From the IMG/VR virus record IMGVR_UViG_3300021256_000003, positions 128,001 to 175,026 of that record: a DNA stretch of 47,026 bases. One strand, written 5' to 3'. A program made the translations under genes and the position numbers. The number at the start of each line of letters is the position of its first letter. The stretch's first letter is position 1. Shown piece after piece: positions 1 through 47,026 of the stretch. Source of the DNA: a virus (lineage: Duplodnaviria > Heunggongvirae > Uroviricota > Caudoviricetes). The notes below the pieces were generated by a model, which was not told where the DNA came from, did no database searches, and was given only the letters and a program-made list of their open reading frames with translations.

Positions 1-1220
1 CCAGCATTGCCTAATCTGATAAGTTTATCTGATTTGGCACTCCCAGGATATTCTGAAGAATTGTCAGAAAACGTTTGTCTTAAATACTCATTTCTCGAAT
101 CAACCTAACTCTCAGTTAATTGTGGAATATAGTCGGATCTTAATACTCCTTTATATAAAGCAATATTACCTAATATACCTCGCCCACTAAATTTTATAAC
201 CTGAGTTCCATCTTGAATTGTAAAAGTTTGTCTATAATTTGCATATTCAGTTCCTAAAGTTAAAGTAACTGTATATCCACAAATAATAATTGTCAAAGTA
301 CTTTCAGAACTTCCATTAGGAGCTTTAGCTGTAATATTTAACGTAACTTCTTCACCAATATTTAATGTTTTGTCAATCGTTTGATTTAAAAATCCCTAAG
401 TACTTAAATGACATCCGAAACCAGTAATGAATACAGGATTCCTAATAATTTCACAGTTCGAGTAATTCCATTTATTGAAATTAGAATAGATTGGCAGGCT
501 ATCTTCTGTTAAAGAAGTGCTAGATGAAAATTCATTTACTTTATCCTATCCGCTAAATCCTCCGTTAGCAACATAATTATAATGCCCAGCTAGAGAGTCT
601 TCCTGAACAATTTTAACTAATGCAGTTTTTGCTTCAGGAGTAAGTGCTTCAATAATTGTAATATCTTTACGTAATGTAAATACATAAGATGCGATAGTTG
701 CTCCTGTACTATCTATTGCTTTAATAGTAAAGATATTGTTTCCTAATAAACTTAAATCAGAAAATCCTGAAATTGTAAAATCTTGAGTTACATCAGTATG
801 ACTAGCATTCCATTCAACATCTTCCATGTTATTAACTGAAATGCGCTCAAGTTTCCATTTAGATACTAGGTCATTATTATTAATCTCTCCGCGATATAAA
901 TCACAATGCAATGATAATATTTCTGCCGAACTCAACTGAGTGATTCCTTTTGTATCTACACGAATTTCATAATTATGTGAACTCTCTCCGTAGATACATT
1001 TCCAATTATATATACTACGTGTATCAGTTGCATCAATTAACATCCAAAGTTCGTTAGTATTAGCAACTTTAACAATCATAGTATTATACACGAATCGCTC
1101 CCAATTCATTGTCCATAAATCATCTCTTGATTGGACAACATCACGGTCATCTAACGGAGCAGCTTTAGCTAGTTTAAAGTTAGAAGTTCTATTAAATGTA
1201 CCTGTATATAATTTACCCAT
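1..1220 (-). CDS. Putative virion/tail protein, TAG=Gln recoded, runs off the window edge
   Basis: ORF fragments 546..1220 and 105..296 are in one frame, joined only across TAG codons; no TAA/TGA before the edge. Confidence 0.75.
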
Positions 1221-1221
1221 A

Positions 1222-2334
1222 TTACCAGCTTATTTGTACAGTTGTATCCCCTCTATATTGATCTCCGTAGGTGTAGCGTATATAATTACCCTATACTCCA
1301 TTTACATATACCTATTCAGGAGTACCTGCGAACCAAGTAGTATTGGATGCTGTAAAAGCTTGCTAGTCTTCATTCCATTCTAAAATTCTTGGGCGAGTAG
1401 TAGTTGGAATTAAAAACTATTGTTCAGAACTTCCTGATAATAAAGTAAATGTATAAGTATTATTTGACTATAAAGCCTATTTAGTTAATCCCGTGCCATT
1501 ATCGCTTTGAGTAAGTGAAGTATAAGCGAATATTGGAAATTTTACATTTACAACTACTGTTGGAGTCGACATAATTCCCGAGGGAATAGTATAAGTAGAT
1601 TCCGTACCAAAATTACTAACAACAGTAAATGAAGCAGAAGGATAACTTATTCTGGCATAATGTCTATACTATTTAGCTTGTAAATAAGTTACTAAATCGG
1701 GATTAGTTATAGTTGTACCTGTACTATCTGTTGAACTAAATAGAATGTCATCAATATAGTATATAATCTAAGATGCTGTTACCCAACTTGCATTTCTACT
1801 AGGCTAGAAATAAACATAACCTGCTGTAATTGTTGAACCCACTTCTACTGTTGTTTCTAATTGAGTTAATCCAACAGTATGATGTGTTTCAACACCAGGC
1901 CATTGTTCTTTAAACAATAACTTATCGAGTAATTCTGAAATCTACGTACCAGTTAATTCTCTAACTGTAGTTCCTTGCGGAATATTACCTACTGCAGCAG
2001 GCATATAAGCGGATGACGGTAGGGAAGATTGATAATTAGATGAACTTTTAAATAAATTTATCAAATCTCCCTACTCATCAATATCGCCATTAATATTTCC
2101 CCAGTTTAATGCATCAGTTTCAGCAATACCTAAGTTAGCTCTAGCAGCTTTACGTTTAGTTTCAGTATCAATTTCTGCGAGATATCTGTCACTACGAAGA
2201 TATTTTTCTGCATTAGTTTTTTCAATATAGATGTCTACTGGGTAATCAGTGTTTGGAGAATAACCCTCATCCTAGTTCTATTTATAAACACGGATATTAT
2301 TATTTGTCTTATGCTAAATATAAATTTCAGACAT
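1222..2334 (-). CDS. Putative virion/tail protein (370 aa, TAG=Gln)
   Basis: ATG 2334 (MSEIYI*HK...ARANLGIAETDALNWGNINGDIDE*GDL) to TAA 1222, length divisible by 3; middle not fully translated by hand; missing from the code-11 track. Confidence 0.75.
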
Positions 2335-2506
2335 GATACATTAAATGTTCGTAAATAGTATTATTTGAAGGGATTTCTTGATATATATCTATTAAATTAA
2401 TTAGATTTAGTATATGCTCATATTCAGCTTTATAGCCTTTTTGTAGTCTTTTTAAAAATATACTAAAATCATTAATGACTTTGTTTTTTGCTGCAACCAC
2501 ATCCAT
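2327..2506 (-). CDS. Small hypothetical protein (MDVVAAKNKVIND..., 59 aa)
   Basis: C-terminal part of ORF 2327..2587; overlaps both neighbours in operon style. Confidence 0.6.
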   Translation of the reverse strand: MDVVAAKNKVINDFSIFLKRLQKGYKAEYEHILNLINLIDIYQEIPSNNTIYEHLMYHV

Positions 2507-3272
2507 AATGCTTACTAGGTTCTGTAAAATCACCGCATAAACCTCCACATTTTGTAAATTCTTCATACAATAATTGAGCTTCATCATAATGATTTAAATC
2601 AATTTGATATTGTATAACGGTATACGCCATGTGAATTAAATCTCGTCTAAACTTCAAATCTGCATCCTCTTTACAATTTAAATTATTAGCTAAAGCTTTA
2701 TAACTCGTTTGAACATAACATTTTCTCAAGTTATTTGTTATGAATAAGTGGAGAATGTCCATATCCTCTGGAATATTTGGATTGGAAAGGCTTTTCCAAC
2801 TTTCTGACATTGCTTGAAACGATTCAAAGTCAAAGTCACTTATTTCATAAGATACAGTTCTCTGTAAACTAACTGTTTCATCGTAAATTACTTTAATTAT
2901 CTTATTTTCATTTAAATCATAATATAGATAAGAAGTATTTAGTAATTGATTAGCAACTGCCCCACTTTCTATCCAAGCATTAGTCGGAAGAATTAGATGA
3001 TAGATTATAATGTGTCCATCTTCAGTAAGGGGAATTTCTATAATCGAGTCCTTGCATTCCGCTGTTCTTGTGGTTAATTTAGATGATAGAATAGTTTTAG
3101 ATGCACTCGTCTATAAAAATAGAGCATCTATAATTACAGAATCACTATATTTAACTTTTAAACTTGATGTAGAATACGCACTTTCTTCATTTAGATAATT
3201 AGTAGAATTGTAAGGCTCTACTAAAGTTAAAGTATCTATACTTGTTGAATACTATAAGGTAGCTAAATCCAT
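2472..3272 (-). CDS. Structural-module protein (266 aa, TAG=Gln), C-terminal CGC motif
   Basis: ATG 3272 in frame with ORF 2472..2810 across TAGs. Confidence 0.75.
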
Positions 3273-3460
3273 AGAATAGTGTATTTGCTGTTACAATTTA
3301 TATATTAATTAAAAATCTACTTCTATTATTCTTATTATTTAATATATACTTTTTATTTATAAATTAAAAATAAAATATGACATTCTTAAATTATAATAAA
3401 TTTATATAATAAATAATAATCTAGTTGTGCTTTTAAGCGTATTAATTACTTCAATTCTGT

Positions 3461-4978
3461 TTAGGACTTAATAAAAATCGTTGAACTTGAACACTGTCCT
3501 GTAGGAGCATTGTAAGATTTACCAGACATACACTAACCACTTGCTGCCTATTGAGCGATATATCCAACCTGATCCATTCCGGGAATCATCTCATCTACTG
3601 TCATGTATGTTTCAACTCCATCGACGGTCTTAGTTACACACCCAACACTCTTTCTGAGAATACGTTTGCCAGTATCACTATCCGCCCATGCTGTAAATGA
3701 AGTTTCATTAAATCCAGAGCCAGCAATTCCAGTACTAGCATAAGCTGCTACGACACGAGAAAGTACTCCATTTTCTTCAAGTCCAACTTTACTTTGAAGT
3801 ACTTCTTCAATTGATTTATTTGCTCCTTCAGTTCCAGCAATAGCTACTTTAAATTTAGTAAGTCCAGTTTTTTCCATATAAGTATCAGCAGTAATTACTG
3901 TACCATTATCAGTTCCGAATAAAATTTCATTCAAACGAGATTTTGCAGTACGATTAACACCATCGAATGAAATATTGGTAGTATCGTCTGATAATTTATT
4001 TAAAATAGTTTTAGCATCTAATCGACTAGAAATATAAGAACTAGGATTAGTCACAAATTCGTCACAAGTTGTTACTTTTCCTTCTAAACTAGTTAATTTT
4101 GTAGAAAGATTAATACGATCGGTTGAACCCCAACCATTTTGAGAAAGAGCTTGCTGTAATTTTGTATTAAAAGCATTTCCAGTAAACTATGTGGTTAAAT
4201 TATTAATACTATTCCATTTATCCCTATCTAAGCCCCAAGCAGTAAATTCTGCTCCCACTTTTGTATTTACAGCTGTACTCACATCTTCTTCAACAGCATC
4301 TTTAACATTTTGAACTGCTTCATCAAATTGATTATTTAAATTAGTAATAGCAGTATTTAATTGTGAAATTTTATTATCACAACTCTGATCAACAGAATTT
4401 AATAAAATTTTGAATTTTGCAATTAATGCTTCGCCTTCAGATAAAGATGGATCGTATTTAAAATAAGATAAACTTGGATAAGCTTTATACCAATCTCTTG
4501 TTTTACTTACTTCTATTTTAATACACCAGATTGCTGGTTCTTCAAATCCGGATGAAATGCCTTCCGATGCTGCTTTTTTCGATTCAAAAAACCAACCGTT
4601 ATTAGATAATACTTCTTCGTCAAGTAGGATTCCTTTATTTGTAAAAAGTTTTTCAAAATTTGCACCAACAGCATCATTTTGCGTTGGATATGTATCTTCA
4701 TCTTTTGTATATGTATATAACTATATAGTAAAATGTTCTGTTGATGTTTGTCCCTATAATGTTCTAAGACGACTTTTAAGATTACTTACAGTATTAGTTA
4801 AATTAGTTACCTGATTCTCTAAATTATTAATTCTAGTAAATAATCTTCCTAGTAAACTTACTAATTCCTCATTAGGAGACCCTCCACCAATAGACTAATT
4901 ATCTGAGTGAATTGCTTGAATTGCAGTTATTGGAAATACTATATCTGCTCCGGCAGATAATTGTTCATATTGTGCCAT
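3461..4978 (-). CDS. Putative virion protein with coiled-coil segments (505 aa, TAG=Gln)
   Basis: ATG overlaps portal TAA (TAATG); includes ORF 3548..4054; ends TAA 3461. Confidence 0.75.
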
Positions 4979-7146
4979 TATTTATCAAAATTTACTTTAT
5001 CGTTATAAGGATTACCATCATTCAATTGCATTGCTTCAATTGTAACTTTACGTTTCTCAACATCATACCAATTTTCTCTATAAGTACGTTCAGTTTGAGC
5101 TTTGAAATTGTCAACCTAAAATTCTAATTGAATCTTACGTTGTTCAAGTTCAAGACGTTTTTCATCAAGAGCTTTAATTTGTTGCTGAGCTTTCTCTAAT
5201 TCTTTAGAAAGTTGTTGAGCCTATTTTGTACTTTCTTCGACTTGCTATTGAAGTTTTTGAATAATGTTATTTTCGTCTTTTTGCTGTTTGATAGCTTTTC
5301 GTACTTTATATCTTAAATCGGCATAACCTTGGGCGCTCAAACATTCAATGATTGCTTCAGGTGGCATAACTCCGCCTTTTACTAACTCAGGAATTATTGC
5401 CTTAGTACGTTCCATTTCTTCCATAATCTAGGAACTACTAATAATATGTATATCAAAATCAGTTAAGGTAAAATGTTGAGGCAATGCTGTGAAAATCTTC
5501 TATTGATATTCTCCTAAAATAATTGTACCAGTTAATCCTTTTCTCCAAGTATATTTTGCCTAATTTAATCCATCCATTAATAATTCACAGATGATTAAAT
5601 CCATTTGCTAAAATATATGTTTAGTAACAATAAATGAATTAGTAACACCTTGTTTAATGTTTGATACAGCATCACGTTGTTCAATACCATTTAAACGTTC
5701 TCTAAATACTCCAGTAATTGATGACACTGTAGCTTCTACAGAATCAATAGCCATTTGAATAGCTTGAATGGCCTGTACTGCTACTGTATCATCATATCCA
5801 TTGAAAATAGTATTTAACGGTGCAGTGCCATTTTCATTTCTTCCCTCTTGAGATGTATCAATAATTAAATCACCAGCTTTACGATATGCTTGCCACTTAG
5901 CAATACGTTCTGCCCATTCTCCTCCAAGAAATGTTGGAATTAAACTAAAATCAATAATTTGTCCCTTAACACCACTATTAGCAATAATAGTATCTCGATA
6001 ATAATTTAATATATCATATTTGTCTTGTAGAGCGACACATGCTAGAACTAGAGAATATGGTTTATTACTTCTATTATAAAAGATTACTCCATTTACACTT
6101 AATCCGCATCGAGTGGGATTATCCTAACTTCTTATAACTGTTTCATCTATTCCTTTAGTAATGAAAATATCACCATTGATACGAATTGTTTTATAACGCT
6201 ACATTACAAAATTTTCATCAACTTCAATCCATTCAACTTCGTAAACAGGGAAGAGATTTTTATTCTAAGCACGTTTATCAATATTAGGATCATCTTGAGT
6301 AATTCTAGACGCAGAAATTGTAAATTTTTCAGTGCCTGGGATGTATCCATAATGGCTATTATCACTAAACGGTACTAAATTATCACGGATTACTTTAACT
6401 TCGTCCTTAGTTAAATCATGACCATATTTATTTAATATCTAATTTACTGTGTACCATTTTCGCACTACTACTCTTGATGCATCCTTAACATAAATTGAAT
6501 CGGGATTCATATCAGGAAAAACGTCTTTAGTATTCAATACTTCAAAATTAATATTAGTTCCACTAGGAGTTTCCCCTGTTTGATAATAAGTCTCTCCACT
6601 AATTAATAAATCCAAAAGAAGTTGTCTTTTTTTAGTCTCAAAATCAGTAGAACGTGATTGCATGATATATTGTACTACATTCTATGCAGCAATTTCATAA
6701 TCGGATACAAATGATTGATTTAAATCATCAACAACTTTATCAAGCTATTCTTGAATAAACTCATCAGATGTACTTTTTCCAGTAATCATTCTAATCACAA
6801 AATTATTTAAATGATTACTAAGATGACGATTAATTGCTGCTTTTATCTATAATTGTTTATCCCTATGAATATTACTTATAGTAGCTGCGTCTTTACAACT
6901 AATTTTAGGTAACGTAGGGAATCCTAAATATTCACCAACTAACGCATCTACATGCTTTTTAATAAGCGGTGTAAACTCTACTGAAGTTGGATTTCCTATT
7001 CCAAAGTTCTCTTCCAAATACTTATATTGTTCTTTATCACGTATTCCAGCGTAATAATTATATGCTTTGGTAAGATGTTCTTTTTCGACGACTAATTCAG
7101 CAATTGCCTCATTAGTCTTATCAATCATTTGTTGTTTAGTCAGCAT
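4978..7146 (-). CDS. Portal protein (722 aa, TAG=Gln)
   Basis: Fragments 6847..7146 and 6439..6663 in frame; YNYYAG...TPLIKKHVDALVGEY N-terminus, size, C-terminal coiled coil and position downstream of TerL fit crAss-like portals. Confidence 0.85.
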
Positions 7147-7430
7147 TATAATATAAATCGATTTTGTCTGAATACTGTTGTATTTCGTTCAACTGAATGT
7201 CTTTTTGCTATAAGAAATGCAGCATGACGTAATTCTTCAGTCAAATGCTAAATAACTTTATCATCAGACATTGTAAATGTATATGAATAAGGTCTATCCT
7301 ATATTGTTTCAAATTTTATAGTATATCCTTCAGGCTATTCATCTTTAATTTCAATCTTTCCAAGAAATTCTTTACCATGTAATTCCCGGATTAAGTCTTG
7401 GATCACTGCTTTCAATTCTGTATGGGTCAT
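7146..7430 (-). CDS. Small hypothetical protein between TerL and portal (94 aa, 3 TAG)
   Basis: MTHTELKAVIQDLIRELHGKEFLGKIEI...; stop overlaps portal ATG. Confidence 0.7.
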
Positions 7431-9768
7431 AAGCTTTTCTTTCATCAGGAAATTGTGAAAATTTTATTTGAGGCTTTAAATCTTTTGGAATAACTCCATG
7501 ATGTTTATAACCTTTTTCATCTGTCCACCATCCATAATCTTGAAACTTTACGGACTAGTCTTCAACTTTAGAAGGTACTCTGGCATTTAATTCCTAGTCA
7601 GCTAACATTACCATACCAAGTGCAGCTATAATATCAAACTTACGTTTGTTCTCGTCATTATATCGTTCTAACTCATCGAGGACTTCTTCAAACCAGATAT
7701 TATGACAATAATCTTCTACGTAAGACTATATTAAATCTGTTTGCATTTCAATAATAGCTGCGGTTGCTGGTGTGCCATAAGCCTTTGTACTACCTGTTCT
7801 TATATCAGCAAGAGTAGCTCTAGGTCGTTTCATGAAATATCTCATTTGGCCAGCAGTTTTCACCCAGTTTAAAAAACCTACACGAGTTGCTTCTACATTA
7901 ACCTTCGCATTATAATATTTGATTAACATTAATGCAATTTTATAAGCAGTATTAATCTCGTTAGGTCGGTCTTTATACATAGCGACAATTGTAGGTTCAT
8001 GAGATCCCATCGCTCGTTTCATAATAACAATACAGAAATCAGATGGATCTTTAGTTTGTGTCGAAGTTTGGGCTTTTCCAATATCGATACCATCAACTCC
8101 TGCAATATACAAATCCTACATTTCTGAATAAGTAACAATTTCATCAGGAATTCTATCCGGATTTTTCTTCTAATCATTTTCAATCTAACTACGATAAAGA
8201 GGAGTCCATAATGGATGTTCAAGAATTTGTAATTTACTATTATTATCAGGTTTCCAGCTAAACCCCATTATTTTATCGATATTTCTAGAGTCGTCACTAA
8301 AAATATAAGACAATGTTCCTCTTTGTGGTCTAGGCCCGATTTTATGAAGACGAATATTAGCTAATTGTTCAGCAATTAAAACTTTATTAAATTTATTCTC
8401 TCCTTCCATCGCAAACGCTTCCTCAGCTGTCCAACAATACTCAGCACAGTGAATAAGATAAGCTGAAGGATTAGCCAATTTTAGGTCTCTTGCTTTTTGT
8501 AAAATTGCTTTAGATGCTTCTGGCTCACAGTATCCTCTAGCATCCATTGTTTCATAGATTTGCGAATATGCAGGTAAGAAAAATCCTGTTTCAACATATT
8601 CGCCACTAGATGTACAATTATGTCTATAGGGCATGACTTCATAAGCTCGAGGATCATAATAAATATGTCTTAACCCTTCGAGATTTGGACCTTTATCACC
8701 ACCAGTTCCTCCAAATACACCTAATCCGAACTTGTTTCCATTAATTGTTAAAAGAGCTTCGCCTTGGATAACCGCTTTTTCTAACAAAGGCCATGATCCA
8801 GCCTCATCATATATTAGTAAGTCGGCACGGTCACCTCTAATCTTCTGAGGATCATCTGCTACAATTCCTTGTACAGTAGATTGCCATCCTGACTAAACTT
8901 TTGTACCTTCTTGCATAATAAATTCACCAGAGGTTTTTTCCATAGTGGTATTTCTAATTTGTTTATTTTTACTCATACCACCTTGAGTATTTTTATCCAA
9001 GAAAGCCATCGCGTGCCATACCTTTTTTAAAGTTCTATCTACTTTACCAGCATCATAGCAAGTAATAATAGACATACTTTCTCTAATAATAGTAAATTCA
9101 CAAGTTGCTGCTGATGCCATACATTCGGAAAAACCAAGACCTCTAGCTTTCATTAGTGATGCATTCTTTCTCTTCTTTTTACAGAAGTCTAAATAATGCC
9201 ACCACATATATTGAGCCACTGTAAAATCAGGAAAACCTTCAGGACGTCCCGATCCAGCTTCTTTTACTTTATTAATTAACGGAAGTGTATAATAATTTAA
9301 AAAGAAATAATGAAATCCAGTCAGAGTATAACCATGAGAGGTATAACCGTCTCTACAACGTCTATATTCTTCTGTCCAGAATTCCCTAAATTTTTTACTA
9401 CCAAAAAGATACGCACAATACTTTCCAGTTTTTTCGTAAGTATCTCTAGCTTCCATAAACCATTTTGGATTAAAATCTAAACTACGTTTATCAGTAATAG
9501 GTTTATATCCTGTAAGCTCATAAGAAAGGGATGCGTCAAAATAATCAATATCGCTATTTTTAGGAACGTCCCATCTAAACTACTATTGTGCTTCTTTTAA
9601 TTTTGTTTCTTCTATTTTTATATCTTCTTTAAGCTCAGTAATTATATCAGAAGGAGTTTCTTTAACCTCTGGCACAGTAGCTTTAGAAGTTGCAGCTTTT
9701 TTAGCAAGACTACTTTTAATTGTCTTAACTGCTGTCTTATGTTGTTTTACAATTTTACTATTTGCCAT
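7372..9768 (-). CDS. terL: Terminase large subunit (798 aa, TAG=Gln)
   Basis: Four code-11 fragments join in frame over about 9 TAGs; Walker A-like KARGLGFS, Walker B LLIYDEAG, coupling GGTGG, RNase H-like YIAGVDGID and KFDIIAALGM. Confidence 0.93.
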
Positions 9769-9770
9769 AA

Positions 9771-10331
9771 TTAAAACTCTCCTGGGTCAAAGTCTTCTTC
9801 AGCACCAGCACGTAATGTTGACTTAGCCTGAAGGTCTCTTTGTATAACAGCTCTCAACTCTTTGAGCGTTTCATGTACTTTACTTACATTACTTAATTCA
9901 GTAATTACATCCTTAGCTTTAAAGATTGGGGTACCATCCTCCTTCCTATCATTAAAATCTACAATAATATTAAAGTAGTCTATTAATTTACTAGCTGCAT
10001 TTTCAGCTGCTTGTAGCAATTGATAAGAAGTATTCGATTCTTGTAATTTCTTGTATTTTCTACATGCCTCTCGAAATATAGGATCATTAAATTCTTCTTC
10101 AGTTAAAGAAGCGTCATTAAGTGCTTCCTAATGACGCTCCTATTCCGCATATTGATTATAAGGACTTTTCCAATCCAATGCTAAGTATATATAAGTAAAT
10201 TCTCTGAATAATCGTTTCTTTTCTTTTGTTTTATCCCTTTCAAGTAAATTCCTAAATTCGGTTACTAAAAGGATTTCTGGCTCATTAAGTTCTATTCTGT
10301 TATTTACATTATCATATACAAACACATTCAT
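9771..10331 (-). CDS. Protein directly upstream of TerL, possible small terminase subunit (186 aa, 2 TAG)
   Basis: ORFs 10140..10331 and 9771..10019 join in frame; role inferred from position only. Confidence 0.65.
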
Positions 10332-10347
10332 ACCATTAAATAATTAA

Positions 10348-10827
10348 TTAGAGTATTCCTCCAAAATATCTTTTTGCAGCTTTCCCACCACACTTACATT
10401 CAGCCATAGGTTTTCCACATTTGGCGCAAGTTGCAGTTTTTCCTCCTTTTTTATCAAAGTAAGTAACTTCCTTATTTGATTTTTTAGCAGGTTCTTGGGT
10501 CTTTGCTTTTGGAGTTTCTTTTTTAACAACAGTTTTAGTAACATTACCTCCATTACGACGATATTCAACATCATAACCTTCAGGAACGCCTTTTATAAGA
10601 CTATCTAAATAATTAAGTTTTGCTCCATATTTAGCCATAGCTGTTTCATCCTCTCCCTCTTGAGCACGTTTAGCTAACTCTGAAAGAATAGGATAAGCTT
10701 TTAAAATAATATTAATCTGAGTTTGAGCTTCTTTAGCAGTTTTCTCGTCTTCGCTGTTAGCTGCTTTTACTAGTTGTTGCACATAAGCAACCATCTGTTT
10801 GTCTTGTTGTGTATTTTGAGTTGCCAT
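10348..10827 (-). CDS. Hypothetical Lys-rich protein with several xGG motifs
   Basis: Intact 159 aa ORF in the late operon. Confidence 0.75.
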   Translation of the reverse strand: MATQNTQQDKQMVAYVQQLVKAANSEDEKTAKEAQTQINIILKAYPILSELAKRAQEGEDETAMAKYGAKLNYLDSLIKGVPEGYDVEYRRNGGNVTKTVVKKETPKAKTQEPAKKSNKEVTYFDKKGGKTATCAKCGKPMAECKCGGKAAKRYFGGIL

Positions 10828-10836
10828 ATTTAATTA

Positions 10837-12006
10837 TTAAAGTGTATCCGTTTTAAATTGCGATTGATATTGCAATAAAGAATCATAATCGTGCATAATT
10901 TGATCTATTGATAGAGGTGCGACTGTATCCTATGTGACAGAATTTCCATTTAACTATTGAAGAGTTTGTTCTGCAGCTGACGAAGGATTACCCAATCTTT
11001 CATTTGCTTCTTGGTTATTTCTTTTGATAGAGCGAATTGCATTTATTCCAAAAATAGGTGCAGTTATAAAGCCAATAGTTCTGATAGGATGATTCGTCAT
11101 TTGTTTACCTAACCATTTCGATAATTTATTCGGTTCTTTAGGATTTTTCGGTTCCTGTGAATTATTAGGCTGTTCTGGTTCAGGCTATGAATTAACAGGA
11201 GCTGCTTCCTCTTCATTAGCTTGAGCCATAGCATCTGCCTAGACTTGACGACGATCCGCGACATTTTCTGCATTCATAGTTCTATCATACAAGAGTTTTC
11301 CTAGTAATGTATTAGCGCCTAAAGTTGTCATTAATCCAGGAGTGTTTACACTAATTGAAGGAATAGCAACTGCAGTTCCATTAGCTGTTAAAGCTATTCT
11401 AGTACCTGAAGAAATGGGTTGCGAACTAAAATACTGTATTGATGCTGGTATGTTTGTCTAACTAGAACCAAGAGTACGAGTAACCTAACTAGTAACACCC
11501 GAGCCTGCTCCTAAACCACTCGCGGCTAATAAAAATGGAGCAACCGCAGCAGCATCCATTCCATACATAATTCCTTTATAATTTGGTCTTTCCTATACTC
11601 TTCTTATAAAGTTTCTTTCAGATTCAGTGTAATTCTCTGGTATCCCATAAATATCCCTCAGAGGTTCGTTTCTTTGATTAGAATTTCGTCTAGCTGTTAC
11701 TGTAACAGCAGGAAGACTAATTCTTCCTTCAGAGTCTCTAGCTCCTGGAGTTTCCCAGGCTTTTACATCTGAATTAACTTGTTGCCACTATTTTCCTGCT
11801 TGATTGTATCTAGCATCTGTTGAAACATTTGTATAGTATCGAGACATATCGTCCGTCCATTCGATTTCTCCGTTTTGCCAACGTTTCATGTCAGATAAAA
11901 ACTGAGCATCTAAGGCATTACTTGCATTTGGAATTCCTTGATAAGAAGTTCTACCTCCAACCTGATAACGTCTGATACCATTAGAAAAATATTGTATATT
12001 ATTCAT
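10837..12006 (-). CDS. Putative virion cargo protein (389 aa, TAG=Gln) with hydrophobic segments
   Basis: Starts MNNIQYFSNGIRRYQVGG; start and TAA 10837 in the same frame. Confidence 0.7.
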
Positions 12007-12236
12007 TATTTAACAAGTGTTAAATCTTTTGTACTCCAAGTAGCTTCTTGAAGTTTTCCATCGTTTGAAAACCAGCGACATCTAATTCCACGAAGCTAAG
12101 TATTGGAATATTCATCTTTGTAAAAATTTGTTTCCTTTCTCACCACAATCATAATAGGTTTGTTAGGAACATCTTTGTTTAGAGTTACGACATCTCCAGG
12201 TCTGAAGAATGTCTTATCATCATAGTTTGTTTCCAT
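12006..12236 (-). CDS. YodC/DUF2158-like small protein (76 aa, 1 TAG)
   Basis: FRPGDVVTL...PIMIV...IRCRWF...GKLQEATW..KDL pattern. Confidence 0.65.
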
Positions 12237-12816
12237 TCTTAATGTTGTTTTTTCTATCTGTTAAACCTTCATTTATTACACACATAACACGTTGTTCGTG
12301 AACAAGACGAAATCCAGTATTATAGAATGGAACAGTTATATCAGCTTTTGTGGGATACATAATTAAGTCACCAGGTTTAACAAATTCACAAGTAGGACCA
12401 ACCTCTACAACACTAGCGACAGTTACAAAAGACTCTTCTTCGTGCCACTTTCCATCCTCTTCCGATTTATATTGAGGAGCAAATCCATTAGTAATAAGTA
12501 AACCACTATCAGTTTTCTTAATCCGTTGGAACGGATTTTCTTTAAAAGGTTCTACTAATATATATGCGTAGACAGGCATAATTTCAAGACCATTTAATTT
12601 ATCTGATACCTTTTCAGCAAACTCTTCCATTTGTTTAGAGTGTTCATCAAATCTTTTAGTAAAAGTATCAACTTGTTCATTAAATCTGTCTCTATCTTTT
12701 GCTTTCTTTTCATTCAATACTGTTTCTCCATTAGTACCTAAAATAATTTCAGCATTAGGATTTTCTTTAATTGCAAGTTTTTCTTGCTCACTTAACAAAC
12801 CATTTTTCATAATCAT
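12220..12816 (-). CDS. GroES/Cpn10-like co-chaperonin with N-terminal extension
   Basis: IMPVYAYILVEP...SGLLI...VVEVGPTCEFVKPGDLIMY...LVHEQRVMCVI. Confidence 0.75.
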   Translation of the reverse strand: MIMKNGLLSEQEKLAIKENPNAEIILGTNGETVLNEKKAKDRDRFNEQVDTFTKRFDEHSKQMEEFAEKVSDKLNGLEIMPVYAYILVEPFKENPFQRIKKTDSGLLITNGFAPQYKSEEDGKWHEEESFVTVASVVEVGPTCEFVKPGDLIMYPTKADITVPFYNTGFRLVHEQRVMCVINEGLTDRKNNIKNGNKL

Positions 12817-13067
12817 TAAAATTTATTCATTAAACATTTTTCATCTTTTACTCGTAACTTTGATTTAAGAGGACATCCACATAAACCACAAATCTCTCCA
12901 ATTGGCGTTCTTTCTAGATTAGAACATTTTTTGCAAATCTTATAACGTTGCTGATAATAATCTGGAGTAATTCCAAATAGACGTCGGAAATTACCAATTA
13001 CTATTTTAATAAAATGTTTAGAAAAGAAGGCCTTTATCCATTTAATTACCATTTCTTTGCCGGACAT
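12816..13067 (-). CDS. Small Cys-rich putative Zn-binding protein
   Basis: RYKICKKC...CGLCGC...K.R...EKC...KF; paralog of the upstream gene. Confidence 0.7.
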   Translation of the reverse strand: MSGKEMVIKWIKAFFSKHFIKIVIGNFRRLFGITPDYYQQRYKICKKCSNLERTPIGEICGLCGCPLKSKLRVKDEKCLMNKF

Positions 13068-13255
13068 GAATTTTCTTCTCTTTTAGTTTTATTAGGTAAA
13101 TAACAACCACATCCCTTAATTCTTCCTGGAGCAGGACTATTATGAGCTGTATTTGTTATAGGATCTATCCATAATTGTGCAGAACATACTTGTGTATTTA
13201 TATCATATATAGCACAGTTTTTACAAATTTTAAATCGTTCTTCAGCGAAACTCAT
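13046..13255 (-). CDS. Small Cys-rich putative Zn-binding protein
   Basis: RFKICKNC...GCGC.L..K.....CPAKKW. Confidence 0.7.
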   Translation of the reverse strand: MSFAEERFKICKNCAIYDINTQVCSAQLWIDPITNTAHNSPAPGRIKGCGCYLPNKTKREENSCPAKKW

Positions 13256-13256
13256 A

Positions 13257-14186
13257 TTAATATATAATCGGTTGATGTTTATTTTTTGATTCTTCTAAGG
13301 CTTGTTGCTTTTTATAAAAGATAAGCATTTTCTCTACTTCATTTTTAAGATAAGGAACATGATATATAGTCATGTTGTCATTGTGATCAAAATGAATTAA
13401 AACCAGATCTTCAATAATAAAGTCTGGATTAATTTTTTGCATAATCCAAGCATAAGTAGATAGTTGTAGAGCATAATGATTATAATTAACATCATCAAGA
13501 TTATTTAAAGGAAACTTCATTTTAGTAGTTGACTTTGTTTTTGAATTAAAAAAGCCTTTCTGTTCTATTTTTTTATTTGTTTTATAGTCTCCTAAAATTA
13601 AATGATTACCTTTTTTAACTAATAAATCAATTTGTCCTGCGACTGCGAATGTTTTATCTTTAGATATATAGTGAATTAAATATTCAGGATATATAGCCTC
13701 CTCTAAATCTAAATCGGTATAATCTTTTCTACATTCAAATTTACCACCAATTTCATATTTCTTTAAATCTATGTTCTGTGCTTTTTTATAAAGGCTATTT
13801 TCTAATTCAGAATGTATTTTAGTACCTCGCTCACAAGACTTAGCATTTTCAGTAGCCCAGTCATCTAAAATTCCTTGTTGTATTTTATTAAATTCAACTT
13901 CCTTGATACCATGAGTTTCAAGAAGAAGAGGATCAAACTTTTTAGAATTTAACAGAGACTTCTTTTCAATTTGCCAAACATCTGACGGCAAGAGTTTTTC
14001 CAATGCTTTGTAAGCCGACCAGAATTCTTTATCAAATGGTTGGGTAAAAGAATGAATCATAGTAGTTACAGATACAAATTTTCTATCAAGATTATTTGCA
14101 TCAAAATACTTATGATCTTCTTCTCTGAAGCAAATATCTCCATTTCTTTTGTCATACTTCAATTTATCCATAAAAACATTTATCAT
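13257..14186 (-). CDS. PD-(D/E)XK (RecB/Cas4-like) nuclease
   Basis: SVTT, RGTKIH, AGQIDLL, DYKTN, YALQLSTY motifs. Confidence 0.85.
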   Translation of the reverse strand: MINVFMDKLKYDKRNGDICFREEDHKYFDANNLDRKFVSVTTMIHSFTQPFDKEFWSAYKALEKLLPSDVWQIEKKSLLNSKKFDPLLLETHGIKEVEFNKIQQGILDDWATENAKSCERGTKIHSELENSLYKKAQNIDLKKYEIGGKFECRKDYTDLDLEEAIYPEYLIHYISKDKTFAVAGQIDLLVKKGNHLILGDYKTNKKIEQKGFFNSKTKSTTKMKFPLNNLDDVNYNHYALQLSTYAWIMQKINPDFIIEDLVLIHFDHNDNMTIYHVPYLKNEVEKMLIFYKKQQALEESKNKHQPIIY

Positions 14187-14296
14187 TAACTGTTAATACT
14201 ATTATAATCTATTTCCATTTTAAACATATTATTAATATATATATAATTAGAATAGACAAAGTAAAAGATATAAATACACTAATTAATTTAAATTTT

Positions 14297-15283
14297 ATGG
14301 AAAAAATATTTATTAATTACTTTCCAGTCGAAGAAGGTAAATCAGGTATTAAAATTAAACCAGAAAATAAAGGTAAGTTTAATGCTACTAAAAAACGTAC
14401 TGGTAAGACTACTGAAGAATTAACTCATAGTAAGAATCCTCTCACTAGGAAGAGAGCTATATTTGCTCAAAACGCAAAGAAGTGGCATCATAAGGAAGGA
14501 GGACTTATAGAATATTTTTAGGAAGATAATGCATTTAAAGAAAATAATTACTTATATTTAATACCAAAAGCTTAGCAAGGTTATAAAGTACAAAGAGGAG
14601 ATACTTTTGGAGGAATTGCTTAGAAATACGGGATGAATGTTTAGTAGTTACAGCAATTAAATCCAAACATCACTAATCCAGATAAAATATAGGAAGGTAT
14701 TACTTTAAATATTTCATAGCCTATTAAACAAGTCAAAACAATCGATGGTATTAAAATTCCTAATAATATAAACAACGTTGATTTAACTCCAGTTAATTTA
14801 AGTAAATTTAATACAATAGTAAATCAGGACGGTACTTTACTTAAAGTAGATAATCAATTATTATCTGATTTAGATAATTATTTAATACAGAAAAACATAG
14901 GATTACCTCAAAGATAGGCAATACTTTATAATGTAGTCTAGGAAGGAAGTACTACAGGATCTCATGGTAACGGTGCTTATGGCTATTTAGGATGGAGGGG
15001 TGATAGAATTCCGGGAATAGGTATTAATCAGATGCAATATTTATATGACACTATATTTGGAGATTTTAATGCAAATCATTGGAGTCACGGCGGAACTGGT
15101 TCTGGATATAAAACTGGAAAAGAAGCACAGCAAGTATTTATAAACGCAACTGATTTATCTTCTGCACTTAGAGCACTTACTTATGGATATGTTCGTCCAG
15201 ATGCTTCAACTAGAAAATTTAGAAGCGCAAACGGCGCAAAATACTTCTAGACAGGTGGTGTATTAAAGTTAATATCAAAATAA
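14297..15283 (+). CDS. LysM-domain protein with C-terminal phage-tail-lysozyme-like domain (328 aa, TAG=Gln)
   Basis: ORFs 14297.. and 15032.. join; LysM YKVQRGDTFGGIA*KYGMNV**LQQLNPNITNPDKI*EG; AILYNVV*EG...GAYGYLGW...QMQYLY...YVRP. Confidence 0.75.
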
Positions 15284-15286
15284 AAA

Positions 15287-15484
15287 ATGGATGATGAAAA
15301 ATTCGACAAACTTCTAAAACTTACAGAAGAAAATAACAAATTGCTTAAAAATATTATAGGTTATATTTAGTATAAGATTTCTATGGCTAATAACGAAAAT
15401 ATGAATGATTTTAGTATGAATGTGTTAGCCAATATAATTAGTAATTAGCTAGAAAATAAAAATAAATATGGATACATTAAATAA
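15287..15484 (+). CDS. Hypothetical protein (65 aa, 2 TAG)
   Basis: Open under TAG=Gln, coupled to neighbours. Confidence 0.6.
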
Positions 15485-15722
15485 AGAATATCTTTTAGAT
15501 AGATTCAATAAAGTTCTCGATAGAGCTACTGAAATATAGCAATGGGAAGAATTTAAAGCTTACAAAGCTAAAGAGCAAGAACTTATCGAATTAAATAAAA
15601 AGGAAAATGAGGAAATATTAGGTCCTTATTTAAGAGATTTGTGGCATAGAATCGACTTTGGTAATCAATTGGATTCTTCTGCCTTAATGATTGCTATTGT
15701 TGGAAATAATTGGTTAGAATGA
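15468..15722 (+). CDS. Hypothetical protein (84 aa, 1 TAG)
   Basis: Open under TAG=Gln, ATGA overlap with next gene. Confidence 0.6.
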
Positions 15723-15877
15723 GTACGGACACGCTAGCTAGCTTTGATCTTGCAAATCCAAATACTAAAAAGCTAGTCAATAAATTAGCTGAGATTCTTT
15801 ACAAAGAGTATGCACAAGATATGTAGGATATTGCGAATATTATAAATGGATCTAAAAAATATGAAAAAATTAATTAA
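15719..15877 (+). CDS. Hypothetical protein (52 aa, 1 TAG)
   Basis: Open under TAG=Gln, overlaps both neighbours. Confidence 0.5.
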
Positions 15878-17957
15878 GAAAGCTTAGTTAGGTACTCAGT
15901 TCATACTACCTCGATAGACAGCGGTGGCTGATAATACTTTTTATGCTAGACCACCTAATTCTTTTGAAATAAAAGAAGCATAGGAAAAGTATTAGGCTGA
16001 ATAGTAGTAGAAAATGATAGAAGAATATTAGAAAAGATAGCCTCAATTAAAAGTAGATACTAGAAGTACTACACAAAGACAAAGAGATCATAATATGGCT
16101 ATACAATAGGAAATTAAACAAAAAGCTAATGAATAGGCTGCTAATTTTGGTCGAGCTTTAGGTGCAAATCACGATATGACTGTAGACGAAGTAAATGATA
16201 ATACTCTAAATACTGCTAATTTAGTGGGGTATGTGGCAGCTCCTTATCTAATGACTGCTTTAGAGTCTGGCTATTATGGAGCAACTGGAAGGCCAAAAGA
16301 GGCTGCTATAACAGCTGGAGTAGGATTTGGATTGCCAATAATATTTAACGGAATGTAGCAATTACCTAATGCTGCTAGAAGTTATGTAGTTTCTAGAGAA
16401 TTAAAAAGAGGAATTAAACAAGCTACTAAACTTGATGAAACTATAGGCGTACCTGGGCAGATAGGTTGGGCACCAAAACAAACATTTACGGGTTATCATG
16501 CTTCTAATGAAAAAACGTTTGATCCGAATTTTTGGTATGAAAACTGGGCAAGAACAACACATAACGCTCCTTATGGAATATATATAGCTGAAGGAACTGC
16601 CCCTACAAAAGGATTTTTAGCAAAAAGACCTTATGTACATAATGTAACTGTTGAATTAGAAAAGCCTATGGTTCAAATAGGAGAATTATAGACAAATACT
16701 AAAAATAGTACTAGGAACGGATTGGAAAGATTTGCGCAAAAACAAGGTGCTGATGCAATTATTTTTCAAGACATTAAAGATAATCAAATGAATCATCAAA
16801 ACATACTAAAAACTTTAAATCCAGATACTCAATTAATTATAAATAACAAAGCACCAACTGTACTTGGACCAAATAGTTATGTACGTGATGGTAGTAACAT
16901 TCCAACATTAGATGAAATTTTAAATCCAGGAATGCAATTTATTAGAGCATTAAGGCACGTTCCTATAGTGAACGAAAACGGTTTTGTAGAATTGGTTCCA
17001 AAAGACAATATGTTGGCAAACTTTGCAACAGATATGAGGGCAGCTAATCATAGTAGTTATGGAGATTTATATGAAATGCCAGCTTTAATGTTCATAAACG
17101 AATCTCAATTAAAAGGGATAACACCATTCTCAATAAAACCAAGTGATACATTTTTTAGAGCATCTGATTTGCGAAATAGATTTAAACCGCAAGATATTAC
17201 TTATTGGAGTTATGATGAAGGATTAAACGAAACTGCAAGATCTTTAGGTTTTAATGTTCCAAAAACTCCTGTTGATTTGTTAGCTGCAAGAGATGCTCAT
17301 AGAGCTACTATTAAAGGCACTAAAGACGGAAAAGGTAAAGTGTCGATGTTAGAACGACTTAAAAAAACAGAACAAGAGCAAGGAGACCGAGATTTAGGAG
17401 AAAAAGCAAATTTATTAAGAAGACAATTTGAGCAGTCTTTATATAGAAGACCTTCATTAGAAGATTATAAACTACTAGAAACTAAAACTGGTTTGAAGGC
17501 AGATGTTACAGAAAGTGAAATAAGTAAGTTAAATAAAGTAGTTGATGAGTATAAAAATGCAAGAGGTGATGTAAATAAAATAGAAGAATTGTATAAAAAA
17601 TATGGAGATGATCCAGTCATTACATTATCCGATGGAACATCCTTTGGGCACGATGATTTGGTAACATTGTCTTTTGGAACAGACAATACAGTGGGAGATA
17701 AACTATCTGAAATGTTGAATGCTACATTAGATCACAGATATGATAAAATATATTACGATAGAGCGTCTTCAATAGAACATGAATTAATGAAAAGTATAGG
17801 TATGGGTTCACATCCTAGACTAATTAATGGAAGAGTTGTAGGGGCTAAAGGTGTTGGAGATATGTCTTTAGAAGAATTTAATGAAGCTTTAAACAATCTA
17901 AGGAAAAGACTAGGAGCCAAACCTCTTGCTAAAGGCGGCAAACTAATACGAAAATAA
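15861..17957 (+). CDS. Large multidomain protein (698 aa, TAG=Gln) with ADP-ribosyltransferase (ART-PolyVal)-like central domain
   Basis: ORFs 16176.. and 16722.. join in frame from ATG 15861; GYHAS...GIYIA...LEKP...GADAIIF...LNPDTQL pattern. Confidence 0.7.
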
Positions 17958-17960
17958 TAT

Positions 17961-18296
17961 ATGAATAAAATTGAAACAACCATATATTCTCATAATATTA
18001 CTATTACAAATAATAATATTCATATTACAGATTCTTATAAAGTTAAGATTAGAGAATCTATGAAAAACATCCTAAATATATTACGTGAATATTTAAATGA
18101 TAGTAATATTACAATGAAAACTCCATTTGATTATAGAAGTAATAACTCTATGATAAGAGAATGGATTACACATAATAATTTATACAGATTAGGATTATAT
18201 CAAGATAGGGTCAAGGATATAGATTTAAATCATCCACAAAAGTGGTATGTAAAGATTTTATATGCAATTGGTTCACTAATTAATTTAAACAAATGA
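17961..18296 (+). CDS. Hypothetical protein
   Basis: 111 aa ORF in operon. Confidence 0.65.
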   Translation: MNKIETTIYSHNITITNNNIHITDSYKVKIRESMKNILNILREYLNDSNITMKTPFDYRSNNSMIREWITHNNLYRLGLYQDRVKDIDLNHPQKWYVKILYAIGSLINLNK

Positions 18297-18535
18297 CATT
18301 TGCTGAATTTTGTACACAAATGGTAAGTTCTGGCAAAACAGGCCGTATTTCAAGTAAACGAGTTTCAGGATTACTTCTTATTCTAGTAACTTGTTTCTGT
18401 TTTATTTACTGTAGTATTACAGGAACTAATACACCTGATATGGCTACAGCTGTTATTGTAGCTGCCTGCACTTGCTTAGGTTGTGAAGGATTATTTGATT
18501 CTATAGGAAAAATAGGTAAAGGATCAAATGGTTAA
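18293..18535 (+). CDS. Holin-like two-TM membrane protein
   Basis: SSKRVSG followed by two hydrophobic helices; last gene before a terminator. Confidence 0.55.
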   Translation: MTFAEFCTQMVSSGKTGRISSKRVSGLLLILVTCFCFIYCSITGTNTPDMATAVIVAACTCLGCEGLFDSIGKIGKGSNG

Positions 18536-18548
18536 GATGAAGAAAATA

Positions 18549-18590
18549 AAAAAAAGCCGGTCCGCTTAATTGCGAATCGGCTTTTTTATT
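18549..18590. terminator. Bidirectional intrinsic terminator
   Basis: A-tract-GCCGGTCCGC-loop-GCGAATCGGC-T-tract between convergent genes. Confidence 0.8.
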
Positions 18591-18619
18591 TCAAATCGAT
18601 AATTCTTTGGTTCCTTATT

Positions 18620-18793
18620 CTATACTTTAATAGAATCAAAATATTGTGTTAAATCTACTTTTAAGCAAAATTGTCTGCTCGTTGTTCCTTGTCTCCTATT
18701 ATAGACTGGCTCTAGTTTATTTAGTGTGTCTATAAAAACTTCATCGGTATAAAGCTCAAGAGGAACAATTAATTTTTGAAAATTACTATCCAT
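18620..18793 (-). CDS. Hypothetical protein (MDSNFQKL...)
   Basis: C-terminal part of ORF 18620..18859; ends at TAG, readthrough possible. Confidence 0.45.
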   Translation of the reverse strand: MDSNFQKLIVPLELYTDEVFIDTLNKLEPVYNRRQGTTSRQFCLKVDLTQYFDSIKV

Positions 18794-18949
18794 TAGACGT
18801 GGTCGAACAATAAACTTGTGGATAAGGATATGTAATTGTAGGATATACAATATTATCATCTACAATAGCATCTATTATTTTGAGTAATGTTTCTACATCC
18901 GCGTCGGGTAAAACATTATGTAAATTATTTAAAGTCGCTTTTACATTAA

Positions 18950-19192
18950 TCATAGTCTAGTAGATAAATTATTTAATGCGTCTAAAAAATCTATACACAG
19001 TTGTTCATTTTCTCTCCCTGCCTCTTTAAACCAAGCTACATCAGATACAACATGCTGTAGGTCTTCAATAAGAGTTTTTACTACTGCATCTCCGCCTTTA
19101 TATTTATCAAAAAATAATTCTGGAGTACAAAGTACAGGAGTTTTTACTAAGTGTCTTGCACTTTTTTCATTATACATTTTTTCAAGATTCAT
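18950..19192 (-). CDS. Hypothetical protein
   Basis: 80 aa ORF in minus-strand operon. Confidence 0.6.
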   Translation of the reverse strand: MNLEKMYNEKSARHLVKTPVLCTPELFFDKYKGGDAVVKTLIEDLQHVVSDVAWFKEAGRENEQLCIDFLDALNNLSTRL

Positions 19193-19207
19193 ATATCATA
19201 TATTTTT

Positions 19208-20005
19208 TTATATTTGCTGTTTTTTATAACATGTAAATCCTTGGCATCTTTTTTGTCTGCCTGCAAGAATGTTGCTTAAGTTACTTCGCACACTTTCTAC
19301 GGAAGCTCCTAAACCACAAATTGAATTAATATAAATGGCAGCCCCTTTAATAGTTGGGAATTCAAGCTCTTTTCCATTTGGAGAGATTAATACTATTATA
19401 TTGTGATTCTCTTTAACAACTTTATTAATTAATGAATTTCTATATGAAAGTTGCTTTCTAGCTTCTATTACTCCTACTTCTGATACTTTGTCCATAATTT
19501 CCTTTTTAACTGACTCTGGTATCTCTTGAGAAGAAGGATTAACTGACATTTGATGATTTTTACACCCATAATTTTCAGTTTGACTATGACAATTTGGACA
19601 TAAGATTTGTAAATTTTCCAATCTATTGTCAGTATGTATACCATTAATATGATGAAGTTCAAAATTTAATGGCATTCCTTGCCATTCTGTTATTTTACAC
19701 TTCTCACATTTTTCTTCTTTTAATCCTTCTTTTATAAGACGACTTCTAAGTCGACTACTCGGATAATCAGAATTTTCAATTAAAATATCATCTAGAGGAG
19801 TTGTTTCTTTATGTGTTACATTTTGAATAGAATTCTTTATAAAAGAAATTTGTAACTTCGTCATTCTGTCCTTTATAATCTAATAAGCCCATGAATTCCC
19901 TTTCACGGAATAGTTCAACTTTCTCAGCACATCTGCTGTTGATGTAGAACTTGTAATTAATTCAATAAACTGACTATCGTCAAGCATTTCTATTTTATTA
20001 ACCAT
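19208..20005 (-). CDS. HNH homing endonuclease (265 aa, 1 in-frame TAG), C-terminal DNA-binding-like domain
   Basis: CEKC...ELHHINGIHTDNRLENLQILCPNCH; ATG 20005 in frame with ORF 19208..19864 across one TAG. Confidence 0.85.
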
Positions 20006-20024
20006 CGTTATATAATATTAAATT

Positions 20025-20098
20025 TGGCGGTGGTACCCGGATTCGGACCGGGACCATTAGTTTTAGAGACTAAGGCACTACCATTATGCAATACCACA
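20025..20098 (-). tRNA. Amber suppressor tRNA, anticodon CUA (Gln-type)
   Basis: TGTGGTA/TACCACC acceptor, D arm GCAT/GTGC, stem TTAGT-CT CTA AA-ACTAA, T arm, G73, encoded CCA. Confidence 0.92.
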
Positions 20099-20132
20099 GT
20101 ATTTGCTGTCTTTATAGCTGACAGCGAGCTTA

Positions 20133-20582
20133 TTAAATAGTATATTTACTATACATATTCTTTTTATCTTCTAAATCTTTAATTTTTTCTTCTAAAAGAA
20201 TGATTTCGTTACCGCATTCAATTACTTTCTGGCTGGCGATTTCTTTAAGAGCATTTATAAAGATACTAATTCCTTCATCCATTCTATCATCACTTTCTAT
20301 CATAGCAGTGATCTCTTGAAGATTAAGAGATTCGCAGGTTTCTACAAATAAATCGGAATCAATAGACTGGCAATATTCATAAAATTTATCTCTATTTTCT
20401 TGGCAATTCTTCTCGATCTCATTTGGCTTATTTTCAGTATAAGAGCAAGAGAAATGTAAATGTCCATCTTTATTGGATGCATTAATTTTCAATCCATCTT
20501 GATCGAATGAATATTCTTTATTTTCTGAAATAGCAGTAAGAATATCATTGATTAAGTCGTTGTTAATTAAATTTTCTATCAT
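20133..20582 (-). CDS. Hypothetical acidic protein
   Basis: 149 aa ORF. Confidence 0.7.
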   Translation of the reverse strand: MIENLINNDLINDILTAISENKEYSFDQDGLKINASNKDGHLHFSCSYTENKPNEIEKNCQENRDKFYEYCQSIDSDLFVETCESLNLQEITAMIESDDRMDEGISIFINALKEIASQKVIECGNEIILLEEKIKDLEDKKNMYSKYTI

Positions 20583-20715
20583 AGTATTTAAATTTTGTTT
20601 ATACCTAATATATATACTTCCTTTAAAAATTTTCCAAGTTAAAAAATGTTAAAAGACAAATTGTGGAAATTTTTAATCATTTTTTATTCCATTGTCAAGC
20701 AGGAGGAAGGAAAAG

Positions 20716-21201
20716 TTATTCAATTGCTTTTTTGAGAAGTTTTAAGGATTCTTCGTTTTCTTCAGATATCTGAGCGGTATATCCTAAACTATTTTCAACT
20801 TGCTGAAGACGTTCCTCTTGATGAAGTATTGTAGGAATGATTTTTTCTATAAGAGAACGATATGCTAAACGTAGCTTGTCATTCTCTTCTTCTAATTGAA
20901 TGGTACGTAAACAATTATAATCAGTATAATCCTTTTCTCCGTCTATAAGTTTCTGAGCAATTGGCTCTTTTAATGAAAACCATAAATCTAAAGTAGCTTC
21001 TTTATCTTTAGCCCACTCTCCGTCATCTAATTCAATGTTTTGATGAACTATTGTTTCATCATCACGTGTTCCTAAATTAATATCTAGTAATTTAAAAATT
21101 GGATTATGCGTTTTATATATTTTAATACGACTTCTTAAAGTGTCGAAATCTTTACTATATCCAATTTTATAAAATTCTCCTGTTTGTATTAAATATAACA
21201 T
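20716..21201 (-). CDS. GIY-YIG-like (T5orf172/MUG113 family) protein
   Basis: LYLI...YKIGYS...RI..YKTHNP...E...H...GEW. Confidence 0.7.
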   Translation of the reverse strand: MLYLIQTGEFYKIGYSKDFDTLRSRIKIYKTHNPIFKLLDINLGTRDDETIVHQNIELDDGEWAKDKEATLDLWFSLKEPIAQKLIDGEKDYTDYNCLRTIQLEEENDKLRLAYRSLIEKIIPTILHQEERLQQVENSLGYTAQISEENEESLKLLKKAIE

Positions 21202-21932
21202 TAGTCAATAATTAAAGGGTTTTTAGTTTGTTTATCTTGTTTCAATTCTTTAATTTCTTCCATCAATTGATGTATTAACTTATCCTGAGATTCTATTTTA
21301 TTTTGAAGGTTATTAATATTTTTAGTATTTTCTTGGATTTCTTCGTCGTGTTTACAGAGAGCCCATATTACTTTTTGACCTAATTCATTTAAATGAAAAA
21401 CTTTCTCGTGAACAATATTGCCATCTAAATCTTTTTGAGCAGTCTTAATAGTAGTGAGATATTCTTTGTTTTCTAAACTTCGATTACATCTTGAAATTGT
21501 CGCTTCAGACATATTAATAAGAGGAGCTAATTCTTTGTTAGTATAAGTAATTTTTCCAAAATCTTCTATATCTTTAAACATATATTGTTGTGCAGATAAA
21601 ATATATGCTTTTTCTATAAAGGATAACTGATCGTTATCTAAAAATGCGTCACTGAACGGTTCAAACTTTTTATAGGAAGAAAATATATATTGATTAGATC
21701 TCCCTACTTTTTTAACAGTGATATACTCTTTATCTTCTAAGCGTTTAATACAATTACGAACTGTATTAACAGATGCTCCACAATGTTTCATTATGACTGG
21801 TAAAGATGGGGTTGCAATATTATTTGTGGCATATCTTTTAATAGATACATATACTAATAAATCTTGCGGAGTTAATCCGTCTTTAGTCATGTTATTAGGG
21901 AGTTGAACGTGTTTCTTTGATTCATTTTCCAT
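21201..21932 (-). CDS. Tandem winged-HTH protein with C-terminal coiled coil, putative replication initiator
   Basis: PSLPVIMKHCGASVNTVRNCIKRLEDKEYI and TNKELAPLINMSEATISRCNRSLENKEYL; next to iterons. Confidence 0.7.
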   Translation of the reverse strand: MENESKKHVQLPNNMTKDGLTPQDLLVYVSIKRYATNNIATPSLPVIMKHCGASVNTVRNCIKRLEDKEYITVKKVGRSNQYIFSSYKKFEPFSDAFLDNDQLSFIEKAYILSAQQYMFKDIEDFGKITYTNKELAPLINMSEATISRCNRSLENKEYLTTIKTAQKDLDGNIVHEKVFHLNELGQKVIWALCKHDEEIQENTKNINNLQNKIESQDKLIHQLMEEIKELKQDKQTKNPLIID

Positions 21933-21988
21933 ATATTATATTATATATATTTTTCTATCAAAATCCAAGTACTTTCTGATAGAATTTG

Positions 21989-22170
21989 TAACTTATTGAT
22001 TCTCAGGCGATTTCACAGTTGATAGAATTAATTTCTCAAATGAGCGATTCAATTTCTGAAATGATAGAATCAATTTCTCAGTCGAGAGATTAATCTTTGT
22101 AACTTCTTGATTTTCAATAGGTTATATAGATTCTATACTTAATATTATACTTAGGATTCTATACTTAATG
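21989..22170. repeat. Putative replication origin: 21-bp iterons, two IHF-consensus sites, AT-rich repeats
   Basis: GATAGAATTAATTTCTCAAAT / GAGCGATTCAATTTCTGAAAT / GATAGAATCAATTTCTCAGTC at 22021, 22042, 22063; TAACTT(A/C)TTGATT at 21989 and 22100; GATTCTATACTTAAT twice. Confidence 0.65.
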
Positions 22171-22407
22171 ACGTGAATAATCGCTCAATTAATAAGGTAC
22201 TTATAAAAATGGCCCCTCCCGTGTTTAATTTGGGAAATGATTTTAATTTAAAGTCAAAAGTGTGTAAAATATTTAAATTAATTTGAAACACCAATAGGAA
22301 AGGAAAATTAAAATGTTGAGAAATATGAGAGGGAGAAGAGAGGGAGAGTACACTACCCAATAATGGCCCCTCCGGGGTCTCGGATGGAAAATGAAATCAA
22401 AATCAGG

Positions 22408-22420
22408 CAATAACTAGTCA
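22408..22420 (+). promoter_or_regulatory. CAATAACTAGTCA motif, putative early promoter element
   Basis: Identical 13-mer at 23440; core TAACTAGTCA also at 23410. Confidence 0.45.
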
Positions 22421-22697
22421 GATAAAATCAGAAAAATTATTGTGAGCAGTAGAAGAAGTTGTAGCTTCGTTCCTTCGATCTACTGCGAGTCCTGCCGAGT
22501 TTGTTGAACGGCGTCGTCAAGGCATCTCAGATGCGACGATATGGGCGACGGCGAGAGCATCGTCGTGGCTTCTTCGGAAGTCAATCCAATGCTACGGGCT
22601 CAGACGACCGAATCTTCGTCTGTGACTTACTACGGTTCAGCGGAAAGACGCAGAGCCTACCGAGGCATTCCCTAACGCCTCTTAAACCACTATCGCT

Positions 22698-23336
22698 ATG
22701 GCACAGACCGTTCGCGACACTATCAACAATGAGAAGTTTGCTAACCTCCACATCGACGAGGCCAACCTGCAGCAAGTGCTGAATCTGTTGGTCGACCAAC
22801 GTAAGAAGGCTGATCCCAACTTCGACGCTGCCAATCTTGACTTGGTGGCTCTCCTCGATGACGCTATCAAACGTCGCCGCTTCATGCCGACACCTGATGG
22901 CACCTACACCATCAAGGAAGCCTTCGTCTTCTTTTCCGTCTACGAGGACAGAAATGGGCTGTCGCAGCTCTCTGTCCATCGTGCTTATCGCATCACCGAC
23001 GGTAAGTCTGACTACCAGTTGGAGTGCACCAACTGGGGACAAGAGAGGACACGCTACACCATCAAGGGCAATCCTGTGGTGCTGCCATTCGTTGTTAGCA
23101 ACAACAACCTGATAAAGATGTCAGGTAACGGTGCTGCCAGCGAGTGGATACAGCAGACAGTTCCGCAGTTGGTTGGAGCGACTATCAAGGTCACCAACCA
23201 CAATCAGCCTATCGACAAATACACGCCGAAAGAAGGCCGTGATTTTCAATCTGTCCAAGTAAGACAGGTTGATATCGTCCGTCTGAAGGATGAGCAGGCT
23301 GATGAACCTGCGTCCACGTGGAAGAAACTTGAGTAG
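22698..23336 (+). CDS. GC-rich early hypothetical protein; TAG apparently used as stop
   Basis: 212 aa ORF followed directly by a terminator. Confidence 0.8.
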   Translation: MAQTVRDTINNEKFANLHIDEANLQQVLNLLVDQRKKADPNFDAANLDLVALLDDAIKRRRFMPTPDGTYTIKEAFVFFSVYEDRNGLSQLSVHRAYRITDGKSDYQLECTNWGQERTRYTIKGNPVVLPFVVSNNNLIKMSGNGAASEWIQQTVPQLVGATIKVTNHNQPIDKYTPKEGRDFQSVQVRQVDIVRLKDEQADEPASTWKKLE

Positions 23337-23350
23337 TCTGCTATCTACCG

Positions 23351-23386
23351 ACCTCGCTGCCTACGGGTGGCGAGGTTTTCTTTTTT
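23351..23386 (+). terminator. Intrinsic terminator
   Basis: ACCTCGCTGCC-TACG-GGTGGCGAGGT then T-tract. Confidence 0.8.
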
Positions 23387-23930
23387 CCAACAAGATAGTT
23401 TAGTCTCATTAACTAGTCACATTAATATTCAATCCAGCACAATAACTAGTCAAATGTATATAAGAATTAGAATTAGAGCAGTGTATGTATACTGCGAATA
23501 CGGTCGAGTATAAATCGTATTAATTAAATTCGCGTAAAAATCTTATGCGTTAATAGGTAGAATATCTTGGAACTTTCATTCCGTCAAGAGAAGGTAACTA
23601 TTTAACACATAAGTCGCCTCCAGATCTGCAGTTGGAGGTGTATAGATATAAAAAGGAATGAACGGAGTAATCTCACGAAATTTAGAGATAATCGTGCAAC
23701 TCACACGTTACTGTTATTAATAACTTTTATAGAATAAACGGCTATAAGAGGTTGATACAGTAGACAAGTCAGCCGTTTATTGATTTGTCTTAACTCTTAT
23801 GGTGAATTGGAGAATTTGCATCGCGACATAAGAGTTTTTCTTCTAGACACGTAGAGAATATTGTCTAGAGGAACTATTCCCTCTACATGAGGGGGGGGAG
23901 ATCATAAAAATTTAAAAAAATAAATTAAAA

Positions 23931-24461
23931 ATGGCACAAGTAAAACAAGAAAAAGCCTATATCGAAACCGTTCTCGGACGGAACGATAAGGTCGCTGAGA
24001 ACCAGGCTTGGTCTGGCAGCGTAAGAAACATCGATGGCGCCGAGAACGCACGTAAGGGTGATTCCTTTGTGATTCCTGCCAATCCTATTATCTGTGAAAC
24101 TGAACTCAACGGCAATCCCTATCAGTATTGCATTGTTGAGCTTACCAAAGCAGGTGGTGAAAAGGTTCCCATGCGCTTCTTCCCGAACATGCTGGCAAAG
24201 GTTGCCATGTCTCGCGATGCCGAGGGTAACACTCTTGGCCGTGTGAAGACCAGTGGCAGTGCTGCTGCTAAGTTCCAGGAGTTCCTTGGTCAGGAAAATT
24301 CCATGCAGAAAGCTATGGACGCTCTTGCTGGTAAGACCATTAAGGTTTCCGACGAGCAGGAAGTGAGCATTCTTCCGTATGGCAAGAGCCAGGCCGATCT
24401 GAAGAAGGGTGATGCTGTTCTTCAGAAAACTCGCGTCTTCGTTTACGATTTGGTTGCTTAA
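23931..24461 (+). CDS. Early hypothetical protein
   Basis: 176 aa ORF, A-rich leader, biased codon usage. Confidence 0.8.
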   Translation: MAQVKQEKAYIETVLGRNDKVAENQAWSGSVRNIDGAENARKGDSFVIPANPIICETELNGNPYQYCIVELTKAGGEKVPMRFFPNMLAKVAMSRDAEGNTLGRVKTSGSAAAKFQEFLGQENSMQKAMDALAGKTIKVSDEQEVSILPYGKSQADLKKGDAVLQKTRVFVYDLVA

Positions 24462-24490
24462 GCCAATCGTTGTGGTTTAACAAGTTAGGG

Positions 24491-24532
24491 AAAAGAGAGA
24501 CTATGTATTAATTTATGTAGTCTCTCTTTTTT
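24491..24532 (+). terminator. Intrinsic terminator
   Basis: AAAAGAGAGACTATGTA...TATGTAGTCTCTCTTTTTT. Confidence 0.75.
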
Positions 24533-24538
24533 AAATCT

Positions 24539-24736
24539 ATGAAGAAAAATCTAATAACAATTTATGGCGAAAAGAGAGGTAATTATATATTAACACCTCA
24601 TTTTCGTAGATATTATTTAGATTTTGAACATTCTAAAACACAATTCTTTGAAAATCAACAAGTTGCATATTGGCAACTTCAGAGAGTTCAATCTGGCCAA
24701 TATCAGATCGTAGGTCGAATATTTGCACAATCGTAG
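24539..24736 (+). CDS. Hypothetical protein
   Basis: 65 aa ORF ending TAG TGA. Confidence 0.5.
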   Translation: MKKNLITIYGEKRGNYILTPHFRRYYLDFEHSKTQFFENQQVAYWQLQRVQSGQYQIVGRIFAQS

Positions 24737-25196
24737 TGAATATATTGTGTAAGTACTAGTTGAAAAGACACAATAAATGAAGTAGAATATGTAGTTAGAT
24801 ATGCTCATTTCAAATTAGCTTTAAAAACACTTCTTAAAGTCAATAATTGATCTGACATGACAAAATGTCAGTTTTCATGACATAGAAGTATTATTGAAGA
24901 TATTTGAATGTGTATATACTGACAAGCATATGACAATTTGTCAAAATGATAGTTAAAGATGTCATTTTGAAAAAATTTTTAGAAATAATTTTGATGAAAA
25001 GGGAAGAGAAAGAGAGGACATGACCATCTTCTACCTTTATCCTTATTTCCTCAATTTTTTATTTTTTTACCAAATTGTCGGCTATACATATCATACTTTA
25101 TTTTTCTTGATTAAGAAAGTCCTTTAATTTCCATGTAAAAATAGTAAACTTGCCAAGGGATTAATTTCCCTAAAAAGACCACGAGAGTTGGTGGTC

Positions 25197-25263
25197 TTTA
25201 TTTAATGCAGCCAATATATAATATTGAGAGTCCAAAGCCTCTATAAATTGCAGATGGAATAAA
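25197..25263 (+). ncRNA. Twister ribozyme (P1 type)
   Basis: P1 TTTATT/AATAAA, TAA, P2 TGCA/TGCA, GC, P3 CAATAT/ATATTG, P4 AGAG/CTCT with loop TCCAAAGC, GA-TGG pseudoknot partner. Confidence 0.8.
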
Positions 25264-25292
25264 CACATTATCAACTCAAATCAGTAAGCACA

Positions 25293-25493
25293 ATGGCAAA
25301 TAAAAAATTTAATGGAGATATTCATATTTCCAGAAAAACAGTAATAGGAGAATCTTCTAATGCTGCAAAAATAGCACGTCAAGATATGCAGAAAGAGCAT
25401 ATTACGCCTCTCACTGAGAAGGAAGTATTTACTCCTGAAGAATTGGACGAACTTTATGCTCATGATCCTGATGAGCCTTGGTGGAACAGATAA
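25293..25493 (+). CDS. Hypothetical protein
   Basis: 66 aa ORF ending PWWNR. Confidence 0.6.
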   Translation: MANKKFNGDIHISRKTVIGESSNAAKIARQDMQKEHITPLTEKEVFTPEELDELYAHDPDEPWWNR

Positions 25494-25505
25494 AATTTAA
25501 AAGCT

Positions 25506-25730
25506 ATGAAATATATTATGTATATTATTGCAGTAATTGTCTGTATTCCCATTGCAATTTTTGAAACTATTTGGGAATTATCTCATTTTCTTTTTGGGTG
25601 TATTTTACTTATCTTAACAATTTGGTTTTATCCATTTTGGAAGGCAAAGTATCAAAATTTTCTTTATGCTTGTTTAAATATTGAATTTGTGTTGGTAAGT
25701 CAAGTTTGGAGGAAATATACTTCTAAATAA
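25506..25730 (+). CDS. Small membrane protein
   Basis: Hydrophobic 74 aa ORF. Confidence 0.6.
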   Translation: MKYIMYIIAVIVCIPIAIFETIWELSHFLFGCILLILTIWFYPFWKAKYQNFLYACLNIEFVLVSQVWRKYTSK

Positions 25731-25738
25731 TAAATCAA

Positions 25739-25963
25739 ATGAATATCATCGATATTATTAAGGCATCTGTAAAAGATCCAAGAGAAGTAGATCAAATCAT
25801 AAGTAGCTTATATGTTCCAGTTCAATGGCCAGAATCTCAATCTTTAATGGAAAAAGAGGGATTTTTAGAGAACTGTCATCTTATTAATGATACTACAGGT
25901 TATCAGCAATTTGGTGATAGTGCCTATATGGTCAATCTAAAGTGGTTAAACTCTTTGTCGTAA
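25739..25963 (+). CDS. Hypothetical protein
   Basis: 74 aa ORF, VQWPESQ..M...GF..NC.LIND. Confidence 0.65.
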   Translation: MNIIDIIKASVKDPREVDQIISSLYVPVQWPESQSLMEKEGFLENCHLINDTTGYQQFGDSAYMVNLKWLNSLS

Positions 25964-26202
25964 GGAGTATAAAATGAACTTGGTTAGTCACTAGGATACG
26001 ACTATGTGCATTTCTTATTCTGACGTAAAGCATATTCAGAATAAGAACAAGGATTAATATTAAATAGTTTAGCTTGTTTATAGTAGGTGAATAATAGTAG
26101 CTGAATTCTTTAAAACAAGACTGGTAAGTGATGAACCAGAATACAAGAAATCACAGTTCTAGGATAAAAATATAAGTCTCTAACCTAGTAGAGTAAAAGA
26201 CA

Positions 26203-26463
26203 ATGATTAAGTACGGCAAAAAAGAACGTATTGGAGATTACACTTTCACTCATGAAACCCATAAAGAAGTGCCTGAAGGCTGGACTATCCAGACTAAAGG
26301 AAATCGTCACGGCCAAATTGAGGATATGAGTCCTCGCCAGGTCGACGGTGTGGATCTCTACAGTAAGTATTATCATCGAGACGCAAGGACATTTGTCCCG
26401 AAGTATCTTGCTGATGTGCTCGCCCTGAACGCTCGTCGATTGGCTCGAGCTATGAACAAATAA
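26203..26463 (+). CDS. Hypothetical protein
   Basis: 86 aa ORF. Confidence 0.65.
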   Translation: MIKYGKKERIGDYTFTHETHKEVPEGWTIQTKGNRHGQIEDMSPRQVDGVDLYSKYYHRDARTFVPKYLADVLALNARRLARAMNK

Positions 26464-26930
26464 GCTAATAGGTCACCAAAAAACTCAATATAAAATATTC
26501 CGAAAGAAAAGAAAGGCTGGTGAGATAGTATCAAATAGCCAGAAGAACATAGCCGCGGAATTTCCAAGATGTTGAGGACGCCAGTTTCTTAGACTTACAT
26601 AAGTAAGAAGAGGATGAAAACTCTATAAAAGAGATAATATATTACCTGTTCTAAGTTTTAGGCGTAAAACACAAAATACTCAAAATTTTTACTTGTAGAA
26701 TAAATAACTGTATAATGTCTACGAGGTCCAAGTTAGTTGATGAGAACTAGCCTGCGCAGCTAGTGCATGTAGTGATTAACATATTATCATATAGTTGCAA
26801 ATGTATGATAACTAACGGGCAATGTTTGTAGAAGAATTTCACCATAAATGCCAAACTAGTAGCATTTATTAGGTATTAAAAAAGGAGATGAACAGTAAGC
26901 CTTTTATTTTTTTAACAGCAACTTAAGAAT

Positions 26931-27116
26931 ATGGAAATAAATAAGGACAAAGCAATTTCTAATATAAAAGATGAGTATGCAGCTCATTGTACAAGAATAG
27001 TACAATCATTAATTGACCATTTAGCGTATTCAGTTGCCGACATTGAAAGTTGGGATGAATTAACTGAAGCGGAGAAGAAAATTATTCCAAAAGAAATTTT
27101 TGATAATTTTGTTTAA
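26931..27116 (+). CDS. Hypothetical protein
   Basis: 61 aa ORF. Confidence 0.55.
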   Translation: MEINKDKAISNIKDEYAAHCTRIVQSLIDHLAYSVADIESWDELTEAEKKIIPKEIFDNFV

Positions 27117-27117
27117 T

Positions 27118-27471
27118 ATGGAATATACCTGTAAAATCTGTGGTAAAACAGATGAATCCGATCATTGGGTAAATGGTCAAGAAATGCTTGATAACAAACT
27201 TTGTTTTGATTGTAATTTTTGGATGAGTCATCATAAAGATGATATGACTAATCGTAAAGATCATAAGTTTGTTATTGCAAGTGGTGTTCATTATGTAATT
27301 GAACCCGAAGACTCAAAAGAAACTTATTTTAGAGGTTTCGGTGGTGCTAAAGTAGAAATTCATTTCTTTGATGGCACTATTGTTACTTCTACTAATCTGT
27401 GGTGTAATGGCGATGTCCCTGAAAGATTTAAGAATATTATGCCTGATAACGCAACTATAAAATGGTTATAA
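27118..27471 (+). CDS. Hypothetical protein with CxxC pairs
   Basis: MEYTCKICG...CFDCNFW...RGFGG...F.DG...STNLW..G.VP. Confidence 0.7.
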   Translation: MEYTCKICGKTDESDHWVNGQEMLDNKLCFDCNFWMSHHKDDMTNRKDHKFVIASGVHYVIEPEDSKETYFRGFGGAKVEIHFFDGTIVTSTNLWCNGDVPERFKNIMPDNATIKWL

Positions 27472-27472
27472 A

Positions 27473-27744
27473 ATGACTTTTAAAGATTTAAAATTTAAAC
27501 CACATCCATTAGCTCCAATGTTTAGTGAACAAGCTAAGCATAATTTTCCTAATGGTTATGGAGTATCCGTCATAAATGGAGTCATGCTTATTGTGATGCT
27601 AATACTTACGAAGTTGCTATCATGAAAGATGGCTCTTGTTGTTATACTACTCCTCTTACTAACGACGTATTGGGTTATCAAACTCCTGATGATATCGATA
27701 AGATCTTGAAGGAAGTTGAAACCTATAAAGAAAATGAATTTTAA
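27473..27744 (+). pseudogene. Frameshifted hypothetical gene (or sequence error)
   Basis: MTFKDLKF...FPNGYGVSVING continues as SHAYCDANTYEVAIM...DVLGYQT only after a frameshift near 27580. Confidence 0.6.
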
Positions 27745-27839
27745 GTGTCTCGTTCGCACATAGGCAACAAAATCTAAGAGTAATCTTAGTTGGCAGCTCG
27801 GAATAGACGAGCTTTTTATTAACATTAAAACCCACAATC

Positions 27840-27968
27840 ATGAAAGAAGAAGAATTCAAAATCATCCACAAAAAGCGTATTCGTAGAACAAAAGCTTCGA
27901 AAAAACCGCAATTGACCGAAGAAGAACGTCAATTTATCAACGAACATAGAATTAACTGGAACCTTTAA
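27840..27968 (+). CDS. Small basic hypothetical protein (42 aa)
   Basis: Shares the TTAAAA(A)CCC(C)ACAA-ATGAAAGAA leader with the next gene. Confidence 0.5.
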   Translation: MKEEEFKIIHKKRIRRTKASKKPQLTEEERQFINEHRINWNL

Positions 27969-27981
27969 AAACCCCACAACA

Positions 27982-28284
27982 ATGAAAGAATTAATTGAAA
28001 TGATCATCGGCAATATTTCTCAGAATAAGTTTATTGAAACAATCAATGAACTTTGCACTATAGAGCCTAGTGACTCTGAAAAAGAAGTTGAAGAAAAGCG
28101 TCAGAAACTGCTTGCTCTTATGATGATGCGTGTTAAAACGGATCTGCAGAAAGAAGCTGAAAATGACCCGAAACTTGCCGAAAGCCTCAAAATGGCAAAA
28201 ACCGCAGCTGAAAACGCTGAAAATGAACGTAATGCGGACGACTTTGTCCGTAATGTTAAAGAGCTTTTCAAAAAGGAGGAATAA
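27982..28284 (+). CDS. Hypothetical helical protein
   Basis: 100 aa ORF. Confidence 0.7.
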   Translation: MKELIEMIIGNISQNKFIETINELCTIEPSDSEKEVEEKRQKLLALMMMRVKTDLQKEAENDPKLAESLKMAKTAAENAENERNADDFVRNVKELFKKEE

Positions 28285-28688
28285 TGGGTTATACTCGGAT
28301 TACTCCTGATAAACTTACTGAACAGCTTAATACTATTCGGCAAGTTGTTGAAAAGAATCCCGCGCTTAACTCTAAAAGATTTACTCGCACTGAATTATTA
28401 GAACTTCTGGGAAAGAACGGACTTAATGTAAATCCTGTTCTTTGGTCTTGCTTGAAAGAAGTTTTTCATTGCGAGAAAATCAATGGAGTGAATACTTGGA
28501 CATTTCAAAGAAATGACCGAGGAACTCTTCCTATCTATAAGGGAGTGATTGAGTCAGTTGTTATGAATTATCGTAAGAAAATGAATGACAAGAAATCTCA
28601 ATCACTCTCTGTGGATTCTGCTATCAAACTTCTTAAAAGTAAAGGCTACAAAATTCAGAAGCCGGTTATATCTTATAAGGAGATTTAG
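28284..28688 (+). CDS. Hypothetical protein; TAG apparently used as stop
   Basis: 134 aa ORF ending AIKLLKSKGYKI.KP...YKEI*, next ATG 2 nt later. Confidence 0.75.
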   Translation: MGYTRITPDKLTEQLNTIRQVVEKNPALNSKRFTRTELLELLGKNGLNVNPVLWSCLKEVFHCEKINGVNTWTFQRNDRGTLPIYKGVIESVVMNYRKKMNDKKSQSLSVDSAIKLLKSKGYKIQKPVISYKEI

Positions 28689-28690
28689 TT

Positions 28691-28966
28691 ATGCAACCTA
28701 GTAAAAATCTGAATGATACTTTGGATTCTGTAAAGGAAATCTCTGAATTGTATAAAACCAAAACTATCTGTTTTTCTTGTGATGATGAAGTATTAGGAGC
28801 ATGTCATACTCTTGATACTATTGAGGACTTTGAACGTATGTCTCATGCGATTTATACATTTCTTGAAAGTTCGCTCCATGGGGATTCTACTCAACACAAC
28901 ATTTCAGGAGTTTTGATTAATGCAGTCATGAATTTCTTGACAAAGCATCCAGAAATACTCTTCTAA
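28691..28966 (+). CDS. Hypothetical protein
   Basis: 91 aa ORF. Confidence 0.65.
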   Translation: MQPSKNLNDTLDSVKEISELYKTKTICFSCDDEVLGACHTLDTIEDFERMSHAIYTFLESSLHGDSTQHNISGVLINAVMNFLTKHPEILF

Positions 28967-29196
28967 GCAATAAAGTAATTTCAGAAAACATTTTGATCAT
29001 CAAGGTTACAATAGGAATCGATGGTCTAAGATAACGGCTTAATCGTGCTGTTTGCAGTATCATGATAAAGTTTGTACAAAAGGAAGATTGAATATGTTGA
29101 TTTTATATTTGTTGCTTGTAGGAAGACATTATACAAAAACACTGTGATGATTTGAGTATAATTGATTTTTCTACGTAAACTGTCTTGTGCAGTTAA

Positions 29197-29293
29197 ACTA
29201 GTAGCCACTAAGTATTATTACTTAGCTGAACGGAATCAGGTATCTAGATGGTATTTGATTGGAATATGAAGGTTCGACTCCTTCCTACTAGTC
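29197..29293 (+). ncRNA. tRNA-like RNA with elongated D and anticodon arms
   Basis: ACTAGTAG/CTACTAGT acceptor, T arm GAAGG-TTCGACT-CCTTC, 11-bp central stem. Confidence 0.6.
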
Positions 29294-29438
29294 TACTATT
29301 ATGCGTAAATGATGTGTTGATTGTGGGAAGGCTAGTCTAATAAGAGAAATCAAGTTAGGCTAGTCTTTTATTTTGAAAGTTCTTTAAATTTATATATTAT
29401 AAATTAGATAAATATTTGTTTAACTAAATTTTTATATT

Positions 29439-29819
29439 ATGTTAGAATTATTTAAATCTGATTTATAGATATGTGAAGAATATTCAAAATTTATTAATAA
29501 TCGATATTTCAGAAAAGCATGGTGGAATGTAGGTTTTACATCTAAAAGAGAATAGGAATTACATTATGAAAATACTCCTCGTCCTTGTATAGTGATGAGG
29601 CCAGTACGTAATACTTTTCCAGCATATCTTGCTTATTATATTTTAAAGCATAAATTAAATGCTTATGATGCTAGGTAGTATGTTAAAGGATGTATAAACT
29701 CTGCGAAAAAGAAATATCCAACAAAAGCTCTAAAAAATTGGATTAGAAGTGAAGTTGATAGGTATTTACAATTATATACTAATTCAACTTATCCTCAATT
29801 ATATAAACATTTTAAATGA
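29439..29819 (+). CDS. Hypothetical protein (126 aa, 3 TAG=Gln)
   Basis: Open only under TAG=Gln; ATGA overlap with next gene. Confidence 0.65.
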
Positions 29820-29980
29820 AAGCAAAAGACTTGCGAGTTGGAAATGTTTTCTTATATAACAAAATTAAATATAGAGTTATGGAGAAAATGATTTCTGATA
29901 TAAAAACATGGAACTTTACATTTAACAAGTGGTCTAGAGTTCCTAACTCAGTAACAGTTAAAAAGATTTCACAGCTATGA
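29816..29980 (+). CDS. Small hypothetical protein (MKAKDLRVGN...)
   Basis: 54 aa, ATGA-coupled on both sides. Confidence 0.5.
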   Translation: MKAKDLRVGNVFLYNKIKYRVMEKMISDIKTWNFTFNKWSRVPNSVTVKKISQL

Positions 29981-30094
29981 TAGATATATTTGATATTATC
30001 TTGATTGTATTATTAGGATTAACCTGTCTTGGTACACTTACCTTGGCAGGTTTAATTTTATATGATATAATCAAAAACAAACATAATCCGCTTA

Positions 30095-30334
30095 ATGATT
30101 TGTGATGATGTACTAGATTTTGTAAATCCTATTATTGACATTCTTCAGAGATGTTATAATAAAGGACAGCAAAATCTATGGCATAAAGCTTCTGATGGTT
30201 TACCAACTATCCAAGGAAATTATCTTGTATATACTAAAAAGTATGGTTATTTTGTAGCTACATTAGATAGTATATGGGATGATGTTGAATACTGGATGAG
30301 AATAGTAGATCCTACTCAAATAGATCAATTGTAA
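30095..30334 (+). CDS. DUF551-like hypothetical protein
   Basis: WHKASDGLP...YLV...V.YWM.I pattern. Confidence 0.55.
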   Translation: MICDDVLDFVNPIIDILQRCYNKGQQNLWHKASDGLPTIQGNYLVYTKKYGYFVATLDSIWDDVEYWMRIVDPTQIDQL

Positions 30335-30346
30335 AAACAATTATAA

Positions 30347-30784
30347 TTGACTATTATGTCTGACACAATTGGTGAAAATAAAATTAAACTAATATCTGAT
30401 ATCCTACAAAACCTGGAATTAGATGAAATTCATAAACTCTTTGAAGATAATCATTGGACATGGTGGAATATTGGTGTTCCTAGTAAAGCAACTATTGCTA
30501 AGGAAATTAGTGACAATCTCTCATCAGTATATGATAGAGGTGTAGCTTATCTTCAAAATAGAGTGAAAGCTTATCAAGTGTTTCATACAGATTGCCCGAA
30601 TGATATAGCCTTAAGAAATATTTTAGAAGATGAGGGCTATACTATATTTCGTATAGAAACTGGACGATTTGAATATCGATATAATCTTGAACGGGAGGAT
30701 TCTACCATTCGAGAAATTCTTGAAGTTAGACTTGTTCCTATTTCTGTAGAATCTTGGAGTGACGAAATAAACAATATCAAATGA
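30347..30784 (+). CDS. Hypothetical protein
   Basis: 145 aa ORF. Confidence 0.65.
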   Translation: MTIMSDTIGENKIKLISDILQNLELDEIHKLFEDNHWTWWNIGVPSKATIAKEISDNLSSVYDRGVAYLQNRVKAYQVFHTDCPNDIALRNILEDEGYTIFRIETGRFEYRYNLEREDSTIREILEVRLVPISVESWSDEINNIK

Positions 30785-31146
30785 TACAGATAGGTAGTTG
30801 GATGTTATTCCAAGACAAGGAAGGTAATTGGAAAGAGAGTCAGGTAACTCTTCTTAATGATGAAGGAGATATATTTTATGAGTTAGGATGTCCTAATGAT
30901 GTAAAACCTATTCCTTTAACCGAAGAAATTCTTTTAAATAACAATTTTGAAAAAGCTGATGAAATGTGTTTTATAGGACCTAATCATATATTGGTAACTC
31001 TTTTCCCAGATTATCCAGAAATGATTTACAATGTCCCTGATGCGTATACAGCAGTCAATTGTTATTATGTTCATACACTACAGTTTTATTATAAAGCTGC
31101 ATTTAATAAAGATTTAAAACTAATTTTTAATGGAAAGAATAATTAA
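30781..31146 (+). CDS. Hypothetical protein, paralog of 41447..41836
   Basis: IG.W...PIPLTEEIL..N.F...YVH.LQ shared. Confidence 0.7.
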   Translation: MIQIGSWMLFQDKEGNWKESQVTLLNDEGDIFYELGCPNDVKPIPLTEEILLNNNFEKADEMCFIGPNHILVTLFPDYPEMIYNVPDAYTAVNCYYVHTLQFYYKAAFNKDLKLIFNGKNN

Positions 31147-31804
31147 TGAAATCCACGAAGAGGATGGTTCTCCCAAGGCTGAAATGGCTGTCGAAAGCCC
31201 TTCTATTATAGAGCAATGTACTGAAAACTCTTCAAAAGATGAAGACGAAGATGAAGAAGAGAATGTCGAAGAGAGACCTTCACCTGATGCAGGAGTTGGA
31301 GATTACGTTGTAATTGATCGATTTCGGGAATATGATGAATCCCAATATAGATGTTCTTTTACTGAAGAAATGGTAGATCAATACGGCAATAAAGTATTGG
31401 TTGTAAAACGTAATTTGTTTGATGGAAAAGATAACGATTGTGTTGAAGATGATTGTCACAAGTATGATTTAGTTGACTTGTATGGCCGAAATATAATGTA
31501 TACTTGGGCAAGTAGTATGTTTACTCGTATATCATCTCCTGAAGATATAAGACAAAGAACTCTTGAAGGTTTTAGTAGAGAATTACTTGCATTTCATCAT
31601 TTACTTGAAAATTACTTACTTAGTCCTTTAAAAGTCGGAGTCTATCAATCCAGCAAAATTTATAGTATTATGTTTGATGATAATAGTTGGCATGTTGAAA
31701 GTGACTGTAAAGGTGCTATCTTTAATTTCCCTGCCGAAGCTGAAGCTCTAACTTTCTACAGAAACAATTATCGTGATTTTCAAGTAGCAGGAAGACTATT
31801 TTAA
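31130..31804 (+). CDS. Hypothetical protein with acidic N-terminus
   Basis: 224 aa ORF. Confidence 0.7.
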   Translation: MERIINEIHEEDGSPKAEMAVESPSIIEQCTENSSKDEDEDEEENVEERPSPDAGVGDYVVIDRFREYDESQYRCSFTEEMVDQYGNKVLVVKRNLFDGKDNDCVEDDCHKYDLVDLYGRNIMYTWASSMFTRISSPEDIRQRTLEGFSRELLAFHHLLENYLLSPLKVGVYQSSKIYSIMFDDNSWHVESDCKGAIFNFPAEAEALTFYRNNYRDFQVAGRLF

Positions 31805-31805
31805 T

Positions 31806-32081
31806 ATGCAAGTTAATGTTGGCCAAATAGAAGACCAAGAGGTAATTTATATCCCTGAAAGAGATGTAATCTTTTGTAAGAATACAGTTGTTCCCTACAA
31901 TGTTATTCGTCTTCTCCTGAAAAGTTCTTCAAGTCGTGAAGAACTCCCTGAAAAAAATCTAGTAATTACTAAAAATAGTTCTAATGTTTCACTTGGTTGT
32001 TTAAATACAACTATGTCTAACATTTGGACTATTGATAAAAATATTAAAAACATAAAATCCTCATGGAAGAAAAGAAATTAA
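31806..32081 (+). CDS. Hypothetical protein coupled to the AAA ATPase
   Basis: 91 aa ORF. Confidence 0.65.
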   Translation: MQVNVGQIEDQEVIYIPERDVIFCKNTVVPYNVIRLLLKSSSSREELPEKNLVITKNSSNVSLGCLNTTMSNIWTIDKNIKNIKSSWKKRN

Positions 32082-33502
32082 TTGGTAGAACTTCTCTCAT
32101 AAAGCGGAGAACAAACGCTTATGAACAGGAGTCTCGAAGAAAGTTTGTCGAGATTATGAATAATCCTCAGTTTACTTATAGTGACTGTTTGGATTACATC
32201 GACACTGAAATTAAGCAAGGTAAGCGTATGGCTCGCTTTGATTATAAACTCCGTTGTTTCAAAAATGATGGAATTTATCAGGTGAGTCAGGCTATCAACA
32301 AAGTCTTTGGTGCTGTGAACAGCATGGAAGATAAGAGTCCTTCGGGAGATAGCGATATCCAGACTGTAGATATCTGTCTCTCGGATGGCACTCGTACCAA
32401 GGCTCCTTATGGCAAAATTGCCTTGAATGGACTTGGTGAAGACGCTTATATTGACATTAACTATGATACTGATGAGCATATGCTTATCGTAACAGGTAAA
32501 TGTCAGATGCGTTATACTACAATCATTGACGACATTATGACTCAAGCTAATGAACTTCTTAAGACAAATTCGATCTATAAGAATCAAGCTCTTGAGATCA
32601 CTGATATCAATGAACCAAAGGTTCTTGATTTGTCTAATATTGACAATCAGCTGATGGTATTAAGCGACAGCACTAAATATGCGCTTCGCCCCATTGAAGC
32701 TCGCCTTCTTCAACCTAAAAACTGTGTTAATAAAGGCATTCCTCTCAAGTATGGAGCACTTCTTGAAGGAAATTATGGAACTGGTAAGAGCTTAATTGCA
32801 TTCAAACTGGCAAAGCAGGCTATTGAGAATGGCTGGATGTTTATCTATCTTAAAGATCCAACTCAGCTTGCAGAAGTTCTTCGTATGTCCCAAGTTATTG
32901 ACAAGAGTGGCTGGGGTGTTGTTGTCTTCGTTGAAGACGTTGATCAGGTTACTCGTGGTAACAGAGATGCTGCTATGCAGGATATCCTTAACACGCTCGA
33001 TGGTGGTGATACTAAGGGCATGAATGTCATTAGTCTTTTCACTACTAATCATATTGAGCTTATCGAACCTACTTTCTTGAGAGGTAAGAGAATTGGTTCA
33101 ATTATTTCTCTTGGTAGTCTTGATAAGAAGACTGCTGATGAATTTATCCGCCGTTCGTTTGCAGAAGAGTGTTATGTCATTAAAGACGATCTCACTGAAG
33201 TCTGTGAAATGGTGGAACGTGCCAATATTGTGCCTGCATTCATGGCAGAAATCATTGAATCTGTTAAATCTAATATGATTCTTGATAATGAGTGCGAAGT
33301 CAAGGCAGACTACCTTAAGTATGCTATTAAAGCATATGAGCATCAGGTACAATTGGCTCAAACTAAGAACATGTCAGAGACTGTTGAGCAGACTTTCATA
33401 AAATCAGCACAACAGCTGTTCTGTAAGGATCCCAAAAATTACCCAGCCTTCATCAAAATGATGGAAGATCATTGTGGTGAAGATATTAAAAACTTCCAGT
33501 AA
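32063..33502 (+). CDS. AAA+ ATPase
   Basis: Walker A GNYGTGKS, Walker B VVFVEDVD, LNTLDG, TTNH...LRGKRI. Confidence 0.9.
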   Translation: MEEKKLIGRTSLIKRRTNAYEQESRRKFVEIMNNPQFTYSDCLDYIDTEIKQGKRMARFDYKLRCFKNDGIYQVSQAINKVFGAVNSMEDKSPSGDSDIQTVDICLSDGTRTKAPYGKIALNGLGEDAYIDINYDTDEHMLIVTGKCQMRYTTIIDDIMTQANELLKTNSIYKNQALEITDINEPKVLDLSNIDNQLMVLSDSTKYALRPIEARLLQPKNCVNKGIPLKYGALLEGNYGTGKSLIAFKLAKQAIENGWMFIYLKDPTQLAEVLRMSQVIDKSGWGVVVFVEDVDQVTRGNRDAAMQDILNTLDGGDTKGMNVISLFTTNHIELIEPTFLRGKRIGSIISLGSLDKKTADEFIRRSFAEECYVIKDDLTEVCEMVERANIVPAFMAEIIESVKSNMILDNECEVKADYLKYAIKAYEHQVQLAQTKNMSETVEQTFIKSAQQLFCKDPKNYPAFIKMMEDHCGEDIKNFQ

Positions 33503-33604
33503 TTTTTAACAATTTTTAACTTTGAAGTTGTGGATTCTATATATAATATAGCATATTGAAAATTGATTAATAAGTCCTTCTGCCTGTAAATCAATATGCT
33601 AGGT

Positions 33605-33677
33605 GCGACGTAGGCCGAGCGGCTAAGGTTCCTGCCTTCCAAGCAGGTTTTGGTGAGTTCGACTCTCACACGTCGCT
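33605..33677 (+). tRNA. tRNA-Gly(UCC)
   Basis: GCGACGT/ACGTCGC acceptor, CCTGC-CT TCC AA-GCAGG. Confidence 0.85.
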
Positions 33678-34249
33678 CAAAAGGACATCCTGACAGTCCT
33701 TTATGGTAGTATTTTAGGCGAAATGATTAACCTAAATGAAAATTTCATGTTTTACCAAAGGAAATGTGAAACTACTACTGATTGCTGCATGATATTGATT
33801 AGTTATTTTATTGTTTGTATTGGACAAAAATCATCTTTGGAGGTTGTAAATTACCTATGAACTATCTACGTATTAAACTCAACACATAAAGAATAAGGAG
33901 TTGCTATACGAGAAGAAAATTTTATCGTTAGATATTCTCCTAGTGTCTAACGTATCCGCTTGCTGTAAAGTAATAGGAGAGAATATATCGTTGGTATCAA
34001 TCGAGCTTAGAAAAAAATTCTTCTAGAATTTAATAAATCCCAAATGGTTAGTCCATGCAACTTGATTGCAAGAAATTTAAGCACGGTTTAGGATTTTCCC
34101 ATTAGATTTCCCTATACTAATGATATATTCTTCTTTTGTCTAAAAAGTAATTCGTTGACATTTGTAACGTCAAGAATTATGTATTCTTTTAAGATTCTGA
34201 AACGGTGCTTGTTCACAAAAACAGTTAGAACTTTAGAATACTGAGGACA

Positions 34250-34322
34250 GTACTTCATTAACAAAATTAGTAATGTACCATAGAAATATGGGTCTACAGG
34301 TGCAAATCCTGTATGAGGTACA
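34250..34322 (+). ncRNA. tRNA-like RNA with a GAAA tetraloop instead of an anticodon loop
   Basis: GTACTTCA/TGAGGTAC, CCATA-GAAA-TATGG, ACAGG-TGCAAAT-CCTGT. Confidence 0.6.
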
Positions 34323-34355
34323 ATGGTCTTTAAGTATATCCTGAATACTTAGGTT

Positions 34356-34612
34356 GGCATTATCCATAAATGTACAGGTGTACTAGTAAACCGGAATTGA
34401 CTAGGGTTTATACCAGACCAGAGGTATACTCATTAAACTGGAGCTCTCTCGACGTCCAGATATAGGAGTAGTGATACTCGAGAGTGAGTACCATATGGGA
34501 AGCAGTCCACAGCTCTATATGGTTACAAGGAGGCCTTTCAGTAATGTTTAGGAGTTTTGCTGGGAACTACTTAGAGAAATGCTAAGAAGTAGGTGCGAAT
34601 CCTACTAATGCT
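34356..34612 (+). ncRNA. Large structured RNA closed by a tRNA-like acceptor/T domain
   Basis: GGCATTA/TAATGCT, GTAGG-TGCGAAT-CCTAC, internal helices and a pseudoknot. Confidence 0.5.
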
Positions 34613-34643
34613 CTGGTGGTGGAATGGTAGACACGAGGGACTT

Positions 34644-35436
34644 TAAAGATTAAAAACACTTGTAAATCTTATAACTGGAATTTTCTAATAGAAAGTTATT
34701 AAAGATTTTTAAGTAAAACATTATGTTTCTATTAAATACTCCATTTTTATTTGGTAGACAATGAAATTGTGTATACCTTTCATTATATGAAAAAGGTAAA
34801 TTATACAAAAGAATTGTTGGAGGAAAAAGTGAAAGATTGTTATTCTTTTGCTGAACTCTGCAGGAGATTAGGTTTAAAACCAGAAGGTTCTAATCCGAAA
34901 ACTGTAAGAAAAAAGATGGATGAATTTGGAGTAGATTATTCACATTTTACTGGACAAGGATGGAATACTTATAAACATCCTAAATTTGGTAATGGAATTC
35001 CTTTAGAATCTAGTCTTTGTGAACATAGTTCACTTTCTTCATGGAATGTAAAGAAAAGATTATTTGCTCATAAAATAAAGGAAAATAAATGTGAAAAGTG
35101 CGGACTTACTGAATGGTAGGGTAAGCCACTTGTATGTGAACTACATCATATAAATGGAGATCCCACTGACAATAGGATAGAAAATTTACAAATTTTATGT
35201 CCTAATTGTCATAGTTAGACCGACAATTTTAGAAATAAAAATAGAAACAGGGAGGTAATGAGTGCTCCTGAGGAAACTCAGGAAGTAGAAGCAGGCTAAC
35301 TCGGTGAAAGCTGTAGCCTCCCAAAAAATAAAATACAGTCAACGCCGAACTAATACAAATGCGTAGAGACTATATACCTGCTACCTAAGTCGTAAGATAT
35401 GGTAAAGACATAGTCCAATCGGGAGTAAACCCGATG
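34644..35436 (+). mobile_element. Group I intron (793 nt) with HNH ORF in the P1 loop
   Basis: U before the 5' site, terminal G; core AACTCGGTGAAAGC, CAACGCCGAAC, GTAGAGACT, AAGACATAGTCC; P2 TCCTGAG-GAAA-CTCAGGA. Confidence 0.88.
34787..35299 (+). CDS. Intron-encoded HNH homing endonuclease (170 aa, 2 TAG=Gln)
   Basis: CEKCGLTEW*GKPLVCELHHINGDPTDNRIENLQILCPNCHS*TDN. Confidence 0.88.
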
Positions 35437-35548
35437 AAAATCCCTTGCCCGCAAGGGCGTGTGGGTTCAAGTCCCACCCGGAGTACTAAATCCTACAATA
35501 ATCGATCGTAAAAAGTAGGTAAATACAAGAGTAGCTAACTTGTATTTT

Positions 35549-35625
35549 TACAGAGTAGAGGAATTATTAGACTCAGCTGCACGGAAACTGCAGGTCATTT
35601 GCTGGTGAGAATCCAGCCTCTGTAA
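35549..35625 (+). ncRNA. Atypical tRNA-like RNA (loop CGGAAAC, Phe-like GAA but G33)
   Basis: TACAGAG/CTCTGTA, CTGCA/TGCAG, GCTGG-TGAGAAT-CCAGC. Confidence 0.55.
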
Positions 35626-35707
35626 CTAAATAGTTGTATTACATTAGAAGATTTTATTTAATTCGTTTACTTTCTTCATTATAAATTTCTTCTGATTACA
35701 ACTTGGT

Positions 35708-35770
35708 ATTCCTAAAGAGAAGGCTCTGGAGTAATTACCAGATGATAGGTTCAAGTCCTATCTAGGAATC
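35708..35770 (+). ncRNA. D-armless tRNA-like RNA
   Basis: ATTCCTA/TAGGAAT, TCTGG-8nt-CCAGA, GATAGG-TTCAAGT-CCTATC. Confidence 0.55.
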
Positions 35771-36182
35771 TAACAAAGTCTTACAGGCGCAGCCGTTACT
35801 TGAAGTAATTCAAGGCATTCGATGCGGATAATTGTTTAAATAACCTTGATAGAATAAACAGCAAGGCATATGCTCCTTATTAATGGAATTTTGGTGACAA
35901 TAGCCAGCTAACGAGCTTTAAGGACATGAAGAAAACGGACTTTGTTTTTACAGTACGTAGTTTATGTAATGGGTTTGAGTCGTACAATAAACTATTACAG
36001 ACCTGTAAACGTTAAGACTATAGGAATAAGCATTACTGTACTTATTTAAAAAGAGAAAATCCTGTAGGAGTTTACATCATTGTACAATGTGTTCATTTTT
36101 AAAGGTTTTGATAAAAAGCAAAACTAAAAACATCAGAAATGATAATAAAAGAAGGTTTTAAATTTGTTTTCTTCTTTTACAT

Positions 36183-36254
36183 TGCGGGATAGAGCAGTGG
36201 TAGCTTACCAGGCTCATAATCTGGAGGTCGTGGGTTCGAATCCCTCTCCCGCTA
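36183..36254 (+). tRNA. tRNA-Met(CAU), initiator-like 1-72 mismatch
   Basis: CCAGG-CT CAT AA-TCTGG; TGCGGGA/TCCCGCT. Confidence 0.85.
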
Positions 36255-36309
36255 GAGAATAATGATAGAAACCTCCACGTGGTTATTCTCGGGTAATGCT
36301 AATTCTATC
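36255..36309 (+). ncRNA. Minimal HDV-like (theta) ribozyme at the tRNA 3' end
   Basis: P1 GAGAATA/TATTCTC, P2 GATAGAA/TTCTATC, P3 ACC/GGT, L3 TCCACGT, GG, J4/2 CTAA; G1 directly follows the discriminator. Confidence 0.85.
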
Positions 36310-36407
36310 GTAAAAATAAGTTTAATTTTAAATAGGAATAGAAAAAGTAAAATTAAACTTGATGCAACAAATTAAAGATAAATAAATCGGATTTATTAAT
36401 CCTATTT

Positions 36408-36481
36408 GTCCCTGTAGCTCAGCTGTATAGAGCAGCGGATTTCTAATCCGCGGGTCGTAGGTTAGAATCCTACCAGGGATA
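36408..36481 (+). tRNA. tRNA-Arg(UCU)
   Basis: GCGGA-TT TCT AA-TCCGC; GTCCCTG/CAGGGAT. Confidence 0.88.
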
Positions 36482-36498
36482 CTAGTAACACAAAAGCT

Positions 36499-36966
36499 AT
36501 GAAAAAGTTATTACTTATTTTATCTATTTTATTTAGTTTTAATGCTTATAGTCAAGGATATATTGGAGTTGAGGGAGGATTCAATATTATTAATCGACAA
36601 CCCACTATATCTGTTAAAGCGTTATTACATAGAATAGAATTAAATGTTATTTCTCAACCATTTAGTTTTTCAGATACTAAAGTTTCTAGATTCACTTGTG
36701 TAGGTGGTGGTTATTTATTACCAAAAATGTTTGTTGCCGGTGGTGGAGTTGGTACTATGCAGGAAATTCCAGAAATAATTACTCCTTATGGTGAAAGAGG
36801 TTGGAATGGAACATTAACAGGATGTTTATATTTTAGAAAATATTTTAATTTAAAGAAATCAATAGATATAACTACAAGTCTTACTGCAGTATATAAAGTC
36901 GGAATTATTCTTGGTATAGGATTTTCAGTCGGGTATTTAAAAGAAGAATATCAATATTTAAAATAA
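36499..36966 (+). CDS. Secreted outer-membrane beta-barrel-like protein
   Basis: Signal peptide MKKLLLILSILFSFNAYSQ, Gly/aromatic amphipathic strands. Confidence 0.6.
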   Translation: MKKLLLILSILFSFNAYSQGYIGVEGGFNIINRQPTISVKALLHRIELNVISQPFSFSDTKVSRFTCVGGGYLLPKMFVAGGGVGTMQEIPEIITPYGERGWNGTLTGCLYFRKYFNLKKSIDITTSLTAVYKVGIILGIGFSVGYLKEEYQYLK

Positions 36967-36972
36967 ATTGAA

Positions 36973-37407
36973 ATGGAATATAAAGGGTATACAATTGAGG
37001 ATGTAAGCTGGGTTAATCAGTCTGAATCTATTAGGCAAGATGACGATAATAGTATTGAATTGACTAGAGAAGAACTCAGAAAATATATTTTCTTAATTGA
37101 CGAAAAGGATAAAGAACTTACAAGTTTAGAAATTGAACATACTATTCCAACTATTGAATTTTATGGACAAGGATATGAATATAATCCTAATGGAGCAGAT
37201 CAAGAGCCTGAAAGTTATATTAGTTTAAACTGGAAACGTCGCGAAACATCTGAAGAAGCTTTTAAACGTATTGAAAAACGTAAAAAGGAAATTGAAAAGG
37301 AGATAAAGAACAATATTGCTAAAGAAAACGCTCGAAAACAGGCTGAAAAAATCGAAGCTGATCGTATGATTCGACATCTTAGATCATTAGGATATGAAGT
37401 CATATAA
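36973..37407 (+). CDS. Hypothetical protein with C-terminal coiled coil
   Basis: 144 aa ORF. Confidence 0.7.
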   Translation: MEYKGYTIEDVSWVNQSESIRQDDDNSIELTREELRKYIFLIDEKDKELTSLEIEHTIPTIEFYGQGYEYNPNGADQEPESYISLNWKRRETSEEAFKRIEKRKKEIEKEIKNNIAKENARKQAEKIEADRMIRHLRSLGYEVI

Positions 37408-37508
37408 CTTATATAGTTTATGGAAGAAGAATATATAATTTTTCAAACTTATCTTGATAAAGATAATGTATTTAGATATAGAATTATTTCTAGTTAAATC
37501 TAAATAAT

Positions 37509-37579
37509 TGTCCTATGGTGTAATGGTAGCACATCAGATTTTGGTTCTGCTTGTCCAGGTTCGAATCCTGGTAGGACAA
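37509..37579 (+). tRNA. tRNA-Gln(UUG)
   Basis: TGTCCTA/TAGGACA, TCAGA-TT TTG GT-TCTGC. Confidence 0.88.
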
Positions 37580-37586
37580 CAAAATA

Positions 37587-37761
37587 TAGTTCTATAGCAT
37601 AAACGGAAATGCGCATTTGATGAAGAATTTAATTATAGAAATATAATTATTAATTTGAAAAGATTGGCAATAGTTTTTTATGGTAGTGTATCTACTTGCT
37701 GCAATCGAAGTAAGTTCTTAACATGAATGAGATTAAAAGGTTCGATTCCTTTTAGAACTAC
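37587..37761 (+). ncRNA. tRNA-like RNA with about 100-nt insertion replacing the anticodon loop
   Basis: TAGTTCTA/TAGAACTA, D arm GCAT/ATGC, stem CATTT/GAATG, T arm AAAGG-TTCGATT-CCTTT. Confidence 0.65.
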
Positions 37762-37798
37762 AAAGGAAAATAATGTTAAACAATAAAAGATTAATACC

Positions 37799-38710
37799 AT
37801 GTGCTTATATGCAAAAGATTCAAAGCCTCGTGTGGCTACTAAAGACATTAAGGTCTATAAACACGTAAAATATGTTGATGTATCTTACAGAACAGCAATT
37901 ACTCCGCATCAAGAGACTACTTTTGAACTTGATAAAGAATTTATTCCAAAAGCAAAAGTAGCTAAAGGTACTACTACTTTTAAGTCTGGAGTGATTCATG
38001 CGTGTCTGTGGCCAGACGCTGACAGAGGGACTTGTCTTGAAGCATATATTCCCAAAGGTACTAATTATTGGATTGGTATTGATGGTTGTACTGTATGTGC
38101 TGAGAAACTCTTTGTTACAAGTAATGAAGTAGAAGGACCTGCATGTATGGATGTAGACTTAGCAAGAGAAATACTTGCAGATGTACCTACAGTTGAAGGG
38201 GTTACTATTGGTGAGTTTACTTCCGATGACTATATTGTTGTTGGATTTTATCAAAATGGTAAACCAATGATTGCTGATATAGCTAATATGATTCAAAGTG
38301 TTGCTATTGACAGAGAATATGATAGCAAAATTGATGAGTATTATAGCTATAATGAAGCTGCAAAAGACTTCAACGGAATATCCCATTGTGCAAAACACCC
38401 AAAAAGTGAAAGATATGAAGCGTTTAACGCAGTATCCAGACTTAGTCCCAAGCATTATATTCCTGCATGTGGAGAAATGAGAACTTTGTTATCTAACATT
38501 ATCTATATTGCAGCAAGTTGTGCTTTGAAGAATATACCGATTTCTATTTCTATGGAAGGTTGGTATTGGACGTCCTCGGGGGGCTCGTTGTACTGCAGTT
38601 GGTGCTGCTACATCCGCTCGGAGGGTGTCTACCAGGGCTGGGACCACAAGGTCTGTCGGGGCCGGGTCGTTCCCTTTGTTGCTCCTAATTCTATTTCTCA
38701 AAAAGAATGA
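37799..38710 (+). CDS. Two-domain protein with C-terminal C-type-lectin-like DGR variable region
   Basis: YIPACGE...WYWTSS...SW....G......K.....V.PF; abrupt GC-rich, A-poor segment 38560-38682. Confidence 0.7.
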   Translation: MCLYAKDSKPRVATKDIKVYKHVKYVDVSYRTAITPHQETTFELDKEFIPKAKVAKGTTTFKSGVIHACLWPDADRGTCLEAYIPKGTNYWIGIDGCTVCAEKLFVTSNEVEGPACMDVDLAREILADVPTVEGVTIGEFTSDDYIVVGFYQNGKPMIADIANMIQSVAIDREYDSKIDEYYSYNEAAKDFNGISHCAKHPKSERYEAFNAVSRLSPKHYIPACGEMRTLLSNIIYIAASCALKNIPISISMEGWYWTSSGGSLYCSWCCYIRSEGVYQGWDHKVCRGRVVPFVAPNSISQKE

Positions 38711-38933
38711 ATAAATTTGAACTTCACATAAGAAAATGGTTTAGAATATTCCTAATATCGACATTGGAAAAAGTTATGAAAAAATTAAATTAAATACACT
38801 TAATTGTTAAACCGCAAGTCGGGAAGTTGTTAAAAGCAACAATATTTAATTATGGGGAGATTTTATATAAATCAGTGCAATTAAGTGAAAAGAGTTTTAA
38901 GGCTTGTACTCTTGGCGGAAAACAAACCTATTT

Positions 38934-39006
38934 GCATCTTTAGCTCAGTAGGTTTAGAGCCATCTATTTTTAGGATGAGAGTTGGGTTCGAGTCCCAGAG
39001 GATGCA
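38934..39006 (+). tRNA. Atypical tRNA, anticodon UUU (Lys?) or pseudo-tRNA
   Basis: GCATCTT/AGGATGC, normal D/T arms, irregular anticodon arm CATCT-ATTTTTA-GGATG. Confidence 0.55.
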
Positions 39007-39086
39007 CAAAATCTATATGCTCCTATATTATAGAGCAATATCTCCTAAGTTCTTAGTGCAAATACAAAATCAAATTATATAATACA

Positions 39087-39344
39087 ATGGAAACAGAAAT
39101 TAAGGAATCTCTTTCTAATGAAGGTCTGATTAAAGCACCTATTTTCAGAAGAGAATCAAGAAAGCAAAATGTATGTCTTTGTGATAAATGTCCAGAGCGT
39201 TACCATGATTATTGGTGCGATACTGAAAGATGCGGGTTTGCTAAAGGAGTACAATTGCATGGACTATATTTTAGTGGTTATTATATTCCATTTAGAACAT
39301 GTCCAAAAAATGGAGAAGTCATTATTAAACAAGAAAATAATTAA
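39087..39344 (+). CDS. Cys-rich hypothetical protein
   Basis: 85 aa ORF. Confidence 0.6.
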   Translation: METEIKESLSNEGLIKAPIFRRESRKQNVCLCDKCPERYHDYWCDTERCGFAKGVQLHGLYFSGYYIPFRTCPKNGEVIIKQENN

Positions 39345-39351
39345 AATATTT

Positions 39352-39660
39352 ATGAAAATACCTATATATAATGAAGACACAATCCTTGAAGCAATCGAAG
39401 AAGAAGGGTTGGCAGGATGTGCATACGGATATAAAACTCCATTTTGCATCTTTATCTTTATAGAAGGTATGGAAAAGGATGAAATTTGGGAGAAATTTCC
39501 AACACCATTAATTGGTTTAGAAAATGCTCATTATGATATGAATACTTTAGAGCCTGTAAAATATTTTATGATTGATAAAGGCCCGTCTTTTGAACCTAGA
39601 ACTGATAGTAATGTATCTGGGTTAGAAGAGAGTATAGAATATTTTAATAAAGAATTTTAA
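39352..39660 (+). CDS. Hypothetical protein (MKIPIYNED...)
   Basis: Likely true start within ORF 39169..39660. Confidence 0.6.
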   Translation: MKIPIYNEDTILEAIEEEGLAGCAYGYKTPFCIFIFIEGMEKDEIWEKFPTPLIGLENAHYDMNTLEPVKYFMIDKGPSFEPRTDSNVSGLEESIEYFNKEF

Positions 39661-39841
39661 TAATGGATAAACGTTCAGATGCAATCGGCGATAAAGGTTG
39701 GCGAGGAAAGTGAGGTTGCGATAAACACAAAAACACTGTATGAAATAAAGCAGAGGTGCCTTTACCATTAAATTATATCTGTAAAATGATATAGCCTTTA
39801 TAATCCATTATTTTTTATAGTTTGTACTTAACAAACTAATT

Positions 39842-39914
39842 GCTCCTATGGTGAAATGGCTTATCACGTCGGACTGTTAATCCGTTATTTCTGGTTCGAA
39901 TCCAGATGGGAGCG
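39842..39914 (+). tRNA. tRNA-Asn(GUU)
   Basis: TCGGA-CT GTT AA-TCCGT; GCTCCTA/TGGGAGC. Confidence 0.88.
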
Positions 39915-39952
39915 CAATTTAATTTAAGAAACAACAAAACAGTACATAAATT

Positions 39953-40876
39953 ATGAAAGAATCAATTTTCTTTGCTAAACCTGGTGAAAAAGGTTTGAAT
40001 GAAACTAGTGCTGCTCATCTCTGTGCACTAGCAAACCAAATAGAGCTTGAAAACGAAACAGCACTCAATGAAATTTGTTTTGTAAATACTGAAGTCGCAG
40101 TTGTTGGCAATGCTCAAAATCTTCCAACCCAAGATGGAATTAAAGAAGACGAGTTTGATCTTATTGAAACTCGTCTAACTCGGATTGCTAAAATGCATCG
40201 TTTTATTGCGTGGTTTGCTGAAGCTAGAAAAGCTCTTGAAGCAGAGAAAGCTCAAGTAAGAGCACTTACTGTTGAAAAGTGGTGCAAACAACAGGGTATT
40301 GAATATCCAACATATCCTGAGCAGCCTAGTAAAGTAAATACTAGTGAATATGACGATGTTCTTAAAACTCTTAACGTCAAAGAGTATGAAGAGTATCTTG
40401 GTTTACAAGCAACTGCTGCAGTGTTTGGGAAATTTATTCATCCTGATCGGCCGATGGACACTGCACGAAAAGCTCTTCATTATGCTTTAAGTCATCCGTA
40501 TAAAACTCGTGGAGAAGGACGTGATACCACAGTTTATCATTCTACACCTTCTATTTCTGCACAGAAAGTTGATGCTAAGTTTGCTGTTCTGCAAAAGCTA
40601 TATAGGGAATATGAACAAAGATTAAATCGACTGAAAGCAGAAATTCGCAAGAAGCAGACAGCAATCAATGTGGAAGAAAACCACCAAAGTCATCTTCTTG
40701 AGGAACAGTTCCTTAAAGAATATGAAGTGTATAGAACTCGCGTCGAAGAGCTAAACCGTCAGTTCCGTGATTGGTTACTTGCTGAAAACGAGAGACTATC
40801 TAAAGTCAAGTTAGCTATTCCAAGCTCACTTGAAACAACAGTTGATTATCTCAATAAACTTGCTGATAATAACTAA
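39953..40876 (+). CDS. Long helical/coiled-coil hypothetical protein
   Basis: 307 aa ORF. Confidence 0.8.
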   Translation: MKESIFFAKPGEKGLNETSAAHLCALANQIELENETALNEICFVNTEVAVVGNAQNLPTQDGIKEDEFDLIETRLTRIAKMHRFIAWFAEARKALEAEKAQVRALTVEKWCKQQGIEYPTYPEQPSKVNTSEYDDVLKTLNVKEYEEYLGLQATAAVFGKFIHPDRPMDTARKALHYALSHPYKTRGEGRDTTVYHSTPSISAQKVDAKFAVLQKLYREYEQRLNRLKAEIRKKQTAINVEENHQSHLLEEQFLKEYEVYRTRVEELNRQFRDWLLAENERLSKVKLAIPSSLETTVDYLNKLADNN

Positions 40877-41146
40877 TAGGTTGTAGAACTTGGACCATAT
40901 TAAATCCTAATCTACATTTGTGTAAATAAGATTAAACACCTTACTATGTCTTGAAAACATATAATTTTGGATAAAATTTAGTGGACTCCATGTCTACGCA
41001 TACTTGGCTACATCAGCAAATATAATAACTTTTTATTTGGGATTCAGTCTCAGATTAAGGCTCAGTTGCTGGTGTAGGTCCTAGTTTTAAACTTTGTCTA
41101 CACTGTTTAATCTTATTTATAACTATTTTTACTCTTTATAGAGTGA

Positions 41147-41190
41147 AGGGAATTAGTTGGTATATAGTGGTTCAAATCCACAATTCCCTC
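41147..41190 (+). ncRNA. tRNA minihelix-like element
   Basis: AGGGAATT/AATTCCCT plus GTGG-TTCAAAT-CCAC with only a 12-nt linker. Confidence 0.5.
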
Positions 41191-41204
41191 TAAAAAATAA
41201 AACT

Positions 41205-41450
41205 ATGATTGAATTTATTAAGAAATTAATTTGCAGAAAACCGCAGCAATTGAGATGCCTTAAGTGTAAATATTTTACTTGGTGGGATGGAGATTATTGT
41301 TGTTTTCAACAAATGCAAATTTTATGCCCATCTAAAGATGGTTATATTAGTAAACAAGATTACAATAAACTTTGTAATAAATATTTATTTTGTCGAAATT
41401 ATAAACGAAGTAAACAAAATACAATCGAAGAAAGTAAAATTGTAAAATGA
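41205..41450 (+). CDS. Cys-rich hypothetical protein
   Basis: MIEFIKK...CLKC..F.WWDGDYCC. Confidence 0.6.
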   Translation: MIEFIKKLICRKPQQLRCLKCKYFTWWDGDYCCFQQMQILCPSKDGYISKQDYNKLCNKYLFCRNYKRSKQNTIEESKIVK

Positions 41451-41836
41451 TAACTGATGATTTATTTATAGGAGCATGGGTTTCTTGTTATGGTGAAATT
41501 GGCACTGTAGCAATGTTAAATGAAGAGACTTGTGCTATATGGAAAAATGGAGATATGAGTAAAGAAGAAAATTACATTGCCACCGCAGCAATGGCTCCAT
41601 TATTTCCAGGAGATTTAAATCCCATTCCTTTAACTCTGGATATCTTAGAAAAGAATGGATTTAAATATAAAGAATCTATCGATAGATGGTGTTTTAAAAG
41701 TACTCAATTTGGACTTTATAAAATAGAAGATTGTTTTATAGGAGTTGTTTGTGGAATGTATCGATATGTTAAATATGTTCATGAATTACAACAACTTCTT
41801 AAATTAGCAACAATAGATTATAAAATAATACTATAA
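41447..41836 (+). CDS. Hypothetical protein, paralog of 30781..31146
   Basis: PIPLTLDILEKNGF...YVHELQ. Confidence 0.7.
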   Translation: MITDDLFIGAWVSCYGEIGTVAMLNEETCAIWKNGDMSKEENYIATAAMAPLFPGDLNPIPLTLDILEKNGFKYKESIDRWCFKSTQFGLYKIEDCFIGVVCGMYRYVKYVHELQQLLKLATIDYKIIL

Positions 41837-42012
41837 TGGACGATAATTTTCAAAAGAATATAGAACCAATTGATGAGAAAGAGGAAATGTTGAAGAAATT
41901 CTTAGGCTTGTATAAATGCAAAACATTGTATTGGAGTGGCCCAAAACCGATTTTTTCTGATAATGACAATAATAATTCAGAAGCTACAACTGATTCTCCT
42001 CTAAATTTTTAA
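41836..42012 (+). CDS. Small hypothetical protein (58 aa)
   Basis: TAATG-coupled ORF. Confidence 0.45.
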   Translation: MDDNFQKNIEPIDEKEEMLKKFLGLYKCKTLYWSGPKPIFSDNDNNNSEATTDSPLNF

Positions 42013-42020
42013 TATTTAAT

Positions 42021-42611
42021 GGAAAGTTGGCAGAGTTGGTTTAATGCAACGGTCTTGAAGCCAATTCGAGTGTTATGGCGAGAAATCCCATAGCAGAAGC
42101 ATCCCTAATTCGGTGAAAATCCTTCTCAAACTAAAGAAGAAACAGATAATAGCGCGATATTAGCGACTGTGACTGTTTACACTAACCAATAATGTGTAAG
42201 GACAACGCCGAGCTAAATTGAGAATATGCCTTTTACGTATAAATTTTCGGATTTAGTAAATCGTAAGAGATGGTTAGCCTACAGTTCTCATAAATGTGTA
42301 CAGACTATAGAGGTGCAGCCTAAGTTGAAATTTATGTTTATTAAGAAATACTGGTTGAAAGATACCGTAATAATTCAAAGAGAATAGAATAGTCTTTTTA
42401 AACATATCTTGCAAGAATTTCAATATGGTTATAACATAGTCGAGACTACAATAAAATTATCAGATTCAAGATAGTAAATAACCGTGGAATTCGGTCGCGT
42501 GTGTATAATCAAAGCTCGCGGAAAAGATGATTTTAGCTATGGTAACATAGTGTAGCAAGGAAAACCGTCGGTCGTTAATTCGGCCCGAGAGTTCGAATCT
42601 CTCACTTTCCA
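42021..42611 (+). tRNA. tRNA-Ser(UGA), split by a group I intron (exons 42021-42056, 42560-42611)
   Basis: Exons rejoin to ACGGT-CT TGA AA-ACCGT; GGAAAGT/ACTTTCC; long variable arm. Confidence 0.88.
42057..42559 (+). mobile_element. Group I intron (503 nt, no ORF)
   Basis: P1 CTTGAA/TTCGAG with U.G at the splice site; core AATTCGGTGAAA, CAACGCCGAGC, GTACAGACT, AACATAGTCG; terminal G. Confidence 0.88.
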
Positions 42612-42688
42612 CATTTTCTAAGTGCATCCTCCATTGAGGAAGGCAATCCTGGATTGTATAAGCAAGATCTTATGCAAACTAGGCTTTT

Positions 42689-42777
42689 GGAGGCATAAGC
42701 ATAGTTGGTACTGCAGCAGATTGCTAATCTGTTACCCGACGTAAGTTGGGTCGTAGGTTCGAGTCCTACTGCCTCCG
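42689..42777 (+). tRNA. tRNA-Ser(GCU)
   Basis: GCAGA-TT GCT AA-TCTGT, long variable arm, G73. Confidence 0.88.
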
Positions 42778-42957
42778 CATTGAAGAGAGAGCTGAATATC
42801 TTTAATCCCGTGTTGCTGGGTAACGAGCCGTTGAAGCTAAGCAGGAGGCGACATAGTCTACTATGGAAAACTTAATGTACATATGGTTTTCCTGGTAGGT
42901 CTTCTATAGAGAAAATGTAAGCAGGCAGCAGCTTGCCGAACACTAAAGCTATGAAAT

Positions 42958-43029
42958 GGGCCGTGTAGTGTAATGGTAGCACGTCTCCTTTGCACGGAGA
43001 CAGAGGGGTTCGAATCCCACATGTGTCCA
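42958..43029 (+). tRNA. tRNA-Ala(UGC), bulged acceptor stem
   Basis: TCTCC-TT TGC AC-GGAGA, G3.U70. Confidence 0.75.
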
Positions 43030-43035
43030 CTATTT

Positions 43036-43109
43036 CCCGTAATAGCTCAGTTGGCTAGAGCGTCCGTCTCATACGCGGAAAGTCGTTGGTTCAAGTCCAT
43101 CTTACGGGA
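43036..43109 (+). tRNA. tRNA with CAU anticodon (Met elongator or Ile2)
   Basis: TCCGT-CT CAT AC-GCGGA; CCCGTAA/TTACGGG. Confidence 0.85.
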
Positions 43110-43131
43110 CTATTTATTAATTTTATCTAAT

Positions 43132-43518
43132 ATGAAATTTTACATTCCTTTTGGTGATTGGTCGAAAGACGGCCATTGTCAGTATGAGAAAGTTTTAGTA
43201 GAAGCTCCAAGTATGGAAGGACTATTAGAAGCAGAAAAGAAGATAAAGGAAAAATATGGTGAAGATTTCTTTGAAGGATTCGCAAATCAATATGAGGATT
43301 GTAATTTGTCAGATTCTGTAAAACAAGCACTAAATGAAAACTGTCATTGTGGACTTACTTTAGAAGATGATTGGTTTTCTTTAGACGATATAATCAAATA
43401 TTTTATCGATTTATTAAATGCATTTAATGCAAATATTACACGTATTGAAGAGTACCCAATGATATGTAATTGGACGTGTCCTGGATTTGAAGACGTTGGT
43501 TATGGTTGTTTTGAATAA
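43132..43518 (+). CDS. Hypothetical protein (MKFYIPFGDWSKDGH...)
   Basis: True start lies downstream of the tRNAs, within ORF 42973..43518. Confidence 0.75.
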   Translation: MKFYIPFGDWSKDGHCQYEKVLVEAPSMEGLLEAEKKIKEKYGEDFFEGFANQYEDCNLSDSVKQALNENCHCGLTLEDDWFSLDDIIKYFIDLLNAFNANITRIEEYPMICNWTCPGFEDVGYGCFE

Positions 43519-43721
43519 TAGTGTTCAGTTAGCACTTCAATGTAACTGTAATTTATCTATTTTATAAAGAAAATAGACATTGAGGATATGTGCTCCTCCG
43601 TTTCTGAAATACGTTAGTCAGATGCAGTAAACTACAACGAAGTATTAAAAATGTAGTTAAAAATCAACGGATGCATACGTTATAACCTGAGATTGCACGG
43701 AAGCGTTGGTAAGGTTAGACT

Positions 43722-43797
43722 AGGGTAGTGCGGTAGTTGGTCACCGGCTTCATTTGGGATGAAGACATTCACGCAGGTTCGAGTCCTGTCTACCCTA
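43722..43797 (+). tRNA. tRNA-Pro(UGG)
   Basis: CTTCA-TT TGG GA-TGAAG; AGGGTAG/CTACCCT. Confidence 0.85.
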
Positions 43798-43816
43798 CAA
43801 ACTTTATATATAAAAT

Positions 43817-43900
43817 GCCGAAGCGGCGCAGTTGGAGAGGCGCAGCAGACTGTAAATCTGTTGCCGTTTGGCTGAGTAGGTTCGAATCCTACCTTCGGCA
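43817..43900 (+). tRNA. tRNA-Tyr(GUA)
   Basis: GCAGA-CT GTA AA-TCTGT, long variable arm. Confidence 0.88.
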
Positions 43901-43922
43901 CAAGAAATCAATAAATACATTA

Positions 43923-43996
43923 CGGCAAGTAGTTCAGTTGGTTAGAACGCTACACTGATAATGTAGAAATCGGTGGTTCGAGTCCACCCTTGCCGA
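43923..43996 (+). tRNA. tRNA-Ile(GAU)
   Basis: CTACA-CT GAT AA-TGTAG. Confidence 0.9.
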
Positions 43997-44004
43997 CTTA
44001 TTAT

Positions 44005-44079
44005 GGAGTGTATAGCTTAGTTGGTTAGAGCAGTGGATTGTGGATCCACAGGTCGAGAGTTCAATTCTCTCTGCACTCC
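44005..44079 (+). tRNA. tRNA-His(GUG)
   Basis: GTGGA-TT GTG GA-TCCAC, G-1:C73. Confidence 0.9.
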
Positions 44080-44099
44080 CAATTTAATTTGAATATAAA

Positions 44100-44585
44100 A
44101 TGGAAATTCAAGATATATTATTAGATAAATTAATTCAATTAAAATCTTTTGTTCATAAAAATAAAGATTTTATTGAAAAATTAGAAGATTTTCCACCAGA
44201 TCTTTTAATAAGAGACTTGCAATTCGCTTGTGATAACGATAAAGGTTATTATAAAGATAATGATGATAACTATTTTTATATTAAAGGCATTAAATTTAAT
44301 GATGAGGAATTAGAATCTATTTCAGAAGAGCCTGATAGTATTCTTAATATAGAATTTACTATTGTAACAGAAAATTCTATAACTAATCATTTAATGCCTA
44401 TTAATGTTTTTATCGATTCTTTTATTGAAAATAAACTTTGTGCATCTTCTAAAAAAGAATTTGAAAAAGTAATTACTAAGGTTGTTACTAAAGCAAAAAA
44501 GCAAGCATTTAATTGTGTTAATCCTCAAAAGTGTTTAAATGCGCTTATAACTTTTTCTAATCAAATAAATGATATCCCACAATGA
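44100..44585 (+). CDS. Hypothetical protein
   Basis: 161 aa ORF. Confidence 0.7.
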   Translation: MEIQDILLDKLIQLKSFVHKNKDFIEKLEDFPPDLLIRDLQFACDNDKGYYKDNDDNYFYIKGIKFNDEELESISEEPDSILNIEFTIVTENSITNHLMPINVFIDSFIENKLCASSKKEFEKVITKVVTKAKKQAFNCVNPQKCLNALITFSNQINDIPQ

Positions 44586-45334
44586 AAACAAAAATTAAAA
44601 CAAAAGGTGGTTACAAGTCTGTAGATATTACAGATATTGAACTTTCTGAAAAACAATTTGAAGAAATCGAAACAAAACTTGACGCTGAATACAAACATAA
44701 TTATGATGTTTTGCAAGGTGCAACAAGAGCTGAAAACGCATTTAATACTGTTATAAAATACATTTTTAATATTTCATCTAGCATAGAAGAGGCTTTTCAA
44801 GGAAACGAAGATCTTCTGGAAAAACTACGTAAAGCATTCTTTAGAAACTGGAAATTTAAGTCTAATAATTCTTGTAGATTTTCATTAACTGATTATGAAT
44901 GTCGTAAAGAAGTAATTGATAAATACATTATAGAAGTACAATCTTATGTTGATGTAATCACGAACAGTTCTTCTGAGTTATTTTTAGTTGAATCTGATAA
45001 GACTGCTTCTGAGCTACAGGCTATGTTGGACTCGCTAGAACTTAAAGAAGACGATTATTATTCTGGTGAAGGAGGAACACTTGAGGTTGAAAAAGTAAGT
45101 GCCGTAAGATCTTTATGGAGTTATTTATATGAAGAAGATTGGGATAAACCAATTGATATGGATAAAATTCATGAAGATTTCACTGATGAAGAACTTCATC
45201 GGATGGATCAAATTCTTGCTAAACAGTACGGTTTTGATGAAAATGCTAAATTGTTTGAAGTAAGAGTTGATTATGGATTTCGTAGTATTCGTGATTTTGT
45301 AGAACACACTCTCAACGGCCAAAAAATAGATTAA
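44582..45334 (+). CDS. TNSSSE-motif protein (internal motif)
   Basis: VQSYVDVITNSSSELF around residue 120. Confidence 0.75.
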   Translation: MKTKIKTKGGYKSVDITDIELSEKQFEEIETKLDAEYKHNYDVLQGATRAENAFNTVIKYIFNISSSIEEAFQGNEDLLEKLRKAFFRNWKFKSNNSCRFSLTDYECRKEVIDKYIIEVQSYVDVITNSSSELFLVESDKTASELQAMLDSLELKEDDYYSGEGGTLEVEKVSAVRSLWSYLYEEDWDKPIDMDKIHEDFTDEELHRMDQILAKQYGFDENAKLFEVRVDYGFRSIRDFVEHTLNGQKID

Positions 45335-45335
45335 T

Positions 45336-46274
45336 ATGAAAGATTTTTCAAATTGGGGAATAAAGAAAAGAAGTTACCCTGATTATAATTATAATGCTAT
45401 TTGGAATAATCTTAAAACTATACGTATGGGTAGTGGAGAGGCTAAGGCATTACCTCCAGATCATTCTGAGTTTTATGATATTGCAATTGGAACAAAATGT
45501 AATTTGAATTGTCCATTTTGTTATGCTAATTCTTCTAAAAACGGAAGATTTTTTACTAATATAGTAGAAAAAGTAAAACTTTTCTTTGGTACTATGGATA
45601 ATAACCAAAAACCATTCCAAGTAGCAATTGGTTCTTCAGGAGAGCCAACAATTCACCCAGAATTTCTTCCATTTTTACAGTATCTTTATGAAATTGGTAT
45701 AGTTCCTAATTATACAACTAACGGAATAACGATTGCTGAAAATTCTATCAATGGTCTGATTGATTATACAGAGAAATACTGTGGAGGTGTTGCAATCTCT
45801 ATTAATACTTTTAGTACTTATATAGTCTCTAGAAGTATTGCTGCTGTATGTAAGCTTCTTAAACGTGATGTGCATACTAATGTACATTATATAGTTTCAG
45901 ATAAAGATTCAATAAATTATCTTAAAAGTTTATGGAATATGTTTGGTGATGACATTCATACTTACGTGTTATTACCAATGATGAAACATGGAAGAAGTGA
46001 ACTTGATATGGATCAAGAAGCTTTTAGTATGCTCCAAGAATTTTTATTTACTCTTTCTCAAGAGCAAAAAGAAAAATTTGCATTCGGAGCTAATTTTTAT
46101 CCATATCTTATTAATCAAGAACATAACGAAAAAGAGATTAAATGCTCTCTTTATCAACCTGAATCTTTCAGTAAAAATCTTATTCTTGATGATATAATAA
46201 GAATTACTCCAAGTTCTTTTAATACTGAAGTAACTTTATTTGAAAAGAAATATGAAAACGATATTTTTATTTAA
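45336..46274 (+). CDS. Radical SAM protein
   Basis: CNLNCPFCY (CxxxCxxC), SGEP, YTTNG motifs. Confidence 0.9.
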   Translation: MKDFSNWGIKKRSYPDYNYNAIWNNLKTIRMGSGEAKALPPDHSEFYDIAIGTKCNLNCPFCYANSSKNGRFFTNIVEKVKLFFGTMDNNQKPFQVAIGSSGEPTIHPEFLPFLQYLYEIGIVPNYTTNGITIAENSINGLIDYTEKYCGGVAISINTFSTYIVSRSIAAVCKLLKRDVHTNVHYIVSDKDSINYLKSLWNMFGDDIHTYVLLPMMKHGRSELDMDQEAFSMLQEFLFTLSQEQKEKFAFGANFYPYLINQEHNEKEIKCSLYQPESFSKNLILDDIIRITPSSFNTEVTLFEKKYENDIFI

Positions 46275-46839
46275 AATACAATCCTACTCTGATGTGATTA
46301 CAAATAGTTCGAGTGAATTATTTGTAATTAATCAGGGAGAAAAAACTAAAGAAGAAATCATTTCTCTTCTTAACTCAATTTATCCTGAATGGAGAACTGA
46401 ATACGAAGAACCAGTTCCTTTTGACCAAATTGAAGATTTTGAGCTTGATTATATAACTGGATATGACTGGTCAGGACAAGAGATGTTAAACAAATTCCTC
46501 CGCCCATATTATCCTGATAAACTTGAAGAAGGTGTTGAAAAGTTTAATGAATATTTTAAAACAGCTAAGTATAAAACAGATGCTGTTAAAATAGCTCAAA
46601 CATATAATCTCACTCCTGAAGAATTCTGGGATGAATTTGATATTTGGCACGCTGAATTGCACAACGGCATGAGCAACAAGTTTGTTAATTTACCTTATTT
46701 AGAAATTTCAGAAAAAGGGAGAAAAGCTGTTGAAGAACAGCATAAAAATGATTGGCTTCTTCGCTCCATTGATGAAAATCCTGATTGGGATCATCAAGAA
46801 GACTTAATGGATATAGCAACAAGAATTCATCTAGGATAA
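46252..46839 (+). CDS. TNSSSE-motif protein (N-terminal motif)
   Basis: MKTIFLFKIQSYSDVITNSSSELF. Confidence 0.75.
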   Translation: MKTIFLFKIQSYSDVITNSSSELFVINQGEKTKEEIISLLNSIYPEWRTEYEEPVPFDQIEDFELDYITGYDWSGQEMLNKFLRPYYPDKLEEGVEKFNEYFKTAKYKTDAVKIAQTYNLTPEEFWDEFDIWHAELHNGMSNKFVNLPYLEISEKGRKAVEEQHKNDWLLRSIDENPDWDHQEDLMDIATRIHLG

Positions 46840-46859
46840 TCTTTTTAATTAAAAATAAT

Positions 46860-47026
46860 ATGAAAAAAGTTTTTAACAAAATTAACAACTGGTTAGGAGG
46901 GGGGGGCATAAGGAAGATTTTGCCTCTCGATTAAACAAAGTCAAATCTGTCTTTCTACAGGCGTTTAATGAAGCCCAACAGCTTTCATCAGAATTGAAAG
47001 ATAGTATATCTCAGAAAGAGAAAACT
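46860..47026 (+). CDS. Partial gene frameshifted at a G8 tract
   Basis: MKKVFNKINNWLG then G8; a protein-like frame HKEDFASRLNKVKSVF... continues to the window edge. Confidence 0.45.

What the first reader, a model, noticed from the sequence alone, without database searches (positions are those of the whole stretch)
29197..41190. Family of about 8 anticodon-less or remodelled tRNA mimics interspersed with real tRNAs
Seen: elements at 29197 (extended arms), 34250 (GAAA tetraloop instead of anticodon), 34356 (about 230-nt insert), 35549 (G33, odd T loop), 35708 (no D arm, 8-nt loop), 37587 (about 100-nt insert), 38934 (irregular loop) and 41147 (minihelix). All keep well-paired acceptor and T stems with mutually unrelated sequences, while the decoding arm is altered. 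That pattern argues for selection on the tRNA top half rather than random decay. Inference: an undescribed tRNA-mimic system, e.g. decoys for host anticodon nucleases or tRNA-targeting toxins, RNase P/Z processing punctuation, or scaffolds that release stable cargo RNAs.
Basis: partly seen in the sequence, partly recalled or inferred. Interest (0 to 1): 0.85.

Follow-up and report, generated by a model that had tools for sequence, protein, structure and literature searches.

The report
Non-decoding tRNA look-alikes in rumen phage
A 175-kb phage from ruminant guts carries tRNA-shaped RNA genes among its real tRNA genes that cannot read codons; three or four are kept by selection in related phages and most likely act as cutting signals for tRNA-processing enzymes, while the others are strain-specific odd tRNAs or, in one case, not a tRNA shape at all.

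Summary
The eight elements do not form one family. E1 (29197), E2 (34250) and E8 (41147) are real tRNA-shaped RNAs that cannot decode. Related phages at about 75% DNA identity keep them, with compensatory base-pair changes. E2 always has a 4-nt cap of variable sequence in place of an anticodon loop. E8 is an acceptor/T minihelix plus a D-loop-like strand, and its elbow pair changes on both sides in one relative. E5 (35708) probably has a homologue. E3 (34356) is not supported: its long-range acceptor helix is broken in relatives, and its T-like hairpin ends a conserved structured RNA of about 230 nt. E4 (Phe-like, G33), E6 (99-nt insert) and E7 (Lys, U37) occur only in this lineage, and E7 sits on a cassette that some strains lack. 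More distant relatives carry many further remodelled tRNA-like genes, so the trait is clade-wide.

These elements lie where real tRNAs lie: on the same strand as the genes and 15-85 nt before ORFs, or at the ends of conserved non-coding RNAs. The best reading (about 0.45) is RNase P/Z processing punctuation, as with plant mitochondrial t-elements or mascRNA. Nothing here supports decoys.

This scan has noted anticodon-less phage tRNA mimics on other DNA, usually beside a Pth2-like gene. No such gene is present here.

The parts
29197..29293 (+). E1: tRNA-shaped RNA with an 8-bp acceptor, a 5-bp canonical T arm, a long D-like hairpin, and an 11-bp 'anticodon' stem capped by 5 nt
   Evidence: MFE fold. 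It is conserved in L047, L051, L052 and L055: 30 pairs, 6 with changes on both sides, reached by 0/500 shuffles, and none when the partners are slid.
29330..29374 (+). Terminator-like hairpin (11 bp) followed by a U tract, just after E1
   Evidence: Read from the sequence. The stem covaries in R172, L051-L055. RNA-run contig depth falls after this bin while DNA depth stays flat (weak).
33683..34249 (+). nc1: conserved non-coding RNA region between tRNA-Gly and E2
   Evidence: Long identical blocks against L036, R172 and L037. Indels are not multiples of 3, and differences by codon position are 16/23/23. No Rfam family matches. An RNA contig of run X3 spans 33683-34252.
34250..34321 (+). E2: anticodon-less tRNA look-alike with an 8-bp acceptor, an unpaired D region, a 5-bp stem with a 4-nt cap, and a T arm with loop UGCAAAU
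   Evidence: Three lineages keep it, with compensatory changes in the acceptor and T stems. The cap is GAAA, UUAA or UUCA.
34375..34612 (+). E3 region: conserved structured RNA of about 230 nt that ends in an invariant T-like hairpin (34589-34605) directly before tRNA-Leu. It is not a tRNA with an insert.
   Evidence: Internal helices covary. In the proposed acceptor (34356-34362 with 34606-34612) only 66.7% of cells pair, 3 of 7 pairs are broken in 4-5 of 6 sequences, and no change is compensated.
35549..35626 (+). E4: complete cloverleaf with anticodon GAA but G33, a D loop without GG, T loop UGAGAAU and a long variable region
   Evidence: ARAGORN calls it Phe. Rfam tRNA gives no hit at E<=10. 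It is absent from R172, L051 and L054, and IMG/VR holds no match.
35708..35769 (+). E5: D-armless element with an acceptor, one hairpin with an 8-nt loop, and a canonical T arm
   Evidence: The probable homologue L054:6276-6330 / L051:16899-16953 shares the acceptor 7-mer, and its hairpin and T stem covary. The homology is judged by eye.
37588..37761 (+). E6: canonical acceptor, D, variable and T parts, with a 99-nt branched insert after position 31
   Evidence: ARAGORN -i; fold. It is absent in R172 and L058, where tRNA-Gln directly precedes the ORF. The insert has no group I core motif.
38934..39007 (+). E7: near-canonical second tRNA-Lys(UUU) with U37, sitting on a strain-variable cassette
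   Evidence: Rfam 42.8 bits. It is absent in L041 and R172. Strain X8 has a 1-nt deletion in the loop's T run. The cassette is bounded by a 14-nt repeat.
40879..41146 (+). Conserved non-coding stretch upstream of E8
   Evidence: It is conserved in L041, R172 and L058, and partly in the distant L042/L043, where the neighbouring protein is only 48% identical.
41147..41190 (+). E8: minihelix (8-bp acceptor plus 4-bp T stem, 12 bp in all) joined by a D-loop-like strand, 15 nt before the ATG at 41206
   Evidence: Four lineages are 94% identical here against about 76% in the flanks. The first T-stem pair is G-C, G-U or A-U. The G19:C56-like pair becomes A:U in L058.

Best explanation
The finding mixes three kinds of thing. 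(1) E1, E2, E8 and probably E5 are purpose-kept tRNA look-alikes that cannot decode. They keep the acceptor/T-arm stack and, in E8, the elbow, which is the part recognised by RNase P, RNase Z and the CCA-adding enzyme. The anticodon arm is sealed, lengthened or deleted. They are transcribed with the neighbouring genes and most likely act as processing punctuation. RNase P would cut at their 5' side and RNase Z at their 3' side. That would define the 3' ends of the conserved non-coding RNAs in front of them (nc1 before E2, the RNA before E8) and the short 5' leaders of the ORFs behind them (E8 to the ATG at 41206). Real tRNAs would do the same elsewhere in this region. (2) E4, E6 and E7 are lineage-specific variants of real tRNAs that occupy the same kind of position. 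E4 and E7 may still decode with altered anticodon loops. (3) E3 is the T-loop-like terminal hairpin of a separate conserved structured RNA. Shown: the structures, their conservation and covariation, their positions, and their spread in the clade. Inferred: cleavage by the tRNA-processing enzymes, and its use.
For: Structure under selection: E1 has 6 of 30 pairs changed on both sides, reached by 0/500 shuffles, and none when slid. E2 has 2 compensatory pairs plus one G-U change, and its 4-nt cap varies in sequence but not in length. E8 is 100% paired in 4 lineages, with a G-C/G-U/A-U series in the T stem and a both-sides change in the elbow pair. Its identity is 94% against about 76% in the flanks. 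Position: all sites are on the coding strand and none on the other strand. In 36-45 kb the leading ORFs follow a tRNA or a look-alike by 15-79 nt (Arg 16, E6 37, E7 79, Asn 37, E8 15, His 19). That is too little room for a promoter of their own, so they must be co-transcribed. In relative L042, six uncalled tRNA-like elements end 22-85 nt before the next called ORF. E2 and E8 follow conserved non-coding RNAs, and E1 is followed by a covarying terminator. RNA runs give weak support. RNA-library contigs from two studies stop at the T loop of tRNA-Met, tRNA-Leu and E8. Those of one study (X2) stop at the T loop of E2. DNA contigs run through all of these. One RNA contig spans 33683-34252, from just after tRNA-Gly to the first bases of E2. 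Precedent: tRNA-like t-elements with a conserved T arm direct RNase P/Z cuts that make mRNA ends in plant mitochondria (PMC1920247).
Against: No transcript end was mapped. Contigs cannot show RNA ends, and the libraries may contain DNA. Each conserved element has only 3-5 distinct sequences, mostly from two lineages, so the compensatory changes represent few independent events. For E8 the shuffle control is not significant (80/500). Any intergenic element in a dense genome lies close to the next ORF. E1, E2 and E5 stack 13-14 bp instead of the canonical 12, and E2 lacks the GG/T-loop elbow, so recognition by RNase P/Z is assumed, not shown. E8 and E2 were not found in the more distant relatives. 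E4, E6 and E7 have no comparative support at all.
Confidence: 0.45

Rival explanations
1. Decoys or sponges. The look-alikes would bind, and so titrate or mislead, host proteins that recognise the tRNA top half: tRNA-targeting defence nucleases or toxins, modification enzymes, EF-Tu or synthetases.
For: The conserved part is the acceptor/T/elbow region, while the anticodon end is free to vary. Phage tRNAs are known or proposed to counter tRNA-cleaving defences (PMC10264068; PMC11555353, listed). The phage invests heavily in tRNA biology: a full tRNA set, a suppressor tRNA and a tmRNA.
Against: Anticodon nucleases recognise the anticodon loop, which E1, E2, E5 and E8 lack. The neighbours show no defence-related or tRNA-repair gene. 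Each element is single-copy and differs from the others in sequence, which suits a stoichiometric sponge poorly. Positions tied to ORF starts and ncRNA ends are not explained.
Confidence: 0.15
2. By-products of array turnover. The odd elements would be decaying or rearranged tRNA genes, produced by recombination and homing-endonuclease activity in a fast-changing tRNA region, with no function of their own.
For: E4, E6 and E7 are absent from the sister lineages. E7 lies on a cassette bounded by a 14-nt repeat, and an 8-nt remnant of the tRNA-Asn 5' end lies beside it. Strain X8 has a 1-nt indel in the E7 loop. HNH genes and group I introns sit within the array. Gene content here differs between close relatives.
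Against: E1, E2 and E8 are more conserved than the flanking protein-coding DNA, and their changes are compensatory. The remodelled arms are perfectly paired extensions or caps, not eroded stems. E4 and E6 have no mismatch in any stem. The strict strand bias and the 30-fold excess over shuffles hold in relatives too.
Confidence: 0.2
3. E4 and E7 only: extra decoding tRNAs (Phe-GAA, Lys-UUU) whose altered anticodon loops (G33; U37) make them poor substrates for host anticodon nucleases.
For: Both have complete cloverleaves and 7-nt loops with sensible anticodons. Canonical Phe and Lys copies exist elsewhere in the genome. tRNA-Lys(UUU) is a classic nuclease target, and phage tRNAs with anticodon-loop changes are proposed to be insensitive to such nucleases.
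Against: In my own knowledge, U33 and a purine at 37 are near-universal requirements for decoding. E4 also lacks the D-loop/T-loop elbow bases and falls below Rfam detection. Both are dispensable in close relatives.
Confidence: 0.25
4. Non-ribosomal carriers or primers. The look-alikes would receive CCA and be charged, then donate amino acids to an enzyme, or they would prime a polymerase.
For: In my own knowledge, acceptor/T minihelices are substrates for several synthetases. Irregular tRNAs that are charged but not used in translation have been described (PMC5389517).
Against: There is no G3:U70, no G-1 and no encoded CCA. No tRNA-dependent enzyme was recognised nearby.
Confidence: 0.05

Closest known systems
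Plant mitochondrial t-elements (Hanic-Joyce 1990; Forner 2007, PMC1920247)
   Same: These are tRNA-like structures with a conserved T arm and a non-canonical cloverleaf. They lie between genes, are co-transcribed, and are used by RNase P and RNase Z to make mRNA 5' and 3' ends alongside real tRNAs. The position and architecture match E8, E5 and E6.
   Different: They occur in an organelle, not a phage. Their ends are mapped experimentally, whereas here nothing is mapped. There is no sequence relation. Some elements here also bound large conserved non-coding RNAs.
mascRNA / MALAT1 and MEN-beta 3' modules (Rfam RF01684)
   Same: A long non-coding RNA is followed by a small tRNA-like RNA with a degenerate anticodon loop. 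RNase P cleavage makes the long RNA's 3' end (own knowledge). The arrangement nc1 followed by E2 is the same.
   Different: That module is vertebrate and nuclear. Rfam gives no match here. Processing here is inferred.
Phage T4 stable RNAs species 1 and 2 (rnaC, rnaD) and T5 tRNA-region stable RNAs
   Same: These are small stable RNAs of unknown function encoded inside a phage tRNA cluster and matured with the tRNAs (own knowledge; the lead came from earlier scan notes).
   Different: I could not compare sequences or structures here. The T4 RNAs are not described as anticodon-less top halves placed in front of ORFs.
Irregular and allo-tRNAs from metagenomes (Mukai 2017, PMC5389517)
   Same: These are non-7/5 acceptor/T configurations (8/4, 9/3), also found in phage tRNA clusters and in rumen bacteria. 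Some are charged but not used in translation. E8 is 8/4 and E1 is 8/5.
   Different: Those tRNAs keep an anticodon arm and a 7-nt loop. E1, E2, E5 and E8 do not.
Phage tRNAs with anticodon-loop changes (van den Berg 2023, PMC10264068)
   Same: These are phage-encoded tRNAs whose anticodon loops differ from the host's and are proposed to escape anticodon nucleases. This is relevant to E4 and E7.
   Different: They are still decoding tRNAs with U33, and none lacks the loop.

Membership tests
Canonical tRNA (Rfam RF00005) | Score at or above the 29-bit gathering threshold | tested here: not met
   Only E7 passes (42.8 bits). E1-E6 and E8 give no tRNA hit even at E<=10.
Canonical tRNA (Rfam RF00005) | 7-nt anticodon loop with U33 and a purine at 37 | tested here: not met
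   E1 has a 5-nt loop, E2 a 4-nt loop, E5 an 8-nt loop and E8 no arm. E6 has a 99-nt insert, E4 has G33 and E7 has U37.
Canonical tRNA (Rfam RF00005) | Acceptor helix stacked on a T arm with a T-loop motif | tested here: met
   This holds for seven of the eight. It is not met for E3.
tmRNA (Rfam RF00023), considered for E3 | Match to the tmRNA model, with a conserved acceptor closing the tRNA-like domain | tested here: not met
   The window has no RF00023 match. The genome's real tmRNA is at genome 4032-4433 (96.5 bits). The E3 acceptor is broken in relatives.
tRNA gene with a group I intron, considered for E3 and E6 | Conserved catalytic core (J8/7-P7 motif), U before the 5' splice site and G at the intron's end | tested here: not met
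   The core motif occurs only in the Leu and Ser introns (35363, 42298). The E6 insert is 99 nt, below the size of known group I introns (own knowledge). The RNA runs list no joint across either insert.
t-element-type processing signal | tRNA-like fold with a conserved T arm, in an intergenic, co-transcribed position | tested here: met
t-element-type processing signal | Transcript ends coincide with the element's borders; cleavage by RNase P and RNase Z | tested here: inconclusive
   Only contig ends from RNA libraries are available. Enzyme cleavage cannot be tested with these tools.
Pth2-linked anticodon-less tRNA mimics noted earlier in this scan | Position directly behind a peptidyl-tRNA-hydrolase-like gene | tested here: not met
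   Pfam and PHROG scans of 20 neighbouring ORFs found an AAA ATPase, an HNH nuclease and a radical SAM enzyme, and no Pth2.

The most novel reading that the evidence does not exclude
This clade of 155-190-kb ruminant-gut phages runs its early region like a mitochondrial genome. Dozens of real tRNAs and purpose-built, non-decoding tRNA modules punctuate long transcripts. Some modules exist to release and cap large, so far unclassified structured RNAs (nc1, the E3 RNA, the RNA before E8), which would themselves be new functional phage RNAs.
Probability: 0.3. Interest if true: 0.8.

Novelty: new variant of a known kind. Interest (0 to 1): 0.62.

Why it matters
Phage tRNA genes are usually discussed only as decoders or as spare parts against tRNA-cleaving defences. 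Here a phage clade keeps tRNA shapes that cannot decode, under selection, at positions equivalent to real tRNAs. If they are processing signals, tRNA-punctuated gene expression, known from organelles, also operates in large phages. Genome annotation would then need to include such elements, and the conserved non-coding RNAs they flank become candidates for new phage RNA functions. If instead they are decoys or carriers, they would represent a new kind of phage-host interaction. Either outcome can be tested with end-mapping and with RNase P/Z assays.

Tried and rejected
- Megablast of 29-45 kb against GenBank phages found no match.
- Relatives found in IMG/VR and JGI through three proteins (G001-G005, L003-L008) share almost no synteny or DNA similarity with this region.
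- Exact-pattern scans of IMG/VR for E4, E5, E6 and E2 gave no hits.
- A covariance model of E8 found only the four sequences it was built from or their close kin.
- Rfam at relaxed thresholds gave only chance-level hits for the eight elements and the conserved non-coding stretches.
- The sigma-70 promoter scan was at shuffle level (73 against 71.1), and its terminator rule missed the E1 terminator because of its long loop.
- The ORF of 36499-36966 has no homologue other than itself, so it could not lead to relatives of E4-E6.
- The 102-aa ORF called inside nc1 in relatives is rejected as a gene: it shows no codon periodicity and has frame-breaking indels.
- E1 as a decoder is rejected. If its last stem pair is opened, the 7-nt loop reads AGA here and AAA in relatives, with A34 and U37.
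- The spliced tRNA-Leu junction in RNA runs cannot be credited to this phage. The same junction stands in a DNA run, and its contigs continue into GC-rich sequence unlike the phage.
- Stretches of the region without RNA-contig cover, and the absence of listed joints over the E3 and E6 inserts, carry no weight.
- Complex prediction, structure prediction and the protein atlas were not used because the question concerns RNA.


Full report
**Setting.** The window is the last 47 kb of a complete 175,026-bp virus record with direct terminal repeats. Late genes need TAG read as sense, and a CUA suppressor tRNA lies at 20025-20098. Runs holding near-identical DNA come from goat, sheep and cattle gut. 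The genome encodes a complete canonical tRNA set, including ordinary Phe(GAA) and Lys(UUU) copies outside the window, and a genuine tmRNA at genome 4032-4433. Two true tRNA genes in the window, Leu(UAA) at 34610-35486 and Ser(UGA) at 42021-42612, are interrupted after U34 by group I introns. Other notes of this scan cover them, and they are not among the eight elements.

- E7 is a good Rfam tRNA (42.8 bits) with U37.
- E4 is called Phe(GAA) by ARAGORN but has G33, no GG in the D loop and T loop UGAGAAU, and Rfam does not detect it.

The elements share nothing but T-loop letters.

**Relatives.** Public phage and IMG/VR records gave only distant relatives without synteny. Going through the protein clusters of the AAA ATPase (32063-33502) and the 307-aa protein (39953-40876) gave contigs at about 75% DNA identity with conserved gene order: L036, L051-L057, a 172-kb contig (L047 and L048, called R172 here) and L058. 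The same route gave a 96% strain (L041) and a more distant phage (L042).

**E1.** Four relatives keep it. Of 30 pairs, 6 changed on both sides and stayed paired: one in the acceptor, one in the D-like hairpin and four in the long 'anticodon' stem. No shuffle of 500 reached this, and slid partners gave none. The T arm is invariant. A hairpin with a U tract follows at 29330-29374, and its stem covaries too. If the last stem pair is opened, the loop reads AGA here and AAA in relatives, with A34 and U37, so decoding is not what is conserved.

**E2.** Three lineages keep it. One acceptor pair and one T-stem pair changed on both sides, and a third changed to G-U. The 5-bp stem is invariant. Its cap is always 4 nt but reads GAAA, UUAA or UUCA. 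The anticodon-less state is therefore the conserved state, and the GNRA sequence is not.

**E8.** Four lineages are 94% identical here, against about 76% around it. The 8-bp acceptor is invariant. The first T-stem pair runs G-C, G-U, A-U. In L058 the second G of the D-loop-like strand and the C of the T loop, the equivalents of G19 and C56, have both changed, to A and U. This points to a tRNA-type elbow, but with four sequences the shuffle control is not significant (80/500). The acceptor and T stems add up to the canonical 12 bp (8/4). The element ends 15 nt before the ATG at 41206, and the spacing is similar in R172.

**E5.** L054 and L051 hold a 56-nt element upstream of the same tRNA-Arg(UCU)-ORF pair. 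It has the same acceptor 7-mer, a different but paired middle hairpin that also has an 8-nt loop, and an A-U to G-C change in the T stem. I judged this homology by eye, and MAFFT did not align the acceptor well.

**E3.** The proposed 7-bp acceptor spanning 257 nt fails the test. Only 66.7% of cells pair, three pairs are broken in four or five of six sequences, and no change is compensated. The real feature is a conserved RNA of about 230 nt with covarying internal helices. It ends in two invariant hairpins, the second with a T-loop-like UGCGAAU, six bases before tRNA-Leu. It is not the phage's tmRNA.

**E4, E6, E7.** All are missing in the sister lineages. There tRNA-Leu is followed by a free-standing HNH gene, tRNA-Gln abuts the next ORF, and the E7-to-tRNA-Asn stretch is absent. 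Strain L041 lacks E7 together with two ORFs, and the cassette is bounded by a repeated 14-nt leader. An 8-nt remnant of the tRNA-Asn 5' end lies next to E7. Strain X8 has one T fewer in the E7 loop. All their stems are perfectly paired, but selection cannot be tested.

**Clade-wide pattern.** The same scan on relatives found many tRNA-like sites that ARAGORN does not call:
- L042 has eight in 20 kb. They include 58-63-nt forms without an anticodon arm, an extended-stem form and 100-126-nt forms with inserts, and the site count is 9 against 0.5 in shuffles.
- G001 has an element with a 4-nt cap and three tRNAs with 6-nt loops.
- L054 has further examples.

**Context and mechanism.** Neighbouring ORFs have no informative families and no Pth2-like gene, unlike the mimics noted elsewhere in this scan. 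Position is the consistent feature. In 36-45 kb each leading ORF follows a tRNA or a look-alike by 15-79 nt. In L042 six odd elements end 22-85 nt before the next ORF. Such gaps leave no room for a separate promoter, so these ORFs must be co-transcribed with the tRNA or look-alike in front of them.

E2 and E8 each close a conserved non-coding stretch. nc1 (33683-34249) shows no codon periodicity (16/23/23), has frame-breaking indels and matches no Rfam family. The stretch before E8 is conserved even where the adjacent protein is only 48% identical.

In two RNA libraries from different studies, contigs stop at the T loop of tRNA-Met (36230/36233), tRNA-Leu (35466) and E8 (41170/41171). In one of them a contig stops at the T loop of E2 (34302). 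DNA contigs run through all of these. One RNA contig spans 33683-34252, from just after tRNA-Gly to the start of E2.

The closest worked-out precedent is the plant mitochondrial t-element, a tRNA-like fold with a conserved T arm that RNase P and RNase Z use to make mRNA ends. The MALAT1/mascRNA arrangement, known to me from the literature, parallels nc1 followed by E2. I therefore favour processing punctuation (0.45). I found nothing for or against decoys beyond the general literature on phage tRNAs and defence. For E4, E6 and E7, array turnover without function remains a serious possibility.

**Verdict.** The 'family of eight' breaks down into:
- conserved non-decoding tRNA modules: E1, E2, E8 and probably E5;
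- lineage-specific tRNA variants: E4, E6, E7;
- one misread element: E3.

The kind of element has functional precedents in organelles and vertebrate nuclei. Earlier notes of this scan describe similar elements in other large phages in a different gene context. I know of no published account for phages of this type.

Noticed in passing
window 33683-34249: nc1 is a conserved non-coding RNA region of about 570 nt between tRNA-Gly and E2. It has long blocks identical to relatives and covarying hairpins, and no Rfam family matches. Gene callers place a spurious 102-aa ORF in it in relatives.
   Followed up: partly
window 34375-34612: A conserved structured RNA of about 230 nt lies directly upstream of tRNA-Leu. 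It has several covarying helices, and R172 carries a 57-nt insertion at its 5' side. Its class is unknown.
   Followed up: partly
window 40879-41146; L042:10936-11190: The non-coding stretch after the 307-aa ORF is conserved even in distant relatives. It includes a repeated CTCAG-containing core.
   Followed up: partly
window 35947-36188: The non-coding stretch upstream of tRNA-Met is conserved (75-81%) in R172, L051 and L054, although the DNA before it is entirely different.
   Followed up: no
window 42221-42408 (inside the tRNA-Ser intron): RNA-library contigs of two studies join 42221 to 42408 at very high depth (921 and 278). The intron also holds a second group I-like core motif at 42439. 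The cause may be a nested element or an abundant shorter variant.
   Followed up: no
genome 4032-4433 (outside the window): The phage encodes a full tmRNA (Rfam 96.5 bits). ARAGORN gives the tag as ending ...NERKAA.
   Followed up: partly
L042:11585-11661; G001 44331, 44848 and 45757; L054:5234-5323: Relatives carry otherwise good cloverleaf tRNAs with 8-nt or 6-nt anticodon loops. These may read four-base or two-base steps, or may not decode at all.
   Followed up: no
window 38921-39844: The cassette of E7 plus two ORFs is flanked by a repeated 14-nt leader and is missing in strain L041. In strain X8, 16 other letters replace 39008-39350.
   Followed up: partly
window 34610-34642 with 35437-35486: The exons of the phage tRNA-Leu(UAA) also occur joined, in RNA and DNA runs, on contigs whose GC-rich flanks are unlike the phage. 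This may be a bacterial, perhaps host, tRNA-Leu of the same sequence. Strain X8 and all sister lineages have an intron-less Leu gene.
   Followed up: partly
window 22000-25000: G+C rises to 0.38-0.43, against about 0.30 elsewhere, and few long ORFs are present.
   Followed up: no

Follow-up and report, generated by a model that had tools for sequence, protein, structure and literature searches.

A predicted mobile group I intron with a TAG-dependent HNH nuclease gene in the tRNA-Leu(UAA) gene of a crAss-like rumen phage

The split tRNA-Leu(UAA) gene and its ribozyme core

The stretch of viral DNA analyzed here (47,026 nucleotides; hereafter the window) spans positions 128001-175026 of a genome that is complete at 175,026 bp and has terminal repeats. 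The TerL and portal proteins of this virus match crAss-like families and crAss-like phage records, and judged by its sequence the source is a crAss-like rumen phage. Its size, tRNA load, introns and genetic recoding fit the 'Zeta' crAss-like group (Yutin et al., 2021).

At window positions 34610-35485 lies a class-II tRNA gene that is split after U34 by an insert of 793 nt (34644-35436); all features of this locus are on the plus strand. The 5' exon (34610-34643) carries the acceptor, the D arm, the 5' half of the anticodon stem and C32 U33 U34; it ends with AGGGACUU, the final stretch of which reads AGGGA-CUU. The 3' exon (35437-35485) starts with AAAAUCCCU (AAAA-UCCCU), contributes A35 A36 A37 A38, the 3' half of the anticodon stem, a long variable arm, the T arm and the 3' strand of the acceptor, and closes with the discriminator A73. 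In both the acceptor and the anticodon stem, the 5' exon pairs with the 3' exon. Once joined, the two exons give the anticodon loop CUUAAAA with the anticodon UAA, and the long variable arm. We placed the junction by three rules: a U before the 5' splice site, a G as the last intron base, and a loop of seven bases. Since U-1, G35436 and the 7-nt loop are all required, a single junction is possible, CUU/AAAA with the anticodon UAA; the insert then ends with GAUG, its last base, G35436, being omega-G. As in the 'Leu.3Ug' class, the insertion separates the third from the fourth loop position (U34/A35), and the tRNA-Leu concerned has the anticodon UAA. The proposal of the first-pass annotation that the insertion follows U34, at the site of the cyanobacterial and plastid trnL(UAA) intron, is thereby borne out.

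Neither ARAGORN in its default mode nor Rfam at gathering scores reported anything at 34610-35485. With its intron option, ARAGORN recognized a split class-II tRNA at 34610-35486; the junction that it chose itself, Ser(UGA), was dropped, as it would mean a loop of eight or nine bases. An uninterrupted gene identical to the joined exons was called tRNA-Leu(taa) by the same program. On tRNA-dense loci, the intron option yields many split-tRNA calls. Most of these were rejected as false pairings of neighboring tRNAs, with Rfam recognizing a group I core in 0 of 10 loci (E 0.001), a count to be read with the insensitivity of large-batch cmscan runs in mind, as the ten-locus run overlooked the true intron of the relative L003.

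A local search with the Rfam model RF00028 matched positions 35247-35435 from end to end with 39.5 bits and an E-value of 2.5e-8; the curated cut-off is 50 bits, and the default search missed the intron for this reason. The orthologous intron of the relative L004 scored 53.7 bits, which is above that cut-off. On sequence and predicted fold, the insert is a group I core with an IC3 look. The putative internal guide GAGU (35260-35263) would form the 3' strand of P1 and pair with the exon sequence ACUU, including the wobble pair U34643·G35260; in the Rfam alignment, G35260 takes the place of the conserved P1 G of the model. This P1 has only four base pairs, is invariant and hence free of covariation, and lacks a paired intron-side half; in its place, the splice site is followed at once by a local hairpin that by eye covaries between relatives. 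P2 (35267-35282) is a hairpin capped by a GAAA tetraloop, with double changes at six of its six pairs. The 5' strand of P3 (35290-35295) pairs with 35377-35382, and J3/4, CUAA, follows between the 5' strands of P3 and P4 (within 35290-35306). P4 is formed by 35301-35306 with 35343-35348, P5 by 35310-35314 with 35335-35339 (read in the window alone, as the alignment is poor there), and P7 by 35368-35373 with 35410-35415. P8 (35384-35402) contains the 11-nt GAAA-receptor motif CCUAAG...UAUGG, and a P9 hairpin (35419-35434) precedes the 3' splice site at a position where the relatives pair as well but align poorly. In the P6 region, where L003, L007 and L013 carry inserts of 60-100 nt, we read no clear helix. 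In the Azoarcus-type IC3 arrangement, a GAAA loop on P2 is combined with an 11-nt P8 receptor.

Covariation was counted for 34 pairs (P2, P3, P4, P7, outer P8, the variable arm and the T arm) on the MAFFT alignment A2 of ten orthologues. In this alignment 97.9% of the cells are paired, and changes on both sides occur at 17 of the 34 pairs; none of 500 shuffles reached any of the five measures, and slid controls were 32-45% paired. P2, P3 and P4 covary, P7 is invariant and paired, and the variable arm and the T arm of the exons covary too. A conserved P3-P8 core with the P3/P7 pseudoknot is thus backed by covariation. The U before the 5' splice site, in its U·G pair (U34643/G35260), and the terminal G (G35436 in the window) are kept in all relatives.

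The leader of the intron holds TGGTAGAC at 34752-34759, a copy of the D-loop octamer of the exon (34625-34632); ahead of the start codon of the nuclease, this copy supplies the 5' strand of a hairpin. The octamer has three matches in the window against 0.66 expected, and most relatives retain the leader copy. We ruled it out as a general promoter motif, its sites being the exon, the intron leader and one unrelated position only. A scan for sigma-70-type promoters gave hits no more frequent than in shuffled sequences.

The HNH gene in the P1 loop and the TAG dialect of the phage

An HNH homing-endonuclease gene (34787-35299) of 170 codons, with TAG counted as Gln, lies within the intron. With the guide GAGU as the 3' strand of P1, this open reading frame sits in the P1 loop. 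Its final 13 sense codons are shared with P1', P2 and the 5' strand of P3, and the conserved UAA of J3/4 doubles as its TAA stop codon (35297-35299). The view that an HNH frame in L1 runs into the 5' core of the ribozyme, already put forward on first inspection of the DNA, thus holds. The frame is open solely under TAG readthrough. Its predicted product has an HNH (beta-beta-alpha-metal) motif with flanking CxxC pairs: CEKC at the first CxxC (codons 102-105), HH (119-120) and CPNCH (139-143). It scores 26.2 bits with Pfam HNH_3 (cut-off 24.8), matches PHROG 10822 with an E-value of 6e-47, and reaches 20.5 bits with Pfam HNH, just below the cut-off of 21.4. A sequence search of the PDB with the nuclease gave no significant relative. 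When the window was compared with GenBank phages at the DNA level, the HNH domain alone matched, and no near relative of the window was found among them.

Two in-frame TAG codons interrupt the gene. Codon 111 (35117-35119; between TEW and G) falls between the first CxxC and the catalytic HH; a stop there would consequently leave an inactive stub of 110 residues. Codon 144 (35216-35218; between CHS and T) follows directly after CPNCH, and the orthologue L011 has a TAG at the same CHSqT site. Both codons align with Gln in a free-standing paralogous HNH gene (19208-20005, minus strand; 39% identical), as the first-pass annotation had stated: in the paralogue the motifs are TEWQG and CHSQT, and standard codons specify both Gln residues. 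Among 11 orthologue rows, site 144 is CAA or CAG in ten and CGG in one, and site 111 encodes Gln four times, Leu six times and Arg once. Beyond the first TAG, comparison with six orthologues gives a pN/pS of 0.09-0.17. Both TAGs are included in the segment 34739-35466, which recurs unchanged in the DNA run and in contigs from the RNA libraries of two studies (2013, 2017).

Within the late gene block of the phage, TAG accounts for 349 of 1220 Gln-type codons (29%; 13.5 per 1000 codons), against 11 of 557 (2%; 0.73 per 1000 codons) outside it. Most of the latter 11 are not internal sense codons. Those of NrdD and of a radical SAM enzyme lie upstream of the likely true start, and those of a phosphoesterase, a ligase and a GIY-YIG nuclease lie at the very end of the gene with a back-up stop close behind; early genes hence appear to stop at TAG, with a back-up stop nearby. 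Internal TAGs outside the late block are found in an HNH gene at genome positions 19125-19736 (codons 17 and 60), in the intron HNH gene (codons 111 and 144), in the free-standing paralogue of the latter at window positions 19208-20005 (codon 42, its single TAG), and in an open reading frame with an unknown product at window positions 29439-29819 (three TAGs). The three HNH genes together have five TAGs in 638 codons versus about seven in the 14,600 other codons outside the late block (Fisher p 8e-5); hardly any other non-late gene contains an internal TAG.

Which amino acid is inserted at TAG can be approached from several sides. TerL has nine in-frame TAGs, and in its alignment TAG falls on Gln at several conserved columns, and also on some conserved Glu columns; taken alone, these columns were set aside as a means to name the amino acid, since they are mixed Q/E/K at variable positions, and we use them as supportive only. 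The phage encodes a suppressor tRNA(CUA) (20025-20098, minus strand) that shares its D loop with the phage tRNA-Gln and has a weak 1:72 pair, G73, G2-C71 and G10, features which we take to be GlnRS identity elements. A global alignment of tRNA(CUA) with all phage tRNAs did not single out tRNA-Gln, the likeness of the two being confined to the D loop, the 1:72 pair and G73. The phage combines late genes that are open only with TAG as sense, an encoded tRNA(CUA) and a crAss-like TerL, the hallmarks of crAss-like phages with TAG-to-Gln recoding (code 15) in their late genes. With Gln at codon 144 in 10 of 11 orthologue rows and a tRNA(CUA) that resembles tRNA-Gln, the earlier reading of TAG as Gln is strengthened; from the alignments and the tRNA likeness, it is well supported but not proven.

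Relatives, mobility and the putative host

In a protein-guided scan of IMG/VR, the nuclease gene was recovered at 65-75% identity in about 15 contigs. At least eleven relatives (L002-L009, L013, L015 and L045), the exon stems of which differ yet compensate, have this intron and its gene inserted at the identical position of tRNA-Leu(UAA). The intron-bearing relatives belong to one TerL clade, their TerL proteins being 43-52% identical to that of the window; some use TAG as sense (G004, G006, G011, G012 and G013), others TGA (G005 and G007). Equally close relatives carry an uninterrupted tRNA-Leu(UAA) gene, again among phages that read TAG (G414, G415 and G416) and phages that read TGA (G417 and G423), and the intron-less genes of L090 and L108 equal the exons of the intron-bearing L004 in their 5' half and acceptor stem. 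The intron is thus polymorphic in presence and absence at homologous sites within one phage clade. Mobility of the intron, present or past, follows from the intron-less alleles of the same tRNA gene in relatives of this clade. In L021 the nuclease gene has a frameshift, and in L045 it has lost its N-terminal part; this presence/absence polymorphism, together with gene decay, fits the usual signature of a homing element.

The use of recoded stops by the nuclease gene varies among these phages. In the window, two of four Gln codons are TAG; apart from the single site in L011, the orthologue L010 has two TAGs in its tail, and in L007/L008, from a TGA phage, three of three Trp codons are TGA. The genes of L002, L004/L005 and L015, all from TAG phages (G004, G006 and G011 among the recoded relatives), have no recoded stop, nor does that of L003 from a TGA phage (G005, a TGA-recoded relative without TGA in the gene); with only two to five Gln codons per nuclease gene, a count of zero recoded stops is weak evidence. 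The survey of TAG use in related intron nucleases suggested by the first-pass annotation therefore returned a divided answer, with recoded stops in the window, L010 and L011 and none in L002, L004/L005 and L015. Dependence on recoded stops is accordingly a trait of lineages, not of the family; it is sporadic and may be tolerated drift. Where it occurs, the dependence means that a recoded copy works only in phages that share the code.

For window positions 33400-43400, we compared contigs assembled from one DNA run and from three metatranscriptome runs; contig depth in these data is unable to rank expression. The exact joint of 34643 to 35437 is present in one RNA run (X3). On one side of the joined contig the flank matches a tRNA-Gly 3' end, and on the other the beginning of the tRNA-Gly that comes next. 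We attribute the joint to a bacterium, because these flanks correspond to a bacterial Gly-Leu-Gly tRNA operon and because the joined form also occurs in the DNA run, and we have rejected it as evidence for splicing.

The joined phage exons are identical, in 83 of 83 positions, to the tRNA-Leu(UAA) of three rumen Bacteroidales MAGs (L196, L207 and L208), where the gene sits in a Gly-Leu-Gly-Lys tRNA operon; the identity of phage and bacterium stops exactly at the borders of the tRNA. The tRNA-Gln of the phage shares 99% identity with its counterpart in one of these MAGs, and its other tRNAs are 75-89% identical. Exons from other phages with the intron reach no more than 42-89% when compared with this bacterial set. 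Intron DNA was not found in 401 genomes of the order of the putative host. From these sequence comparisons, a lineage of co-occurring rumen Bacteroidales is likely the host, with relatives of the MAGs RUG13410, P3 and Tb.RUG.126 as candidates. Since the exons are identical to its tRNA-Leu(UAA), this host would carry a perfect intron-less site. One might hence suspect that the nuclease also targets the host chromosome, that repair driven by the nuclease let the phage capture its exons from the host gene or let that gene convert them, and that the TAG gate postpones the cutting of the host tRNA gene and the entry of ribosomes into the core to late infection. We consider this extended scenario unlikely.

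A homing element in a recoded phage: interpretation and known counterparts

Collectively, we interpret the locus as a mobile group I intron of IC3 look that interrupts a phage tRNA-Leu(UAA) gene at U34/A35 and whose P1 loop harbors an HNH gene with TAGs that are read as Gln in the dialect of the late genes; it is predicted to be self-splicing and homing, and we put the probability of this reading at roughly three in four. In this model, the RNA would fold P1 from the exon ACUU and the guide GAGU, along with P2 to P9, the GAAA loop of L2 would dock onto the P8 receptor, and the intron would excise itself by two transesterifications, leaving behind a leucine tRNA. TAG codons 111 and 144 mean that full-length nuclease can be made only while the phage tRNA(CUA) suppresses TAG. 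Without suppression, codon 110 would be the last one translated, so that the catalytic HH would be missing and ribosomes would stay about 140 nt away from the guide and the ribozyme core; we infer that ribosomes halted there would be unable to unfold P1'-P3. The presumed targets of the nuclease are tRNA-Leu(UAA) alleles without the intron in co-infecting relatives; once cut, these would copy the intron in.

That the insert does not splice, the ribozyme being defective or dependent on a protein and the phage tRNA-Leu gene effectively broken, with the identical host tRNA sufficing, is in our judgment very improbable. The short P1, the lack of a clear reading of P6, the sub-threshold Rfam score and the identical tRNA of the host might be taken in its favor; the core helices, J3/4, J8/7, U-1, omega-G and the tetraloop-receptor pair are, however, all kept and covarying, and the exons of the relatives stay foldable. 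Only slightly more credit is due to the idea of a splicing intron that is the passenger of a decaying gene, with both TAGs as ordinary nonsense mutations. Decay does occur in this family, as the frameshift of L021 and the truncation of L045 attest. Yet both stops in the window are TAG, a codon that the late genes read as sense 349 times, both fall on Gln positions, neither a frameshift nor a further stop accompanies them, the downstream HNH and zinc-binding residues are intact under a pN/pS of 0.09-0.17, and the allele was the same in two studies four years apart.

If the nuclease is functional, as our preferred reading supposes, its TAG dependence could be either a selected timer or a feature tolerated in a gene that is dispensable early. 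A timer, with TAGs selected to hold the nuclease until the suppressor tRNA is active late and, as a by-product, to keep ribosomes off the ribozyme core while the tRNA matures, is a tentative explanation that we regard as possible but somewhat doubtful. Three HNH genes with internal TAGs amid TAG-free genes (5/638 versus about 7/14,600; p 8e-5) argue for it, as do the second and independent recoding in the TGA copy of L007/L008 with its three of three Trp codons, the position of the nuclease start codon inside a hairpin in most relatives, and the publication of the same pattern for another phage clade. On the other hand, G004, G006 and G011 (TAG) and G005 (TGA) carry the gene free of recoded stops, the counts are small, with two to five Gln codons per gene, and any gene dispensable early would drift to the same TAG map. 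Of the two, we lean toward toleration.

Together with its eleven or more orthologues and the intron-less sister alleles, the locus would make a clear case of a trnL-site ribozyme that lives and moves in phages. Standard tRNA finders miss intron-split genes, and the tRNA sets of phages are consequently undercounted. Copies of this nuclease gene use TAG as sense, TGA as sense or neither. The system also lends itself to a compact test of an idea already proposed, namely that the recoding of stop codons sets the time of gene expression and confines a mobile element to phages with one code. The identity of the exons to a host tRNA gene points to the host lineage and raises the testable question of whether the host gene is cut.

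The component parts of this element are of known kinds, and their combination in a phage tRNA gene is one for which we found no printed report: our literature search returned neither a group I intron in a phage tRNA nor a TAG-dependent nuclease combined with one in a phage tRNA gene, and papers devoted to Zeta crAss-like phages make no mention of tRNA introns. In a 2014 review, all phage group I introns then known resided in protein-coding genes, despite the many tRNA genes of phages (Hausner et al., 2014; PMC3984707), and a later survey of introns in tRNA genes covered bacteria only (Williams, 2020; 10.1101/2020.01.27.920355). Within the literature searched, the sole printed account of phage tRNA introns concerns the 'enigmatic' introns in tRNAs of Lak megaphages, which its authors regard as the first to be reported from phages (Devoto et al., 2019; PMC6784885). 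They resemble the present case in that they interrupt phage tRNA genes; they differ in that they were not classified as group I and no nuclease gene was described for them.

The closest structural counterparts are cellular. The classical trnL intron is about 250-300 nt long and is not known to carry an open reading frame. The compact core of the IC3 intron in the Azoarcus tRNA-Ile has an L2 GAAA tetraloop that sits on an 11-nt receptor in P8. The homing endonuclease I-Ssp6803I of Synechocystis PCC 6803 belongs to the PD-(D/E)xK family, not to the HNH family. With the classical bacterial and plastid trnL intron (Kuhsel et al., 1990), written CUU/a...g/AAAA and 'Leu.3Ug' for Nostoc (Williams, 2020; 10.1101/2020.01.27.920355), the intron of the window shares the gene, the insertion point, the mature loop, an IC3-like core, U-1 and omega-G, so that the two are likened by site and core features, whereas here the carrier is a phage, the length is 793 nt and an HNH gene fills the P1 loop. 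The Azoarcus intron is matched in the window by the GAAA loop of L2 and the CCUAAG...UAUGG of P8, but it resides in another tRNA, at another position of the loop, without an open reading frame and in a bacterial host. As summarized in a review (Bonocora and Shub, 2001, in PMC3984707), the Synechocystis tRNA-fMet intron is likewise a group I intron of the anticodon loop with a homing endonuclease, I-Ssp6803I, aimed at the anticodon region; it differs by its bacterial host and the standard code.

Among phage systems, T4 SegB and other free-standing homing endonucleases of phage tRNA clusters drive the inheritance of tRNA regions (PMC2330249); here, too, free-standing HNH genes lie beside tRNAs, although SegB is a GIY-YIG enzyme and lies outside any intron. 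Closest in regulatory terms is the endonuclease of a group I intron in an early gene of Agate phages (Borges et al., 2021; 10.1101/2021.08.26.457843). It prefers recoded TGA, and its authors proposed that these stops hold back synthesis of the nuclease to the late phase. Both systems have an intron endonuclease in the early region of a stop-recoded phage that makes use of the recoded stop. In the Agate system, TGA is Trp and the intron is reportedly excised from an mRNA, whereas in the crAss-like phage studied here TAG is read, in all likelihood, as Gln and the intron interrupts a tRNA gene. As the proposal of late homing is already in print, the timing inference of the first-pass annotation carries a known proposal over to a new case.

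Further split genes and candidate introns

The intron in tRNA-Leu(UAA) has a counterpart in a second split class-II tRNA, as a tRNA-Ser(UGA) at positions 42021-42612 of the window is interrupted by an intron of about 505 nt. The insertion site is the same in both tRNAs, directly after U34, with a junction that reads CUU/GAAA in tRNA-Ser, and its P1 takes a compact, textbook form (CUU|GAA...UUCGAG). Similar strings are found in the two introns at J3/4-P4 and at P4', no long open reading frame is present in the tRNA-Ser intron, and contigs from RNA libraries cover the split gene. A third match to the Rfam group I intron model RF00028, scoring 39.1 bits, lies together with a downstream GIY-YIG/NUMOD nuclease gene at genome positions 36364-36589 and 36652-37533 (L001, from the genome of this phage; 16364-17533 in L070). 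Because a fragment of an AAA_24 ATPase gene (genome positions 35934-36410) adjoins this match, the element looks, from its sequence context, like an intron of a protein gene, a type reported for crAss-like phages.

Codon use outside the late block and in related phages

Throughout the genome, early genes apparently end at TAG, and in most of them a back-up TAA or TGA follows after 0-15 codons; examples are found at genome positions 6961-7665, 11896-12717 and 31813-32739, and at window positions 22698-23513 (back-up stop 57 codons beyond TAG) and 28284-28712. This pattern fits a use of TAG as a stop early and as a sense codon late. The genes for tRNA-Thr and tRNA-Asp flank a free-standing HNH gene (genome positions 19125-19736; L069) whose codons 17 and 60 are internal TAGs. 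It is the third HNH gene that combines a location in an early region with late-type codon use. The only non-HNH reading frame with several internal TAGs outside the late block (window positions 29439-29819; 126 codons; TAGs at codons 10, 39 and 80) had no Pfam match.

The tRNA-Leu intron nuclease gene reads TAG as Gln in the window and TGA as Trp in a TGA-recoded sister phage (L007/L008). A mobile gene can thus become locked to the code of the phage carrying it. Among other relatives, one contains a tmRNA gene (RF00023, 66 bits; L003:1815-2352), and two possess an abiF RNA motif (RF03085, 50 bits, above the cut-off; L010:2780-2817 and L021:2594-2631) just upstream of the intron-containing tRNA-Leu.

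Relation to the tRNAs of rumen Bacteroidales

The exons of the phage tRNA-Leu (window positions 34610-35485) are 100% identical to tRNA genes of the rumen Bacteroidales MAGs RUG13410, 'bacterium P3' and Tb.RUG.126 (loci L196, L207 and L208), and its tRNA-Gln (37509-37580) reaches 99% identity with Bacteroidales MAG tRNA genes; the remaining phage tRNAs range from 75 to 89% in the same comparison. Judged by sequence identity, this suggests Bacteroidales of this lineage as the host and a recent tRNA capture or conversion.

Intron leader and start of the nuclease gene

The exon D-loop octamer TGGTAGAC (window positions 34625-34632) recurs in the leader of the tRNA-Leu intron (34752-34759) and is present in most orthologous introns; in the related loci L010/L011, it makes a long perfect hairpin directly 3' of the splice site. 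In most relatives, a small hairpin holds or adjoins the start codon of the nuclease gene (window positions 34770-34810 and the equivalent place in L002-L015). The sequence of these hairpins varies among the relatives, and they may be a chance product of AT-rich RNA. Translation of the intron nuclease genes of phage T4 is masked, and by analogy the start-codon hairpin of the tRNA-Leu intron nuclease would recall this type of translational masking.
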